Source of the DNA: Takakia lepidozioides
Taxonomy: Eukaryota > Plantae > Bryophyta
Assembly (NCBI GenBank): GCA_030704615.1
Contig: CM060732.1
Coordinates: forward strand, 2,356,001 to 2,420,000
Direction: 5' to 3'
Length of the DNA stretch: 64,000 nucleotides
In this document: in pieces, positions 1-64,000 of the stretch
How the letters are laid out: each line of letters opens with the position of its first letter
How positions within the stretch are numbered: the first letter of the stretch is position 1
Made by a program: the position numbers and the translations under genes
The notes under the pieces: generated by a model
Told to the model about the DNA's origin: nothing
The model's input: the letters and a program-made list of their open reading frames with translations, nothing else
Database searches by the model: none

Positions 1-706
1 AGCCCCCGCAGGAACCGGCTATGGAAGGGAACCGGAAAAAAAATCGAGCTTCCTAACCGGCTAGAGAACCGGCATGGTGATTGTAAGGGTGCTATACCCG
101 GAGCAAGATCCGGAGCAAATGTGGATGGCGTAGAGGCGGTTCTAGATAATACAAGTGTAAGGGTTAGTGATGGTAGTTAAGAAATTACAGATGTTGGGGA
201 GATTAGGTGCACAACATTAATGAGAATGTCCAAGTAGGAAATTAATTAGTTGGGCATTTGGCATTTGGCTAAGACAATAGTTGTAAGTTGTAAGCTTAGT
301 GTATTAGAGGGGCAGAGCCCTCAGCCTGAAGGCAGAGAGATAGATGACAAGGTTGAACGTTTGAACTTTGAACCCGAGACCCACAAGCCAATACTCGAGT
401 GGCTTATCACCAGAGCCCTTTTGTGTATAGTTTTACACACCTACACAAAAATGCTAGAAAAAGTCAAAATAAATAAAAGTGGATGAATCCCATAACCGGT
501 ACCATGGAACCGGCACTTTTTTAAGATGGCACAACCGGTAGATTGAGAACCGGACAACAAAAAATCCATGTGTTTATTGAGAACCTGTAACCGAGATGTT
601 TTTCAAACCTATTGGTATACCCTGCCCCGGCCATCCATTTTTTTCAAAGAGTACGCCATAACCGGGACCGGGAGAGGGCTCAAAACATGGTACCCGGCCA
701 ACACTG
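1..706. mobile_element. Possible non-autonomous hAT-like DNA transposon end
   Basis: Many dispersed AACCGG/ACCGG subterminal-like motifs, ending in CAACACTG (reverse complement CAGTGTTG, a hAT-like TIR start). The other end is not in the window. Confidence 0.35.
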
Positions 707-2400
707 GTTTGCACGTTCAGATCTAGGTGTAGTTGGAGTTACACCAATTGGTTCGGCAATTTTATGTGCTTCCATGTCTTCTACCTCAAACAACTGATCC
801 ATTAGATTTGGAAAATGATGTCTATAGGTTCTTGGCTGATCGCTTCCAATATGTGTAGAAGATGTAGTGCCAACATGGATACTTGAATTCATCATAGTCA
901 CAATTATGGTAGTTGTAGGGGTGGTCATTCACTCATGAGGTCTCACATGTGAGGTGGATTGAATGTAGGATGATTGCCTTGAAATTCTGCGATGAGATCA
1001 TAGAACTCTTTCTTGAATCCTGAGGTGTCATCTTTCAATAGCCAGATGATCTAGTGGACTATTGGTTGCCTTTTATTTTCTTGAAAATTTCCCAAAAGGT
1101 TTGCCCTTTCTCTTTAAAATTTTCTGCAGTTCTTAGTGGAGAGCAACATGACCATCATTGAACAAATGGTCCACTTTTCCTCCTCTTTTCATCAGCAAGA
1201 TCAATACAATCTTTGCATTGGATATACTCCATCTGCCTTGATGAGACATGCTGCAAAGCTTGCATAAGATATATCGGTCTCTACTCGACTGGGGATGTTC
1301 AAAATGTTGAGATGAAATCTGCAAAATTAAACAAAGAAGCACTCAAATGCCACCAATCTACTCGCACTCTTGACAAAGGTAAAATTTAAAATATTTACTG
1401 TACTGACAGATATTTGTGTTTATCCTGTAGTGCATCATGGTAAATAGATTGGTGTTTTTCTAAAGACACCTGACTAGCAGATATTATGAACCCCCATATT
1501 ACAAAGAACAGATACTTCATGGGGGTTACAGATATCTTGGCATCTAGCTGCAAGGTATTTGGAGGTATTGTGAATGGCATTTAATTTGACCTACAACTAT
1601 ATGAGATATAGCTGCTCGTGTGAATGAAGCCTGAGTAGATATAAATTTAGTGAATTGAATAAATTTTAACTCAAAAGGAGAACACTCAAACTTAATTTGA
1701 CTTGAGTTAGTTCCTAATATGAAAAGGTTCCCTGTCATGGAGCTGCCTGCAGTCATGTCTTTCAACAAGCTGCCACGTCAGTACTAGATTGAACTTAACT
1801 TCATAAGCGAAATGACTTGGACAACTTACCTTTGAAGGAAAAGAACACTCCTATCATACAAAATTTTAGACCCATGTACACTTAACATAATGATGCAGAA
1901 TTCTCAAGTGAAAAAAATTCTCTTGAAACTTCCCCTATTTTTGGCTGTGGTCAAATTGCATTCGCAACCAGGGCTCATCAAATTCTAGGTAGAAAGCTTA
2001 AATCCTTCTCACATTAAACTACCCCTTAATTTTCAAAATACCTATCGAACAATAATGAAATAGGTGGAGAACATACATGGCCAGAAACCCATACAGCACC
2101 AACATTCTCCTCTGCTTCCCTCTTTAATGAATTACATATCAAAGGCAGCTAATCTCCAGCTAGCAGAGAGTGCCTGAGATTTCCTCCTAGACCAGATAGG
2201 ACCCAAAAGCTAGCAGTGGCCAAACTGTCAAAATAAGGGCTAGAATAATTGCTGCAATACATTGAAATGAAGTTCAAAATAACAAAAGGGATCGAGGAAA
2301 TATATAGATGTGGATAAAGCAATCGGAGTAGGTGATTTGTTCCTTACTATGCTTGTGGTAAGTAATTTATCCCTCATTACTAGCTAACCACCAAAAAACT

Positions 2401-2775
2401 CTACCAACATCTCCAGCTTAACTGATGGTTTGATAATATACCAGCATCTAACATTTTCTGGACTTCCTCTTGAGCTATGGCACACTCCTCGACACTCTCT
2501 CGATATGCAAATTGCTTAATATGAGGTCCTTCCGTCACAATATCATGTTGAGGGATGGGAGTACGCCCCAGATCAGTAGATCCCAGGCTGAAGACATCTA
2601 GATTCTTGGCAATGAGCATCTCTACTCTTTTCTTCTGACCTGATGAAAGAGTAGTGCCTAATTTGATTTCAGACAGAACCTTGGTGAGGGCAGCCTTACC
2701 TTCTGAGCTGAGATCTGGGGCTGTCTGTAAAAGTAACATAAGGCAGACGCTACTCACCAGAAACTGATTGCACAA
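2401..2775 (-). mobile_element. Degenerate Ty3/Gypsy pol fragment (start of RT)
   Basis: VFSLGSTDLGRT..QHDIVTEG.HIKQFAYR..EEVQKMLDAGI is typical of the N-terminal part of Gypsy RT. Confidence 0.7.
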
Positions 2776-3626
2776 ATGTAGCCATGTGATTCATCACTGT
2801 AGGATTCCATAGCAAATGCAGCTGCATGCTGGCAAAACTCCGGAAGGTAGCCCAACACCAGTAGAGACAAGCAAAAGTAGTACTTCTGCACAATGTGCTG
2901 CTTGAGAAGCTCAAGCTTCAAGATAGGCCATTAAAAGTGGAAGGAAAACACAACCAAAACAACCATTATTCCCTTGCATTCACAAGTTCCGCCGGCATGA
3001 GAAAACCAGACGACTAACCAACTAAGAGCTTGTCTCACAGTCGATAAGTGAACATAAACACCACTTTCCACAGGCTATAAGTCAAGCCTTACAAGACCAG
3101 AGTGCACTTACAACAAGGAACAAATTGCCTACAGCATGGTAAGACCAGCCAGAACAAGGTGGAAACAATCCCCCTGACTTACAGCAGCAACCCCCTCAAC
3201 CTGTCCCTCTTCCTTATGGTCAAGAACAGATTCTCAAACCCCACACCATGTTCTTAGCAAGGCAAAAGATCTGTGAACTTGACTTAGAGACCAGATCCAC
3301 CCTGCTCTGTGTACCATCTTGACTCAGCGGCCTCCATCCTCAGCATGCCAGCATACAGCCCAAGATGTGCTGTGTTTACTTCAAGCTGTATGCAATGGTA
3401 CTCTGCAGAGACGCAAGCTCAATTGAAACCTTCACATCCACTTTGGGATCCTCAATCAGGACCTTAACTCGAGGGCTGAATATGAAGATAGTGATTTGCC
3501 GTTTACATACAAATTGGTCTGACCAGATCATCCCATCGCATCTCCTAGTACCAAAATACCTTATGCACGCACACTCCACATTGTAAGACCCTTTTCGTAG
3601 GCACCACTCAGACATAGACTGTGAGT

Positions 3627-6600
3627 TCAGCCCAAGCCCACATCAAACCCATCCCCACCACCCTGATTATTGCCCCTCTTTCTCTCCCGCCAGTTCTCTC
3701 CCCATACTCTGGCCTCTGCAACAGCCCGTTCACGCTCTCGAGAAGTAAATGGCTTTGGTCCATCTTTTGAAGTCCTCCCTGCGTGGCTAGGGCTATCACG
3801 GGGCCCTTCATATCTATCCCACTCATCTGAATCTCTTTTCCTACCAGATCCAGGGTCCTGTCCAAGCCCTGCCTCAAAGGCACCATTGCTAGGTCGTGCC
3901 CGTGGCCCTCCATCCTTGGGGCGTACATCAGGGGAGGCCTGTGCATGCATAGCTGGTGACCGAGGACCCCCCGGTCTATTCCCCCGCTCCTTATGCAGTC
4001 GCTCATCACCTATATTACGCTCTGATCCTCCACTCAACTTCTTTTCCTTTTCTCGTTTGTCTCGTGACGGTGTAGGAGGTGCAAATCGACTGCTACCAAC
4101 GGGGTGCACACCAGGATCATATGTTTGGGAGGCTAAGTAGCTCAGAGCAGTCACAACATCCCCAATAAGAGGCCGAGTTGCTGCCTGTTCTTGCAAGCAC
4201 ATGGCTGCCACTGCCAATGCCTGGTATAAGCCTCGCATTGGATACCGCCCCTGCAGCATTGGATCTGCCATGGATGGAAACTTGCGCCTGTCCTTGAACA
4301 ATGGTCGTGCCTGCACCAACTCTCACTATCGATTTCAGTCTTATATCCATCTGTCTCCCTGCACTACTATGCATCTAAGTATAAAAACTACCATTCAAAA
4401 GAAGGAATAAATACAACTCATTACAACCCACAGTAGACATATAGATGAATTGAAAGAAGGGCATCTTCATCTCCCAAAAATGAACCAAACAACTTCTAAA
4501 CCATCAGCCTCCAGAAAGACCGTGGCAGAGCATTAATCGCAACTCGTATCTTTACAGAAGGACCTACACATTATTTGTTCTTATTGTCAAAACACAAGCC
4601 TTACACAGCTTGCTAAACCAGCTGCATCAAGATCTAGGCAATGCTGTGTCTGTACCTAACGGATCACACATGTAAAGGGGAAACTATTCGACACCGGGAA
4701 TAAAGCTCAATGTTTGTCCTCCAAACATACAACAGTTGAGAGTTTTACACCACCGCTGTCCTTACTTCCAATGAGCGAACACTGTTCCACCTAAAGCTAT
4801 CATGAAACATTGATAACCGCCATCCCGTTCTGTGCAACTATATGCCCATGCAAATGTTGGAGGAGTAACTTCACTCATAAGCTGCAATCTGTTATGTGGT
4901 GTGAGAGCATAATTGTTTTATGCTATTGCGACCACGACAGAAACCCTGGCCATGCGGTCATGGACATCCACCTCCAACAGGTTGGGTGAGTGAGACTGTC
5001 ATGCTCCATGAGGCACACACACACATATATATATATGACGCCAACCGAAGGTAGCGTAAATATCTTCCCCTTGCGGGTACATGATCTGAGGTTGAGGGTA
5101 CAAGCCAATGACAGAAAAATTCAGAAATTCTAGACTTTTAGGCCTCATGGTCCAGGTTTGGGTCTCAGTTAGGTCCAAGAATACAACCTTCAGGTGGAAT
5201 TTTTTTTCTGGTTTGACCTTCCCAAGGTTGGCTTGCATATATCAACAGAAATGAGTACCAACAAATCTCAGATAAGGTCTTGAAGCGAACTCCCAGACAA
5301 AGGGCAAGTTGAGGTTCATATGCTGAAGGTCCAAAGTCCAAACCCTAATGTCAAATCCTACCAAAAACTTCTCAAAGAAGAAGAAAACTAAAAGCTTACA
5401 GATGCCAAAATAGTGTCTTTGTGGGATCCTTCTAGGACAAAGAAAATGGCTTACGAACAGGCCACCTGACAAACACTTGCATACTTTAACCCTAGCTAAC
5501 TGGCTATGTCCTTGGTACAACAGACTCACATTGGAATCACAACTTTAAACAGGGAAAGAAACAAAACAAGACAACTGTGAGGTAGGGTGATAAAAATTTA
5601 TACCCAAGCCACAAGATTGTGCTCCCCAGCTGCCCGAGTATTGTCAATGGCTTTCCGACCAGTGATCAGCTCTAACAATACCACTCCAAAGCTGTACACG
5701 TCCGACTTTAATGTCAACTGGCCAGTCATGGCATACTCTGGGGCACAATATCCGTAAGTTCCCATTACGCGTGTCGAAACATGTGTTTTATCCCCAACTG
5801 GACCAAGCTTAGCAAGCCCAAAATCTGACAGCTTTGGATGGAAACCTTCATCCAAGAGAATATTAGAGGATTTGAAGTCCCTGTATATCACAGGTGGATT
5901 TGCTTTATCATGCAAGTACTCCAAACCCCTGGCTGCTCCTGCTGCTATTTTCATCCTGGTATTCCAATCCAATGGTTCCTTGTCGAGCGGAAGATCTGAA
6001 CACAATACAGCAAACTTGTTGAACTCCAAGATTGCTTGAAGTCTTCCTGAAAACCATCTTACTAACCTCTTATGCACTATCCACAATTGTCTACTTGTGA
6101 TAGCTCAATTCATGAAAGGATAGCTCTTACCATGCAAGTGATCTTCCAGGCACCCCAGCGGCATGAACTCATAAACCAGAAGTCGCTGATCACCGTCCGC
6201 ACAATACCCAATTAGATTTACGAGATTAGGATGGTGCAGCAGACTCAGCATCAGCACTTCAACTAGAAACTCCCGATTACCCTGCAGTCCATTGCGGTCC
6301 AGCTGCTTTACTGCCACAACCTGCCAACCTCCATGCCACATGTCAGCTGCACCAACCTCCTTAACCCAAGTTGTCTACAGTGCAGCAAGCAAGCATCTTA
6401 CATGTTCGTTAAAGATCAGACTATTTTCATTCACACTTGCCTGGCCAGTGTTCTCCAATCGTCCTTTGTAGACACGGCCAAACCCTCCTTCACCAAGAAG
6501 ACACTCAGGTCTGAAGTTCTTGGTGGCAGCTGCGAGTTCCCGAAAAGTGAAAGTCTGGGCGGCAATATGAGTGGTTCCGTCCCGCAGAGGCTCCTTCTTG

Positions 6601-7166
6601 TTGTCAAATGAAGCTTTCCCTTTGGATTTATCTGCATTAACTGTGCCCACATCTTCAGCCAAACCCAGCCTACTACCCAACCTCCATCTTCACTCAGAAG
6701 ATAAATAGACGTCTTGGATCATTCTCGATGCAAATCCCTCCGTGTCCTGACAGTGCACATGACCCATAGCAAAGAACAGGCAGGAACCAGCCTTCTCAAC
6801 TGGACATGGCAAGATTACAGCCGAAAGACGACGATACAAGACCAGCAACCTAAATGAAAGAGAAGTCTTAACCTCATATCGTGACGGAAGACTCGATCCG
6901 ACAAAAAGCACTAAGATGGAACAAATCAACTGAAGCAACTTCAGCTACACGATTATTGAGACCCTGCCGACTTCAAATATAGCGCCAACCAACACCAACT
7001 GCTAAGGCATGCTGGATGAAGGTCCTATATGATAAAACTCACCAGATGGAAGTTTAGCAAGATGAGTGACAGATGAAGCAGGCGATTGACCTTCACGGCT
7101 GCTATCATCTTTCTTCAGGGGCTTCCTGTCCAGCTTTCGTGACCCAAAGCATGAAAAACAGCCCAT
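3627..7166 (-). CDS. PBL27: Receptor-like cytoplasmic kinase VII, PBL27/PBS1-like, 526 aa; exons 7166-7043, 6631-6441, 6320-6131, 5995-5604, 4310-3627
   Basis: MGCFSC acylation N-terminus; [28 protein letters not shown] and APE motifs; C-terminal [16 protein letters not shown]. Exons sum to 1581 nt in frame. Introns are GT-AG except intron 2, which is GC-AG. Confidence 0.93.
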
Positions 7167-7308
7167 CTTTGAATTCGAGTCTAAAATGGTACCAGGCTTT
7201 GCCCCCTCTACGGACTCCCTCCACAGGCTCCCTCTACACTTGAGTGACCGGCCCTCCTCCCCACCTGTAAGTGATGTTTCGCTCAAGCTCCTAAATGATG
7301 AAACTCAC

Positions 7309-7432
7309 CAGATGGAAGTTTAGCAAGATGGGTGACAGATGGCGCAGGCGATTGACCTTCGCGGCAGCTATCATCTTTATTCAGGGGCTTCCTTTCCTGC
7401 TTTTGTGACCCAAAGCATGAAGAAGAGCCCAT
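7309..7432 (-). other. Tandem duplicate of kinase exon 1 (intact ATG, same 124 nt length, intact G|GTGAG donor)
   Basis: Encodes [41 protein letters not shown] versus [41 protein letters not shown]. Some flanking sequence is duplicated as well. Confidence 0.85.
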
Positions 7433-7944
7433 GTTTGAATTCGAGTCTAAAACGTCTTGGACATTGCTTCCTAGCTATGTGCCTTCCTCTAGACTTGAGC
7501 GAGCGTCCGGGCCCCCCTCCCCACCCTCTCTCAAGGATGGTCTTGAGTCCACGCTGCGCTGGTCGCAGTCACGTCCCGCAGAGCAGTGGGCACTCTGGTT
7601 TCACTTCCATCCCATGGTAGGGCACCACAGCACCACACGCTCATCATGTAATGGATGTATGCATGGATGAAAGGCCGCACCTAGGTCCTTTTCCCGTCCT
7701 CACCATCAACCTAGTCATTTTTTACCATTTGGGATAATCCATTCCTGGGGCCAATGGAACCGTCGCTGAGGACCAGGTTCGTGGCGTGAATTATTGAATT
7801 GTGGTACCTATTACAGTTTGATGGATGGATGTTGGGCTCACGGATCCATGACTGTGGATGGATGGATAGATGGATACATGCTTCAACGCTTTGCCCTTGT
7901 TTCTTTTCACTTTTCACGCAACTTCCCCGCATCTCTCTCCCAGG

Positions 7945-10900
7945 ATGGGAACTCCACCGTCTCTCTCCCACTGTTGTCTAATGCCTTTGCAAGCAAATAT
8001 CGGTGACGGAAGGAAAACTTCTCAAGGCGTGAAGCCTTGGAGGGCGTGGAGGGCTACCAAGTGCAGTCTAGAGGCGACTTTAGGATTTTCAAGAGACACG
8101 GGGTTTCAGAAGACAAGTAAAATCTCTTGCCATTCGCATGCCACGCCATCGTCAAAGCAACCACGTGAGCGGTTGAAATGGATTGGGGATAGTTGCACAA
8201 AGAGTAGCGCAACAAGATTTCGCTTGATTTTGAAAGGGGTAGAATTGAAAGGGGCAGGTGTTAAACTGGGAAATCTGTCAGGGATTTTAAGATGCGTGGA
8301 GCGGTGTTCAAGCAGTTCTCAGGGACCAGTTGTTATGGGTTTGGCACTCGCTACCAACGCTGGAACTGCGTCAAACAAAAATTGTGCATCAAATAGAGTG
8401 AGCATAGTTAGTACTCAAAGCACTGTTAGGCAGTCTTCAATTCCTAAAGTTTTCTGGTGTGATCTGAGGACAGTTTCGATGGAACATTTATCATGCATTG
8501 GCAGAAAAAGAAAGAGGGACAGGAGTTTGGGAATTGAGGTTAAGGCTGGGACGGAAGGAAATCCCCTCGGGGAGGAGGGGTACTGGGAACAGGCCGAGGG
8601 TAAAGAAAAGCTTGACGATATTGAAGATATGAGAGGGCTTCTTGCGGAGGCAGAGAGATTGCAGAGAACAGGGGGGTCGGGCACCCAAGATCACCAAACC
8701 AAGTCTCCAGAGCAGCTTGCACAGGAGCGGGCTGCCAAAGTGCGGGAAGAATTGGCTCAGGTAAGGAAAAAAAGTTGCGTGACCCGGGTTTTGCATTGGA
8801 ACCTCAAGACCTTACATTGGACACTTACGACGAGTGAAATTCCAGGACGCCTTAGTAGCCACCCCACCATGAAGTGGAAGTTGAGTGCCATATTAAACTT
8901 TTGGTTCCAAGGTACCAAACCATCTTTATCCAGTTCCAAAAGCCATAACAGTATAGGCCATCACAAGCTCGTCATGAATCTAATTCTCATAAAGTAATTG
9001 ACCTAATTTATCTCTCACACCAAGGGCTGCCAGTTTTACAGCTGAATACAGAAAGTGGCCATTAGGGGTTGAACAGCCCCTCTGATATGGAGATCTTCAC
9101 CTCCATGGAGCTGGGCCCTGTGGCCTTTCATAGGCATTCGGATCTTTGTCAAAACCTTAGTATGATAACACAAATCTGCCAATTAGCGAGGTTTGTGCTG
9201 CAAGGGTTAAGAGGGAGAGGGTGTTTATGTCTGCAGGTTGAGGGGCTTTGTTGAGAGGCAGGGTCTGCCACATTCCGTTTGTCTATTCCAGAGGAAGCCC
9301 CTGTGAGTGTGTCTCTGTATATACTCTTTGTGCCGGCTGGCTTCACATCAGTGGGCTGACAGTGTGTATATATATATATATATATGGTCTGAGTGGAACA
9401 GACAAGTGGTGTACATACATCTTGTCTTTTGTATGCTCTCTTACCTCTCCATAAGAATGCTATGTGCCAGGCTTCTGTGTTTTCTTTATCCTCTCTGCCT
9501 CCCCCCCTCTTCCCTATCATTGTGCTGTTGAGCTTGGGCAAAGTTCTGTTTGCTGGATTTGGTGTCTTTGACGTGGTTTATTCAGACAGGACTTTGTTAA
9601 GACAAGTTTAAGGAGTTGATCAGTACCTTAGATCCAGTCCTGATTTAAACAGAATCAAGCTGCCTTAGAGAATTTCCAGGTATTAGGCCCAGTTTCATTC
9701 CAGGAGTGGTTGGATGACTTTGTGATCGGGTACATCGACGACATCTTGGTACTCGAAAACAAAGGAAGAGCACCTGGAGCTGAGAGGTAGCAACTTTGAA
9801 ACATCCTTTGCAAATTGTCAAGCTCAAATCCATGCCAAAGTGCCTAATAGGTGTCAGTATTCTATGTTGGAGAATTTTAAAATGCTGAAAGCTCTGCTAT
9901 GAAGGAGAAACAGTATGGAGGCAGTGCAGTGAAAATTGCAGAATATGTGGATGTGGTAAGTAGTTTGGGTAGTCCCTTTACTGCAGTCATTATAGAATGT
10001 ACTCATAAGACGTTGTTTGCCGTAGCCTTGTGGCCATTGACCCCGCGCCCAGTTTGAGCGGAACACAAAGGGACAGAACCTACCTCTGTCAGGGGCTGAC
10101 GTCGGTAGTAAGACTTACCTTGAAATGGAACATTGATCCGGGTTTTCCAGATATCCTCTAGAAATCCCTTATACACAAGCATCAACCTGCTGTGTGTGGT
10201 TTGCCCAATAACTAGGCCCCAGTAGGGCCTGGGCTTTTGGCTCAGCCTCGAGACTTTTAAAGTTGGTAAACAGAGGTACAGGCACAATTCCCTTGATAGA
10301 TTTGAGGAGAGCGTCTCTCTGGTGAGAGAACCCCGGACAGTGAATCAGAAATGAATATTGTCTTCAGGTTGCCCACACAACGGGCAATTGCACTCTCCCT
10401 TTCCTCTCTGCTTCTGTTTGCTGTTTAAAGGTAGGCTTCCCACCCTGAGTTTAAATTTCAGTCTAGTGCCGAGAGTGGGTAGACCCTTGAGGTCATCCAT
10501 GATCTCCTCCCCCATGTCACAGACTGGAAACAAGTTCAGGGAAGTTTTCTGCCTAACTTCATTTTCATCAGACAATTTCCTGGCATCAGACATGGCTTTG
10601 GACACTACAGCCTCTAAGTCAGATTTATCCAGCAGTTACAGATGCGTACTCCAAGGCAGGTCTAATAACGCGACAAAGCATGGTTTTCTTGACCTCATAG
10701 TTGATCCCTCTGCAGTGGAAAAATTTAGCGAGACCCAGTGCTTTGCGCTTGCCAGGTTGAACAACTTTCTGAATATCTGCATCCCAGTCACAGTTGGAGG
10801 AAAAACTCAACGCCCAGGTATGTGTAGGAAGGGAGGACCGGAATCTCTTGGCTACCCCACTGCCACTTGAGATCACTTCCTCCCTCTGCTCTGTTGCTGA

Positions 10901-13900
10901 ATGCCACCACTGCACATTTACTGACGTTAGCCTCTAGCCCCCAAAGGTTAAAGTATCTCTTCGCGCAATCAATCAACTCCTGGAGGTTGGAAGGAGTCTC
11001 CCCTATGCCTGCGAAGTCATCCGCAAACATAAGGGCTGGTATGGTGGCATCACCCACCCTTAACCCAAATCCCTCACTTTCCACATCCTCGAGGAGTTGA
11101 TTGATGAAAACATTGAAGAGCAAAGGGGAGAGGGTACACCCTTGAGCTACACCTTGGTCTATGTCAAAGAAGTTAGACTTCTGTCCATTAACAGTGACAC
11201 AACTTTTGGTGTGAGCATACAAGTTATGGACAACTCTCCACATCTTTCCCTTGATCCCACATGACCAGAGGCGGAGCCATAGACCGTCTCTCCACACTGT
11301 CATAAGCCTTTTTGACATCCAAGAAAAAAACAAAAGTGGGTTTCCCTTCTTTTTTCCTTCCCTGGATAATCTGCCTTAGAGTGAAGATATGATCCACACA
11401 GCCCCTGTTTCGCCGAAAGCCAGCTTGGCCTTCGTGGAAACAACCTCTAGATTCCAGATCAACCTCGAGACGAGTAGTTATAACTCTGCAAAATATCTTG
11501 CCAACAGCATTGAGGAGCATGATGCCTCGGTAGTTCCCCGGTTCTTCTCTGTCACCCTTCTTGTATAGATTGTCAATGACCCCCTGTCGCCAGCAAAAGG
11601 GGACCATTTCAGTCCTCCAGATAAGGTTAAAGAAGAACTAGTTCCTCTATCATGGGATGGCCACCGTGCTTGATAAGCTCGTTGACTATGCCATCAGGTC
11701 CACCAGCTTTATATCCGTTTAAATGCTCAATTGCTTCCACGATCTCAGAAGAACTAATGGGAGCGTTGTAAGCCTTTGAAACATACTCCAGTTCATCAGG
11801 GCTGTCTTGAATCATAGGAACAATTTTTCCAACTGTGTCCTTCCATTCTTCAGAGGACCCCTCACTGTTAGACCTAGAAATTCTGCCAAGGATACTGTAG
11901 TGGGTTACAAAGGTTTTGACAATGTCAACCGTTGAAGTCACCACTGCACCCTTAGTAGTTTGTACTTGCTGACAGTTTTTCGGCTTGTACAAACGTTGAA
12001 GGGCCAACCAGAATCTCTTGTCATTACCACCATGGTGGTTTGAGTTTATTTCACTGTATAGCTTGTCCCAGTATAATTTCTTCTGAGTCCTTACAAGCTG
12101 ATTGATATCTTTGCGGATCTGGTAGTACCTAGCCTACAATTCTTTGTTGGTTTTTAAATTGCAGCACTCTTTATAGAGGACTCCTCCCCAACTATCTTGA
12201 GTTTAATCTCATTGGTCCACCAATGACCGCTCTCCAGCCAGTCAAGGGACGAACTTCTTTGAGATGAATTGATGTGAGACTCAATTAGTAGCATTTTTGG
12301 GCATTGCAACCTTCAAAGTACCTCTGTATCAAGTCTCGAGATGGAACCATTAGCCATATAATCCAAGCCTAAGCTGGAGCATGCAGTTTAAAGGACACAT
12401 CGTCCATCCTGGGATTCACCCCAAAAACTACACATGAAGCCCTAGATTTCGCATAAGTAACCAATTCCCAGGAATCACCCTGGGGAGTGTTGTTATTGAT
12501 AAGAGGTAATGTATTGGTAGATTTCGCAGGCTATAAGTTTAAGCACAAGGACCAACCCTAGCCCAAGTGCCGAGTATGCTAGACAGAGCATACGACTTCC
12601 CAATTTGGGCGGAGGGGCTGCCCCCAAGCGGTAGGGGTCCGCTTGTTACCATTCAGAGATCACACTCCAGGGAGCTGCAGGGAATGGCCCGCGTAGGCAA
12701 ATTCTAAAGAGGGAAAGGCCACAAAGTCTCCAACTAAAGCCAATGCACTATCTTACCTGAAGCAAAGCGCTTCAGGTCAAAACAAACAAAGACACGGGGT
12801 CACAAGGCCGGCATTTAGTCACAGAGACATTTATGTACTCCCGTATCTAGTCCACCCAATGGCAATAGGCTTCCTAGAGGACAGGGAGAAAGACTGCAGT
12901 CATTATAGAATCAAAGTCGTTGAATTCGGTGCCCACTCAAATTGTTATTATGAAGTGTTGTGTAAGGGAGAGCCACCCTTTTCCCCAAACACCTGGGAGC
13001 TCACTCTCTTGAACTTAAAGATGAGACAATTTCCAGAGAAGGGGTGATTCATCCACAGTTGCCTAGATTTCCTTTCAGGGTGGTCTTGGGAGGACTGGTT
13101 AGTCTCGAGTTTAGTGTATCATTCTTAGCAAGTGTGCCCTGTGATACAGCGAGCAAAGGAGCAGGCTGAACAGAGAAAGGAAGCAGTAATCATGTTCCAG
13201 ATGGGGCAGCGTGCCTACGGTCGTGGTGTGTATGATAAGTCTGTGGAACTTCTGGAAGCTGCGTTGACTAAAGTACCCAGGGCTTCCAACCTTGGTGGAG
13301 AGGTAAATATATTTTACCTTTTGCAACTGTGTATTGATTACGTAACATTATCTTTGCGCTAAGGATAGCTAATGAACTGAGTGGATCAAGTTAGATATAA
13401 CTGAGCTAGTTGGCCTGCAGATGAGGTTGTTTCTGTACTCAGCTCGGATTGAAAATGCCTGTTCAATGTAAGATGTGTCAGGTCACTGCTTTAAGGGGTG
13501 AGAAACTTGGCCCTGGCTTCAGAACAAAGAAAAAGGGTGCAACTTACAAAAATATTGCACTGCGTGGAAGAGAACAAAATGTGTCGCATATGCCCAGGGC
13601 AACCGTGGAAGCAATGAAACTGCACAATGGGGTTCTTTGTCCCACAGAGCGCTTTTCCTGCTCCCACTGCTTTACCAGGCTCGGCCCAGCCCATCAGGAG
13701 GATTTGTGTGGGTAAACAGACAAGAGAATCAATCATCTCTTTTCTGTTTAGGGATGAATATAAGTGAGTGCATGGTGCTGGGGACGAAGACCCCCCAGGT
13801 GAAGCGCCAAGGCTTCTGGGCTAAAAATGAAAAATATTTTCTGCATGTTTTCCGCTTTCTCAGGGTGCGCATAGTCAATGTCAAATAGTGGCTCAGCACT

Positions 13901-16023
13901 GTAGACAATAATGTGTAGGTTGATACTTTCAAGCTCAGGGAACTTGCCCTTTGGTGAAGAAAGTCATTTGTGCTCTGTTATTTGTATTTGTATGATTCTA
14001 TCCAATCTCAATCCAAGGATGTATCCACCCATTCGAAACTGAATTAAGAACTGACACTTTGAAAGCGCTTTGCAATATGGATGTAGTTCATTAAATTCTT
14101 CAGAGTGTGCTGGGGATGGGAACAGATTCAGATATGGCTGGCCATGGCTTATGAGGCGCACAATCGACACAATGATTGTATTGCTCTCTATAAGCACCTT
14201 GAGAGTGGCCACCCTAACAAGAATATAAAGAGACAGGCAGCTGACTTGCGCTACATTTTGGAAGCACCGAAGCTCAAAATTTCCAGAGATGAGATGGTAT
14301 CCATCCCAATAATTGATTCCGACTATGACAGGTTACTTCTTCTTCAACTGTGAAGTGTTGGTTGACTCTATTTCACTTCTGAAATGTCAGTGCAAACATG
14401 TAGGCATGCTGTTGATGAAGTCCAAGCCATGGGCCCACCCATTTTGACACCCTCTTGCAGTCATTCCAACTTGGTATTTAATTCCCCAAAGGAGTGAAAT
14501 ACGCAAGGTAGGCACCGGTAGTAATGTTACCTGTTTGATAAGCTGTAACCATCTTAACTACTTTCAATCAACACCAGAGTCTTCACTCTTTCCATCCTCT
14601 CAAACGTTCTTTTTTTCTGGTGCTATTTTCCATCGCTTTCTAACTCTGACTTTTTCATCTTCATGTAAATGAGGTTCATGATTTAGTTGAACCATGTGCC
14701 TTTAACTTTTGATTACGATAGAAAGATTCCCCAATTCTTTGTTTGTTTGTTGTTATCTTTCATAGGCTCTACCTTCAGTTTTTAGCTGGAAATTATACGA
14801 GGTTCTCTGTCTCAGCAATTAAATTCCACTTTTGGCCTATGCTTTCACTGAGTACGTTCTTATCTACATTTGATTGTTTCTTGGTTTCTCTATTGTTTAT
14901 TTTCTTCCTACAAGATCATACTTCTCTCTTTATTTCATGTTCCTTTTTCATTGGTTGGGTGGTCTCTTTCTTTACAAGGCTTACTTAACTAGTTTTTGGG
15001 TTTACTAAGGAGGCTCTCTCTTGATCTTACCTACGCGCAGCTTTTTCCTGTTAATGGATCCACATCACATCAGAGTAAGTTGTTGAAGTATTGTTTGACA
15101 GAGTTCCTAGCTGACAGAAATTCCAGTTTGTCTTTCTTAATTTGATATCGTATTCTTCCCCTCCCAGTTTTCACCTTGGTTTTTTTTCCCCTATTCTTTG
15201 TTAGGATTCGGTTCTGCTGTGTTACACTTTCCTTTTCCTATTTGTTTTTGCCCATAGAATTGTCCATGTCCTTTTCTTTATGGCAGAAGCTGGAAGATGT
15301 GTAACTTTCGACCGTTGGAAATGTTGAGACATGGTGTTGAATCCTCTTGTACCTCACCGTCAACGCTTTTAAGGGTGTTATCTTGTTTGTTTTTTCCATT
15401 TGGTTTTTTCACTTTTTCTATCTATTAGTCTCTTAACGAGGACTTCTGTTCTTGTCTTTCTAATCAGTGACAAGATAAGGCTACAAATCTTCTTATTTAC
15501 CCTGGATGTATTTTCCTGCTTTGTATTTTTGTGGGTTAGCCTTCAATTGCAAGTTTGGAGTTTACTGTACATTTGCAGGGATTGTTTAGTCCCAGTACAG
15601 TTTATAGACCAAAAAGAATGTTGACTCCTGCCGAAGCAAGTGTAAATTATGGTGTAACTTCTACATCTTATTTTTGTGGTACTTTGCTAGTTTGTTTCTA
15701 GAACTCGTATAGCGAGGTGGTTATGGACAATAGTAGTGAGTCCTCTGCTCGTCGCTCTTTCCCATCTGAGTGCTTAATTAAAGCTGCTAGGTGAAAGCAA
15801 CTCATCTTACTCTGCATAGCACTTGTGTAGAAAAGCAAAGTCATGGAGCCAGACAGTTCGGGACCGAAAGCAGAAACCAATGAAGAAATCAGCTGTAACA
15901 CGAGACTATTTGGAGGATTGGTTGGTATGGAACCCCCCTCGTTGGGAGCGCAATCCCTACTTTTGGGTGGCTGTTACAATTTGGCTGACTCTTGTTGGCA
16001 TTTCTCTCATGTTCCAGGATTAA
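7945..16023 (+). CDS. Conserved plant TPR-like protein with a C-terminal TM helix, probably plastid-targeted, about 455 aa; exons 7945-8760, 13150-13302, 14126-14331, 15831-16023
   Basis: GT-AG junctions join in frame (1368 nt). MFQMGQRAYGRGVY..GGE|IQIWLAMAYEAHNRH..LRYILEAPKL resembles a conserved plant/cyanobacterial TPR family. Hydrophobic tail. Start codon uncertain (7870 or 7945). Confidence 0.8.
9697..9790 (+). mobile_element. Short Gypsy RT fragment in intron 1
   Basis: [17 protein letters not shown], nearly identical to the RT core of the chromovirus at about 48650-48700. Confidence 0.7.
10345..12240 (-). mobile_element. LINE ORF2 (RTE/RTEX-like), frameshifted, in intron 1 of the TPR gene
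   Basis: PGNYRGIMLL, QAGFR, FFLDVKKAYD, GVAQGCTLSPLLF, FADD, YTYLG; C-terminal CPLC..ED.IHF. Confidence 0.88.
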
Positions 16024-17913
16024 TCTTACTCTTGTCTCCCCTTTCTCTCTACACTTGAGCAGGTAGCCCATAGTTGGGTGTTGTGCCTTGCATGTGCATG
16101 ATCAAGGTGATCCTGGGATTCAATCCAGTGTTGGGTGGGTATTACTTTTTTTAATACCAGTCGGGTCCTGATATTGAAATATTTTTTCTTTTTAACAACA
16201 GCGGGTTCCATAGTATTAGAATATTTGCAGAATTTAATATCCATCAGCTGCATGATTTTTTATTTGCAGACGGGTATCTACTATCAACAGGACTGGTAGT
16301 CCAGTTGTAAATATCAGCTGGATACCAACCCGGGTATAAAGTGGTGCCAAAACACCATATTATTTGCTTTTGTAAAATAAAGGGGATATGAGCCCTTAAA
16401 TTTAAGACTTCATTGATAGAATAATCATGGTGGGGCCATGATTAGGTGAGTACATGTTGAGATCGGGACACACCCAGGTACCAACCACCAAGGGGATGCT
16501 TTGCACAGGACAGCAGATCCACGGAGAACTGCAAGTTTCAATCTGGTCTCAAAAAATACTCTTAAGGACATGACAAGAATTGAGCAGAAGGTACTAGATG
16601 TGTTAAGCCAACTCTAGGTAAGAAGCAGAGAACTGCAATGCCAAAGAGCTAATTCGACTGTAAGTCCGTAAATGCAAGAGCAGTGAAGGGTTGAACTAAG
16701 AATGGAGCCAGCAGATTGCTAGTCATGAACCAAACTGAGCCACAAGGGAAGGGTAACGAGTCTAGCTAACTAACAAACTAACTAACTAAGAGGCAAGATT
16801 TGAAAAAACTCATTGTGAACCAAGTCAGGAGCACTAGGGGGAAAATGGAATCCAGAGAGTGAGAACAGGGCTGAATTGCAGGAAATGCTAGCCTAGTGCT
16901 TACATCAGAGCTTGTCCACATTGCCATGATGTCATAGTGAATTTTTTGGTAATTGTCACCAACAACCACTGTCCGAGTTAACATTTCCTAATCAACCAGA
17001 TTTTTCTGAGTGGTGTGAAGCAAGATCTCAGCCTATGGGTTATTCTCCTTCCTCTCTAGTAAGTAGGACTAGTTTATGGTAATATAGTCATAGAGCTGTG
17101 CTTGCAAATTAGGGGGGAATCTACTGAGGATCCACCTAACCACTTCAATGCAAACAATAACTCGTGCACAAACTGGCACTCAACACAAACTCAAACATTC
17201 ATCCAACGCGTCATCATACACCTTTTGAGCACCACAACGAAACCAACCCCGAAAGCCTAAGCTCCCAAGGTAAATAGATAGCAAACCAAATCTAAACAAG
17301 AGGCCAAGTGGCACTGTCATAATGGACATCCAGATCCTAGTCCACAGACATCACCCAAATCTGCCACATCACAAGATGATATCTAATCCCACGTATGTGA
17401 AGCACGCCGGGCATTCCAAATGATGCGAGCTCCTGCGAGCGTGGAGTCTAGATCAAGTAAACAACTAAACAAACTACAACACCCGATGCAAGAGGGATGA
17501 AAAACCTTTAAGGAGGAAACATTTTTTCTACAAGTTGAGGAAATGACAAAACGCATTGTAGGAAAAACCCCAAATGCGTACATGGTGGTGCAGAGAGCTA
17601 TCACGAACAAGAAACTATGTATTAATCTAAAGGTAAATAGGAAGCAACCAGAACGTTCTCCGCAATGTCAAGTCAAACACTAGCACTGTGCTCCATGACA
17701 AAACGTGTAGCTCGAGTATGAGTCACGATGACCTGCTGATTCTCAGTTTTCAAACAGGTGAGATCAAACGTAAGTGTGCAAGGGACTAACAAAGAAACAT
17801 GCACAATGTTTGCAAGCACAGAAGTAGAATCATGCAAGGGAAGCAATTGATATTGACAATCAAGAAGAATTTTGAAAATCAGATAGGGCCCATCAATCTG
17901 TTGTTTAGCCTTT

Positions 17914-19412
17914 CAGCGTAGCTACGGTGTAAGCCCAGCCCCATGAGCATGGGAGTTGAGCTCACGCTTTAACCTGGAAGCATGAGCGCAACGAAAGCTT
18001 ATGGAAAAATAGGCCCTATAGGCGAGGATGGAAGATAGAGAGCCTATTGCCATAGAAAAACATGGTTACCACGTAACATGGTTGACATGGCTGTAAAAAA
18101 AAGAGGAGAGACGAGCATGACAGATTTGAAATGTAGACAACCTTCACTTGAATTCATATAAAAATGCTTGCAATCAATCAGAGGCACAAATGCCCGGTGA
18201 GGTGCTTACTCAAATGTATCAGTGTGTCCTACTTATACGGAACTTCCATGAAAACTATGAAGACCACCAAGGCAAGTGGACATGATCCCAAAGAATTCAA
18301 AGATAAGCCACGCAACAACGTCACGCGAGGTGTCCCGATGCAGAAGAGTATCAACTTCATTGTCGTCTGGTGAATGAATTGGTCTATCTTAGGATCGCAG
18401 TACATCCTCACAAGATATATATAGTATAGATGCTTGCAGGGGACCCACTTCCCTCTTCCCAAACCCTAAACCCTAAATCATAAACCCTAAACTGCAACCG
18501 GAATCAATGAAACTGTGGAGAGAAATGCATGCAATATATTCAGAAGTTTTACAAGTCAATGATGTTGTCAAAAGAAATGCATCTAATCCATACAGTCACA
18601 ATGTTTGAGTCCTGATTTTGAACCGTTCATATAGCCAATCATTTTCTGCTAAATTCCTCCTAACCCTGCTTTCATACCTTTTGTCAACTTCCAATCCATA
18701 TCTTGTTAAAAAATAAAATAAAAATAAAAAATTGCTTAGAAATCAGAAGTGATGATCGACGATCATCACTACAGCCACCCAAATGCCAAATGTTAAGTTA
18801 AAATTAAAAATTAAAAATTATAATAATTATTATTTTTATTATTTTTATTTTATTTTTTAAAAAAAATACACTTTGAAATCAGAGCAGAAGTGATGATCGT
18901 TGACGATCATCTCGACATGTACCCAAATGCCAAATGCCAAAGGAAGTCTAGGACGTGCGATGAAGTCTAGGGTCTACAAACAAACTTCTTTCCTGACAAA
19001 GCAAGCTAACGCTGCTGCATAGGGGTGGGATGAATCATAATGACCTATACTGCAACGTTTGCTTGCTTTGTCAGGGAAAAAATGATGCAAGGTCGTTTTG
19101 CTTTGGAAGAAGAACTTGAGAGTAACAATCCAGAAGATGTCATAAAACCCTTGCTGCACCTACGGGCGTCGATTTTTCTTATTTTGTTGTGCCACAAAGA
19201 CCAAGTCCTTAGCTCCTTGCCAGGCATTTCAGACTTCAGGGGTGGGATGGATGTAGGATGGATGATAAAGATGAAGTCTGCAATGACTGAAAAGAGAAAT
19301 TCATTCCGCGGAAATAGGAACCTCCCGTGGAAATACGTCATGTATGTTCGAAATTAACACATAACGTGGCGTGAGCCTTGTTGGCTCACAGGCTCACGAT
19401 CTAGCATTCCCC
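17914..19412. mobile_element. Non-autonomous Mutator-like element, copy 1
   Basis: 10-bp TSD TTTAGCCTTT (17904-17913 and 19413-19422). Termini match the elements at 50661-53014 and 57415-58372. Internal SWIM-like fragment WVPCKHLYY on the minus strand. Confidence 0.8.
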
Positions 19413-22049
19413 TTTAGCCTTTGAGACTTGTTTCCCTGGGTGTAGCCTCACATATATTGATTGTCCTATTTCAAACGAATCTGAATGCACAACACGTCTA
19501 TTGTAATGCTTAGCCTACGAGGCCTAAGCCAAGACAATATTATTTTTAGCAGTTTCCCTCAACCTGCGACGTTTGCAATCCAAATCATGTACAACTAATT
19601 GGTAGGTTTAGAAGGTGAAATATGCAAGGAAGTAATATGTACATTGTAAAGGGGTACGTCATTTCCAGCCATACAGGAGCTCAAAATGGGATAACTTAGT
19701 GCCAGTATGCACGAAGGTCGATAGGCAAAACTCAAGATAGGCAAAGCTATATCCCATTCGTCAATCAATGTCCAATTCTTCTCAAAACATGAAATTGACT
19801 AAAAATATATTTGGGGGTAGAAAAATATATTTTACCACGAAAGAGCCTTTGAGGGGTCCTTGAAAGCTTAAAGAGTTTTTTTCAATGATGGCATTATTTG
19901 TCATCCCCCAAGCACAATAGAGAAAAGTGGATGGAACTAATTATTCCTATATTTTATTTAAAAATATGATGATATGTATATAATAATATAATATAATATC
20001 TTTGCTATAATAGATGTTGACATCATGACAATGAAAAATACACAGTAAACTATAATTGAAAAAAATGTATATAAATAATTTGGATTGAAATATATATGAA
20101 ATGCACTCAATTAAGGTCTATTGGTCATTGTCATGCATACAGTGAGAGAGAGAGAGAGATCCGGTCAAAGTTGGCGTAACTAAGAGCCACTTTGTCTTGC
20201 GGCTATTGCCCCCTTGCGAGGGTGGGCCCTATGAAAGTAGGAGGCGATAACACGCCTTATAAAAAACCGTACTGCAAAGTGTGGACATGTTCAACTTTGC
20301 GTTTGATGGTAATGATTGTTATGAGGGATCGGATAGCCATGAGATTGATAGCTTTGAAGCATTACTGGATATTAGTGATAGATGCCTGGAAACTGTTATG
20401 CAATGCATGCATGCTAGCGTTATGGATGTCGTCTCTTGTTCCTGCTGTGATGACTGTTAACGGGCCAGTATTGGACATCCCGTCTACAAATTGCAAGAAT
20501 GAGAGGAGCGTATTTTTCATGTTTAGATAAGATGGTTGTATGTGGGTACCTATCATGACAGTAAGTGAATTCAATAAAGTGGATTGTGAGATTATTTGAG
20601 GAGACGATAAGGTAGGATGCGGTGTGGATAGACAGCCCGGTGACTAATAGTATATCTGGGCATAATCTAGCAAGATAGTTGCATGGTGTAGTGGAGCAGC
20701 AACATGGTAATAGCCATGATGGGGTAGTGTGATCAGGAGGCACTACAACATATCCTAGTTTTCATGACTCTCACTATATGGCAATCATGGTTTCAATGTC
20801 TGCAAATTATATGACTGCAGAGACGTGGAGGACATTGGCGATGAATCACGACTTGCAGGTGTTTGGGAGGATCCTTCAATTGGTCGTGTGGGCCCACCAG
20901 GACCCCATTGCTATGTCAAGGTATACCAGGCATGTTTGGGAAAATTATGGATGCTTTATTGTTCACCCAATGTTTCAGTATGGCTATAGAAACATTACAA
21001 GCACTTTGTGTAGTTGACTCGCACAGACATTACTAGAACTCACTGTGGCAATTGTCTACACTTACAACTGTGGCACCATCTGATTTTCTTAATATACTGG
21101 ATGAAAGTTGTACAGGCACGTTCCAAGAAAACTTCGTGCCCACAATCTTTCTATCTTCTTAACTAATATATATACATTCGTTTGAAGAATTCGTGATGAT
21201 CATTAGAGGTATGGAGATTGATTTGGTATTATGGTTGGGTGTATCAGCGAGGCACTGTTTCAGGTGAGCGTGAGCATAAAATGTTGTGAGCAGAAGAGGA
21301 ACTATCCTTAATTTTGGAGAATATTCCCCTTAATTCCGCGCCCGAACCTAACCCGAAGCAAAACCATGCCTCCGTTTTGTAAACCTCGGGCTCGGTCATA
21401 ATTCCGCGCAGAACTACGAATTCAGGCAGGAAAGGCTGAATCCGCGGAAATGCACGCATCTTCCGCGGCACTTTCCCCTTCCCCTCCACTACTTCCCTAC
21501 CCTCCTTGATGACTAGGGGAATCTCGGGGGTACGATGTCTCTTCCTCTTCTTCTTACCATCCCCGAGGGCCGCCACAGCCATTGTCCCTGTTTTGTCGGT
21601 GGCAAGGCTGTGCTTTGTCGGTGGCAACTTAGCCACGAATGCGCCAAGCTCATGAACACAAAACCCACAAAATTAGAAACAAACCAAAAACAAAATGAAA
21701 AGCAAAGGAAAGAAAACAAGGTGAAGGAAAGTGGCTCACCTTTGTGTCCATGACGTCAACGTTGCCCTCGGTCCCCGCTTGTGGTGTAGCCCCCAGAAGG
21801 CCCTCTCGGAATGCTGGTGTACTACATACACTCAGCAGCTCTGTGTCCAGGTTCATGGCACAAGAAACACAAACCCTTACGCCTGTGTTCTTCCTGTTCT
21901 TTGAAACTGAGCCTTGGGGGAGCCCTCATTGGCGGTCTCCGTATAGTTTGATCCCCCGCCTTCTTAAACGGTTTAAATCTCTTCCAATTCCCTTGTCAAG
22001 TTAAATAAGCACAGTGTGAAAACAGCTAGCATAAAACTAGTTGTTTGTA

Positions 22050-22108
22050 TTTAACACTTGGATTTAGGTCAAGTGTTAAATCAGGTGTCAAGTTTAGTTT
22101 GACACCTG
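22050..22108. repeat. Two adjacent perfect inverted repeats (11 bp and 10 bp stems)
   Basis: TTTAACACTTG-N9-CAAGTGTTAAA, then one base, then CAGGTGTCAA-N7-TTGACACCTG. Confidence 0.85.
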
Positions 22109-22568
22109 GTCCGTCTTATCTTCACGAGAGCGGCAGTCGCGCGGCTCATCTCTCTCGAGTTGAGCCTGCGCGACCGAGCTCCTGCATGTGTTTAGGTTTG
22201 AGTGTGCTTATGTAGGGATACAGGTTGTTGTGGGGTGGAGTCCCCATAGCTTGGGGTGCCCCTGGCTCGACTTCAGTTTCAATGAGTGATAGCGATGGAT
22301 TCATGTTGTTTCTGGTGTGAGCAGTGTGTTTTCTAGTTTTCTTATCACTCGAGAGAGATGCGCGTTATCTAGTGTGCTGGTGCTAAGCTAGATACAATGT
22401 TTGTTTTAGCATTATTATAATATATATCTTGGGGCGGGAGTCCATCTGGCCTTGCTGTTTCGCTGGTCTGTGCGCAAGAGCATAGGTGCTGTACAGTCCA
22501 TTAAAGGGAAAGGAAAGAAGAGTCTTAGAAAAGCCGCGCGAGAGAGGGAGAAGGAGAAGGTTGCAGAG

Positions 22569-23117
22569 ATGGAGAAGGCAGCGGATAGGCATTGAGGGAA
22601 TGTGGTGCTGGTGCTGGACTTCGGATCGCAGTATACGCATCTTATCACCGTCGTGTCCGACAGTTCTCTATTTGCTCCTTTTGCTTACCTGCTGGTACCC
22701 CCTTGGAAGCCATTCAGGGGCTCAATCCCTCCGTTATAATTCTCTCAGGTGGACCCCGTTCTGTCCATGAAGAGGGCTCCCCAACTGTGCCTGATGGCTT
22801 CTTCGAGTACACAAGGAATCATGGGATCGCAGTGCTTGGCGTTTTACGGGCTGCACCTTATTGTCAAAGTGCTGGGAGGAGAGGTCAAGCAGGCGGAGAG
22901 CCAAGAGTATGGGCGCATGTAAATAGCTGCTGTGAAGGACAGTAAACTATATGGTGATGCAGAGAGCTTCTCAATCCAGGTCATGTGGATGAGTCATGGT
23001 GATGAGGCAGTTTAACGTTCACCAGGCTTTCACATCGTAGCCACCAGTTTGCAGGGCAACATTGCTGCCATTGAGAACAGCGCTGCTGGAATTTATGCTC
23101 TTCAATATCATCCCGAG
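22569..23117 (+). pseudogene. GMP synthase glutamine amidotransferase domain fragment (first part of the chimera)
   Basis: VLVLDFGSQYTHLI, ILSGGP, QEYG, WMSHGDEA and ALQYHPE motifs, with stops and frameshifts. Confidence 0.9.
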
Positions 23118-23467
23118 GGTTTTGTGGCAAGGCCAGAGGCTGGGACGGACGGGTCTCTCAATCTCATGATCTGGCAGTGCACTTTACCTGGCAAAGCTGG
23201 GACTGATTGGGAAGGGGGATTCTACCCAATTGCAATCCATTTCAGCGAGGACTATCCCAGTAAGCCACCCAAGTGCAAGTTTCCCGCAGGCTTCTTTCAC
23301 CCGAACCTGTATCCGTCAGGCACAGTGTGCCTCTCTATCCTCAATGAGGACTCTGGGTGGAGACCAGCCATCACCGTGAAACAAATTCTGGTTGGCATCC
23401 AGGAGCTGCTAGATGCCCCAAATCCAGCTGACCCAGCACAGACTGAAGCGTACAACTATTCATCCAG
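23118..23467 (+). pseudogene. SCE1: Intronless SUMO-conjugating enzyme (SCE1/UBC9) fragment fused in frame to GMP synthase
   Basis: [68 protein letters not shown]. Lacks the N-terminal and C-terminal segments. Confidence 0.93.
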
Positions 23468-23713
23468 GTCGAGAAGTCACAGGTGGACCAGCTCAAGGTC
23501 TGAAACTCCCCCAAGTCTGAAACCTTCCAAGGCTGTTTACAACATGACAAGAAAGTAGCAGAGATATACCTGCTTACTGGCAAAGAGTCAGTGCTAGGAG
23601 CTGCATTTGATCCAGAGCTACACTCTGTACTGGAGCTGGCCAGTGATGCTGAGCTGTTTGAACTATTGAACATTCTCTATGGACAAAGCCTGCTGAGCCT
23701 GCTGTTGAAGTCA
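23468..23713 (+). pseudogene. Third captured host-gene fragment (conserved uncharacterised plant protein)
   Basis: AAFDPELHSVLELASDAELFELLNILYGQSLLSLLLKS resembles a plant protein motif of the form DPEL..VLELATDSELYEL..IL.GPSYFSPLLKS (recalled, not searched). Confidence 0.55.
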
Positions 23714-23714
23714 G

Positions 23715-23731
23715 TGGCGCTAGAAGGAGGG
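23715..23731 (+). promoter_or_regulatory. Primer binding site complementary to the 3' end of tRNA-Asn(GTT)
   Basis: TGGCGCTAGAAGGAGGG, one base after a CA dinucleotide at 23712-23713. Confidence 0.8.
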
Positions 23732-24197
23732 AAGCCTATGGGGTGCTAAGCCTGTCGAGCAGGGGTGTGTACTGGTGATACGAGCATGGGTCAGGGAGCT
23801 ACTTGGTTCAAGCGCAAAGGATCAAAGCCCTGGAGTCAGCATAGTCGGGGAACGGCCTCGGGAACCCGTAGATAACCAGGGAACAGGGAACCTAGACAAG
23901 TATTTTAAAAATTAATTAATTAATTTTATTAAAAAAAAAAGAAAAAAAAGAAGGTGTTATGTTTAAAGAGCCTGGTTGGTCATATCTTTGTCAAATGAGC
24001 TCCGTTTGACTCAGTTTTTGGGGGGATAGCTGCAGAAAGGGGAAATCTACCTACCTAGACCTGGTTTCTGTTTTTGGGACTCTGCTAAAAATCTATGGAA
24101 TTTTTAGAGTGTGAGTGTGCCATAAAAGATCCACAATCCTGTCTCTAGAACCTGTGCTGGTCTATATGAGAGACAAATCTGTGGATGTACTCCTTGC

Positions 24198-24947
24198 ATG
24201 GCTGGGGGAAATGAGGACGTAATTGAAGGGCAGGTCTCTTCTCTTAGCCTGTGCACACAAGGGGACAGGATTTATGTTTCCCAAGGAACTCAGACTGATT
24301 TGAGTGGAGAACAGTTGGACGAGTTGATTGCATACTGGGAGTCAGGCATTAGCAGTAGACAACAGACTGCTGTAGTTGGCATTGAGGGCCTCAATATCGC
24401 CTTGGACAGTCAGAACTCTGTTGGAGCCAGCAGTTCTGCAGCTGTAGGTGAAATACCAAAGTGGGTGAAAGCTAGGCTTGGAACACAGCCAAAGACAGCC
24501 CCGGGGACCAAGGTGTTCAGTCACAAGGCCGTGGTGTACTGGAGCAGAGGAGCAGGAGCTACACAAGTTTGTGCAATCAGACATGGTTGCAGCCGGATAC
24601 GCTCTGCACAGGGCAACCACGAGCGGGGGTTCATCAGCAATGACATGTTTGTTGTGCGTGAAGGAGATGCAGTCATTCGCAATGAGGACACCCGCAACCG
24701 TCTCAAAGCTTTTGAGTTGAGAGACTATCAGACCCTACCTTTGTTTTCTTTAGTGTTCAGTGAGCGGGAGATAGGGGAGTATTGCTTTGTCTCTACCTGG
24801 CAGAAAGAGGAGGAGGGTTGGTTAGAGCGAGCTACTGTAGCTTGGGACAAGGTTAGTGGCAGGTTTCTGGACATAGATATACCTCCTACACCTTACCATC
24901 ATGCAGAGCGAGGCACTTTGAGAGAAGTCTGGCAGTTGATAGCATAG
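24198..24947 (+). CDS. Intact 249-aa accessory ORF of unknown function upstream of gag
   Basis: ATG-initiated, uninterrupted, lies between the PBS and gag. No motif recognised. Confidence 0.6.
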   Translation: MAGGNEDVIEGQVSSLSLCTQGDRIYVSQGTQTDLSGEQLDELIAYWESGISSRQQTAVVGIEGLNIALDSQNSVGASSSAAVGEIPKWVKARLGTQPKTAPGTKVFSHKAVVYWSRGAGATQVCAIRHGCSRIRSAQGNHERGFISNDMFVVREGDAVIRNEDTRNRLKAFELRDYQTLPLFSLVFSEREIGEYCFVSTWQKEEEGWLERATVAWDKVSGRFLDIDIPPTPYHHAERGTLREVWQLIA

Positions 24948-25466
24948 ATCAGGATTAGATCTTGCTTGGTCGGGCTTCTATTCTTCCCCTCCATCTCTGT
25001 ACTATTTTCATTACCTTGTACTTGTAGTTGCCAAAGCCTCTCTTGGTGGAGGCCAGTCAGTCCGGGGTTTTGGGCTGGGATATTCTGCAGGATCAGCATT
25101 GCAGCTGGATTTTGGTGTGGGGGTGTTGATGTTTTGATTTCTTGTGTTTGGATCCCCCCCAACACCTGCATGCTTGACTGTGCGCCATGTTGGTTTTGTG
25201 TGGGCGCTTGCTTTCATAGGGATTAGGCCGGATTTGATCACCGGTCAATCCTAGAGTATGCTGTCGGTGGTGAGGCTGGAGTGATGACCAGCAAGACCAC
25301 CAGTGTTTCTTCTATGGTGAGGCTGGGTTGATGACCAGCCAACCATAGGAGTTCTTGCGGTGGATGCAGGTGCAGGTGCCCTGAGCCATTGGGATATGAC
25401 CCTTAAACTGCAACAGGTGCCCACCCGTGTCACTATTAGATTAGTACTAGAGCCTTATAGTGTCAC

Positions 25467-26900
25467 GTGGAGGAGGTGCACATTGTGAGTGTCATTACGG
25501 AGTTACCCAAGGGTTTTGAGGGGAGTACGGCTACAGGCAGTAACAGTGAGAGTGGGTTCACAAGACGAGGTATTCGGTTCAGACCACCTTCACCGCCACC
25601 CTCAATGCTTCATCAACAGGTGTGCACTTTCATTCGCCATTGTTGTGGGACGACATGGAGGAGATGTATGGAGCTACCAAGGGGCCTCGTAGGTACTCTG
25701 GAGCTGTGGGCACAATCGAGTTGGATGACTTTATCCAGGAGTTCGACAGCTGGTGTGATTTGCAGCAGATGCGCAATCCACAGCTATTCACCCCATTCAT
25801 GGCGTGGAAGGGACTGTTCCAGCATTTGGAAGGCCCGCCTATGGACGATTACCACGAGTTCAGGCGAGGACATGAAGCAGAGATTGAGGAGTGGAGGATG
25901 TATTGGTCACCTGACTACGTCTCCATTACTCGAGGCACGACGCGACCAGTAGCTGCATCAGTACCAATAGCTCCCACTGCCAGCACTAGTAGTGGAGCAG
26001 GTAGTGCTGGTACTTCTGCAGGTGGTACCAGTTCAAAAGGTGCTACTACTCCTCCTGCCACAACTACAACACATGTGCCTAGATTCAACCCGGTGGTGGA
26101 GTTCTTCCAGGAGTTGCGGAGGAACTACCAAGGTGTACGGACAGAGAAGCTGCGAAGTTTGCAAGACTTCCAGCGCAAACCCAGTGAGAGCCTGCGAGAG
26201 GCGTACACTCGTATGAGGCGCTTGATAAGTGTGACCCAAGGGGTTACTGAAGCTCAGGCAATCCAGTTTTGGTATGGAATTCTGGACAAGGAGCTCAAGA
26301 GAAGGGTGCGAGATGCAACCCTGTTACAAGCAGCCCAACCCACATTAGCAGATGTGTTTCTGCTGGCTGAGCGGATTGAGCTCAACATGGTGGAGGAGCG
26401 AGTTGTTACAATTGGATTTGGCAAGGACATGCCTGTACGGGGCACAGCTGTCAGCCCACAGGCACAAGGGACTGCCCAACAGCGTGGTCAGGGGGGCAAG
26501 GTTGCCCAGCCCAAGTTCCATGGAGCTTACAGGGGACCTCAGGTGCAGAGGCCCGTGGCATCTTTTGCAGGCCAACAGCAACCAGGGGTGATATGTTGGA
26601 CATGTGGAGGACCCCATGTCAAAGAGATTGCCCAGAGAATGGCAGAAGGCCGGCACAAGCACAGCCTGCACAGTTGCAGTGTGGGCATTGTGGCAAGTAT
26701 GGGCATGGAGATGCCCAGTGTTATGACTTGCATCCTGAGTTGCGCCCAGGCCAGTTCCAAGGGAACAATGGTGGCCGGGGGCGAGGTGGACCAGCCCAAA
26801 GAGGACGAGGTGGTCGGGCACGAGGTGCAGGCCAAGGGCAAGCTCCACATGGCCAAGGACGCGGAGGTCAGGGTGTTGACCAAGGCATGGCCAATCGGCT
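25467..26900 (+). CDS. gag: Gag (capsid plus two zinc knuckles and an RGG-rich region), split by apparent 1-nt deletions
   Basis: QRKPSESLREAYTRMRRL (major-homology-like); CWTCGGPHV(K)RDC and CGHCGKYGHGDAQC. The true start may be upstream (ATG at 25396). Confidence 0.85.
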
Positions 26901-27659
26901 TCAGCAGCTAGAGCAGAGGCTCGCTGCCATGGCTATAGCTCAGGCGGTACCGGCTCCCAGGCGGGATGGTCCACCTCCTGCTCCTGAGGGAGGAGATATG
27001 GGAGGCATGGGATTCATGTGCGGAGCAGCACTACCACTAGAGCAGGTGGAGTCTGCTGCAGCCGTGACTCGAGGAGCAGCACGAGTTCCTGAGCCACGAG
27101 GTGCAGAGGTGGAGTTGGATCCACAACGTGGGGAGGCAAGCCGTCAGGCGAGGCTGCCTCAGTCATTCACCTTGGCGGAGACAGTGTCAACGCCATCCAT
27201 GGCACCTAGTTCTCGCCCGACTGTTACCGAGGCGGAGGTTACTATGCCATTGGGGAGAGCTACATGTGCAGCACTGACATCTGCTACCAAGGCTAGTGCA
27301 GCCGGTGTGTTATTGGGGGCAGCCACCTCTGTGTGTCAAGCCCCACTGTTCTCGGCAACCATGATTGCGACGCCGGGGGTGAGACCAGCTGCAGTGTTCA
27401 GACTAGCAGCAACTCTCTGTGAGAGTGGGGAGGTCACTTCATCTTCTGCGGAGTTAGTGGAAGGTATAGTGGCAGAGGGATCCTCGGATTTGAGGGTCAA
27501 GACTGCCACGGCTGCGCCATGGCAAGTTGCAGCTGCCAGGTTGACGGAGCTGCCAGCTAGGCCAGCCATTGAGCGCGCCATGGTGACACCTGGAGTTGTC
27601 TTGTTAGACAACCAGGGAGGCATTTTCACTTTGAGTGGACCGGCAGGCAAGAAGTACCG

Positions 27660-27990
27660 GCCACTGCGGGTCTTGTTGGACTCAGGAGCTCAGCCACTGA
27701 TGTTGGGCAGAGCTGCTATTGCAGGTTTGGGCCTCATGGAGGCGGATATGGAGCCTTGTCCTTTCCAGATACAGACATCTCTGGGAGGATCAGAGCAGGC
27801 TCGCGGCATGACACGACATCAGTTGGCTATTAGACTGCAGCCGGATCATCCTGTAGATGGCTCAGTGATGCGAGCCAAGGCCATTGTGACAGACGCGGTC
27901 TCTTACGATGTCCTCGTTGGTGGGGCAGTGTTATACCCCATGGGCTTCACCCTGGATTTCTGGGAGGAGTCAGCATCCTACAGGCCTGGA
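27660..27990 (+). CDS. Retropepsin-type aspartic protease domain
   Basis: VLLDSGAQPLML ... YDVLVG within ORF 26593-29436. Confidence 0.85.
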
Positions 27991-28389
27991 TGGCAGTCAG
28001 GGGATGGTCGCCGTGCACAGCTCCCTGTGACATTCATTGGGGGTATTGCAGCTGCCCAGCGGGGCAAGATGCCAACACTAGCCGCCTTCACAGCTGCCGT
28101 TAGTTGGCCTGGAGAGTTGCTGGAAGGCAATGCCCATGCAGAGGATGTGCCACCTCCAGCAGAGCAGGATGACATGCATGGTACGGCGGAGTTGCCTGCC
28201 ATGGTTGCTCACACTCCGTTGTGGGGTACGAGCAAGGATTTGCAGCAAGCTGCTGATGGACGGGTGCAACAAGCTTGGGAAGAAGCTTTTGTACCGTCAG
28301 GAGAGGAGGAGAGTGCGGTGATTGCACCAGGGCCACCTCAGTTGTCGCCATTGGACACCACACCTCTTGTGTGGCAGCGGCCGGATGAA

Positions 28390-29345
28390 GGCATTTGCCT
28401 TCTGGACTTGTTTGGCGGGATCAGCACCGGATTGGCTGCTGTGCTACAGGCAGGTGTGCGGGTAAGGCGTTACCTGTATGTGGAGAGGGATGAGACTGCA
28501 CGACGCATCTCACTGCGCCATGTGGCTCAGTTGGTACAGCAGTACCCTGACTTGTTGCCTGTGTCTGCAGTTCGTGGATACCAACAAGCCTTGCCAGCAG
28601 ACATTTCCTTGTTGGGGGCGCAAGATTTGGAGCAGGTTGGCTCCATTGATCTGATAGTGGCAGGTTGGCCCTGCCAAGGGCATTCATCAGCCGGGCATGG
28701 CAATGGATTGCGAGACTCGAGGACGGGTCTGTTTTGGGAGATGGTGCGGATTTTGCGCTGCTTGCAGCTTCATCAAGCTGTATCTCCAGCATACATCTTG
28801 GAGAATGTACCACTGATGGGTGATTCTCGGGCCAGGGTGATGGCCAGTGTGCATCAAGTCCGGTCGTGGCTTGGGTCAGCAGTGTTGCTGGATGCAGCTG
28901 CAGTGGGGTCACGGGCTCATCGTCCACGACTATGGTGGACTAACTTGATGCCACCCGCACTGCTCAAGCGTGCATTTGATGGGGTGCAGCGGCCAGCACA
29001 CCTCACCGTGGATGGCATTTTGGACACAGGAAGGCAGTCTCAACGTGTGAGACACGATGACCGTTCGCCTTTGGCAGTGGTCAACAGGGTGGGTCAACCA
29101 CGAGCAGCATTACCTACACTGCTCAGCTTCCCAGGATCCCATGCTTTTCGGGATGGTGGACCTGGCCTCCTGTGGGATGCTCAGTTGCAGCAGTTAGTGG
29201 AGCCTAATGCCGACGAGCGAGAGCGGGCTATGGGGTTTTCCACTGGGACCACGGCGGTGCCTTCTCTTTCTGAGGCATCACGTCGTCAGGTGTTGGGGCA
29301 AGCAATGGATCTCAATTGCTTGACCTGGATTGTCAGCTTGGCTAT
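28390..29345 (+). CDS. C5-cytosine DNA methyltransferase domain, DNMT3-like, embedded in the retrotransposon polyprotein
   Basis: Motif I LDLFGGISTG, II VERD, III ADI, IV DLIVAGWPCQGHS (catalytic Cys 28672-28674), VI ILENV, VII/VIII LDAAAVGSRAHRPRLWWTN, IX ERERAMGF, X RRQVLGQAM, in unpermuted order. Confidence 0.93.
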
Positions 29346-29798
29346 GGCTGAGCAACGTAGAGTGCGGAGTGCACTTCCCTTGACGGTCTCTCTGCCTACC
29401 GAGACGGTACAGGCAGCGAGTGGGGGCGAGCGGTGAGGACCACGAGGTGTAGACATCCATGGCACATGTGGGAGGTGCTCGAGGTTCAGAGGGAGTTGGC
29501 AGCGAAGGCAGCTGTGATGGATGAGGTTGGGGATTCTTCTCGGGATGAGGAGGTTCTCAATGATGAGATGATGGGGCAGGATGAGGCCTTGTCATTGACT
29601 GAGCAGGAAGGGGGTACTGCTCAAGAGGTTGCAGCATAGCAACCACGGGACGCGTCCTCTACCTCTAAGCCCACTGGACTTAAGGTTGCAGTTACGGAGG
29701 ACAATTGGGAGCCTGACATTGGACCCATTGTCACCGGAGGAGAGAGACGACGTATACGGCGGTTCCTGAGGGCTTATAGGAATTGCTTTGCCTTCAGT

Positions 29799-31010
29799 TT
29801 GAAGGACTTGGGAGCACTGAAGGGTCAAGAGATCCGTATTGAGTTGGCCACTGACACGCCAATCTTTCGGAGACCCTATAGATACAGTGACATGGAGAGG
29901 TCTTTGATTCAGATGAGGACTCAAGATCTCTGGGAGGCAGGTTTGGTGGAGCTCTCTGGTGGAGAGTATGCTTCAGCCACAGTGATGCCAGCTAAGAAGG
30001 ATGTCTATGGCAATTGGACGGAGAGACGTATGTGCGGTGATTACCGGCCTGTAAATCGTCAGACCAAGTCCGATAGGTATGCCATGCCAACACCAGAGGA
30101 GATCTTTGATGCCATTGGGCATTCCAAGGTCTTTAGCACGTTGGATTTACGATCCGGATATCACCAGTTGCCGATCAAGGAGGCGGATAAGCAAAAGACG
30201 GCATTCTGGGGGATCAATGAGCACGGGAAGGATTGCCTATACCAGTGGCGGTTCTTACCATTTGGGCTTAAAAACGCTCCCGCTGAGTTTCAAAGAGTCA
30301 TGGACAGGATTCTAGCAGGGGTGGAGTTTGCTCGGTGCTACATAGATGACATCATCATCTTTAGTGCTACGGTGGAGGAGCATGAGAGACACCTTCAGGG
30401 GGTATTTGAGCGCTTGAGGACGCACGGATTGAAGTTACATCCGGGCAAGTGCAAGTTTTTCCACAACCAGATTGAGTATCTGGGTCACATGATATATCCT
30501 GGAGGATTGGGGGTACAGCAGACTAAGGTAGAGTCCATTGCACAGGTTCCACGCCCCACGGATGTGAGCCGAGTTCGAGCTTTCATGGGGTTAGCAAACT
30601 ATTACAGACGGTTTGTTAAGGGATTTAGTGCCATTGCAAAGGCTCTAACCAAGCTGACCAAGGTGGACCAGGAGTGGCAGTGGGAAGATGAGCAAGAACA
30701 AGCTTTTCAAGAGCTCAAGGCGAGGTTGACCTCGGCGCCCATCTTGAGACGACCTATCAGGGGGCGTCCTTTTCAGCTGCATACAGATTGGAGCATGCTG
30801 GGGCTTGGAGCGGTGCTCACACAGGTGGATGATGAGGGAAGAGAGTTCGTAGTGGCTTATGCTAGCCGCTCGAACAATGCTGCAGAGTCTAAGTATAGCT
30901 CATATGAGGGAGAATGCTTAGCTGCAGTGTGGGCCGTGGCACACTTCAGGTGCTATTATACGGCAATCTCTTCACCCTTGTCACGGATCACCAACCACTC
31001 AAGTGGTTGA
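29799..31010 (+). CDS. pol: Reverse transcriptase and RNase H
   Basis: [32 protein letters not shown] (30339-30350), YLGH, LHTDWS, YASR, ECLA. Confidence 0.96.
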   Translation: MKDLGALKGQEIRIELATDTPIFRRPYRYSDMERSLIQMRTQDLWEAGLVELSGGEYASATVMPAKKDVYGNWTERRMCGDYRPVNRQTKSDRYAMPTPEEIFDAIGHSKVFSTLDLRSGYHQLPIKEADKQKTAFWGINEHGKDCLYQWRFLPFGLKNAPAEFQRVMDRILAGVEFARCYIDDIIIFSATVEEHERHLQGVFERLRTHGLKLHPGKCKFFHNQIEYLGHMIYPGGLGVQQTKVESIAQVPRPTDVSRVRAFMGLANYYRRFVKGFSAIAKALTKLTKVDQEWQWEDEQEQAFQELKARLTSAPILRRPIRGRPFQLHTDWSMLGLGAVLTQVDDEGREFVVAYASRSNNAAESKYSSYEGECLAAVWAVAHFRCYYTAISSPLSRITNHSSG

Positions 31011-32773
31011 TGGAGTCAGACAAGCTTACGGGGAAGCTTGCACGGTGGGCACTCATCCTTCAAGAGTATGACTTTCAGGTGGTGCATCGACCGGGTTTGG
31101 TCAATCGAAATGCAGATGGGTTGAGTCGCAATCCATGCACGAGCCAGCAGGATGACACTGGAGCTCGGTGGCATGGTGAGACGGACGAGGAGATGGTGCC
31201 CGGATGGCATGCATCTGCATTTCTGTGTATCTTGGCAGCGGAAGGCCAGGTTGGACCTACAACAGGGATGACTGTAGATCAAGTGTCTGAGGACCCTGAG
31301 GCCAGCAATGAGCAGGGTGGCGCCAAAGATATACATGAGGATTCAGTTGTGTTGGACTACCTCCGCAGTGGAGACACGGCAGCCACTATGACTGCCAAGG
31401 AGAGGGATCGGATCCTACAACGAGCCAAGAGGTTCAGGTGGGAGGGGACACACCTGCTCCGAGTGTGGGAGGATGGTCGAGTGAGGATTGTGCCTCACCC
31501 AACACAGCGGGCACGGTTAGTGCGGCATGCCCATGAGGAGTTGGGGCATTTTGGGGTGCGACGCACTCATAGTCTACTGCAGGGGCAGTATTGGTGGCGT
31601 GGTATGCACACAGAGGTGCAACAATTTGTGGCTAGGTGCATGGTGTGTGACAGGGTGCGTGCTTCATTCAACGCCCCTACTCCACAATTGCACCCTCTTC
31701 CGATCATGGGATTGGGCTACAGGTGGAGTCTTGACTTCGCAGGGCCGTTGCCACTGACCATGCGCCACAACAAGTACGTGTTGGTGATGGTGGAGCACTT
31801 CTCCAAGTGGATTGAATTGGTTCCATTGCCTGATAAGGCTAGTGAGGGAGCTGCGTATGCATTCTTGGATTGTGTGCTTAGCCGATTCGGTGCTCCAGCT
31901 GAGGTACTCACGGACCAAGGGAGAGAGTTCTTGGGGGAGTTTCAGGCTTTGTGTGACAAGGCCTTGATAGACCACCGCACCACTTCTCGGGATCATCCTG
32001 AGGCCGATGGCTTGGCAGAGAGAGTTGTTCAGACAGTAAAGAGGGGTTTGCGCAAGTATGGCTTGCAGAAGGGACACCTAGGAGATTGGGACCTTCAGTT
32101 ACCCTGGTTAGCCATGGGCTACAGGTTCAGCAAGCAAGCATCACTTGCCTCCTTCTCACCATACTTTCTTCTCTTTGGCCGAGAGCCGGATTTGCCTACA
32201 TCCATTCGCAGAGAAGCTGCTACAGTTCTTAACCTTGACGATCCGGACGTGTGGGCACGTGCATGTGAGCAGCGTGCAGAGTTGTTCAAGAGAGTCATGC
32301 CCATGGCTTTCGAGAACCTTGCCATTGCACAACACCGTGATACGTTGAGGTATGCTACCATACGTGGTGGGGGCTATCGTCCTGGGGTTCGGAGATTCAA
32401 CCCTGGTGACTATGTCTATCTGCAGCAGACTGCTCCTACGACCCTGGATGTGACTGCAGGACGTGTTATTTTGAGGGTTCGAGAGGTCTTGCCCTCAGGC
32501 GTCTTGGTCTTGGAGGGTCGGGATGGCATAACTTGGAAGGACCATGTGCGTAATTGTGCGCCATGTCACCTTCCGAATGTCGATGGCAGGATTGACCCAA
32601 ACCTGGCAGTGGTATCTGCAGGTTTGAGGTGCATGTTGTGTGGGTCTGCTAAAGGGGCAGCCACCATGCTGGTGTGTGATCGATGCTCTAGAGGTTGGCA
32701 TATGGGATGCTTGACTCCACCTCTTGAGATGGTTCCGGATGGGGATTGGTTATGTCCACAATGCATTGGATAG
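30914..32773 (+). CDS. End of RNase H, integrase (HHCC + DDE) and C-terminal PHD finger
   Basis: HEELGH..CMVC; LDFAG, TDQG, GLAER; ends CMLC..MLVCDRCSRGWHMGCLTPPLEMVPDGDWLCPQC (C4HC3). Confidence 0.95.
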   Translation: MLSCSVGRGTLQVLLYGNLFTLVTDHQPLKWLMESDKLTGKLARWALILQEYDFQVVHRPGLVNRNADGLSRNPCTSQQDDTGARWHGETDEEMVPGWHASAFLCILAAEGQVGPTTGMTVDQVSEDPEASNEQGGAKDIHEDSVVLDYLRSGDTAATMTAKERDRILQRAKRFRWEGTHLLRVWEDGRVRIVPHPTQRARLVRHAHEELGHFGVRRTHSLLQGQYWWRGMHTEVQQFVARCMVCDRVRASFNAPTPQLHPLPIMGLGYRWSLDFAGPLPLTMRHNKYVLVMVEHFSKWIELVPLPDKASEGAAYAFLDCVLSRFGAPAEVLTDQGREFLGEFQALCDKALIDHRTTSRDHPEADGLAERVVQTVKRGLRKYGLQKGHLGDWDLQLPWLAMGYRFSKQASLASFSPYFLLFGREPDLPTSIRREAATVLNLDDPDVWARACEQRAELFKRVMPMAFENLAIAQHRDTLRYATIRGGGYRPGVRRFNPGDYVYLQQTAPTTLDVTAGRVILRVREVLPSGVLVLEGRDGITWKDHVRNCAPCHLPNVDGRIDPNLAVVSAGLRCMLCGSAKGAATMLVCDRCSRGWHMGCLTPPLEMVPDGDWLCPQCIG

Positions 32774-33020
32774 TGGGAGTGGATACAACCATGGAAGGCT
32801 AACAAGCAACGCAAGGCCCAGCTACAGGATACCTTGAATACACGAATCCTGGCTCAAGTTCACAGATTGCAAGACGGCGACTAACGATGGGGCTACTCTT
32901 GTACCCGGCCTCTTGGTCTATAGAGTTTGAGTACGATAGGGACAGTGATAGAGGACTTAGTACGGCTATGGCTATTACATCTTGTAGCTATCTGGAGGTA
33001 GAGGGACCTATCCACCAGCT

Positions 33021-33030
33021 AGGGGGGCGA
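33021..33030 (+). promoter_or_regulatory. Polypurine tract of the DNMT-bearing element
   Basis: AGGGGGGCGA followed by T-TG, about 250 nt after the pol stop. Confidence 0.65.
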
Positions 33031-33130
33031 TTGTGGTAGACTACTTTATTGTGCAATGGATATGTATGCGCACGACACCCTCTCTACGCTGGTGACTGCC
33101 AAGGACCAGATGATCTAGGCTTGCAAACCA

Positions 33131-33146
33131 GCTTTGATACCACTTG
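33131..33146 (-). mobile_element. tRNA-iMet PBS and LTR end (CA) of a different, opposite-strand LTR element
   Basis: Minus strand reads ...TTACA AG TGGTATCAAAGC. Confidence 0.6.
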
Positions 33147-34364
33147 TAAAAGATCTGACTCTCTTTTCTTTGTCCAACTATGACCAAATTTCAGGCGCTT
33201 TGCTTTGGTTGCTGTTCACAGGGAATTTACCAAAATTCCAAGGAAAATGATTGCTCGGGATTTTGTTTCAACCGGACTCTCATCTATATCTGAATTCCAG
33301 CCAAGGCCCTATTCTTATTCCACTTCCCTCATTTACAAATTCACAGATCGATCAAGAGATCGTCACTCCTACTTTGGCCTGATTCCTTGTTCAAAAGATC
33401 TCCCTGTCAACCTATGTACTCATCTCATGCCATTCTATCTATGCACAGTACTGGACTACGATGTCCAGTCCGCCCCTCCACCACACCGTGCATCAACACA
33501 TTCTATCACCATAGACCAGTGCAGATCGATCATTTTTCTTCTTCTCACGACCTCTTTTTCTGCTCACCAAAAAGCACAGCACCGGCTACGTCCGGTCCAC
33601 CCAGCCACCACGCCATGCTACGCTAGTTTCCTGTCAATACAGATCTGCTCTAGATGCCTGTACACCATCATTCTTTTCTCTTCTCCACTCTTGCCATCTC
33701 TAAGCCCACTTTTTATAAATCCCTAATCGTGGATCTGTTCGTGAACGCGAGCCTGCTCCATTCGACCTGCAACTGTCAGTTCGGCGGTCTTCTAGCAGTC
33801 ACTTGCTTCGCCAAACTGGTCGACAGGTCTCGATCTTTGTTCAAGGCACCTAACAGCAGTCTGATCAAGAAAAATTGCAAGAGTTTGATACACCTGGCGT
33901 GCAAAAACAAAAGAGAGAAAGCAAATTGGGTAAGCTCAGCTTTGGTGAAGACTCACCCTACAATCTCAATATTCTGCATGGAGGGCACACCAGGTCATCA
34001 ATGAAGGCGGATAATGCCAAGCAGAAGGACTGGGGTGACCCACAGGAGTTAAAACTGAGAATGCAGCAAGTAAGAATCAAGGAAGAAGGAAGTGAAGAGG
34101 CTCATCTGAGTGGTGCAATGAGAAGAGAACCCAGAAGGCTGGGATAACCACAACAGCTTGGGGGTGTCTCTGATGCATCAAAAAACGGAGGTCGAGCCAA
34201 GTGCTATGACCCAAACCCAGAGTGAACACAATGGCTTTGTGAGGCCAAGGAGAACAATGCCCATGGAGCACACACATGAAGTCACACAAATGACAAATAC
34301 CAGGTACAGCTTTGAAATCAACAAAGTCAATGAAGATGGGTTGTCTGTCAAGGAAAAGGCGGAA

Positions 34365-34597
34365 TTAGGGAAGGGTTCACCAGCTGCAAGCTTTTGTCAA
34401 GGCTTTGAGAAGGAGATCAAGACCTTGTGGGAATGCAGCTAGTAGAGGAACAAGTTGATGAAAGCAGCAACATGGAAGCAGAGTGGATCCGGGTTGACTA
34501 TGACAAACCTGAGATCATCAAGCAAGGCATCGGAAGGCCCAAACGAGGAACACTATGCAAGATCTGCAATGACATGAGGCACAATCATCACACACAC
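34365..34597 (+). repeat. Gag-like TE fragment, near-identical to 53557-53787
   Basis: About 230 bp dispersed duplication encoding ..GRPKRGTLCKICNDMRHNHH (knuckle-like). Confidence 0.75.
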
Positions 34598-34779
34598 TGT
34601 AGTGAGAGATTTTAACTACCTAAAATGAGCTGACTGAGACAACCAGTTAAGCAATGGCGTGTAATCACAATATATAAACTATATATAGCAATATATACGT
34701 GGATAATAAGAAGTAACATTTAACTATTTTTTCATTGACCAGCACATTAATAGTAAACTAATCGTGTGTGCTGGTTAAG

Positions 34780-36030
34780 GTTTAGTGAAAACAAAACAAC
34801 TGAATTATCTGAACGAATGATAAACAAACGCCTTGCTGGCAGCTATTGGAGAACGTATGAAAGGTTAGTGAAACAGAACAACTGAATTATCTGAACGAAT
34901 GATAAATAAACGCCTTGCTGGCAGCTGTTGGATGAACGTATGAAATATAATTTGTGTGCACTGGATGAACGTATGAATGAACGATAAAAACAAACGCCTT
35001 GCTGGCAAACTATTGGATGAACGGAAAATTAATGGATGGATGGATAAATTGATGGAAAACCCAAAATTCCATCCATCTACGATACATTCATCCAATAATT
35101 CAAAATGGATTTAGGGTTGCGGGGATTGCGTTCAGCGATGAGTAAGTTATGGGAACTAGATCGTTTGCTGTGTTTGCGTGGGAGGATCTGCAGGATATGC
35201 AATAGCTTGGGTGGACAACCACAATCGCAAGGTGTGGCTTTTCTTAATGTACGATGTGACATGTTTGTCCATCCTGCAAATGTGGGCTCTTAGTACCATG
35301 ATTTGGTATTCTTCCTGATGTTTACAACGTTCTTGGGAGAGTCGGGCTTGGTCTTAGCAGGCCGTGTTTCAATCTCCGCCCGCTCAGCTGCATCGTGGTG
35401 GTTCTCGCAGACCAATCCTCTCGCAGACCAATCCGACATTACCTGACTACAGACACAAGCAGCACACACAAGAGGTGGTCAGTCAAATCCTCGATGGGTC
35501 ATGACACAAGGTCGAGGACAATGTGGTGTGATGGCACCTTCTTCGACGTCTTTCAGCCTGTTTTGCCCGCTCATCAGACTCGGCCCTGAATTTGCAGCAC
35601 GGAGCAGAGCAGGCATGAATTTTGTAAAGATCCTTCACGATGGTGCGACAACCGCAATCGCAAGGTGTGGCTTTTTCTTAATGTACGATGTGAAGAAGTT
35701 TGTCCATCATGTAAATGTGGGCTGTTGGCTCCTGTTAGTACCATGATTTGGTATTCTTCCTGATGTTTACAAGGTTCTTGGGAGAGAGCTTGGTCTTAGC
35801 ATGCCGTGTTCAATCTCTGCTCAGCTGCACCGTGGTTGTTCTCACAAACCAATCCGACAGTTCCTGACAATGGACACAAGCAGCACACACAAGAGGATCT
35901 TTGGTTGATGTCTGTCAAATCTCCATGGGTCTGACACAAGGTCAAGGTCGACAATGTGGTGAGGGCACCTTCTTCTTCAACCTATTTCTGCCTGTTTTAC
36001 CCTCTCATCAGACTCGCCCTGAGATGCATA
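34780..36030. repeat. Local tandem duplications (about 83 bp unit x2-3, then about 440 bp unit x2)
   Basis: AACAACTGAATTATCTGAACGAATGATAAA..CGCCTTGCTGGC is repeated. CAATCGCAAGGTGTGGCTTTT..CATCAGACTCG occurs at about 35220 and 35655. An inverted partial copy lies at about 55580-55645. Confidence 0.8.
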
Positions 36031-36809
36031 TTGAATTCTGTAAGTTAGCTCGTTGGGTGGATCTGTGGTGGTTAGGAGTGACTTTGACAAGTTACTGCCG
36101 ATGTGGCAGCAGGAAAGTATCCAAAAACAGATAACATAGATTAGGAGAAGCTCATTGGTGGATCTATGGTGGTTTTGGAGTGATTCTGACATGTTACTGT
36201 AGGTAGGGTTAGGGCGTCAGTGTCAGCTGCTTCAGCTGCTAGCTGCAGCAAGGCAAGGATGCTTGTGCATGATTTGTGCAGAGGTCTGGATAGCTGAAGG
36301 AGGCAGGGATAGAGTGTGGGTCCAGATTCATCCAAGAGGGCCGAATTTCAAGCTCCAGATTACCTATGATTCCCTGTGGAAGGATAGCTACACGAAAATT
36401 GGCCCTAAATTTTCATGTTGAATTCTGATACTTTTCTGACCCCAGGCAATGGCGGGACAATCGAGGCAAAAAGGTGAATGCTTGTTGGATTACAAAGAGT
36501 AGCAGATGCAATTGACCATATGAACTAGTGTGATAAGTTGAGTTAGGTGTTTCCTAGAACAAATCTAGGCTGTCATTGTCAGGTGCTAGCAGTAAGGCAA
36601 GGATGCAGTATGCATGATTTGTGCAGAGGCATGGATAGCTGAAGGAGCAGGGATAGAGTGTGGGTCCAGGTTCATCCAAGAGGCTGGACTTCAAGCTCCA
36701 GATTACCTATGATTCCATGTGGATCAATAGCTACAAGAAACCTGCATGGGTAGATGGTCAAGTAAAGGTAGCAGCTGCAGCGGCACAGTTGATAAAATCA
36801 AGCACCTCA

Positions 36810-39760
36810 ACCATGACCACAGCTTCTGAAAGAGGATCAAGAGAGGGAGTCCACAATGCCTCTTCTGCTGGGCATGTGAAGATGCTTTGTGAGGCAGGCA
36901 GACTGACAGAGGCTCTACAACTTTAAACTAACAAGGCATTTCAGCAGATTCAGATACGTCTTCTGTCTCTTGCTTAAGTGCATCAAGATGAAAGGTCTGG
37001 AAGCTGGAAACAGGTGCACACTCACATTATCCAAAGTGATTAACGCCAAATGTTTTTCTACTCAACACCCTTGTCAACATGTATGTTAAGTGTGGGAGCA
37101 TCATGGATGCTCACCAGGTTTTCCACAGAATGCCTCGACCATCTTTGATCACGTGGAATATAATGTTGGCAGGATTTACCAAGCATGGGTGTGGTAGGAA
37201 TGCTTTGGAGACCTATGAGCAAATGTTGCACATCACGTTCGTTTTGTGTTTGCAATTCGTGTGCAAGCCTGGGAGCCCTGGAAAAGGGGAAAAGGTCCAT
37301 GATACATCGTGAAAGCTGGAATTGTACCAGATGTGATTCTGAACAACACCCTCGGGGACATACATGTCAAATGTGGGCATTGAGGACGGGGAGGGAGTGT
37401 TCAACAATATGGCTGAACGAGATTTGGTGTCATGGAACGCCATGCTTGCAGGGTATGCACTACAAGGGGGTGGGATGGAGGCCTTGGAGACCTATGAGCA
37501 AATGATGGTGGAAGGGGTGAAGCGCAACCACATCGTGTTTGTGTGCGTTTGCAGTGCGTGTGCAAGCCTGGCAGCCCTGGAAAAGGGCAAAGAGGTGCAT
37601 GGTTGCATCGCCAAAGCTAGAATTGTACCAAATGTGATTATGAACAATACCCTCGTGGACATGTATGCCAAATGTGGGTGCATTGAGGATGCATGGGAGT
37701 GTTCGACATGGCTGAACGAAATGTGGTGTCGTGGAACGCGATGATCGCAGGATATGCCCAGCATGGTCATAGGGAGGTCCTGCAAGAAGGAAATGCAAAA
37801 GAATGGCTTGAAGCTGGACAGTCTCACCTTTATATGTGTTCTCTCTGCATGCAGCCACACTGGCCTACTGAATGAAGGAAATCAAGATCATGGTGTCACT
37901 CCGACAGTAAAGCACTTTGGCTGTATGGTGGACCTTCTTGGACGTGCGGGACAACTGGATGAGGCAGTGGATCTGATTAATAAGATGCCAATCAATCCAG
38001 ATCTTGTGGTGTGGAAGGCCGTGCTTGGTGCCTGCAGAATCCATGGCAATGTGGAGATGGCTGAACGTGCGGCAACATCTATCCTCAAATGGGATGAACA
38101 GGATGCCGTGACTTATGTGTTGGTATCAAACATGTATGCTGCAGCTGGCAGGTGGGATGATACTGCAAAGGTGAGAAGAATGATGAAGGTCAGAGGGGTT
38201 AGAAAGCAGCCAGGTCGCTGCTGCATTGGGGTTGGCAACAGGGGCACACCTGCTGTAGATGACAAGTTGCATCCCAATTAAGGAAATCCATGCTGAGCTG
38301 AGAAGATTGTCTGGGCAGATGAAAGGAGGCGGGGTATGTGTCTGATACGCACTTTGTATTGCATGATGTGGGGGAGGAGGAAAAGGAATTTTCTCTTTGC
38401 CACCACAGTGAGAGGCTGGCCATTGGTTTTGGGCTGATCAGGTTTGTGTGCGGTTGCAGTGCGTGTGCAAGCCTGGCAGCCCTGGAAAAGGGCAAAGAGG
38501 CCCATGGCAACATTGTCAGAGCTGATGTGGTGTCGTAGAACTCGATGCTTGCAGGGTATGCACAGCAGGGGCACTGGATGGAGGCTTTGGCTCCAGATGT
38601 TGTGCTTGGCACACTATGTAAACCCACTATGTAAGACCAGGGAGTAGTTGAGCAGCTCAGTCTCAACCCTTTCCTAGTGCCAACAAATGATGTGGATTCA
38701 CGCCAAAAAGGTCTGGAAGCTGGAAAGCAGGTACACACTCACAAGCATCGCAGGGTATGCAGAGCAGGGCGTGGGATGGTGGATTTGGAGACCTATGATC
38801 AAATGATGGGGAAGGGGTGAAGCCCCAACCACATCACGTTTTTGTGTGATTGCAATGCTTATGCAAGCCTGGCAGCCCTGGAAAAGGTCAAAGAGGTCTA
38901 TGTTGACATTGTCAAAGCTGGAATTGTACCAGATGTCATTCTGAACTCTGCCCTGGTGGACATGTATGCCCATGTGGGTGCATTGAGGATGCAAAGCAAG
39001 GAACTTATGTGTACTCTGTTTATATACTGGGTTGGCAGGGAGGCTTTGGAGATTGTGAATGGGTGATGCTTGCAGGGTATGCACAGCAGGGACATGGTAT
39101 GGAGGCTTTGGAGACCTATGATCAAATATTGATGGGGGAAGGGGTGAAGCCCAACCACATCACGTTGCAGCATACTGGTACTTCACAGCCATGGCGGCTC
39201 TCTCAGCCCTCCATTTTTTTTTTTTTTGGTTTTTTTGGCGCTGGGAGAGAGCAGCAGCTCTGCTGTCTCCTTCCCCTTGCTTATGCCGATCGTTAAAGGG
39301 GAAATTGTCATTCTGAACTCTGCCTTGGTGGACATGTATGCCAAATGTGGGTGCAGCAAGCCTGATGTGAAGGGAGAGTTTGACAATATGGCTGAACGAG
39401 TTGTGGTATTTTGGAGTGCCATGATTGCAAGGTATGTGCAGCATGGGTATGGGATTAAGGCTTTGGAAACATAAGAGCAAATGATGTGGGAAGGGATGAA
39501 GCCAGACCAGGCCGTCATGTTCATTTGTTTTTGTAATATGCATATGCGAGCCTAGCAGCCCTGGGAAGAGGCAAAGAGGTTTATGGTGACATTATCCAAG
39601 CTGGAATTGTACCAGATGTCATTCTGAACATTCCCCTGGTGTACATCTACGTCAAATGTGAGCCTGGCAGCCATCAAAAGGGCACAAAAGGTCCATGATG
39701 ACATCGTCAAAGCTGGTTGTCACTCTAAACACTGCCTTGGTGGATATGTATTTCAAGGCA
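36810..39760 (+). pseudogene. Disrupted PLS-class PPR gene with E/E+ and truncated DYW domain, followed by scrambled PPR fragments
   Basis: LVDMYAKCG, VSWNAM and TFVCV..ACA repeats; E domain WKAVLGACRIHG..YVLVSNMYAAAGRW; DYW start ..[15 protein letters not shown], then a break. Many stops and frameshifts. Confidence 0.88.
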
Positions 39761-40379
39761 GCCCTGGAAGTGGATGTCACTTTGGGTGACAAGGTAGCTG
39801 GCACCACCATTCTCTGGAACTACCTGAATTCATTCTCAAAATGATTTCTAATGTTCTCTTGACATGTCCACGATAGTGCTGGACCTAGCTGCACAGCAGA
39901 TTATCCTTACTCAATGACTTCAGTTGGGCAGTGATCTATGGATATGGCAACATGGCCCTCATGTTGGTCATTTGTAGAATGTGGCCAAAACTTGTTTTGC
40001 AAATCACTCTTGATATGAAACCAGTTTTGAGCCATCCAAATGTTTTTGGTTCCGACCTGTATTTGTATTCTATGTTTTGTTGTATTTGTAATATATTTTC
40101 AATGCAGTGCAGCGAATCAAAAAATTTAAATACAATATCCACTAATTCACATACGTACAGATATAAACTAAAAGTAAATGAAAAAAACGAAACAACAGTA
40201 ATAAAAAAAAAACCAAATATTAAATAAAAAGCCTCCCAATTCATATATATTATATTTATATGTATATATGTATATATACCTCCAGAGTGAAACATATTTA
40301 CTAAACTGTGTCCTCTTTTACTGCTTCACAGTAGAATATTACAATATACAAAGTCAAGCAAACTCACTATCACTGATTA

Positions 40380-40756
40380 CAGTCAAACCGTATACTAAAC
40401 ATCATGGAACATAGTCAATATGTTCCACTTCAGTTAAACCACTTTACTACACGTCATGCATCCATGTCACTCTGCCCTTAAGCCACTCACTAACGTCATG
40501 CATCCACCTTATAATTCAGTTAAACCACTTTACTACACGTCATAGCCATGTCATAGCCACGTCGCATCCACGTCACCCCCTAGGTTTTACTGTCACATTT
40601 CACTGTCAGAACCTGGCATCTGGATTTGACTGCTTGACTGAAACGACTTGACCTTTGTCACGCATGTTCGACTATGGAGGCTGGGAGTAAAAATGTCGCA
40701 AATGACTCAAAAATGAGTCAAATACAGAGTCGAAAAGCCCAGCTTGTATTGTAGTG
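40380..40756. mobile_element. Possible CACTA transposon terminus
   Basis: Ends in TTGTAGTG (reverse complement CACTACAA) after repeated CACGTCA subterminal-like motifs. Partner end not identified. Confidence 0.4.
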
Positions 40757-40879
40757 CAATCTCCCCACACCACCCCACCCCCTTCCCAATTCACCACACC
40801 CTTAAACTAATTCTCCAAAAGCTCTTTACCCCCCCCGCCAACCGCTCATAAACCCCGCCACACATCCCAAACCCCACCC

Positions 40880-43800
40880 TCCATGTATTGTCCCCGAGGT
40901 CGATATCCTCTATCCCTAGGTAAGTCTAAACATTTCTATCACCACCCCCCCAAACCCAAACAACCTGCACACGGACATCTGCCTTACCCTATTACTTCTC
41001 CGTTGTGGGGACATACACCCAAATCGTGGGCCATCTACCCTTGCGGAAATCATCAGCGAGTCCCCTACCGATGCACAAGATAGATATGCACTATACTTTC
41101 AGCCGAACACCATGTCACTGATGAACAACTATAGACATATCACCGACCACTTTGCCCCCTCTTCCCCGCACCACCCACCGGCCACCACCCACCAACGGCC
41201 AATGTTACAACCTTTGGACTTCCCACGAGTCCCTACCCGGCATTCTCCAAAACCCTAAAAAACCTCCAAGCATTCCCACAGTCCCATCTTCTATTCGCTC
41301 TCATAATCCTCATCTCTCCCTTGCCTGATACGTGTAATGGTTTTCTTCACTCTCACTCTCCATCCCTACTCCGTCCCTTCCTTTTACAATTACAAAGCCT
41401 GCCCCTGCACCCCCACAGCTATTTAGCACTGCCACATCCTCTACACCCCCTCCATTCATTGCTCAATCTTCTACAGTCCCACCCAGGTACAATTCATAAA
41501 GCCCTAGGTGACCACTTGGCTACTGGTCATCACCACCCCAGACCCGGACCCTACTGCAACCACTCAAAAATTCCCAGTCCTTTCCCAAGACATCCTCCTA
41601 GCCACGCTAAAGGCCACCACCCCCCTTCCGGGTTTCTCCTCATCCCCGTTACCTACACCGCCCCCACCCCTCCCTATACCTACACATCCCGCCACGCCAG
41701 CCTCTATGCCCTGCACTAGCAATAGTTCCCTTATTATCACCTCATGGAACGTCGGCTCTCTAGCTACTAGTATACAGAGCCTCATTCACCTCACCACTGA
41801 CTCCCACCCCCACATCATCCTACTACAAGAAACCAGTAACACCAACAGCTCGTACATTAACAAACTTCTCTCGGACTACTACCTGCTATACAACAACCCA
41901 GTCACTACGCCATAGTGCCTCCTCAGACGCTCTACACCTTACAAGCCGGCCACAAGAGGTGGGGTGGCATTTGGCATTTTGCGCTCGCACCATTCCCCTA
42001 GCTCCACCACTAAGATAACCATACCTATCCATCTTAGGTCCCACCTCCAAATCTTACACCTCCACCCCCCGGCTCTCTGCCCTATTCCCATTCATCTCTA
42101 CATGCCATCCCACATCGAGGACCTCCCATTTATCACTGAAATTCTCAGTATCATCTCCGCGACAATTACTCACCCAACTCTTCAACATGACCACATCATA
42201 TTGGCCGGCGACTTTAACAGGGATATTGCACTCCTCGGCCACACTTTCAATGGCACGCATAGGCCACCCTCCTAAGCTGACCGAGACTGGGCCCAATTCA
42301 TCTCCTACCATCTCCTCGCATATATCCCCTCAGACCACCACTACTCAGGCAAGGCGGACTTAATTACTCCTCACTAAGCCTCATAGATGGATTCTACCTC
42401 CGTACCAGCGAGGCCATCCCCCCCCCCATCTGATGAGCCACGTACACATTGATAGTCTATGTAATTCCGACCACTACCACCACTTTTCCCTCTCCCTCCC
42501 ACCATCACTCGTCCCCTTCCAACCACTTCCCGTCACGCAGACACCACCCCCTCAACCACGTCTCCCTCCACTCTACCCCAAAGTAATATATCCGACTTCA
42601 AATCTCATTTCCAACCAGCTGCCTCCGCCTTAATACTAGACCTCTTGCACACCCTATCCGACTCGAACCTTTCCCAACTAAACCACGTGGCTCAAAGTTG
42701 AACGTACTCTCACATCCATCCTACAACTCATGACCAGCAGTGTACTAACCACCTGCTCCGCTCCCCCAGAACTCCCTCAAACCCCCCTGATCACAACAAA
42801 ACGGGGGCTACATCATACGTACTCAAAAACGAGAATGGACTTCCCATCTCAACACATACCACACCATACATCGTGCCCTCACGATCGTCCCCAGCGCACC
42901 CACCACCAACCCACTCAATAACTGGTTCACTAACCGCCGTATCTCGTGCTTAAACTCTATCCCCCCTTGCCAACCACTTCTACCCCCGCCGTCTGACCCC
43001 AAAGCCATCCCCAATTGGGTTGCCGCCCTAGCCAAGATCGGCAGGGATGCAAAGAAGGGTGCATACAACATCACCAAACAAAAAGCCACTGCCAACCATA
43101 AGAAATTTGTCTCATCCTTCGGGAAACTTTTACGTGACCACCTTAAGCGCGCCCACAAAGCCATCTTCAACCCTGCCCTCAACCCCCCTATCGATTGCCT
43201 TAGGCACCGACAAGGCTACCTCGTAACCCAACCGGGCGATATAAAGAATGAAATATGGGCGCAAGCCTCAGCCTCCTACACACCCACAATCAAAGGACTG
43301 CCTCCACCCCAACAAGCATGCTAGTGGCTGCTTATGCAGTGTCAAACACTACCCCTGGCATGACATCGACGGATTCTCCCTAGATCAACGTGGGGCCCCT
43401 GGGGATAGTATCCTCTCGTTCTTCACAATAGCTATTTATGACTCATGACTCAAATCTTTATCCAAATCCAAAGCCCCTGGTCCCAATCTCATCCCCAATG
43501 TCATACTCCAAGCCCTAGACCACCATTTTCACTCCCTCTTATTCAAAATTTTTCACCTCTGTTATCCCCATCATGGAAACATGGCCGTACTATCCTCCTC
43601 TACAAGAAAGGGGCCCCCACCGATCTCGGCAACTACCGCCCTATAGTTCTAGCCAACACCATATACAAACTATTCACTAGTACGCTAACCACAATGCTCT
43701 CATGCTATGGGGAGCACCACCGCATTCTTAGTGACCCCCAAGAAGGCTTTCGCGCCACTCGTAGTACCACTCACCAAATACAATATGTTCTATCCGCACT

Positions 43801-45000
43801 CGAAGACGCCAAACTCACTAACCAGGACATCTACCTCCTGTACATTGACTTTAAAAATGCCTTTGGATCTCTTGACCATGCCCGACTTCTCGCGGACCTG
43901 GGCTATCCCACCGATGCTATTCAACTCATCGGCGACATCTATATACTGGCAGCTCCATAGAATATTCTGGCTCATACTACGGTTCCACCCCCCCCTATCC
44001 CAATTCTGAGAGACATTATCCAAGGTGACACCCTAAGCCCTTACCTGTTCATCATCTTCCTAGAACCCCTTCTTATATGGATCGACCAAGGCAAAATAGG
44101 CTATCGATACAAAACCTCTAACAATACCATCTCTACTGCTGCCTATGCAGACGACCTTGCCATACTCGCCCACTCCCCTCAACATCTCAACCGACAAGCA
44201 GACAAGCTATCTAGATTCAACCAATGGTCTGGCATGGAGCTTAGCCTCCACAAATGCACTATCACCGCAGCTACCCATCATAGCAAATTCACCAAGGCCA
44301 CGACGGCCTCACACTGCAAATTGCATATCCACTACCAAAACAAAAACTTTCCCTTCTTAGGCCCTGATGAACCCTACACCTACCTAGGCATACAACTAGT
44401 CCCATCCCTCACCTAGCATCTCCAAAAATCCACTACGATCGCAAAATTGACTGACAGAAGCACGGCCCTCCTCAAATCCCATGTATCCATCCGCCCCAAA
44501 CTCTCCCTCATTCAAACTGTACTCAAACCCCAAGTCCAATGCTCTTTTCACACAACTCCCTTCTCTCTCCCAGATCTCAAATTAATCGACAAACATTTCA
44601 TTCAGCTCACTAAACGTATATGTGGCCTACCCACCAGCACTCCCAATGCCCTTACCCAGCTCCCAACTGACAGCTATGGCATAGGTATTATCCCGCTACT
44701 TACCTCTTACGCCCGCACCCTGGGCAAGTAACTTCAAGAAGCCCTCAACAACCCTGGCCGGCTAGGCCTTATCTATAGAGGTCTCCTTCAATTCCTGGCT
44801 ACCAAATATAACGGCCTCCACTCCCTACCCACCCTCTACCCCCAATCTTGTCTCCACTCTCCCACAACTAGAACCCTCTACATCCTTCGACAAATGAACA
44901 TTAGCATACAAACCAATCTTCCTAGCTATCCTAACACCATTTCACCTCTTGAACAAGCCTGGTGTCGCACACCTCACTTCGGTAAGCTCCCCTTCAAGTT
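40880..45000 (+). mobile_element. Degenerate LINE with AP endonuclease and RT, Dualen/RandI-like
   Basis: ITSWNV, ILLQET, ILAGDFN, SDH (APE); LGNYRPIVLANTIYKLFT, QEGFR, EDAKLTNQDIYLLYIDFKNAF, IIQGDTLSPYLF, AYADDL (RT). Strongly C-rich coding strand. Clade assignment is tentative. Confidence 0.82.
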
Positions 45001-46581
45001 ATAGTTACTCGCTTTGATGCGCACGCCTAACTCCAACCTGGCCGCCGGGCCAACTCAGAGCTTCGGCTGCTCACCGGGACATAACGGTCCCCCTTTCTTC
45101 CCCCAACAGACCCTCCACCAATTTGGGACTAGTGGAAATTCCCTTTGGTGGATGGCAGTCCGAAATAGCTCCCCACTCCTTGGTCGCTTTCCGGCTCGCT
45201 CGCTTACTCACTAGTTTTTGGTCACCAACGGGCTTGCACCGTTCTCGGGGTTACTACTCCCTATATATACTTCTGTGACTGTCCGCGGGGGTTTCACAAA
45301 CAACCATGCCATTTTATGGCGAACCACCACGAAGACCCTCGATTCCCGGTGATGAGTCGCGGTGAGTCTTGGCCCACCCACCACGGCCCCATTGAACCGT
45401 GGTGAGTCCCAAGACTCCCCACGACTCCCACCACAAGGTCTCCGCCCCATCGGGAGTCCTATGCCACCCCCACTAAGTCCCACTAAGCTACCACCACCCC
45501 TTGTGGAGCCACCCCCACCGCAACCCGTGTGCGGGGCTCCACCTAGTGAGTGCCTCCGCCTCCTTGAGTGCCTTGGGCACTCAAGGTTGCTTCAGCCCCC
45601 CGTACCTATTGCTGCCACCGCCCCCACCACAGGGGCAGCCCTCTGCGTCCCGACCCCCTGCCCTCAAGGCACAGGGCCGCGACACACACCCCTACCAACA
45701 AGGAGTCGATGTCCTCATCGACTTGTCCATTTTGTAGAAACGAACATCCAAGTTGTGGCGTCCCACAACAAGGAGTTTGTTTCCGCACCATGGCATCCCA
45801 TGGCAAAGAACCAAACCCCACACTTGACTCTACTCTCCACTAGCTAGTTCGGCCGACTTTCTCCAAGTCCCAGCCAAGGGTGGAGCCTCTCAAGCTCCTC
45901 CCAGTGCACTCTTCTTGGCCTACTTCAAGGCCAATGAACAATCATCCCCGAGGATTGAATCGCCTTACTGCAACAACATTGCTTGCGACCGCTCATGATG
46001 CCCTTTTTGGCACTTGAGCAAGGATTCACCTTGAACCTTTTTTTACTAGGAAGATAACCTTGAATCAACCGTGCGCCCCAATCACTACAATTGGATCCGC
46101 CTTGGAATGTTGGCCTGAGGTACGGGAACATGCCGAAGCCGCAATACGACTTCGTCCCGAGGCTACACGATTATAGTACGTGAACGGAAGCACGTAGGTT
46201 CCGCGTTAGCCCACACTACAAGGCAACCCGCTCGGTAGCGCAGTTATAGTACACGCACGGCCCAGGTGCGCACTAGCACGTGAACTCCCAAAGAAGGCGC
46301 AAGTTTCTTTGCCCCTTGGATGGGAGTCACCCGATTTTGGCTCTGCGCAAACACACGATTAATCCAATTTACCTCTCCCACTTTTGTAAGCTAGCATGCA
46401 TTCTACACACTAGCCAACCATACCATGCATCACCATTCCAAATAAAATAGGAGGCGCAACATTTGGAAACCATTTCATTTATAAATTTGTACAACACAAG
46501 TTTTTGCAATCGGATTCTTGGGCTAGCTAAGCCGGGCTAAGCATGCATTTCCTCCCCCACGATCCAAGGTTGATGTCCCCA

Positions 46582-49100
46582 TCAACGCTTCTTCCGCTTT
46601 TGAGATCGCCCTTCGAAAGCTGTAACCGCCTCGGATACGTTTCCCATTTCTGAGGCACGCACCCAAGATGCCTCCACATGATGATAGCCCTTCCATTTCA
46701 CGAGATACTCCATTTCTCGATTCTTAACCTCCTCGACTTAAGCACTGCCTCCACCTCGTACTCAGGTTCATTTTCATGATCCAACAGCATAGGTAGCGGA
46801 AAGGGTCCCGCATACGGAGGTATGAACTTCTGACTCACTTCGGGAGGTAGTCAAAATTCTTGATGTTCAACCAGACCTCCGTGTCTGCCTCAAACTTGAC
46901 TTCCCTCCACTTCCGATTTGCCTGCCGTTCATACCGTTTCCTAGCTTTGGCGATGTTGTACTTTGCGAGCTTCAACAAGCGCTCGCGTTCCTCCAACACC
47001 GCTGCTGCGGCTAGTTCCTCAACGTCTTGGGCAGCCCAACTTGTCAACACTAGAGGTGCTTTTCCATAGACCAATACGAAAGGGGAAACACTCGTTGCGG
47101 AGTGTTTTGTGTTATTATAACAGAACTCTGCCGCGTCCAAGTGCTCTACCCAGTCCGATTGGTCCGTCGACACGTAATTCCGTAAGATCTGCTTCACCAC
47201 GAAATTCACCCTTTCCGTTTGGCCGTCCGTCGTAGGTCGGAAGGCGGTGCTCATCTTGAGCCTCGTCCCCATCTTCTTCCAAAGTGCCCTCCAAAATTTA
47301 CTCGTAAACTTTGGATCGCGGTCCGAGACAATATCCTTCGGGAGTCCATGATGCTTGAAGACGTAGGCGAAGTAAAGTCGTCCCATCTCTTGCGCCGTTG
47401 CCGTCTCCTTGGTGGGGATGAAATGGCCCATTTTACTGAACCTATCCACCACCACCATGATTGCATCGAATCCTTTCGACAGCGGCATAGCAGTCATGAA
47501 ATCCATCGAAACACTTTCCCAAGACCCCTCTGGAATCGGCAAGGGTTGTAACAGCCCCGCTTGCTTTTTGTACTCGCTCCGGTTTTGTGGGCATGTGGTG
47601 CATGTCTTGACAGACTCCTCGGCCTCCTCCCTTAGTTTGGGCCAGAAATACTCTTTCTTCAAGAGTGCCGCGGTGCGCTTGGCTCCGTCGTGGCCCGCAA
47701 GCAGACCATCATGGCATTCTCTCAAGAGACTATCTCTGATCCCTCCCTTCGGCACATGAGACGCTTTTGTTTGTACCGGAGCAGTCCATTTTGCAAGTGG
47801 AACTGCGATTTAACCCCCATCCTCAAGTCCCGCATCACGGACTTCGCCATCTCATCCTTCCGGTAAGCCTTCCGGATCTTCCTTTGGAGCGTCGTCTCGC
47901 CCCTGTACACCAGCATGAGCTGCTGTTTTCTACTTAAAGCATCGGCCACCACATTGTCCCGTCCCGGTTTGTACTGGATATCCATGTTGAACACCGCCAA
48001 AGTATCTTGCCACCTAAGTTGTTTTGGGGACAACTTAGGCTGCGTGGCAAAATACTTCACCGTGACATTGTCCGTGAATACCTTCACCGGGTTGGAACCA
48101 ACATAGTGGCGCCAAAGCTCAAGGCAATGCACCACCGCCTTCATCTCTTTCTCATGCGTTGGCCACCGTCGCTCCACTTCATTCAGTTTCTTACTTTCGT
48201 AAGCCACTGGACGTCCATCTTGCATAAGTACACCCCCAATCACGAAGTCCGATGCATCCGTATGAATCTCAAATGGGCGGTCGAACTCCGGGATTTTCAA
48301 GACTGGAGCTTCCGCCATCCGCTGCTTCAACTCGGCAAAAGCTTGGCCACAAAAGGTGTTCCATACCCATACCTTGGATTTACATAGAAGGTCTGACAGC
48401 GGCCCCACGATCTTGGCAAAATTTCTCACATACTTTCGGTAATAGGAGGCGAGTCCTAGGAAGGATCGCACTCCCGGGACCGAAGTCGGAGGTTCCCAGT
48501 CCAAGATCGCCCTCACCTTTCTGTCATCCATTTTGATCTCATCCTGTGTAATCACATGCCCTAGGAACTCCACTTTTGTGACCCCAAATTCGCACTTTGA
48601 AGCTTTGGCATACAGCTTCTCTTCCCGCAATTTCTAGAACACCCTTTTGATAAAGATGTCGTCGATGTACACGATCACAAAGTCATCCAGCCACTCCTGG
48701 AAAAGGCTATTCATTAGCGTGCTAAAGGTCGCGGGTGCGTTGGTGAGGCCAAAAGGTATCACCAAGAACTCATACGAACCATATCTTGTCCTGCACGCGG
48801 TTTTCTCTTCATCTCCTTCCGCCACTCGGATTTGATGGTAGCCGGAGCGCAAATCGATCCGGCTGAAATACTTTGCTCCTGCCAACCGATCGAAGAGGTC
48901 ATCAATTCTTGGCAAAGGGTACCGGTTCTTGATAGTCACCTTATTCAGAGCCCTGTAGTGGACACACATCAGCAGCATCCCATCCTTCTTGTCTGCGAAT
49001 AGCACCGGGGCTCCGTAAGGTGACTTACTCGGCCGGATGTACCCCTTTGACATTAGATCCTTGAGCTGAGTCTTCAGCTCGACCAACTCTCTGTGGCTCG
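46582..49100 (-). mobile_element. Chromovirus (Ty3/Gypsy) pol: RT, RNase H, integrase, chromodomain
   Basis: [23 protein letters not shown]; HTDASD; MDFM, SDRD, DGQTERVN; C-terminal PEYEVEAVL..KWKGY..EASW (about 46582-46790). Confidence 0.93.
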
Positions 49101-49796
49101 TTAGTGATATCTGTGATCCCCTCATGAAATGGAATGTTGTTAGGCTGATCCCAACCTGGCTGATTAAATGCTTCCCTACTAACCTCATTCCCTTGGTTTG
49201 TCTTGTGATGTGCAGCGACTTCTCTCACACCATCATTACTTGGGCTCACTGTTGGCACTGTTTGTGTGCACTTCTCCCCTTGCTCAAGCTCCAACACTTC
49301 CAAGCTGAGCTCCTTGGCAACCCTTGCTCCCCTTGCTGTGCAATTACGTGCCTCTGATAATATCCTTAAGCCTAAAACGTATTTACCAGTATCTGCTTAG
49401 TCATGTATCCCGTCGATTCAAGGCTGCGCCCCTCAAGCCGACGACCAGTATTGCATCAATGCTCTGCATATCGCCATCTACTCGACCTTCATCCTGCTTC
49501 GTCGTTCATTCATTTGTAGCCTCGTTCGTCCTCCTTAGTGAAAGCACGCATGTTGCCCCCACCGATGAACTGCTTTTAATGCTGACTGTTCATAATCCGT
49601 TCATCCGCACATGCCTTTGGCACATACATCACTATTTTCTACATTCATTCTCTCCAACTTCATCCTACTTCCGTCTGCCCATCATTCGTTTGATAAACCC
49701 CTAGGGTTTTATTGGCACTTGTTTTCCCCTTACAACTGTAAAGTACTCATTTTTTTTTAGAGGAAAGTCCCTTTTCATCAAGTCAGCACACTTACT

Positions 49797-51485
49797 TCAC
49801 TGATGCACTAGCTTGACGTCCCTCAATGATCGTGTCCATCGTTTCTTAGCTACATCCTCGACCATGCATATTCGATCTGACTCCTCCATATTGTCAGTGT
49901 GTGATTTGTCTTTGTAGCCCTGGAATGTGTATGGCCCCTCCCACGCAGGCTCAATACCTTTGCGTTTCCCTGGTTTGAGCATCATGACAAGTTGTTCCTA
50001 CTCCAGCAATTCCAAGTTGGAGTTACTAGTCCTCCGGGCGGCATAACTCCTGCTTCTTACGCCTTGAGAACATTTTCGTGCAATGAGACATCTATTTGAG
50101 CTAAGAGCTCAACTTTCTCCTTCATCATGGTGTTGATGGCATCCTCGTTGTCTCGCAGGTCGACCACTTCTGTGACTCTTCCCCATCGATTGTCTACGTC
50201 CATGCGCAGTTCCCTGCCCTTGAGCACTTTGTATGGGCTGAAACGCGTTGATGTTTGCACTCCTACCCTGTATCCAAACAGCGCTTTGTAAAGGTCATGA
50301 TTCCACTCATTGTTCCCTTGTATGCTTAGAACTCGAATGCTTTGCTTGAGTGATTTGATGATGCGCTCCACCATGCCATTACTCTGTGGCCAGTAGGGCG
50401 CCGATCGATCGTATGCCGAACCTTGCACCTCCCTTGCACACACCTCCTCAAATTCTTTGCCCCACTCAGTGCCCTGGTCCGTGAGCACTATCTTTGGTGT
50501 TCCGTAGCGGACTATAACTTTTTCCTCGAGAAATCGTCTTGCCAATATCGCTGTGTTATCACTGGCCGGTGCTGCCACTATCCGTTCAATATTGGGATCA
50601 ATTGCCATCAGTACATATTTGTTGCCCTTATTTGTCTCTAGCAGTGCCTCTGTAATGTCAGGGAATGCTAGAATGTGAGCCTAGCCACGCGAGCCCAGGA
50701 GTCTGTGAGCCCAAGAGCCTGACGTGAGCACAGTCCACGTGGCACGAGAATGGGGGAAGATGCATGATGTATTTCCACGCACCCATAAACACGGCAAACA
50801 CGGCAAATCGGCAAACACGGCAAACCCTAACCCTAACCCTTAGCGAACTGCCATGTTCGTGATGGGAAACAGCCTGGGAATTAAGGTGACGTCATTACCG
50901 CGGAAACACGGCAAACACGGCAAACCGAGGAAACACTGCAAATCGTAACCCCAAACCCTAACCCTAACCCTAACCCTTAGCGAATTGCCATGTTCGTGGA
51001 GGGAAACAGGGCTGGGAATTAAGGGGGCGTCAGGCACATGAGAATTATTTATATATATATATATATATTCCCGGCATTTGGATAGATGTCGTCGATGATC
51101 ATCTTGAAATCATGATCATGAAAAAACTGAGTGCGTTGACGCACTCAGTTCTCCGCCGGGGGGGGGGGGGGGACGAAATATATTTATTTATTTTTTTTAT
51201 TTTTAATTTCCCCCCCCCCCCCTCCCGGAGAACTGAGTGCGTCAACGCACTCAATTTCTTCATGATCATGATTTCACGATGATCATCGACTACGGTGTTA
51301 TGCGGGTCCGGATTTTCACCTTGGGTACCCGGCGGGTTGGGGGAGGGGAAAAAAATAAATTTTAAATTTAAAAAAAAATAAAAATTGTCCCCCCCTCGCA
51401 GAGAACTGAGTGCGTCAACGCACTCAATTTCTTCATGATCATGATTTTAGGATGATCATCGACGACATCGACGACAGTGTTGTGT

Positions 51486-51519
<34 letters not shown>

Positions 51520-51527
51520 GGGGGGGG

Positions 51528-51565
<38 letters not shown>

Positions 51566-53404
51566 TTTTTTTTCTTGTTTTGTTTGTTCCCACCCCCCCG
51601 CGGAGAACCGAGTGCGTCAACGCACTCAATTTCTTCATGATCATGATTTCAGGATGATCATCGACGATAGTGTTGTGTAGGTCCGGATTTTCACCCTGGG
51701 TACCCGACGGGTTAGGGTAAGCGTTTTTTTTATTTGCGATTTTTCGCCATTTGGCCGCCTGAAAATCCCCTTGGCGAATGAAACAAAGGGAAAAAAAATG
51801 TCCAAATAAGGCAGTTTTCGCCAAAAACTGGGGGTCTAAAAAAGGTCCTCACCTGTGGACCCACGGGGGCAGCACAAATGTAGCCATGGCGGGCCCCATG
51901 CAGGATGATCTGACGGGCCAGATGAGGAGTGGGTTCAAGATTGTGGGGCCTCCTCCGTTTCCCAAGGAGATGCTCGTCGCCGGTCTTGCGAGAACTATAC
52001 ACCTCATTTGTACCAATTAGCCTATGGTTTTCACATAGAATGGAAAGAGTTCCATTCGTCCTATGGCTTTCAACTATTTCTGTACTTCACCTTCTATTGC
52101 TCATCAACATCCATTTGATTCGCAAAATATGGCAAGGGTGGAAATACATGTAGCCTACCAATTCGAGGAAAATTACCTAGAGTGGGCCACTTGCACTAGT
52201 CTACACCCAATATATATAGCCACTCCTACCCCTTTTCAAAATCCCAAAAAAAAACCCTGGTTTAGGGTCTGGGTTACCTATCCGGATCCGGACCCGTGCC
52301 ATCACCAAAAACTCGGACCTTGACCCGGGTTCATTTTTAAAATGAACTCGGTACCGAACCCGGACCCGGACCGGCCAGCTAGGTCCAAAACCCGTTAATC
52401 CAGCTACTCGCGGGGCAGAGTTGGTATAGCCATCTTTCATAGTTCACTAGTTGACTTTCTAGAGAGTTCTACTTTCTAGATAGTTCTACTATTGTCGGTG
52501 GGTTGAAAAACAACTCACTAGTGGGTGTGGCTGCTACAGGAGTATATTTATAAGAACAGTGACCAGAGAAGGTTGGGGCTTGGTGAGAGTGGGGCCAGGT
52601 GGGATCGCGGCTTGGGGCTCGTCTTCAAGGTGGAGCCCTTGGGGCTAGTGGAGGGTGGGACTAGCTGCGTGAAGTGCTTGGGGGTGGGAGTGCTTGGGGT
52701 TGACGACGTAGGGCTGGGGGGATTGGGTCGATCGTCGTGCTTCTAAAGGGGACTCAATATTGTCGTGTTTGCTGTATATTGCCGTGTTTGTTGTGTTTGG
52801 AAGTTTTGCCGTGTTCACCTCTTTTTCCAAAATATACGCTTCCACGGTAACAGAACCCCCTCTAAACATTGTCCTCCGTTATAGGACTTTCTTCTCCCTC
52901 CTCTAAACCCTGGGCTCATGGTTAACAAGCGTGAGCCTAGGCTCACGCTTAGAGGGCAAAGCGTGAGCTGAGCTCCTGGGCTCACGCGGCTAGGCTCACG
53001 CCGTAGCTACGTCCTGTAATGTCAAATATGGTTCTATAGAATAGGTAGGGTACTGGTGTGGTTTTCAATCTCTTTGCTCCAGACCTAAGGCTTCCAAGTG
53101 TTTTCCCTTGTTGACAGGGGAGGCACTTCTTCAATGTGTCTCTTATCTCCTGAGTGCGATTGTGCCAGAAGAAGCGTTTGCACACTTTAACTTGCATTCT
53201 GTGTACCCCAAAGTGACCCAAGGTTTGGTGGATCCCTTCTATGATACCCAATCGTTCTTTCTTCTCGGGTACATGCTTGCCTTTGTATAAAATCTTTCCT
53301 TCCCAATATATATAGCCTCTGGCTCTTTTCAGCACCCATTTTCTCTCATTTAGGTCAAGGTAGTCGTTGACAGAGCCAAACGTAAGGTAATGCATTACCT
53401 GCAC
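49797..53404 (-). mobile_element. Another Ty3/Gypsy integrase remnant, split by the Mutator-like element
   Basis: IHQTLGH..CLPC, FDIT|..NKYVLMAID, TDQG, SNGMVER, WEGPY. The reading frame rejoins across the TSD. Confidence 0.85.
50661..53014. mobile_element. Non-autonomous Mutator-like element, copy 2 (opposite orientation to copy 1)
   Basis: 10-bp TSD TGTAATGTCA (50651-50660 and 53015-53024); imperfect TIRs sharing GTGAGCCTAGCC..GAGCCCAGGAG; internal hairpin repeats and CCCTAA tracts. Confidence 0.88.
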
Positions 53405-54648
53405 ATCGTCCCTGATGTCTGGTGTTGTCTCTTCACGAACAATTGGTGTGTATTTTCATCACCTTCTCTTTTGTCATATTCGTTCCCTACCTTTTGAATG
53501 AGCTCCACCTGTTCTCTTTTTGTCATGGGTCTCACTCTTTTCTGCTCAATTTTCTCTTAGGGAAGGGTTCACCAGCTGCAAGCTTTTGTCAAGGCTCTGA
53601 GAATGAGATCAAGACCTTGTGGGAGTGCAGCTAGTAGAGAAACAAGTTGATGAAAGCAGCAACATGGAAGCAGAGTGGATCCAGGTTGACTATGACAAAC
53701 CTGAGATCATCAAGCAAGGCATCGGAAGGCCCAAACGAGGAACACTATGCAAGATCTGCAATGACATGAGGCACAATCATCACACACCAGCCCAACATGG
53801 GTCTTGGCAAGCTCACAGCAATGCTGAAACAATCACACAAGCAAAAGAAGAGGGAGGATGTATGGAGTACCTTTTGCAGTGATCAATGAGTATGTGGGAG
53901 GAAAAGAGGCTCACCCACTGCCAAGCACGGAGTATATGATGCAGCCAACAACACAAGTATCATGTCATTTCACTGATACTGAGCTCGAGGCACTAAATGA
54001 GCTGGAGGAGATATACCATAAGTGGTCACACTTCAAGAAAACTGCAGCAGCACCCCACATCAACATGTTGACCAGGGGGAGTGCGAAAAATGCCAAAATA
54101 GGGGATGGGGTACCTATTCTGTAGAAAACCAGCCAAGATGTCAATGATTTAGGGCACAAGCACGATTTTGATAAAGAAGAGTGCATTGGCATGGACAACA
54201 TCTGCAGCTCAGCAGGGTTTGAACGCCAACCGGAAATATTCATGGAGGGGTATGACAAAAGCCAGGAAGAAGCTAAGACCTAGAGTCTTAATGCATTCAC
54301 TGAAGACTGGGCAGACCAACAGATAGGAAGGGAGGGGGAAGAGGAGAGGGAGACACTGGCTTTGGAGGACCCTTGCGAGGTCCGTCGCCTGAACGGACAA
54401 TGAGGAGTTGGAGTGTATTCTCTTTCATCACCTTCTCCTTTGTCATATTCGTTCTCTACCTTTTGAATGAGCTCCAGCTGTTCTCTTTTTGTCATGGGTC
54501 TCACCCTTTTCTGCTCAATTTTCTCACTTAGCTCATATGGTTAAGCGTACGAACGTGCTGACGGAGGATTGCAAGAGCCCTGGGCCCGCCCACCCCACGG
54601 GGTCACGATATCTTATCTGAACAATGGTCACGAGCTAATGAGAAGAGA

Positions 54649-55030
54649 ATGAAGAACTCGACCTTTGCTTTCCGGAAGGATGGATTGTTGATTGACCCGA
54701 ACTGCGACCCCATCGATTACGACGTCATGTTCAACACATTTCCCACGGAACTCCTCCCTCATAGCCTCATTTCAATGGACCCCCTGTGGTATTCACGGAT
54801 TCGGAGCCCTGCCTTCATCCAGACAATTTATGGAGGCATGCACTGACCTGGATGGCAGAGTGCTGGACCTCATTTGTGGAACAGGTATGCAGATTTTGGT
54901 ACTATGTTGTTCTGTGAATTTTCATTATGTTCAAATTCTGCATTTCTGAAGGGCCATGTTTTAATGAGTGGATGCCATTCTCACAGGTGCCTCAATGTGG
55001 GCTGGGCGGTTTTCCGACCGGATAGAGATT
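54649..55030 (+). pseudogene. Possible C-terminal fragment of an amino (N4C/N6A)-type DNA methyltransferase
   Basis: ..RSPAFI(RQ)FMEACTDLDGRVLDLICGT|GASMWAGRFSDR across a putative GT-AG intron at 54885-54986. Resembles the SAM-binding end of beta-class MTases. One frameshift. Confidence 0.45.
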
Positions 55031-56139
55031 GCAAGAAACAAGTTACTAGGTCCAGTCTAGGTGTCATGATGTTTTCCTGCTCTCGTTGCGGCTTCATGTA
55101 GCACCGAAACTAGGACTGACGGGTTGTGTGATCAAGAGGGAACTCAGGGAGGTCACTCTTTATATCTTTTAGGTATCACGTGCGAAAAAAGGTATTTTAT
55201 AGGGGGGTATTATTTTAATTTTGGTCTTTATCAGGATTCGGCCACCCTATATTTACATAAATTTATAAAATGATATATTTTCTAGCAGGCTATATTAATT
55301 ATAATTTGCTGATGCTAGCAAATTTTAGGCACGCTATATCAAAATAATAAAATAATAAACATTTTTTCCAATAATTTTTTTTATTACTTGGTCGAAACAA
55401 ATTCGTCCAAAGATTGGGCATCAATAGCATTCAAGCTATAAACATTCTAAGCTTTCGCAAAAGTCATAGTAACCGACTAATAATTGAATCTATGTCTATC
55501 CATTTACTATCTGTTGCATCATACTTGAATTTAAGGTGCCCCCTGGATTTCGAGAAATAGTTTAAGAGGACCATTAAACATCAGGAAGAATACCAACAGG
55601 AGCCAAAAGCCCATATTTGCAAACGGACAAACTTCTTCACATCGCCACCTGAATGGATTCTAGAGACTTAGCCTGGTTGGAGTTATCGATGGCGAGCATC
55701 AGCGAGGAAAAGCTGGGCATCAGGAGGTGGGAGCAGGACGCAGCAGCGAGGAGGACGAGGAGCGCATCAGCGGGGAAGTGAGGACGATAGGGCTTAGTGC
55801 ATGAGGCGGAGAAAAAAAACGACGCTTCAAAGATATTTGATTTTGCGATGTCGCGGTGGGCAGATAGAGCCCTTACCTACATACAAACATCTGTATACAT
55901 GATAGTCCACCTGATAAACCAGTAATTAGATGACACGTGTCCCAGGTATTTATCAGGACCCTATTGGTAGTTGTAAAATAAAATAACTTCTATATTTCAC
56001 ACCCTATATTTAATTTAAATTTTGAAACCAGGATTTATTGGTACCCATATTTATTTGTAATTGTTCTATAAATTTTATCTACCAAGAATATATTGTACCC
56101 TATATTTTTTTGCACGTATCTCCGGAATATTTGGAAGTG

Positions 56140-59100
56140 GCCTCCCCGGGAGAGGGAAATGCTAGATCCATCCTGGTGGGTGTGAAACAGGGCCCCCGTT
56201 TTTACTTTACAGTGTCTTTCGTTCTGGTTAATGCCTTGCTCTGAACACCTGGCCCATCAAAGTGATCAGGCTCAGCCCAAACCCCCGGAAGAGTAATACC
56301 GCTGTTGAGTAGCGATTCTTCGTCCAAGAGAGCCATGATATTAGTGTTGGAAGAAAGGTCTTGACGCAAACCAGGGAAGGCCTCTACGTAGGAGCCCCAA
56401 GTGACATAAGAGTGAGATATAAGAGAGTAGAGAGGGAGGTTGGATTTGAGATAAGCTTGAATTTTGTTGTATAAGGTAGGAATGGGGGTACTGTCCATCG
56501 GGCTCTTGGATGAATATCCTGCACAGAGATCCAGAATGAGTCGAAGCTCATATTATCACGAGCTGCGACGAGGAATGCTGGATTAGGCTTCCTCCGGTAG
56601 ATCATTGGGGTAAGACAAGTAGCTGTACTAGATCCCCCCTGGAAATGAGTTGTGAACAACCCCTGAGAGCCAGCGTGGGGAATGAGCCGAGTGTAGCACA
56701 AATTTTAGCAATCATTGGGTTGTGCGCAACTGGGGAGGGGCGTGGAACTAGTTTGGGAGCCTGTTCCATTGTGGGCAAGCTTTCCCTTTGTTTTTTCCCT
56801 ATTCCAATTCCTAGCTGATGATCCGGGGGGTTGGAAGAGGGGTGGGTGCTGAAGGAACTGCAATGGAAGATGTGCCTTGAGAATGTCGGTCGATGAAGAG
56901 CCTTGGATGCTTGCCGCTTCAAATTCCAAGTTGATTGGACCCTTGCCTCTCTGTGATTTGGTAGCTGATGTTGAGGTTGCTTCAATGATCATGGGGTCCA
57001 GGATTTCTCTCCTTTTCTTGGCTGGAGGGGAGGATGAAATATATTTGACCGCAGAGTCCCAAGCTTGGCAGCATGAATCATGGACAGGCAACAGGCTGGC
57101 ATTCTCCAAAGGCAGCTGAGAGATTGAGAGAAGCCTCTAGGCGAATGAGAGGATCTTCAGGGTGAGGTACTGGGATAGGAGCAAGATTTTGAATAATTGA
57201 TGTATTCTAGGCGCAGCCTGAAGATTGTTCATTCTCTTCCTTTTCACCTTTGGGCATTCTGCCTTGAGGTGTCCAGATCTCCCACAATAATAACAGGCCG
57301 AGACAGCTGTGTCCTCGGACACTTTAACAGAGAAATAATTACCTTGATTATCGATAGGCAGCTTCATGGATTCAGGTAATACCTTGTCATCAAGCCTCGT
57401 CACTACAATCTTTAGAGCGACGCAACGGCGTGAGCGGTAAACGCACGCTCACGTGGGGCTGACGTGGCATGAGCCCACGCTCAGGCCACGTCAGCGTGAA
57501 CGGATGCCACGTCAGCACAAGCGAAGGCCATGTCAGCAAATGCCACAGGACGGACGGTCGAAGAAAGAGTACCTATTCCAGCTGGACCTATAACCGTGGG
57601 AATAGGCATGTAAAGTATGATGAAATTAGACACCATTATGAAAAAAAGAGCACGTGGCTTCAATGAATAGGTAGGACTGTCAACTGGTGACCTATGCTAC
57701 ATACTGCAAACAAGACGATACCACTTTCAGCGGCAATTGCCAAAAAAAAAACCAAAAAAATATCCCCTGAAAGTGGCATCTGCGGGCAAAAGAACCCCCA
57801 AAAGAACCCTAAAATAAAACCCCTGAAAGTGGTGTGTGGTGCCGCACACCACTTTCAGTAGCAACTAAGGAAAAAAAAACCCCTGAAGGTGCCCCACAGG
57901 TTCCAGTGGCACCGCACACTAAAGAAAACCCTAAAGAAAACCTAAAAAACCCTTAAAATCCTAAAAAAAAAAATCCCCTGAAAGTGGTGTGCGACACCGC
58001 ACACCACTTTCAGTGGCATCTGCGGGGAAAATAAAACCCCCCTAAGAACCCCCTAAGAAAACCCTAAAAACCCTAAAGACTCGAAAAAACAAGAAAAAAC
58101 TTCAGTGGCATCTGCGGGGAAAAAAACCCTACAAACCCTAAAGAAACCCTAATTACCATCTTCATTGTGCCCACTGTCAATATCGCAGCAATCGGTTGGA
58201 TCCTTGACAAGTGTGCTCTTCATATGACCTTATCACTGGCATGCCTACAGAGACATCCTGCCCGCGGTTATGGGTGTCATCCGCGGAATTGCGTACAGTA
58301 CCTTTTTGCAAAATCCTGGGGCAACACCGCTCACGTGAACACAGGCTGACCGCTCACAATCTAGCATCCCTCCAATCTTTACAAATCTGAACCCTTGAGG
58401 AAATGGTTGCCCCCCTCCAAGCTGTCTCAAAGAGGCCGTGCACATATGGGGTCGAAGACCGCAAGGCATCCCAAATATGCCCCGAAAAAATCCCCAATTT
58501 ATAGAAGGCTGAATAGGTATTGGTCGAGAATTTATGGAAGCGATATGATCCGAGGGCTCCAAATCATGCCATTCCTGTTACCCATGCATTTGGACCAGGG
58601 GAATATATTGACGTTAAACCCATGCAGATGAGGATTGAATGCGAGGGTCTTCTCAGCTACTTCTTTGGAGTCAAAAAGGATGGAGAAGAATCCGCGACCT
58701 CTGGCGTGGCAGAATGCTGCTGCAGGTCTCCCGATCCCCCCAAATGACAATAGCCCAGTCACGCGCGTAGTTCCTATCCACGCTCTTGCCCGGGAAATGC
58801 TGAAGGACCCATTTGTTTTTTATTTGAGCTCCTTCTGAGCTACATCAGATTCGATCTGGTAAGCTCAATTGGAACTAGCGGGTGATCTCTACTCATTGCT
58901 AGCTACAGGGCACTTGTGTCGTTGAGAGACTCTTCCGAGAGATCAGTGGGCGGGCTATCTGGAAGAGATGTCTCGAAACTAGAAGCCCCTCCAACATCTG
59001 ATCCGTGAATCGGGGGCAGAGAGGAGTTGCCCAAGGAGCTCAGGGTTGGGGAACGAGACACCTGAGAAGGACCTTGGGAGATGAGGCCCATCGAATGGGC

Positions 59101-59400
59101 TTAATGCGCTATGAAGAATCTAGTATCTGTTGATGCATGGAGGCGACGGGGATCTGCAAACCTGGAGGGGCCTGACCGTGAGGGAGCCGAATTGAAGGCT
59201 TTGTTGAGAAGGGGCGCCATAGAGAAGATAGGAACAGACAGAACTAGGAAGAAAAGAAGAAGGGGAGCCAGAGGAAGCCAAGGAGAGAGGCGATGAAGAG
59301 CAGGAAGGAGAAGATGCAGGGGAGCTAAAACTGGCTGAAACGAGCTTAAGTGAGAGGAAGACAACTGAGAAACAAGGGGATAGCGTGTGTCACCCCGAAG
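56140..59400 (-). mobile_element. L1-like LINE ORF1 remnant, interrupted by Mutator-like copy 3
   Basis: RGRGFFSILF (RRM-like) and CYYCGRSGHLKAEC knuckle. The frame FRFVKI|VVTRLDD rejoins across the TSD. Confidence 0.7.
57415..58372. mobile_element. Non-autonomous Mutator-like element, copy 3
   Basis: 9-bp TSD CAATCTTTA (57406-57414 and 58373-58381); termini GAGCGACGCAACGGCGTGAG and CTCACAATCTAGCATCCCTC are related to copies 1 and 2. Confidence 0.85.
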
Positions 59401-59744
59401 CTGATCAGCTGAAGCAGCGATAGCAGCGGGGGAAGGCTGGGGGGTAGAATTAGTGAAGGTGGCGGCTACCCGGTGGCTGAAGCCAGAGATTGCCAGTGAT
59501 CATTACTTAGATGGCAGAAGCGAGGAGATCATTGGTTTAGGATGGTGTAACCAAGGAAATTAGGGGAAGGGTCTTATGAGCTTGGCGGCTGTGCATCAAG
59601 GAGAGTTTATGAGAAGTGACATGAGGAACAGGCAGCCAAGCATGCCGCAAGGATGAATAAGAATCGGACCAGCAACCGAGAGCCGTTTGCTTGGGAGGGC
59701 AACTAAAAATAATGATCACAAAATGAAAACACAAAAATATAAAA

Positions 59745-59951
59745 ATACAGCCGCTGCCGTGGATGAAAATTGAAAATTGAGTCCATGGATGACCTTTTAA
59801 ATGAAAACTCAGCCGCTGCCATGGATGCAAATTGAAAACTGAGTCCATAGATGACCTTTTAAATGGATGTCATTTTTAGATTTGTTTTCTATTTTAGATT
59901 TGTTTCTAATTTAAATTCAAGTTCTAGCGACGACCGAAGGTCGGAAGCTAG
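59745..59951 (+). repeat. About 60-bp tandem duplication followed by a hairpin + CTAG (possible Helitron-like 3' end)
   Basis: CAGCCGCTGCC..GATGACCTTTTAAATG x2; CGACC-GAA-GGTCG then GAAGCTAG|T. Confidence 0.35.
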
Positions 59952-61133
59952 TTTAGCGTAGAGCAGGAAGGGGGTGCCATAGTGCCATGTCATCGTAGCC
60001 AGGTCATCGTAGCCAGGTCATCATCGTCGTCAATTTCTTTGGAATCTGCCCGGACGGCCTGCGCGAAATAGGCCAATAGAAATCGCCGCACCAACTTTTT
60101 CGGAACTACTGCAATGCCCGGATCTTGATCTTCTTGAACTACAGGAGCTCTGCCGCCATAGTTCACCTTGCAAGCTGCAAGCTCTCAACGAATTGAGGAA
60201 ATCCATGCTGAGGTAGATTGTAGCCCTGCGTTGTCTTTTACGTTCCTGTCGTCTCTCACTGTCACCCGTTCCTACATTTTCCCAACGGACCCATATCCCA
60301 AAATGCACATATTGGCCCTCACATGCATCAGGTCTTGCAACGGCGGCGGAGGATGAGGGTTCATCTGCAGGAGCTTCGTCCTGGATGTAGAGGCTGAAGA
60401 GTGTGTTCAAGAGCAAGACACCTTCATCAGATTCTTCCCAATCGGATACTTCTAAAGAAAAGTCTGTGTCTCAGCATGACCTTACAATGGAAAGTGAGTG
60501 CCATTCTACTGTGTCGCTAGGTGCTCTGCTATAGATTCAACAATCTAATATCATAAAAGGCCCTCACTTGCACAATGTGACTGCTGGGAGTTGATCAGTA
60601 TGAACCGTTGGATCACTTTGTTTATTTATTGCAAAGGACACTTCACGAATTTCTTAGCTGAATGAAATGATGGTGCAGACAAGTCTGCTCCTGGTACCAG
60701 TTTGGCTTATAGGAGATAATGGCGGATATGCTTCTTCCAGCAACATGCGACTGCAGGAAGGAACCCAGTAGGTGTAAATTGGAGACTGAAGAGACAATAC
60801 CCTAAAGCCTAGATTGGGCCTGCATTACGATGATTCGCAATATAGGACACCAGCATAACAGAGGGGGGGATGTGGAAACTGGCCGATGGTTTCCGCCGGG
60901 AATGTAAGTCTTTCGTGGGAAGAGTAACAGTGATCAAACAAGCAAGTTATGTCTTCTTTCAATGAGTGCTTGAAGACCCCAGATTGAGAGCCCAATCCTA
61001 TAGTTTGCAGCCACGGCGGTCAGAGGTTGGAAATTAGCCCAATAACCGGTTTAGTACAAGTATGTACTCGATTTGTGAATCTTTCTTTGAAATCTGGCTC
61101 TGCCTCTCAATAGATTTTCTTTGTGTTGTACAG

Positions 61134-62322
61134 ATTTTGCAGATGAGTTGAAGAAGGCACGCCAGTTTGGAAGTCTAATGACATTTGGACGCGGCCTGCC
61201 CAGAGGGGGTGAAGTATCAGCTGTAAAATCCTTTGAGAGACAGGAGGGGATTCTTCGATCCCTAGCCCGACATGACCCTCTGGTATGCTTTTTCATTACA
61301 TCTGAATTTGGTTGCTACAGGAAAGTCTGTTTCAATGTTTAATGAGAGCACCAACCTTCAGAAGTGGTAAACAGTTAAAGAGGGCCGCATACTGGACGGC
61401 CGGGCTTGCAGGTGAGCACACGATGTCTTCAAAAAGTAAGCAAGGGGCATCGGGCTGGGCATGGTGTGGGTCCAGTGAGTTGGAGAGCTACACAAGACTG
61501 AGGTGACAACGGAGTGGGGGTGCACTGTGCGTGATGTTGATGCCGTACTGGCAAAGTACGAGTGGGCAAAGGAGGCAAACAGGCGTGTGATGAAGCTTAA
61601 GGAGGAAGGCAAGCCGCTTCCCAAGTCTCTTGGCAAGGTTAGTCTCCCGTGTTTGCTGCCTAAGAGCTCTTGTATGTTTTTGTTATGCTCTGGCAGCGCA
61701 TTCTCTTCTCAAAATCTCTCCTCCCGCTGTCTCACCAATGGCTTTCCACTGTTTGCCTGTTTCCTACCATCTTTTAATACCTTGAATGATGAAATATATT
61801 TGTCCCTATACCTTGAATATAAGGTGGCCATAGCTAGGAGATGAAGGGTCTGGCCTGAGGTTGACACCATGGATTTGTTGGTTGGTGAAGGTGGAAGAGT
61901 TGATGGGGGGTCGCTGGAATGCGGCAGCATCTGTGAATCTTGCAAAAAGTGGACAATTGAGTCGAAATGTTGCTTGTCCATGCGGCTTTGGAAAGAAGTA
62001 CAAGAGGTGGGTTCTCGCTCTTTTCACAGCTCCTCTCATCTCTCTGCCCCATTCCAATGGGAGTGTCGTAAGGCAGAGAGAAGCAATGTTTCTGGCTGTT
62101 TTATCTCACACTCATACTTAAACAGATGGATTTTGTGGCTAGATGAGTCAAATTTCAAACTTAAAGCAAAGCAAGTAGTACTATCAAACATCATGTAGCC
62201 TGGCAATAAGCTGGCCGTGAGGCATCTGTTGCTTGAACACTATCTTACAAGCCTATCCTTTACTAGACCATGACTGGTAAAAATCTGGGGAGTTCTGTTG
62301 CAGGTGTTGTGGGAAGTCATAA
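61134..62322 (+). CDS. SEC-C motif protein (At3g04950-like), 3' exons at about 61134-61282, 61480-61637, 61891-62006, 62304-62322; 5' exons and one junction unresolved, may be a pseudogene
   Basis: FADELKKAR..FERQEGILR; CTVRDVDAVLAKYEWAK..LKEEGKPLPK; NLAKSGQLSRNVACPCGFGKKYKR|CCGKS*. Confidence 0.7.
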
Positions 62323-62489
62323 GCTTGGACTTGAAACAGGGAAGTCATGCTGCACAAGCACGCACTTATGAAGAGTTTGTGCTCTGTTGTGAGGTCAGGT
62401 GGCCTCCTGCCCTTTTATCGTTTTGGTCACCTATTTTCACTCCAAAGAGACTTTGACAGATGCAATTGGGTCTTTACATCTTTACATCA

Positions 62490-64000
62490 GCACTTCCTCT
62501 GAGCAAATGATGTGCGAAGGGGTGAAGCCCAACCGCATAACGTTTGTTTGCATTGGCAATGCGTGTGCAAGCGTGGCAGCCCTGGAAAGGTGCAAAGAGG
62601 TCCATGGTGACATCGTCAAATCTGGAATTGTACCCGATGTCATTCTGAACACTGCCCTGCTGGACATGTATGTCAAATGTGAGTGCATCGAGGATGGAAA
62701 GGGAGTGTTCGATAGTATGGCTGAATGAGATGTGGTGTCGTGGAGTGCGACAATTGCAGGATATGCATAGCAAGTATGCGGGATGGAGGCTTTGGAGACC
62801 TATGAGCAATTGATGTGCGAAGGGGTGAAGCCCAACTGCAACACATTTGTTTGTGTTTGCAATGCGTGTGCAAGCCTAGGAGCTCTAGAAAAGGGGAAAG
62901 AGGTCCATGGTGACATCGTCAAAGCTGGATTTGTACCAGATGTCCTCCTGAACACTGCCCTGGTGGACATGTATGCCAAATGTGGGGCATGAAGGATGCG
63001 AAGGGAGTTTTCAAATGGCAAGATGTGGTGTCGTGGAACGCGATGCACAGCAGGGGCGTGGGATGGAGGCTTTGAGCAAATGATGGGGGAAGGGGTGAAG
63101 CCCGACCACATCACATTTGTGTGCGTTTGCAATGCGTGTGCAAGCCTGGCAGCCCTGGAAAAGGGCAAAGAGGTGCATGGTTGCATCGCCAAAGCTGGAA
63201 CTATACCAGGTGTGATCCTGAACACTGCCCTGGTGGACATGTATGCCAAATGTGGGAGCATTGAGGATGCAGAGGGAGTGATCAACAATATGGCTGAACG
63301 AGATTTGTTGTCGTGGAACGTGATGCTTGCAGGGTATGCACAGCAGGGCGTGGGATGGAGGACTTGGAGACCTATGAGCAAATGATGGGGGAAGGGGTGA
63401 AGCGCGACCACATCACGTTTGTGTGCGTTTGCAGTGCGTGTGCAAGCCTGGCAGCCCTGGAAAAGGGCAAAGAGGTGCATGGTTGCATCGCCAAAGCTGG
63501 AATTGTACAGATGTGATTCTGAACAATACTCTCGTGGACATGTATGCCAAATGTGGGAGCATTGAGGATGCGGAGGGAGTGTTCAACAATATGGCTGAAC
63601 GAGATTTGGTGTCATGGAACGCCATGCTTGCAGGGTATGCACAGCAGGGGCGCGGGATGGAGGCCTTGGATCATACCTATGAGCAAATGATGGGGGAAGG
63701 GGTGAAATGCAACCACATCACGTTTGTGAGCGTTTGCAATGCTTGTGCAAGCCTGGCAGCCTTGGAAAGGGGCAAAGAGGTCCATGATGGGGGAAGGGGG
63801 GAAGCCCGACCACATCACGTTTGTGTGCATTTGTAATGTGTGTGCAAGCCACATTCATTTGTGTTCTCAATGTTGGTGCCAGCATGGTGGCCCTGGAGAA
63901 GGGCAAAGATATCCATGCTGACATTATCAAAGCTGGAATTTCGTCATACATTAATTGGGAGATTGCCCTTGTTAACATGTATGCCAAATATGGGAGTGTA
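62490..64000 (+). pseudogene. Tandem array of highly similar PLS-class PPR triplets, frameshifted; continues beyond the window
   Basis: Unit of about 300 nt: [64 protein letters not shown]. Confidence 0.88.

What the first reader, a model, noticed from the sequence alone, without database searches (positions are those of the whole stretch)
26593..32773. Gypsy retrotransposon carrying its own DNMT3-like cytosine methyltransferase between protease and RT
Seen: an uninterrupted C5-MTase domain (about 28390-29345) with motifs I, II, III, IV (PCQ), VI (ENV), VIII, IX and X, in the same ORF as the Gag knuckle and the DSG protease and directly before RT. Established: the canonical motif order excludes plant DRM, which is permuted. 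Segments such as DAAAVGSRAHRPRLWWTNL, ERERAMGF and RRQVLGQ resemble DNMT3 (DAKEVSAAHRARYFWGNL, EMERVFGF, RQRLLGRS). DNMT-bearing retrotransposons have been reported in dinoflagellates and the charophyte Klebsormidium (de Mendoza et al. 2018); I know of no characterised land-plant example. Inference: the enzyme would be cleaved from the polyprotein and packaged, so it could methylate the element's cDNA or its integration site, serving self-regulation, camouflage, or writing methylation onto host neighbours.
Basis: partly seen in the sequence, partly recalled or inferred. Interest (0 to 1): 0.95.

Follow-up and report, generated by a model that had tools for sequence, protein, structure and literature searches.

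The report
Split-ended plant retrotransposon encoding DNMT3 methyltransferase
This 11-kb jumping gene in a seed-free land plant encodes an intact DNMT3-type DNA methyltransferase; a leaky-looking stop codon would make the enzyme as abundant as the capsid protein, and its split ends suggest that it inserts from a DNA circle, which it likely methylates itself, and since relatives sit in the model liverwort Marchantia this is testable.

Summary
The domain hits PF00145 (E 9e-13), and DNMT3A is the closest solved match by sequence and by fold. The element is larger than reported: 21994-33077, bounded by a 4-bp target-site duplication.

Three features were missed. (1) The methyltransferase ends a Gag-protease ORF. 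A conserved in-frame stop with a TMV-type readthrough context (TAG CAA CCA) separates it from RT-RNase H-integrase-PHD; 37 of 43 testable sequences have such a stop. (2) The LTR is split: copies run A-body-B or A-body-B-A-B, end TGTC...GACA and carry 4-bp duplications. This fits integrase opening a circular cDNA at a palindrome inside the LTR. (3) The primer site is self-priming and the integrase ends in a PHD finger.

The family is old and wide: Marchantia, Calypogeia, Sphagnum, green algae, and 494 clusters at 50% identity. The domain is under purifying selection. This copy has three frameshifts.

It is a land-plant variant of the published Klebsormidium KnitGypsy-Dnmt3, not a new kind. Enzyme activity, readthrough and circular integration are inferred, not shown.

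The parts
21990..21993 (+). 5' target-site duplication (CCCT)
   Evidence: identical to 33078-33081
21994..22347 (+). Block A: right part of the split LTR (TGTCA...TTATCA); holds the likely transcription start near 22147
   Evidence: same position and ends as block A of relatives
22348..22360 (+). Self-priming primer-binding site, complementary to 22147-22159
   Evidence: 13-nt perfect complement, 1 such match among 978 CA positions tested; RNA fold z -3.57, 0 of 200 shuffles as stable
22589..23474 (+). Captured, broken host gene fragments inside the element: glutamine amidotransferase (GMP-synthase-like) fused to a ubiquitin/SUMO-conjugating enzyme piece
   Evidence: PF00117 below cut-off; PF00179 E 7.8e-38; frames broken
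24126..24947 (+). Orphan 273-codon ORF in the 5' region; the part laid (from 24500) is repeated in the species
   Evidence: no Pfam hit, no match in loci L001-L053, no usable Atlas hit; high depth from 24500
25655..27000 (+). Gag with two zinc knuckles; frameshift near 26622 in this copy; 3' limit approximate
   Evidence: PF03732 E 0.001, below cut-off; 47-76% identity to Marchantia ORF1 proteins; many sister contigs lack the shift
27600..28010 (+). Aspartic protease (DSG at 27679)
   Evidence: sequence; no Pfam hit here, weak protease hits in relatives P0259 and P0328
28390..29340 (+). DNMT3-like C5 cytosine methyltransferase; catalytic Cys codon 28672-28674, Glu of ENV 28801-28803
29637..29645 (+). 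In-frame TAG plus CAA CCA: predicted readthrough signal between ORF1 and ORF2; frameshift near 29430 upstream in this copy
   Evidence: consensus CAR YYA from passages of PMC2754532 and PMC2194720
29640..31070 (+). Reverse transcriptase (YIDD) and RNase H; frameshift near 30956 in this copy
   Evidence: PF00078 E 7.7e-33, PF17919 E 5e-31
31499..32200 (+). Integrase: H2C2 finger and DDE core; 3' limit approximate
   Evidence: PF17921, PF00665
32630..32773 (+). PHD finger at the integrase C-terminus, and ORF2 stop
   Evidence: PF00628 E 1.7e-10; best PDB hits CHD4, PHF12, KDM5B/KDM5A PHD fingers
33021..33030 (+). Polypurine tract
   Evidence: conserved in relatives
33032..33077 (+). Block B: left part of the split LTR (TGTGG...GCACGACA); 46 nt here against 112 nt in the moss-like relatives
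   Evidence: a sister contig departs at 33055 and depth falls after about 33058
33078..33081 (+). 3' target-site duplication (CCCT)

Best explanation
This is a decayed copy of an old green-plant Ty3/Gypsy lineage with an intact DNMT3-like methyltransferase at the end of a Gag-protease ORF; RT-RNase H-integrase-PHD is likely made by readthrough of the conserved TAG, the abundant methyltransferase likely methylates the element's own cDNA at CG, and integrase likely inserts a circular cDNA after cutting a palindrome inside the LTR. Shown: domain order, intact catalytic residues, purifying selection, the conserved stop context, split ends with 4-bp duplications, the self-priming duplex, and the PHD finger. 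Inferred cycle: (1) Transcription starts in block A and the RNA primes itself. (2) Ribosomes mostly stop at the TAG, giving one methyltransferase per Gag; a few percent read through. (3) The protease releases the enzyme in the particle. (4) Reverse transcription gives BA-body-BA, which circularises. (5) Integrase cuts GACA-NN-TGTC at the B|A junction, drops the 2-nt spacer and inserts. A two-LTR circle gives A-body-B-A-B, the only form that keeps R at the 3' end; a one-LTR circle or later B-B recombination gives A-body-B, as in this window. (6) The PHD finger tethers the complex to histone H3 tails. The methylated copy would arrive pre-marked like host DNA. My odds: anatomy 0.95, readthrough 0.8, internal-site integration of circles 0.7, catalytic self-methylation 0.55.
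For: Enzyme: catalytic Cys in 142 of 144, motif VI Glu in 143, motif VIII Arg in 142 and 143 of the 144 newly listed cluster representatives. dN/dS 0.12 (L020/L021) and 0.11 (L020/L026), like RT (0.16, 0.03) and protease (0.12, 0.11); window against L009 dN 0.21 with saturated dS. Stop: of 54 sequences, 43 were testable; 37 have a stop plus CAR-YY-like context at the junction, 35 exactly CAR-YY and 9 exactly CAR-YYA, spanning lineages at about 50% DNMT identity; background rate after any stop triplet is 0.7% and 0.2%. L020 is intact: 1369 codons, TAG CAG TTA, 1047 codons. Ends: all 12 loci holding a 5' end (10 distinct flanks) start at TGTCATG and none is preceded by B; 4 of 4 loci with both outer ends (L017, L022, L030, L044) and the window have 4-bp duplications. 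L030 reads A-body-B-GC-A-AT-B. The CA-NN-TGTCA junction is kept in L009, L020, L026 and L030. Primer site and PPT place the true LTR as B+A. Precedent: foamy-virus integrase cleaves palindromic LTR-LTR junctions (PMC1180852, abstract); DIRS-borne Dnmt3 methylates CG in yeast (PMC5890265). Third-position C before G is 0.16 in this element against 0.44 in a DNMT-less Gypsy of the same window, p 4e-8, with no matching CHH effect.
Against: No activity, RNA, protein or methylation data. The Klebsormidium domain gave no methylation in yeast (PMC5890265, called inconclusive). CpG depletion is one element against one element; the host kinase gene is more depleted (0.10), and the GC-rich distant members L045 and L051 are not depleted, so host MET1 can explain it. 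Among decayed moss-like copies DNMT dN/dS is 0.35-1.13 (RT 0.27-0.67), and 15 of 24 DNMT domains checked carry stops. The largest subfamily has CAA CCC ATG, not CAR-YYA, with an in-frame ATG, and 8 of 37 junctions have TAA; L050/L051 and P0259 have no stop between DNMT and RT. Tca2 shows that a readthrough-like context can fail when tested (PMC2194720). The full A-body-B-A-B form rests on one metagenome contig (L030) plus the published Klebsormidium arrangement; many loci are duplicate assemblies. No A-B-A-body-B product was seen, which an unbiased circle model would also predict.
Confidence: 0.6

Rival explanations
1. The methyltransferase acts mainly on the chromosome: it methylates the insertion site, neighbouring host DNA or existing copies, damping transcription of the family or its rivals, with the PHD finger as the counterpart of the DNMT3 ADD domain.
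For: PHD best hits include CHD4, KDM5 PHD1 and PHF21A fingers, which I recall as readers of H3 tails unmethylated at K4. Gag-level expression would leave free enzyme.
Against: PHD and DNMT lie in different ORFs and would be separated by the protease. The five target duplications (CCCT, TACA, CACA, AAGG, ATTA) show no CG preference. The acidic residue before the first Cys that I recall for K4me0 readers is absent.
Confidence: 0.2
2. The domain is kept for a role other than 5mC on cDNA: DNA or RNA binding in the particle, guarding the circle, or steering integrase to the internal site.
For: No activity of the Klebsormidium domain in yeast (PMC5890265). Motif IV is ECQ in 88 of 144 representatives. 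Split repeats and a methyltransferase also coincide in DIRS elements.
Against: Catalytic Cys, Glu and both Arg are nearly invariant across 144 representatives, which a pure binding role does not require.
Confidence: 0.12
3. ORF2 is made without readthrough (re-initiation, an internal promoter or splicing), and A-body-B arises from linear cDNA trimmed at both internal sites rather than from circles.
For: In-frame ATG right after the stop context in the moss-like subfamily; Tca2 precedent; linear trimming explains A-body-B without a circle.
Against: The window and five other context types have no ATG there, yet keep CAR-YYA. L030's A-AT-B tail needs an end-to-end LTR junction.
Confidence: 0.15
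4. A host DNMT3 fragment was captured by chance, like the GMP-synthase and UBC fragments in the same element, or the join is an assembly artefact.
For: The element does carry captured host fragments; this copy is broken.
Against: Same position in Marchantia, Calypogeia and Sphagnum proteins and dozens of loci; 494 clusters at E 1e-30 or better; one contig of a second organism spans 28082-33038; purifying selection.
Confidence: 0.02

Closest known systems
KnitGypsy-Dnmt3 of Klebsormidium nitens (de Mendoza et al. 2018, PMC5890265)
   Same: Gypsy domains, intronless non-permuted Dnmt3-like domain, purifying selection, DIRS-like repeat arrangement (A-coding-B-A-B).
   Different: Described as confined to the K. 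nitens lineage and as lying in the Pol ORF. Here it is in land plants, ends a Gag-protease ORF before a conserved stop, and the integrase carries a PHD finger (0 occurrences of PHD in the 3 supplements searched; the figure was not seen). The main text I read gives no mechanism for the repeats. No Klebsormidium-named sequence was retrieved, so common descent is untested.
SymbioDIRS-Dnmt3 of Symbiodinium (same paper)
   Same: Dnmt3-type domain in a retrotransposon with split direct repeats; shown to methylate CG de novo in yeast.
   Different: Uses a tyrosine recombinase; this element has a DDE integrase, TG...CA ends and 4-bp target duplications.
Tcn1 / Tf1-Sushi chromoviruses (PMC6317226, passages)
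   Same: Ty3/Gypsy elements of non-seed plants with predicted self-priming and a chromatin-reading domain on integrase.
   Different: They carry a chromodomain; no methyltransferase or PHD is mentioned in that survey (0 occurrences). This element has PHD, DNMT and a split LTR. Placement among REXdb clades was not tested.
Host DNMT3 (human DNMT3A; moss DNMT3, PMC6453930) and DRM
   Same: Closest solved fold and sequence; canonical motif order.
   Different: About 20% identity; no PWWP, ADD or plant accessory domain; intronless and mobile. DRM is permuted and scores lower (49 against 80 bits).
TMV-type stop-codon readthrough; foamy-virus integrase cleavage of two-LTR circle junctions
   Same: UAG-CAR-YYA context; integrase acting on a palindromic CA-NN-TG site.
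   Different: Here the stop falls after protease and methyltransferase, and the palindrome lies inside U3 rather than at the LTR-LTR junction.

Membership tests
Ty3/Gypsy LTR retrotransposon | Order Gag-PR-RT-RH-IN | tested here: met
Ty3/Gypsy LTR retrotransposon | Primer site, PPT, TG...CA ends, short target duplication | tested here: met
   self-priming site, PPT, 4-bp TSD
Ty3/Gypsy LTR retrotransposon | Two identical full LTRs flanking the body | tested here: not met
   no LTR pair in the window; LTR split into A and B. It works like a Gypsy but has non-canonical ends.
C5-cytosine methyltransferase, DNMT3-like | PF00145 above cut-off, motifs I-X in canonical order, catalytic Cys, Glu and Arg | tested here: met
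C5-cytosine methyltransferase, DNMT3-like | Closest to DNMT3 among solved enzymes by sequence and fold | tested here: met
C5-cytosine methyltransferase, DNMT3-like | Groups with host DNMT3 in a tree that holds DNMT3, DRM and DNMT1 | not tested
   no host DNMT3 sequence was retrieved; the tree had only 17 prokaryotic or phage outgroups
C5-cytosine methyltransferase, DNMT3-like | De novo 5mC activity | not testable with these tools
   needs an assay
Plant DRM | Circularly permuted motifs | tested here: not met
   canonical order; DRM aligns to profile positions 1-127 only
KnitGypsy-Dnmt3 | Gypsy element with intronless Dnmt3-like domain under purifying selection | tested here: met
KnitGypsy-Dnmt3 | DIRS-like repeats A-coding-B-A-B | tested here: met
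   full form in L030; the window has A-body-B
KnitGypsy-Dnmt3 | DNMT inside the Pol ORF | tested here: not met
   in the window's lineage a conserved stop separates DNMT from RT; distant members L051 and P0259 do have one ORF
KnitGypsy-Dnmt3 | Monophyly with the Klebsormidium sequences | tested here: inconclusive
   no Klebsormidium-named hit among 67 and 60 proteins; searches are candidate-limited and most hits are unnamed
DIRS / tyrosine-recombinase elements | Tyrosine recombinase instead of DDE integrase | tested here: not met
   rve integrase and 4-bp TSD
Chromovirus (Tcn1, Chlamyvir) | Chromodomain at the integrase C-terminus | tested here: not met
   PHD finger, no chromodomain hit
Chromovirus (Tcn1, Chlamyvir) | RT-RH-IN tree placement with REXdb references | not tested
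   no reference set available

The most novel reading that the evidence does not exclude
An unrecognised Gypsy lineage as old as green plants has converged on a DIRS-like life cycle: it packs a DNMT3 enzyme at capsid level, methylates its circular cDNA, and integrates the circle with a DDE integrase through an attachment palindrome inside its LTR, guided by a PHD finger. Because it has no paired LTRs it would escape LTR-finder catalogues, and it would be a hidden source of de novo methylation in bryophyte genomes, Marchantia included.
Probability: 0.35. Interest if true: 0.92.

Novelty: new variant of a known kind. Interest (0 to 1): 0.76.

Why it matters
What transposon-borne DNMTs do has been open since 2018, partly because the known hosts were hard to manipulate. 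Relatives in Marchantia polymorpha (18 proteins) make the question testable in a genetic model. They also mean that DNMT counts and methylome genetics in bryophytes may be confounded by mobile copies. Routine integration of circles at an internal site would be an unusual route for a DDE integrase. The stop placed after the methyltransferase implies that the element needs the enzyme in bulk. The published idea of a Klebsormidium-only capture would have to give way to an older origin, with the domain at two positions in two RT clades.

Tried and rejected
No genome is held for this window, so there is no genome-wide copy count. Direct-repeat searches found no LTR pair; I first read this as a truncated 3' LTR and dropped that reading. 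My first scans for the 5' end missed it because the pattern and range were too narrow. No RNA holder was listed; this says nothing about expression. Whole-element CpG o/e (0.51) does not differ from the flanks (0.44, 0.56). One search had the Gag piece in the wrong frame and was redone. Viral contigs gave 30 loci with only partial matches at 25-48% identity, used as outgroups. The kinase tree did not place the host inside liverworts, so my first guess 'liverwort' is withdrawn. The careful RT tree did not finish; the quick tree is reported. The orphan ORF gave no usable hit. Earlier findings of this scan: none returned. Taxon names for the cluster representatives could not be obtained, and read coverage of 20500-24500 is not available, so how many copies share the captured fragments is open. 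My locus searches were seeded with the DNMT, so DNMT-less sister elements were not sought. The loose junction pattern gave 29 hits against about 6 expected, mostly one internal minus-strand site, so the L050 hit is only a lead. Paper searches with no relevant land-plant report.
Full report
OBSERVATION. The window holds four overlapping + strand ORFs: 25550-26911 (Gag), 26380-29436 (knuckle, protease, methyltransferase), 29640-31010 (RT, RNase H) and 30908-32773 (end of RNase H, integrase, PHD). The methyltransferase (28390-29340) hits PF00145 at E 9e-13 and keeps FGGISTG, GWPCQ, ENV, AHRPR, ERERAMGF and LGQAM in canonical order. DNMT3A is the best PDB match by sequence; with a family profile it scores 80 bits against 49 for DRM and 40 for M.HaeIII. 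It is also the best match by fold (model pLDDT 94; Foldseek E 2e-20).

HOST AND COPY STATE. No genome is held. An intron-split PBL27-like kinase at 3627-6104 has its best hits in Calypogeia, Marchantia, Riccia and Ceratodon (71-75%), but a quick tree leaves it unresolved among seed-free land plants, outside the liverwort trio. The host is a seed-free land plant, probably a bryophyte. Contigs of four public runs were laid on 24500-34000. In run X2 summed depth is 0.6-1.4 million over the coding region, including the DNMT, and about 3,000 beyond 33058; the tool warns that this is not a copy number, but the family is clearly abundant. The frameshifts near 26622, 29430 and 30956 are absent from many sister contigs, so this copy is decayed. 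One contig of a second organism spans 28082-33038 and one from another study spans 29266-31436, which argues against a chimeric assembly.

BREADTH. None is named Klebsormidium or a vascular plant, here or among the 60, which is weak evidence. A profile search found 494 clusters at 50% identity with E 1e-30 or better. Of the best 150, I analysed the 144 not already held: 12 have DNMT before RT or ending a protease ORF (type A, as here), 64 have it after RT/RNase H (type B), 16 are probably B and 52 are DNMT-only pieces. The catalytic Cys is kept in 142. A quick RT tree of 73 rows separates A from B (SH-aLRT 93). A FastTree of 129 DNMT rows puts B on one side and needs two changes for A. One old capture followed by a move of the domain fits; two captures are not excluded. 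dN/dS is about 0.1 between intact lineages, like RT and protease, and 0.35-1.13 among decayed copies.

THE STOP CODON. Intact type A proteins end 70-100 residues after the DNMT. In DNA, an in-frame stop lies between DNMT and RT. Of 53 metagenome loci plus the window, 11 were not testable (9 truncated, 2 type B). Of the 43 others, 37 have a stop plus a CAR-YY-like context, 35 exactly CAR-YY and 9 exactly CAR-YYA. Six lack it: four with no RT nearby and two with a continuous ORF. Many loci are duplicate assemblies; the contexts fall into about six types (CAA CCA, CAA CTA, CAG TTA, CAA TCA, CAA CCC and a probably mutated TAG CCA). Background rates are 0.7% and 0.2%. CAR YYA after UAG is the TMV readthrough signal (passages of PMC2754532 and PMC2194720). 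Inference: the methyltransferase is made with every Gag, and RT-RNase H-integrase-PHD by readthrough. Against: the largest subfamily has CAA CCC ATG, and Tca2 shows that such contexts can fail when tested.

THE ENDS. Relatives begin with block A (339 nt, TGTCATG...TTTTCA) and, after the PPT, end with block B (112 nt, TGTGG...GACA). All 12 loci with a 5' end (10 distinct flanks) start at A and none has B in front. L017, L022, L030 and L044, the four with both outer ends, have 4-bp duplications. L030 reads A-body-B-GC-A-AT-B; L009, L020 and L026 show B-NN-A before their contigs end. Directly after A lies a sequence complementary to a site about 170 nt upstream in A (16 nt in L025 and L030; 9-10 nt in L009, L022, L034 and L044; only a misplaced match in L004 and none in L014 and L017). 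This is the self-priming layout described for Tf1/Tcn1 elements (PMC6317226, passages). With these rules the window copy resolves as CCCT | A 21994-22347 | primer site 22348-22360 pairing with 22147-22159 | body | PPT | B 33032-33077 | CCCT. Primer site and PPT fix the true LTR as B+A, so integrated copies are circular permutations of the expected cDNA, opened at GACA-NN-TGTC with loss of the two spacer bases. Inference: integrase cuts this internal palindrome in a one- or two-LTR circle. Foamy-virus integrase cuts palindromic circle junctions (PMC1180852, abstract; PMC1905944, search listing only). A-body-B may also come from B-B recombination, from trimming of linear cDNA or from assembly collapse; it lacks a 3' R and should be a dead end.

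FUNCTION OF THE ENZYME. Most likely it methylates the element's own cDNA at CG. For: near-invariant catalytic residues, selection, predicted abundance in the particle, and CG activity of DIRS-borne Dnmt3 in yeast. Third-position C before G is 0.16 against 0.44 in a DNMT-less Gypsy of this window (p 4e-8; opposite strand 0.28 against 0.55; CHH no different). Against: that is one pair of elements, the host kinase is lower still (0.10), GC-rich distant members are not depleted, and the Klebsormidium domain was inactive in yeast. The PHD finger resembles the CHD4, KDM5 PHD1 and PHF21A fingers; its reading as a non-K4me3 H3-tail binder is recalled and untested.

COMPARISON. PMC5890265 (parts 1-4 of 7 of the text read, passages, three supplements searched; figures and the main supplementary PDF not seen, and these may show the Klebsormidium domain order, a stop or a PHD) describes KnitGypsy-Dnmt3 with DIRS-like repeats, DNMT in Pol, and an origin in the K. 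nitens lineage. Marchantia and Sphagnum do not occur in the supplements searched. PMC12344493 (passages, section 5, one supplementary table; supplementary figures not seen) repeats that report without naming bryophyte copies. PMC6317226, PMC2864245, PMC6453930 and PMC10952607 (passages) do not mention such elements. Searches found no land-plant description; the library lacks most subscription papers and repeat databases.

VERDICT. Real, and a new variant of a known kind. New here are the land-plant range including Marchantia, the readthrough junction, the PHD integrase, the two domain positions and a mechanistic reading of the split ends. Interest 0.76; 0.92 if self-methylation and internal-site integration are both shown.

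Noticed in passing
window 22589-23474: Broken GMP-synthase-like and ubiquitin/SUMO-conjugating enzyme fragments fused inside the element's 5' region, apparently captured host sequence.
   Followed up: partly
window 24126-24947: Orphan 273-codon ORF inside the element; depth from 24500 is about half that of the coding region, so it may be in a subset of copies.
   Followed up: partly
window 46835-49224 (-): A second, DNMT-less Gypsy pol (RT, RNase H, integrase) with much higher CpG content; further integrase pieces at 50057-50680 and 52982-53455.
   Followed up: partly
window 37000-39800 and 62800-63840: Clusters of decayed PLS-type PPR repeats, with an E motif at 37745-38281.
   Followed up: no
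window 10788-12133 (-) and 42791-44416 (+): Fragments of non-LTR retrotransposon RT ORFs.
   Followed up: no
window 3627-6104 (-): PBL27/PBL7-like receptor-like cytoplasmic kinase exons; used to place the host.
   Followed up: yes
window 33130-33146 (-); 34365-34595 and 53557-53787: A minus-strand stretch resembling a tRNA-Met primer site (recalled motif) just past the element, and a 231-bp repeat at 98% identity.
   Followed up: no
L050 1-133 and 11941-12073; 1553: A GC-rich distant member assembled with terminal repeats, DNMT-RT in one ORF, and a CA-GC-TGTCACG site downstream of the PHD; may be the same attachment site or chance.
   Followed up: partly
type B proteins, e.g. P0045, P0063, L045: DNMT between RNase H and integrase, often with ECQ instead of PCQ at motif IV; includes chlorophyte-labelled entries.
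   Followed up: partly
L012 10031-11865; L022 13184-13465: Internally deleted derivatives that keep the A and B ends (L012 jumps from DNMT to PHD), possibly non-autonomous forms.
   Followed up: no
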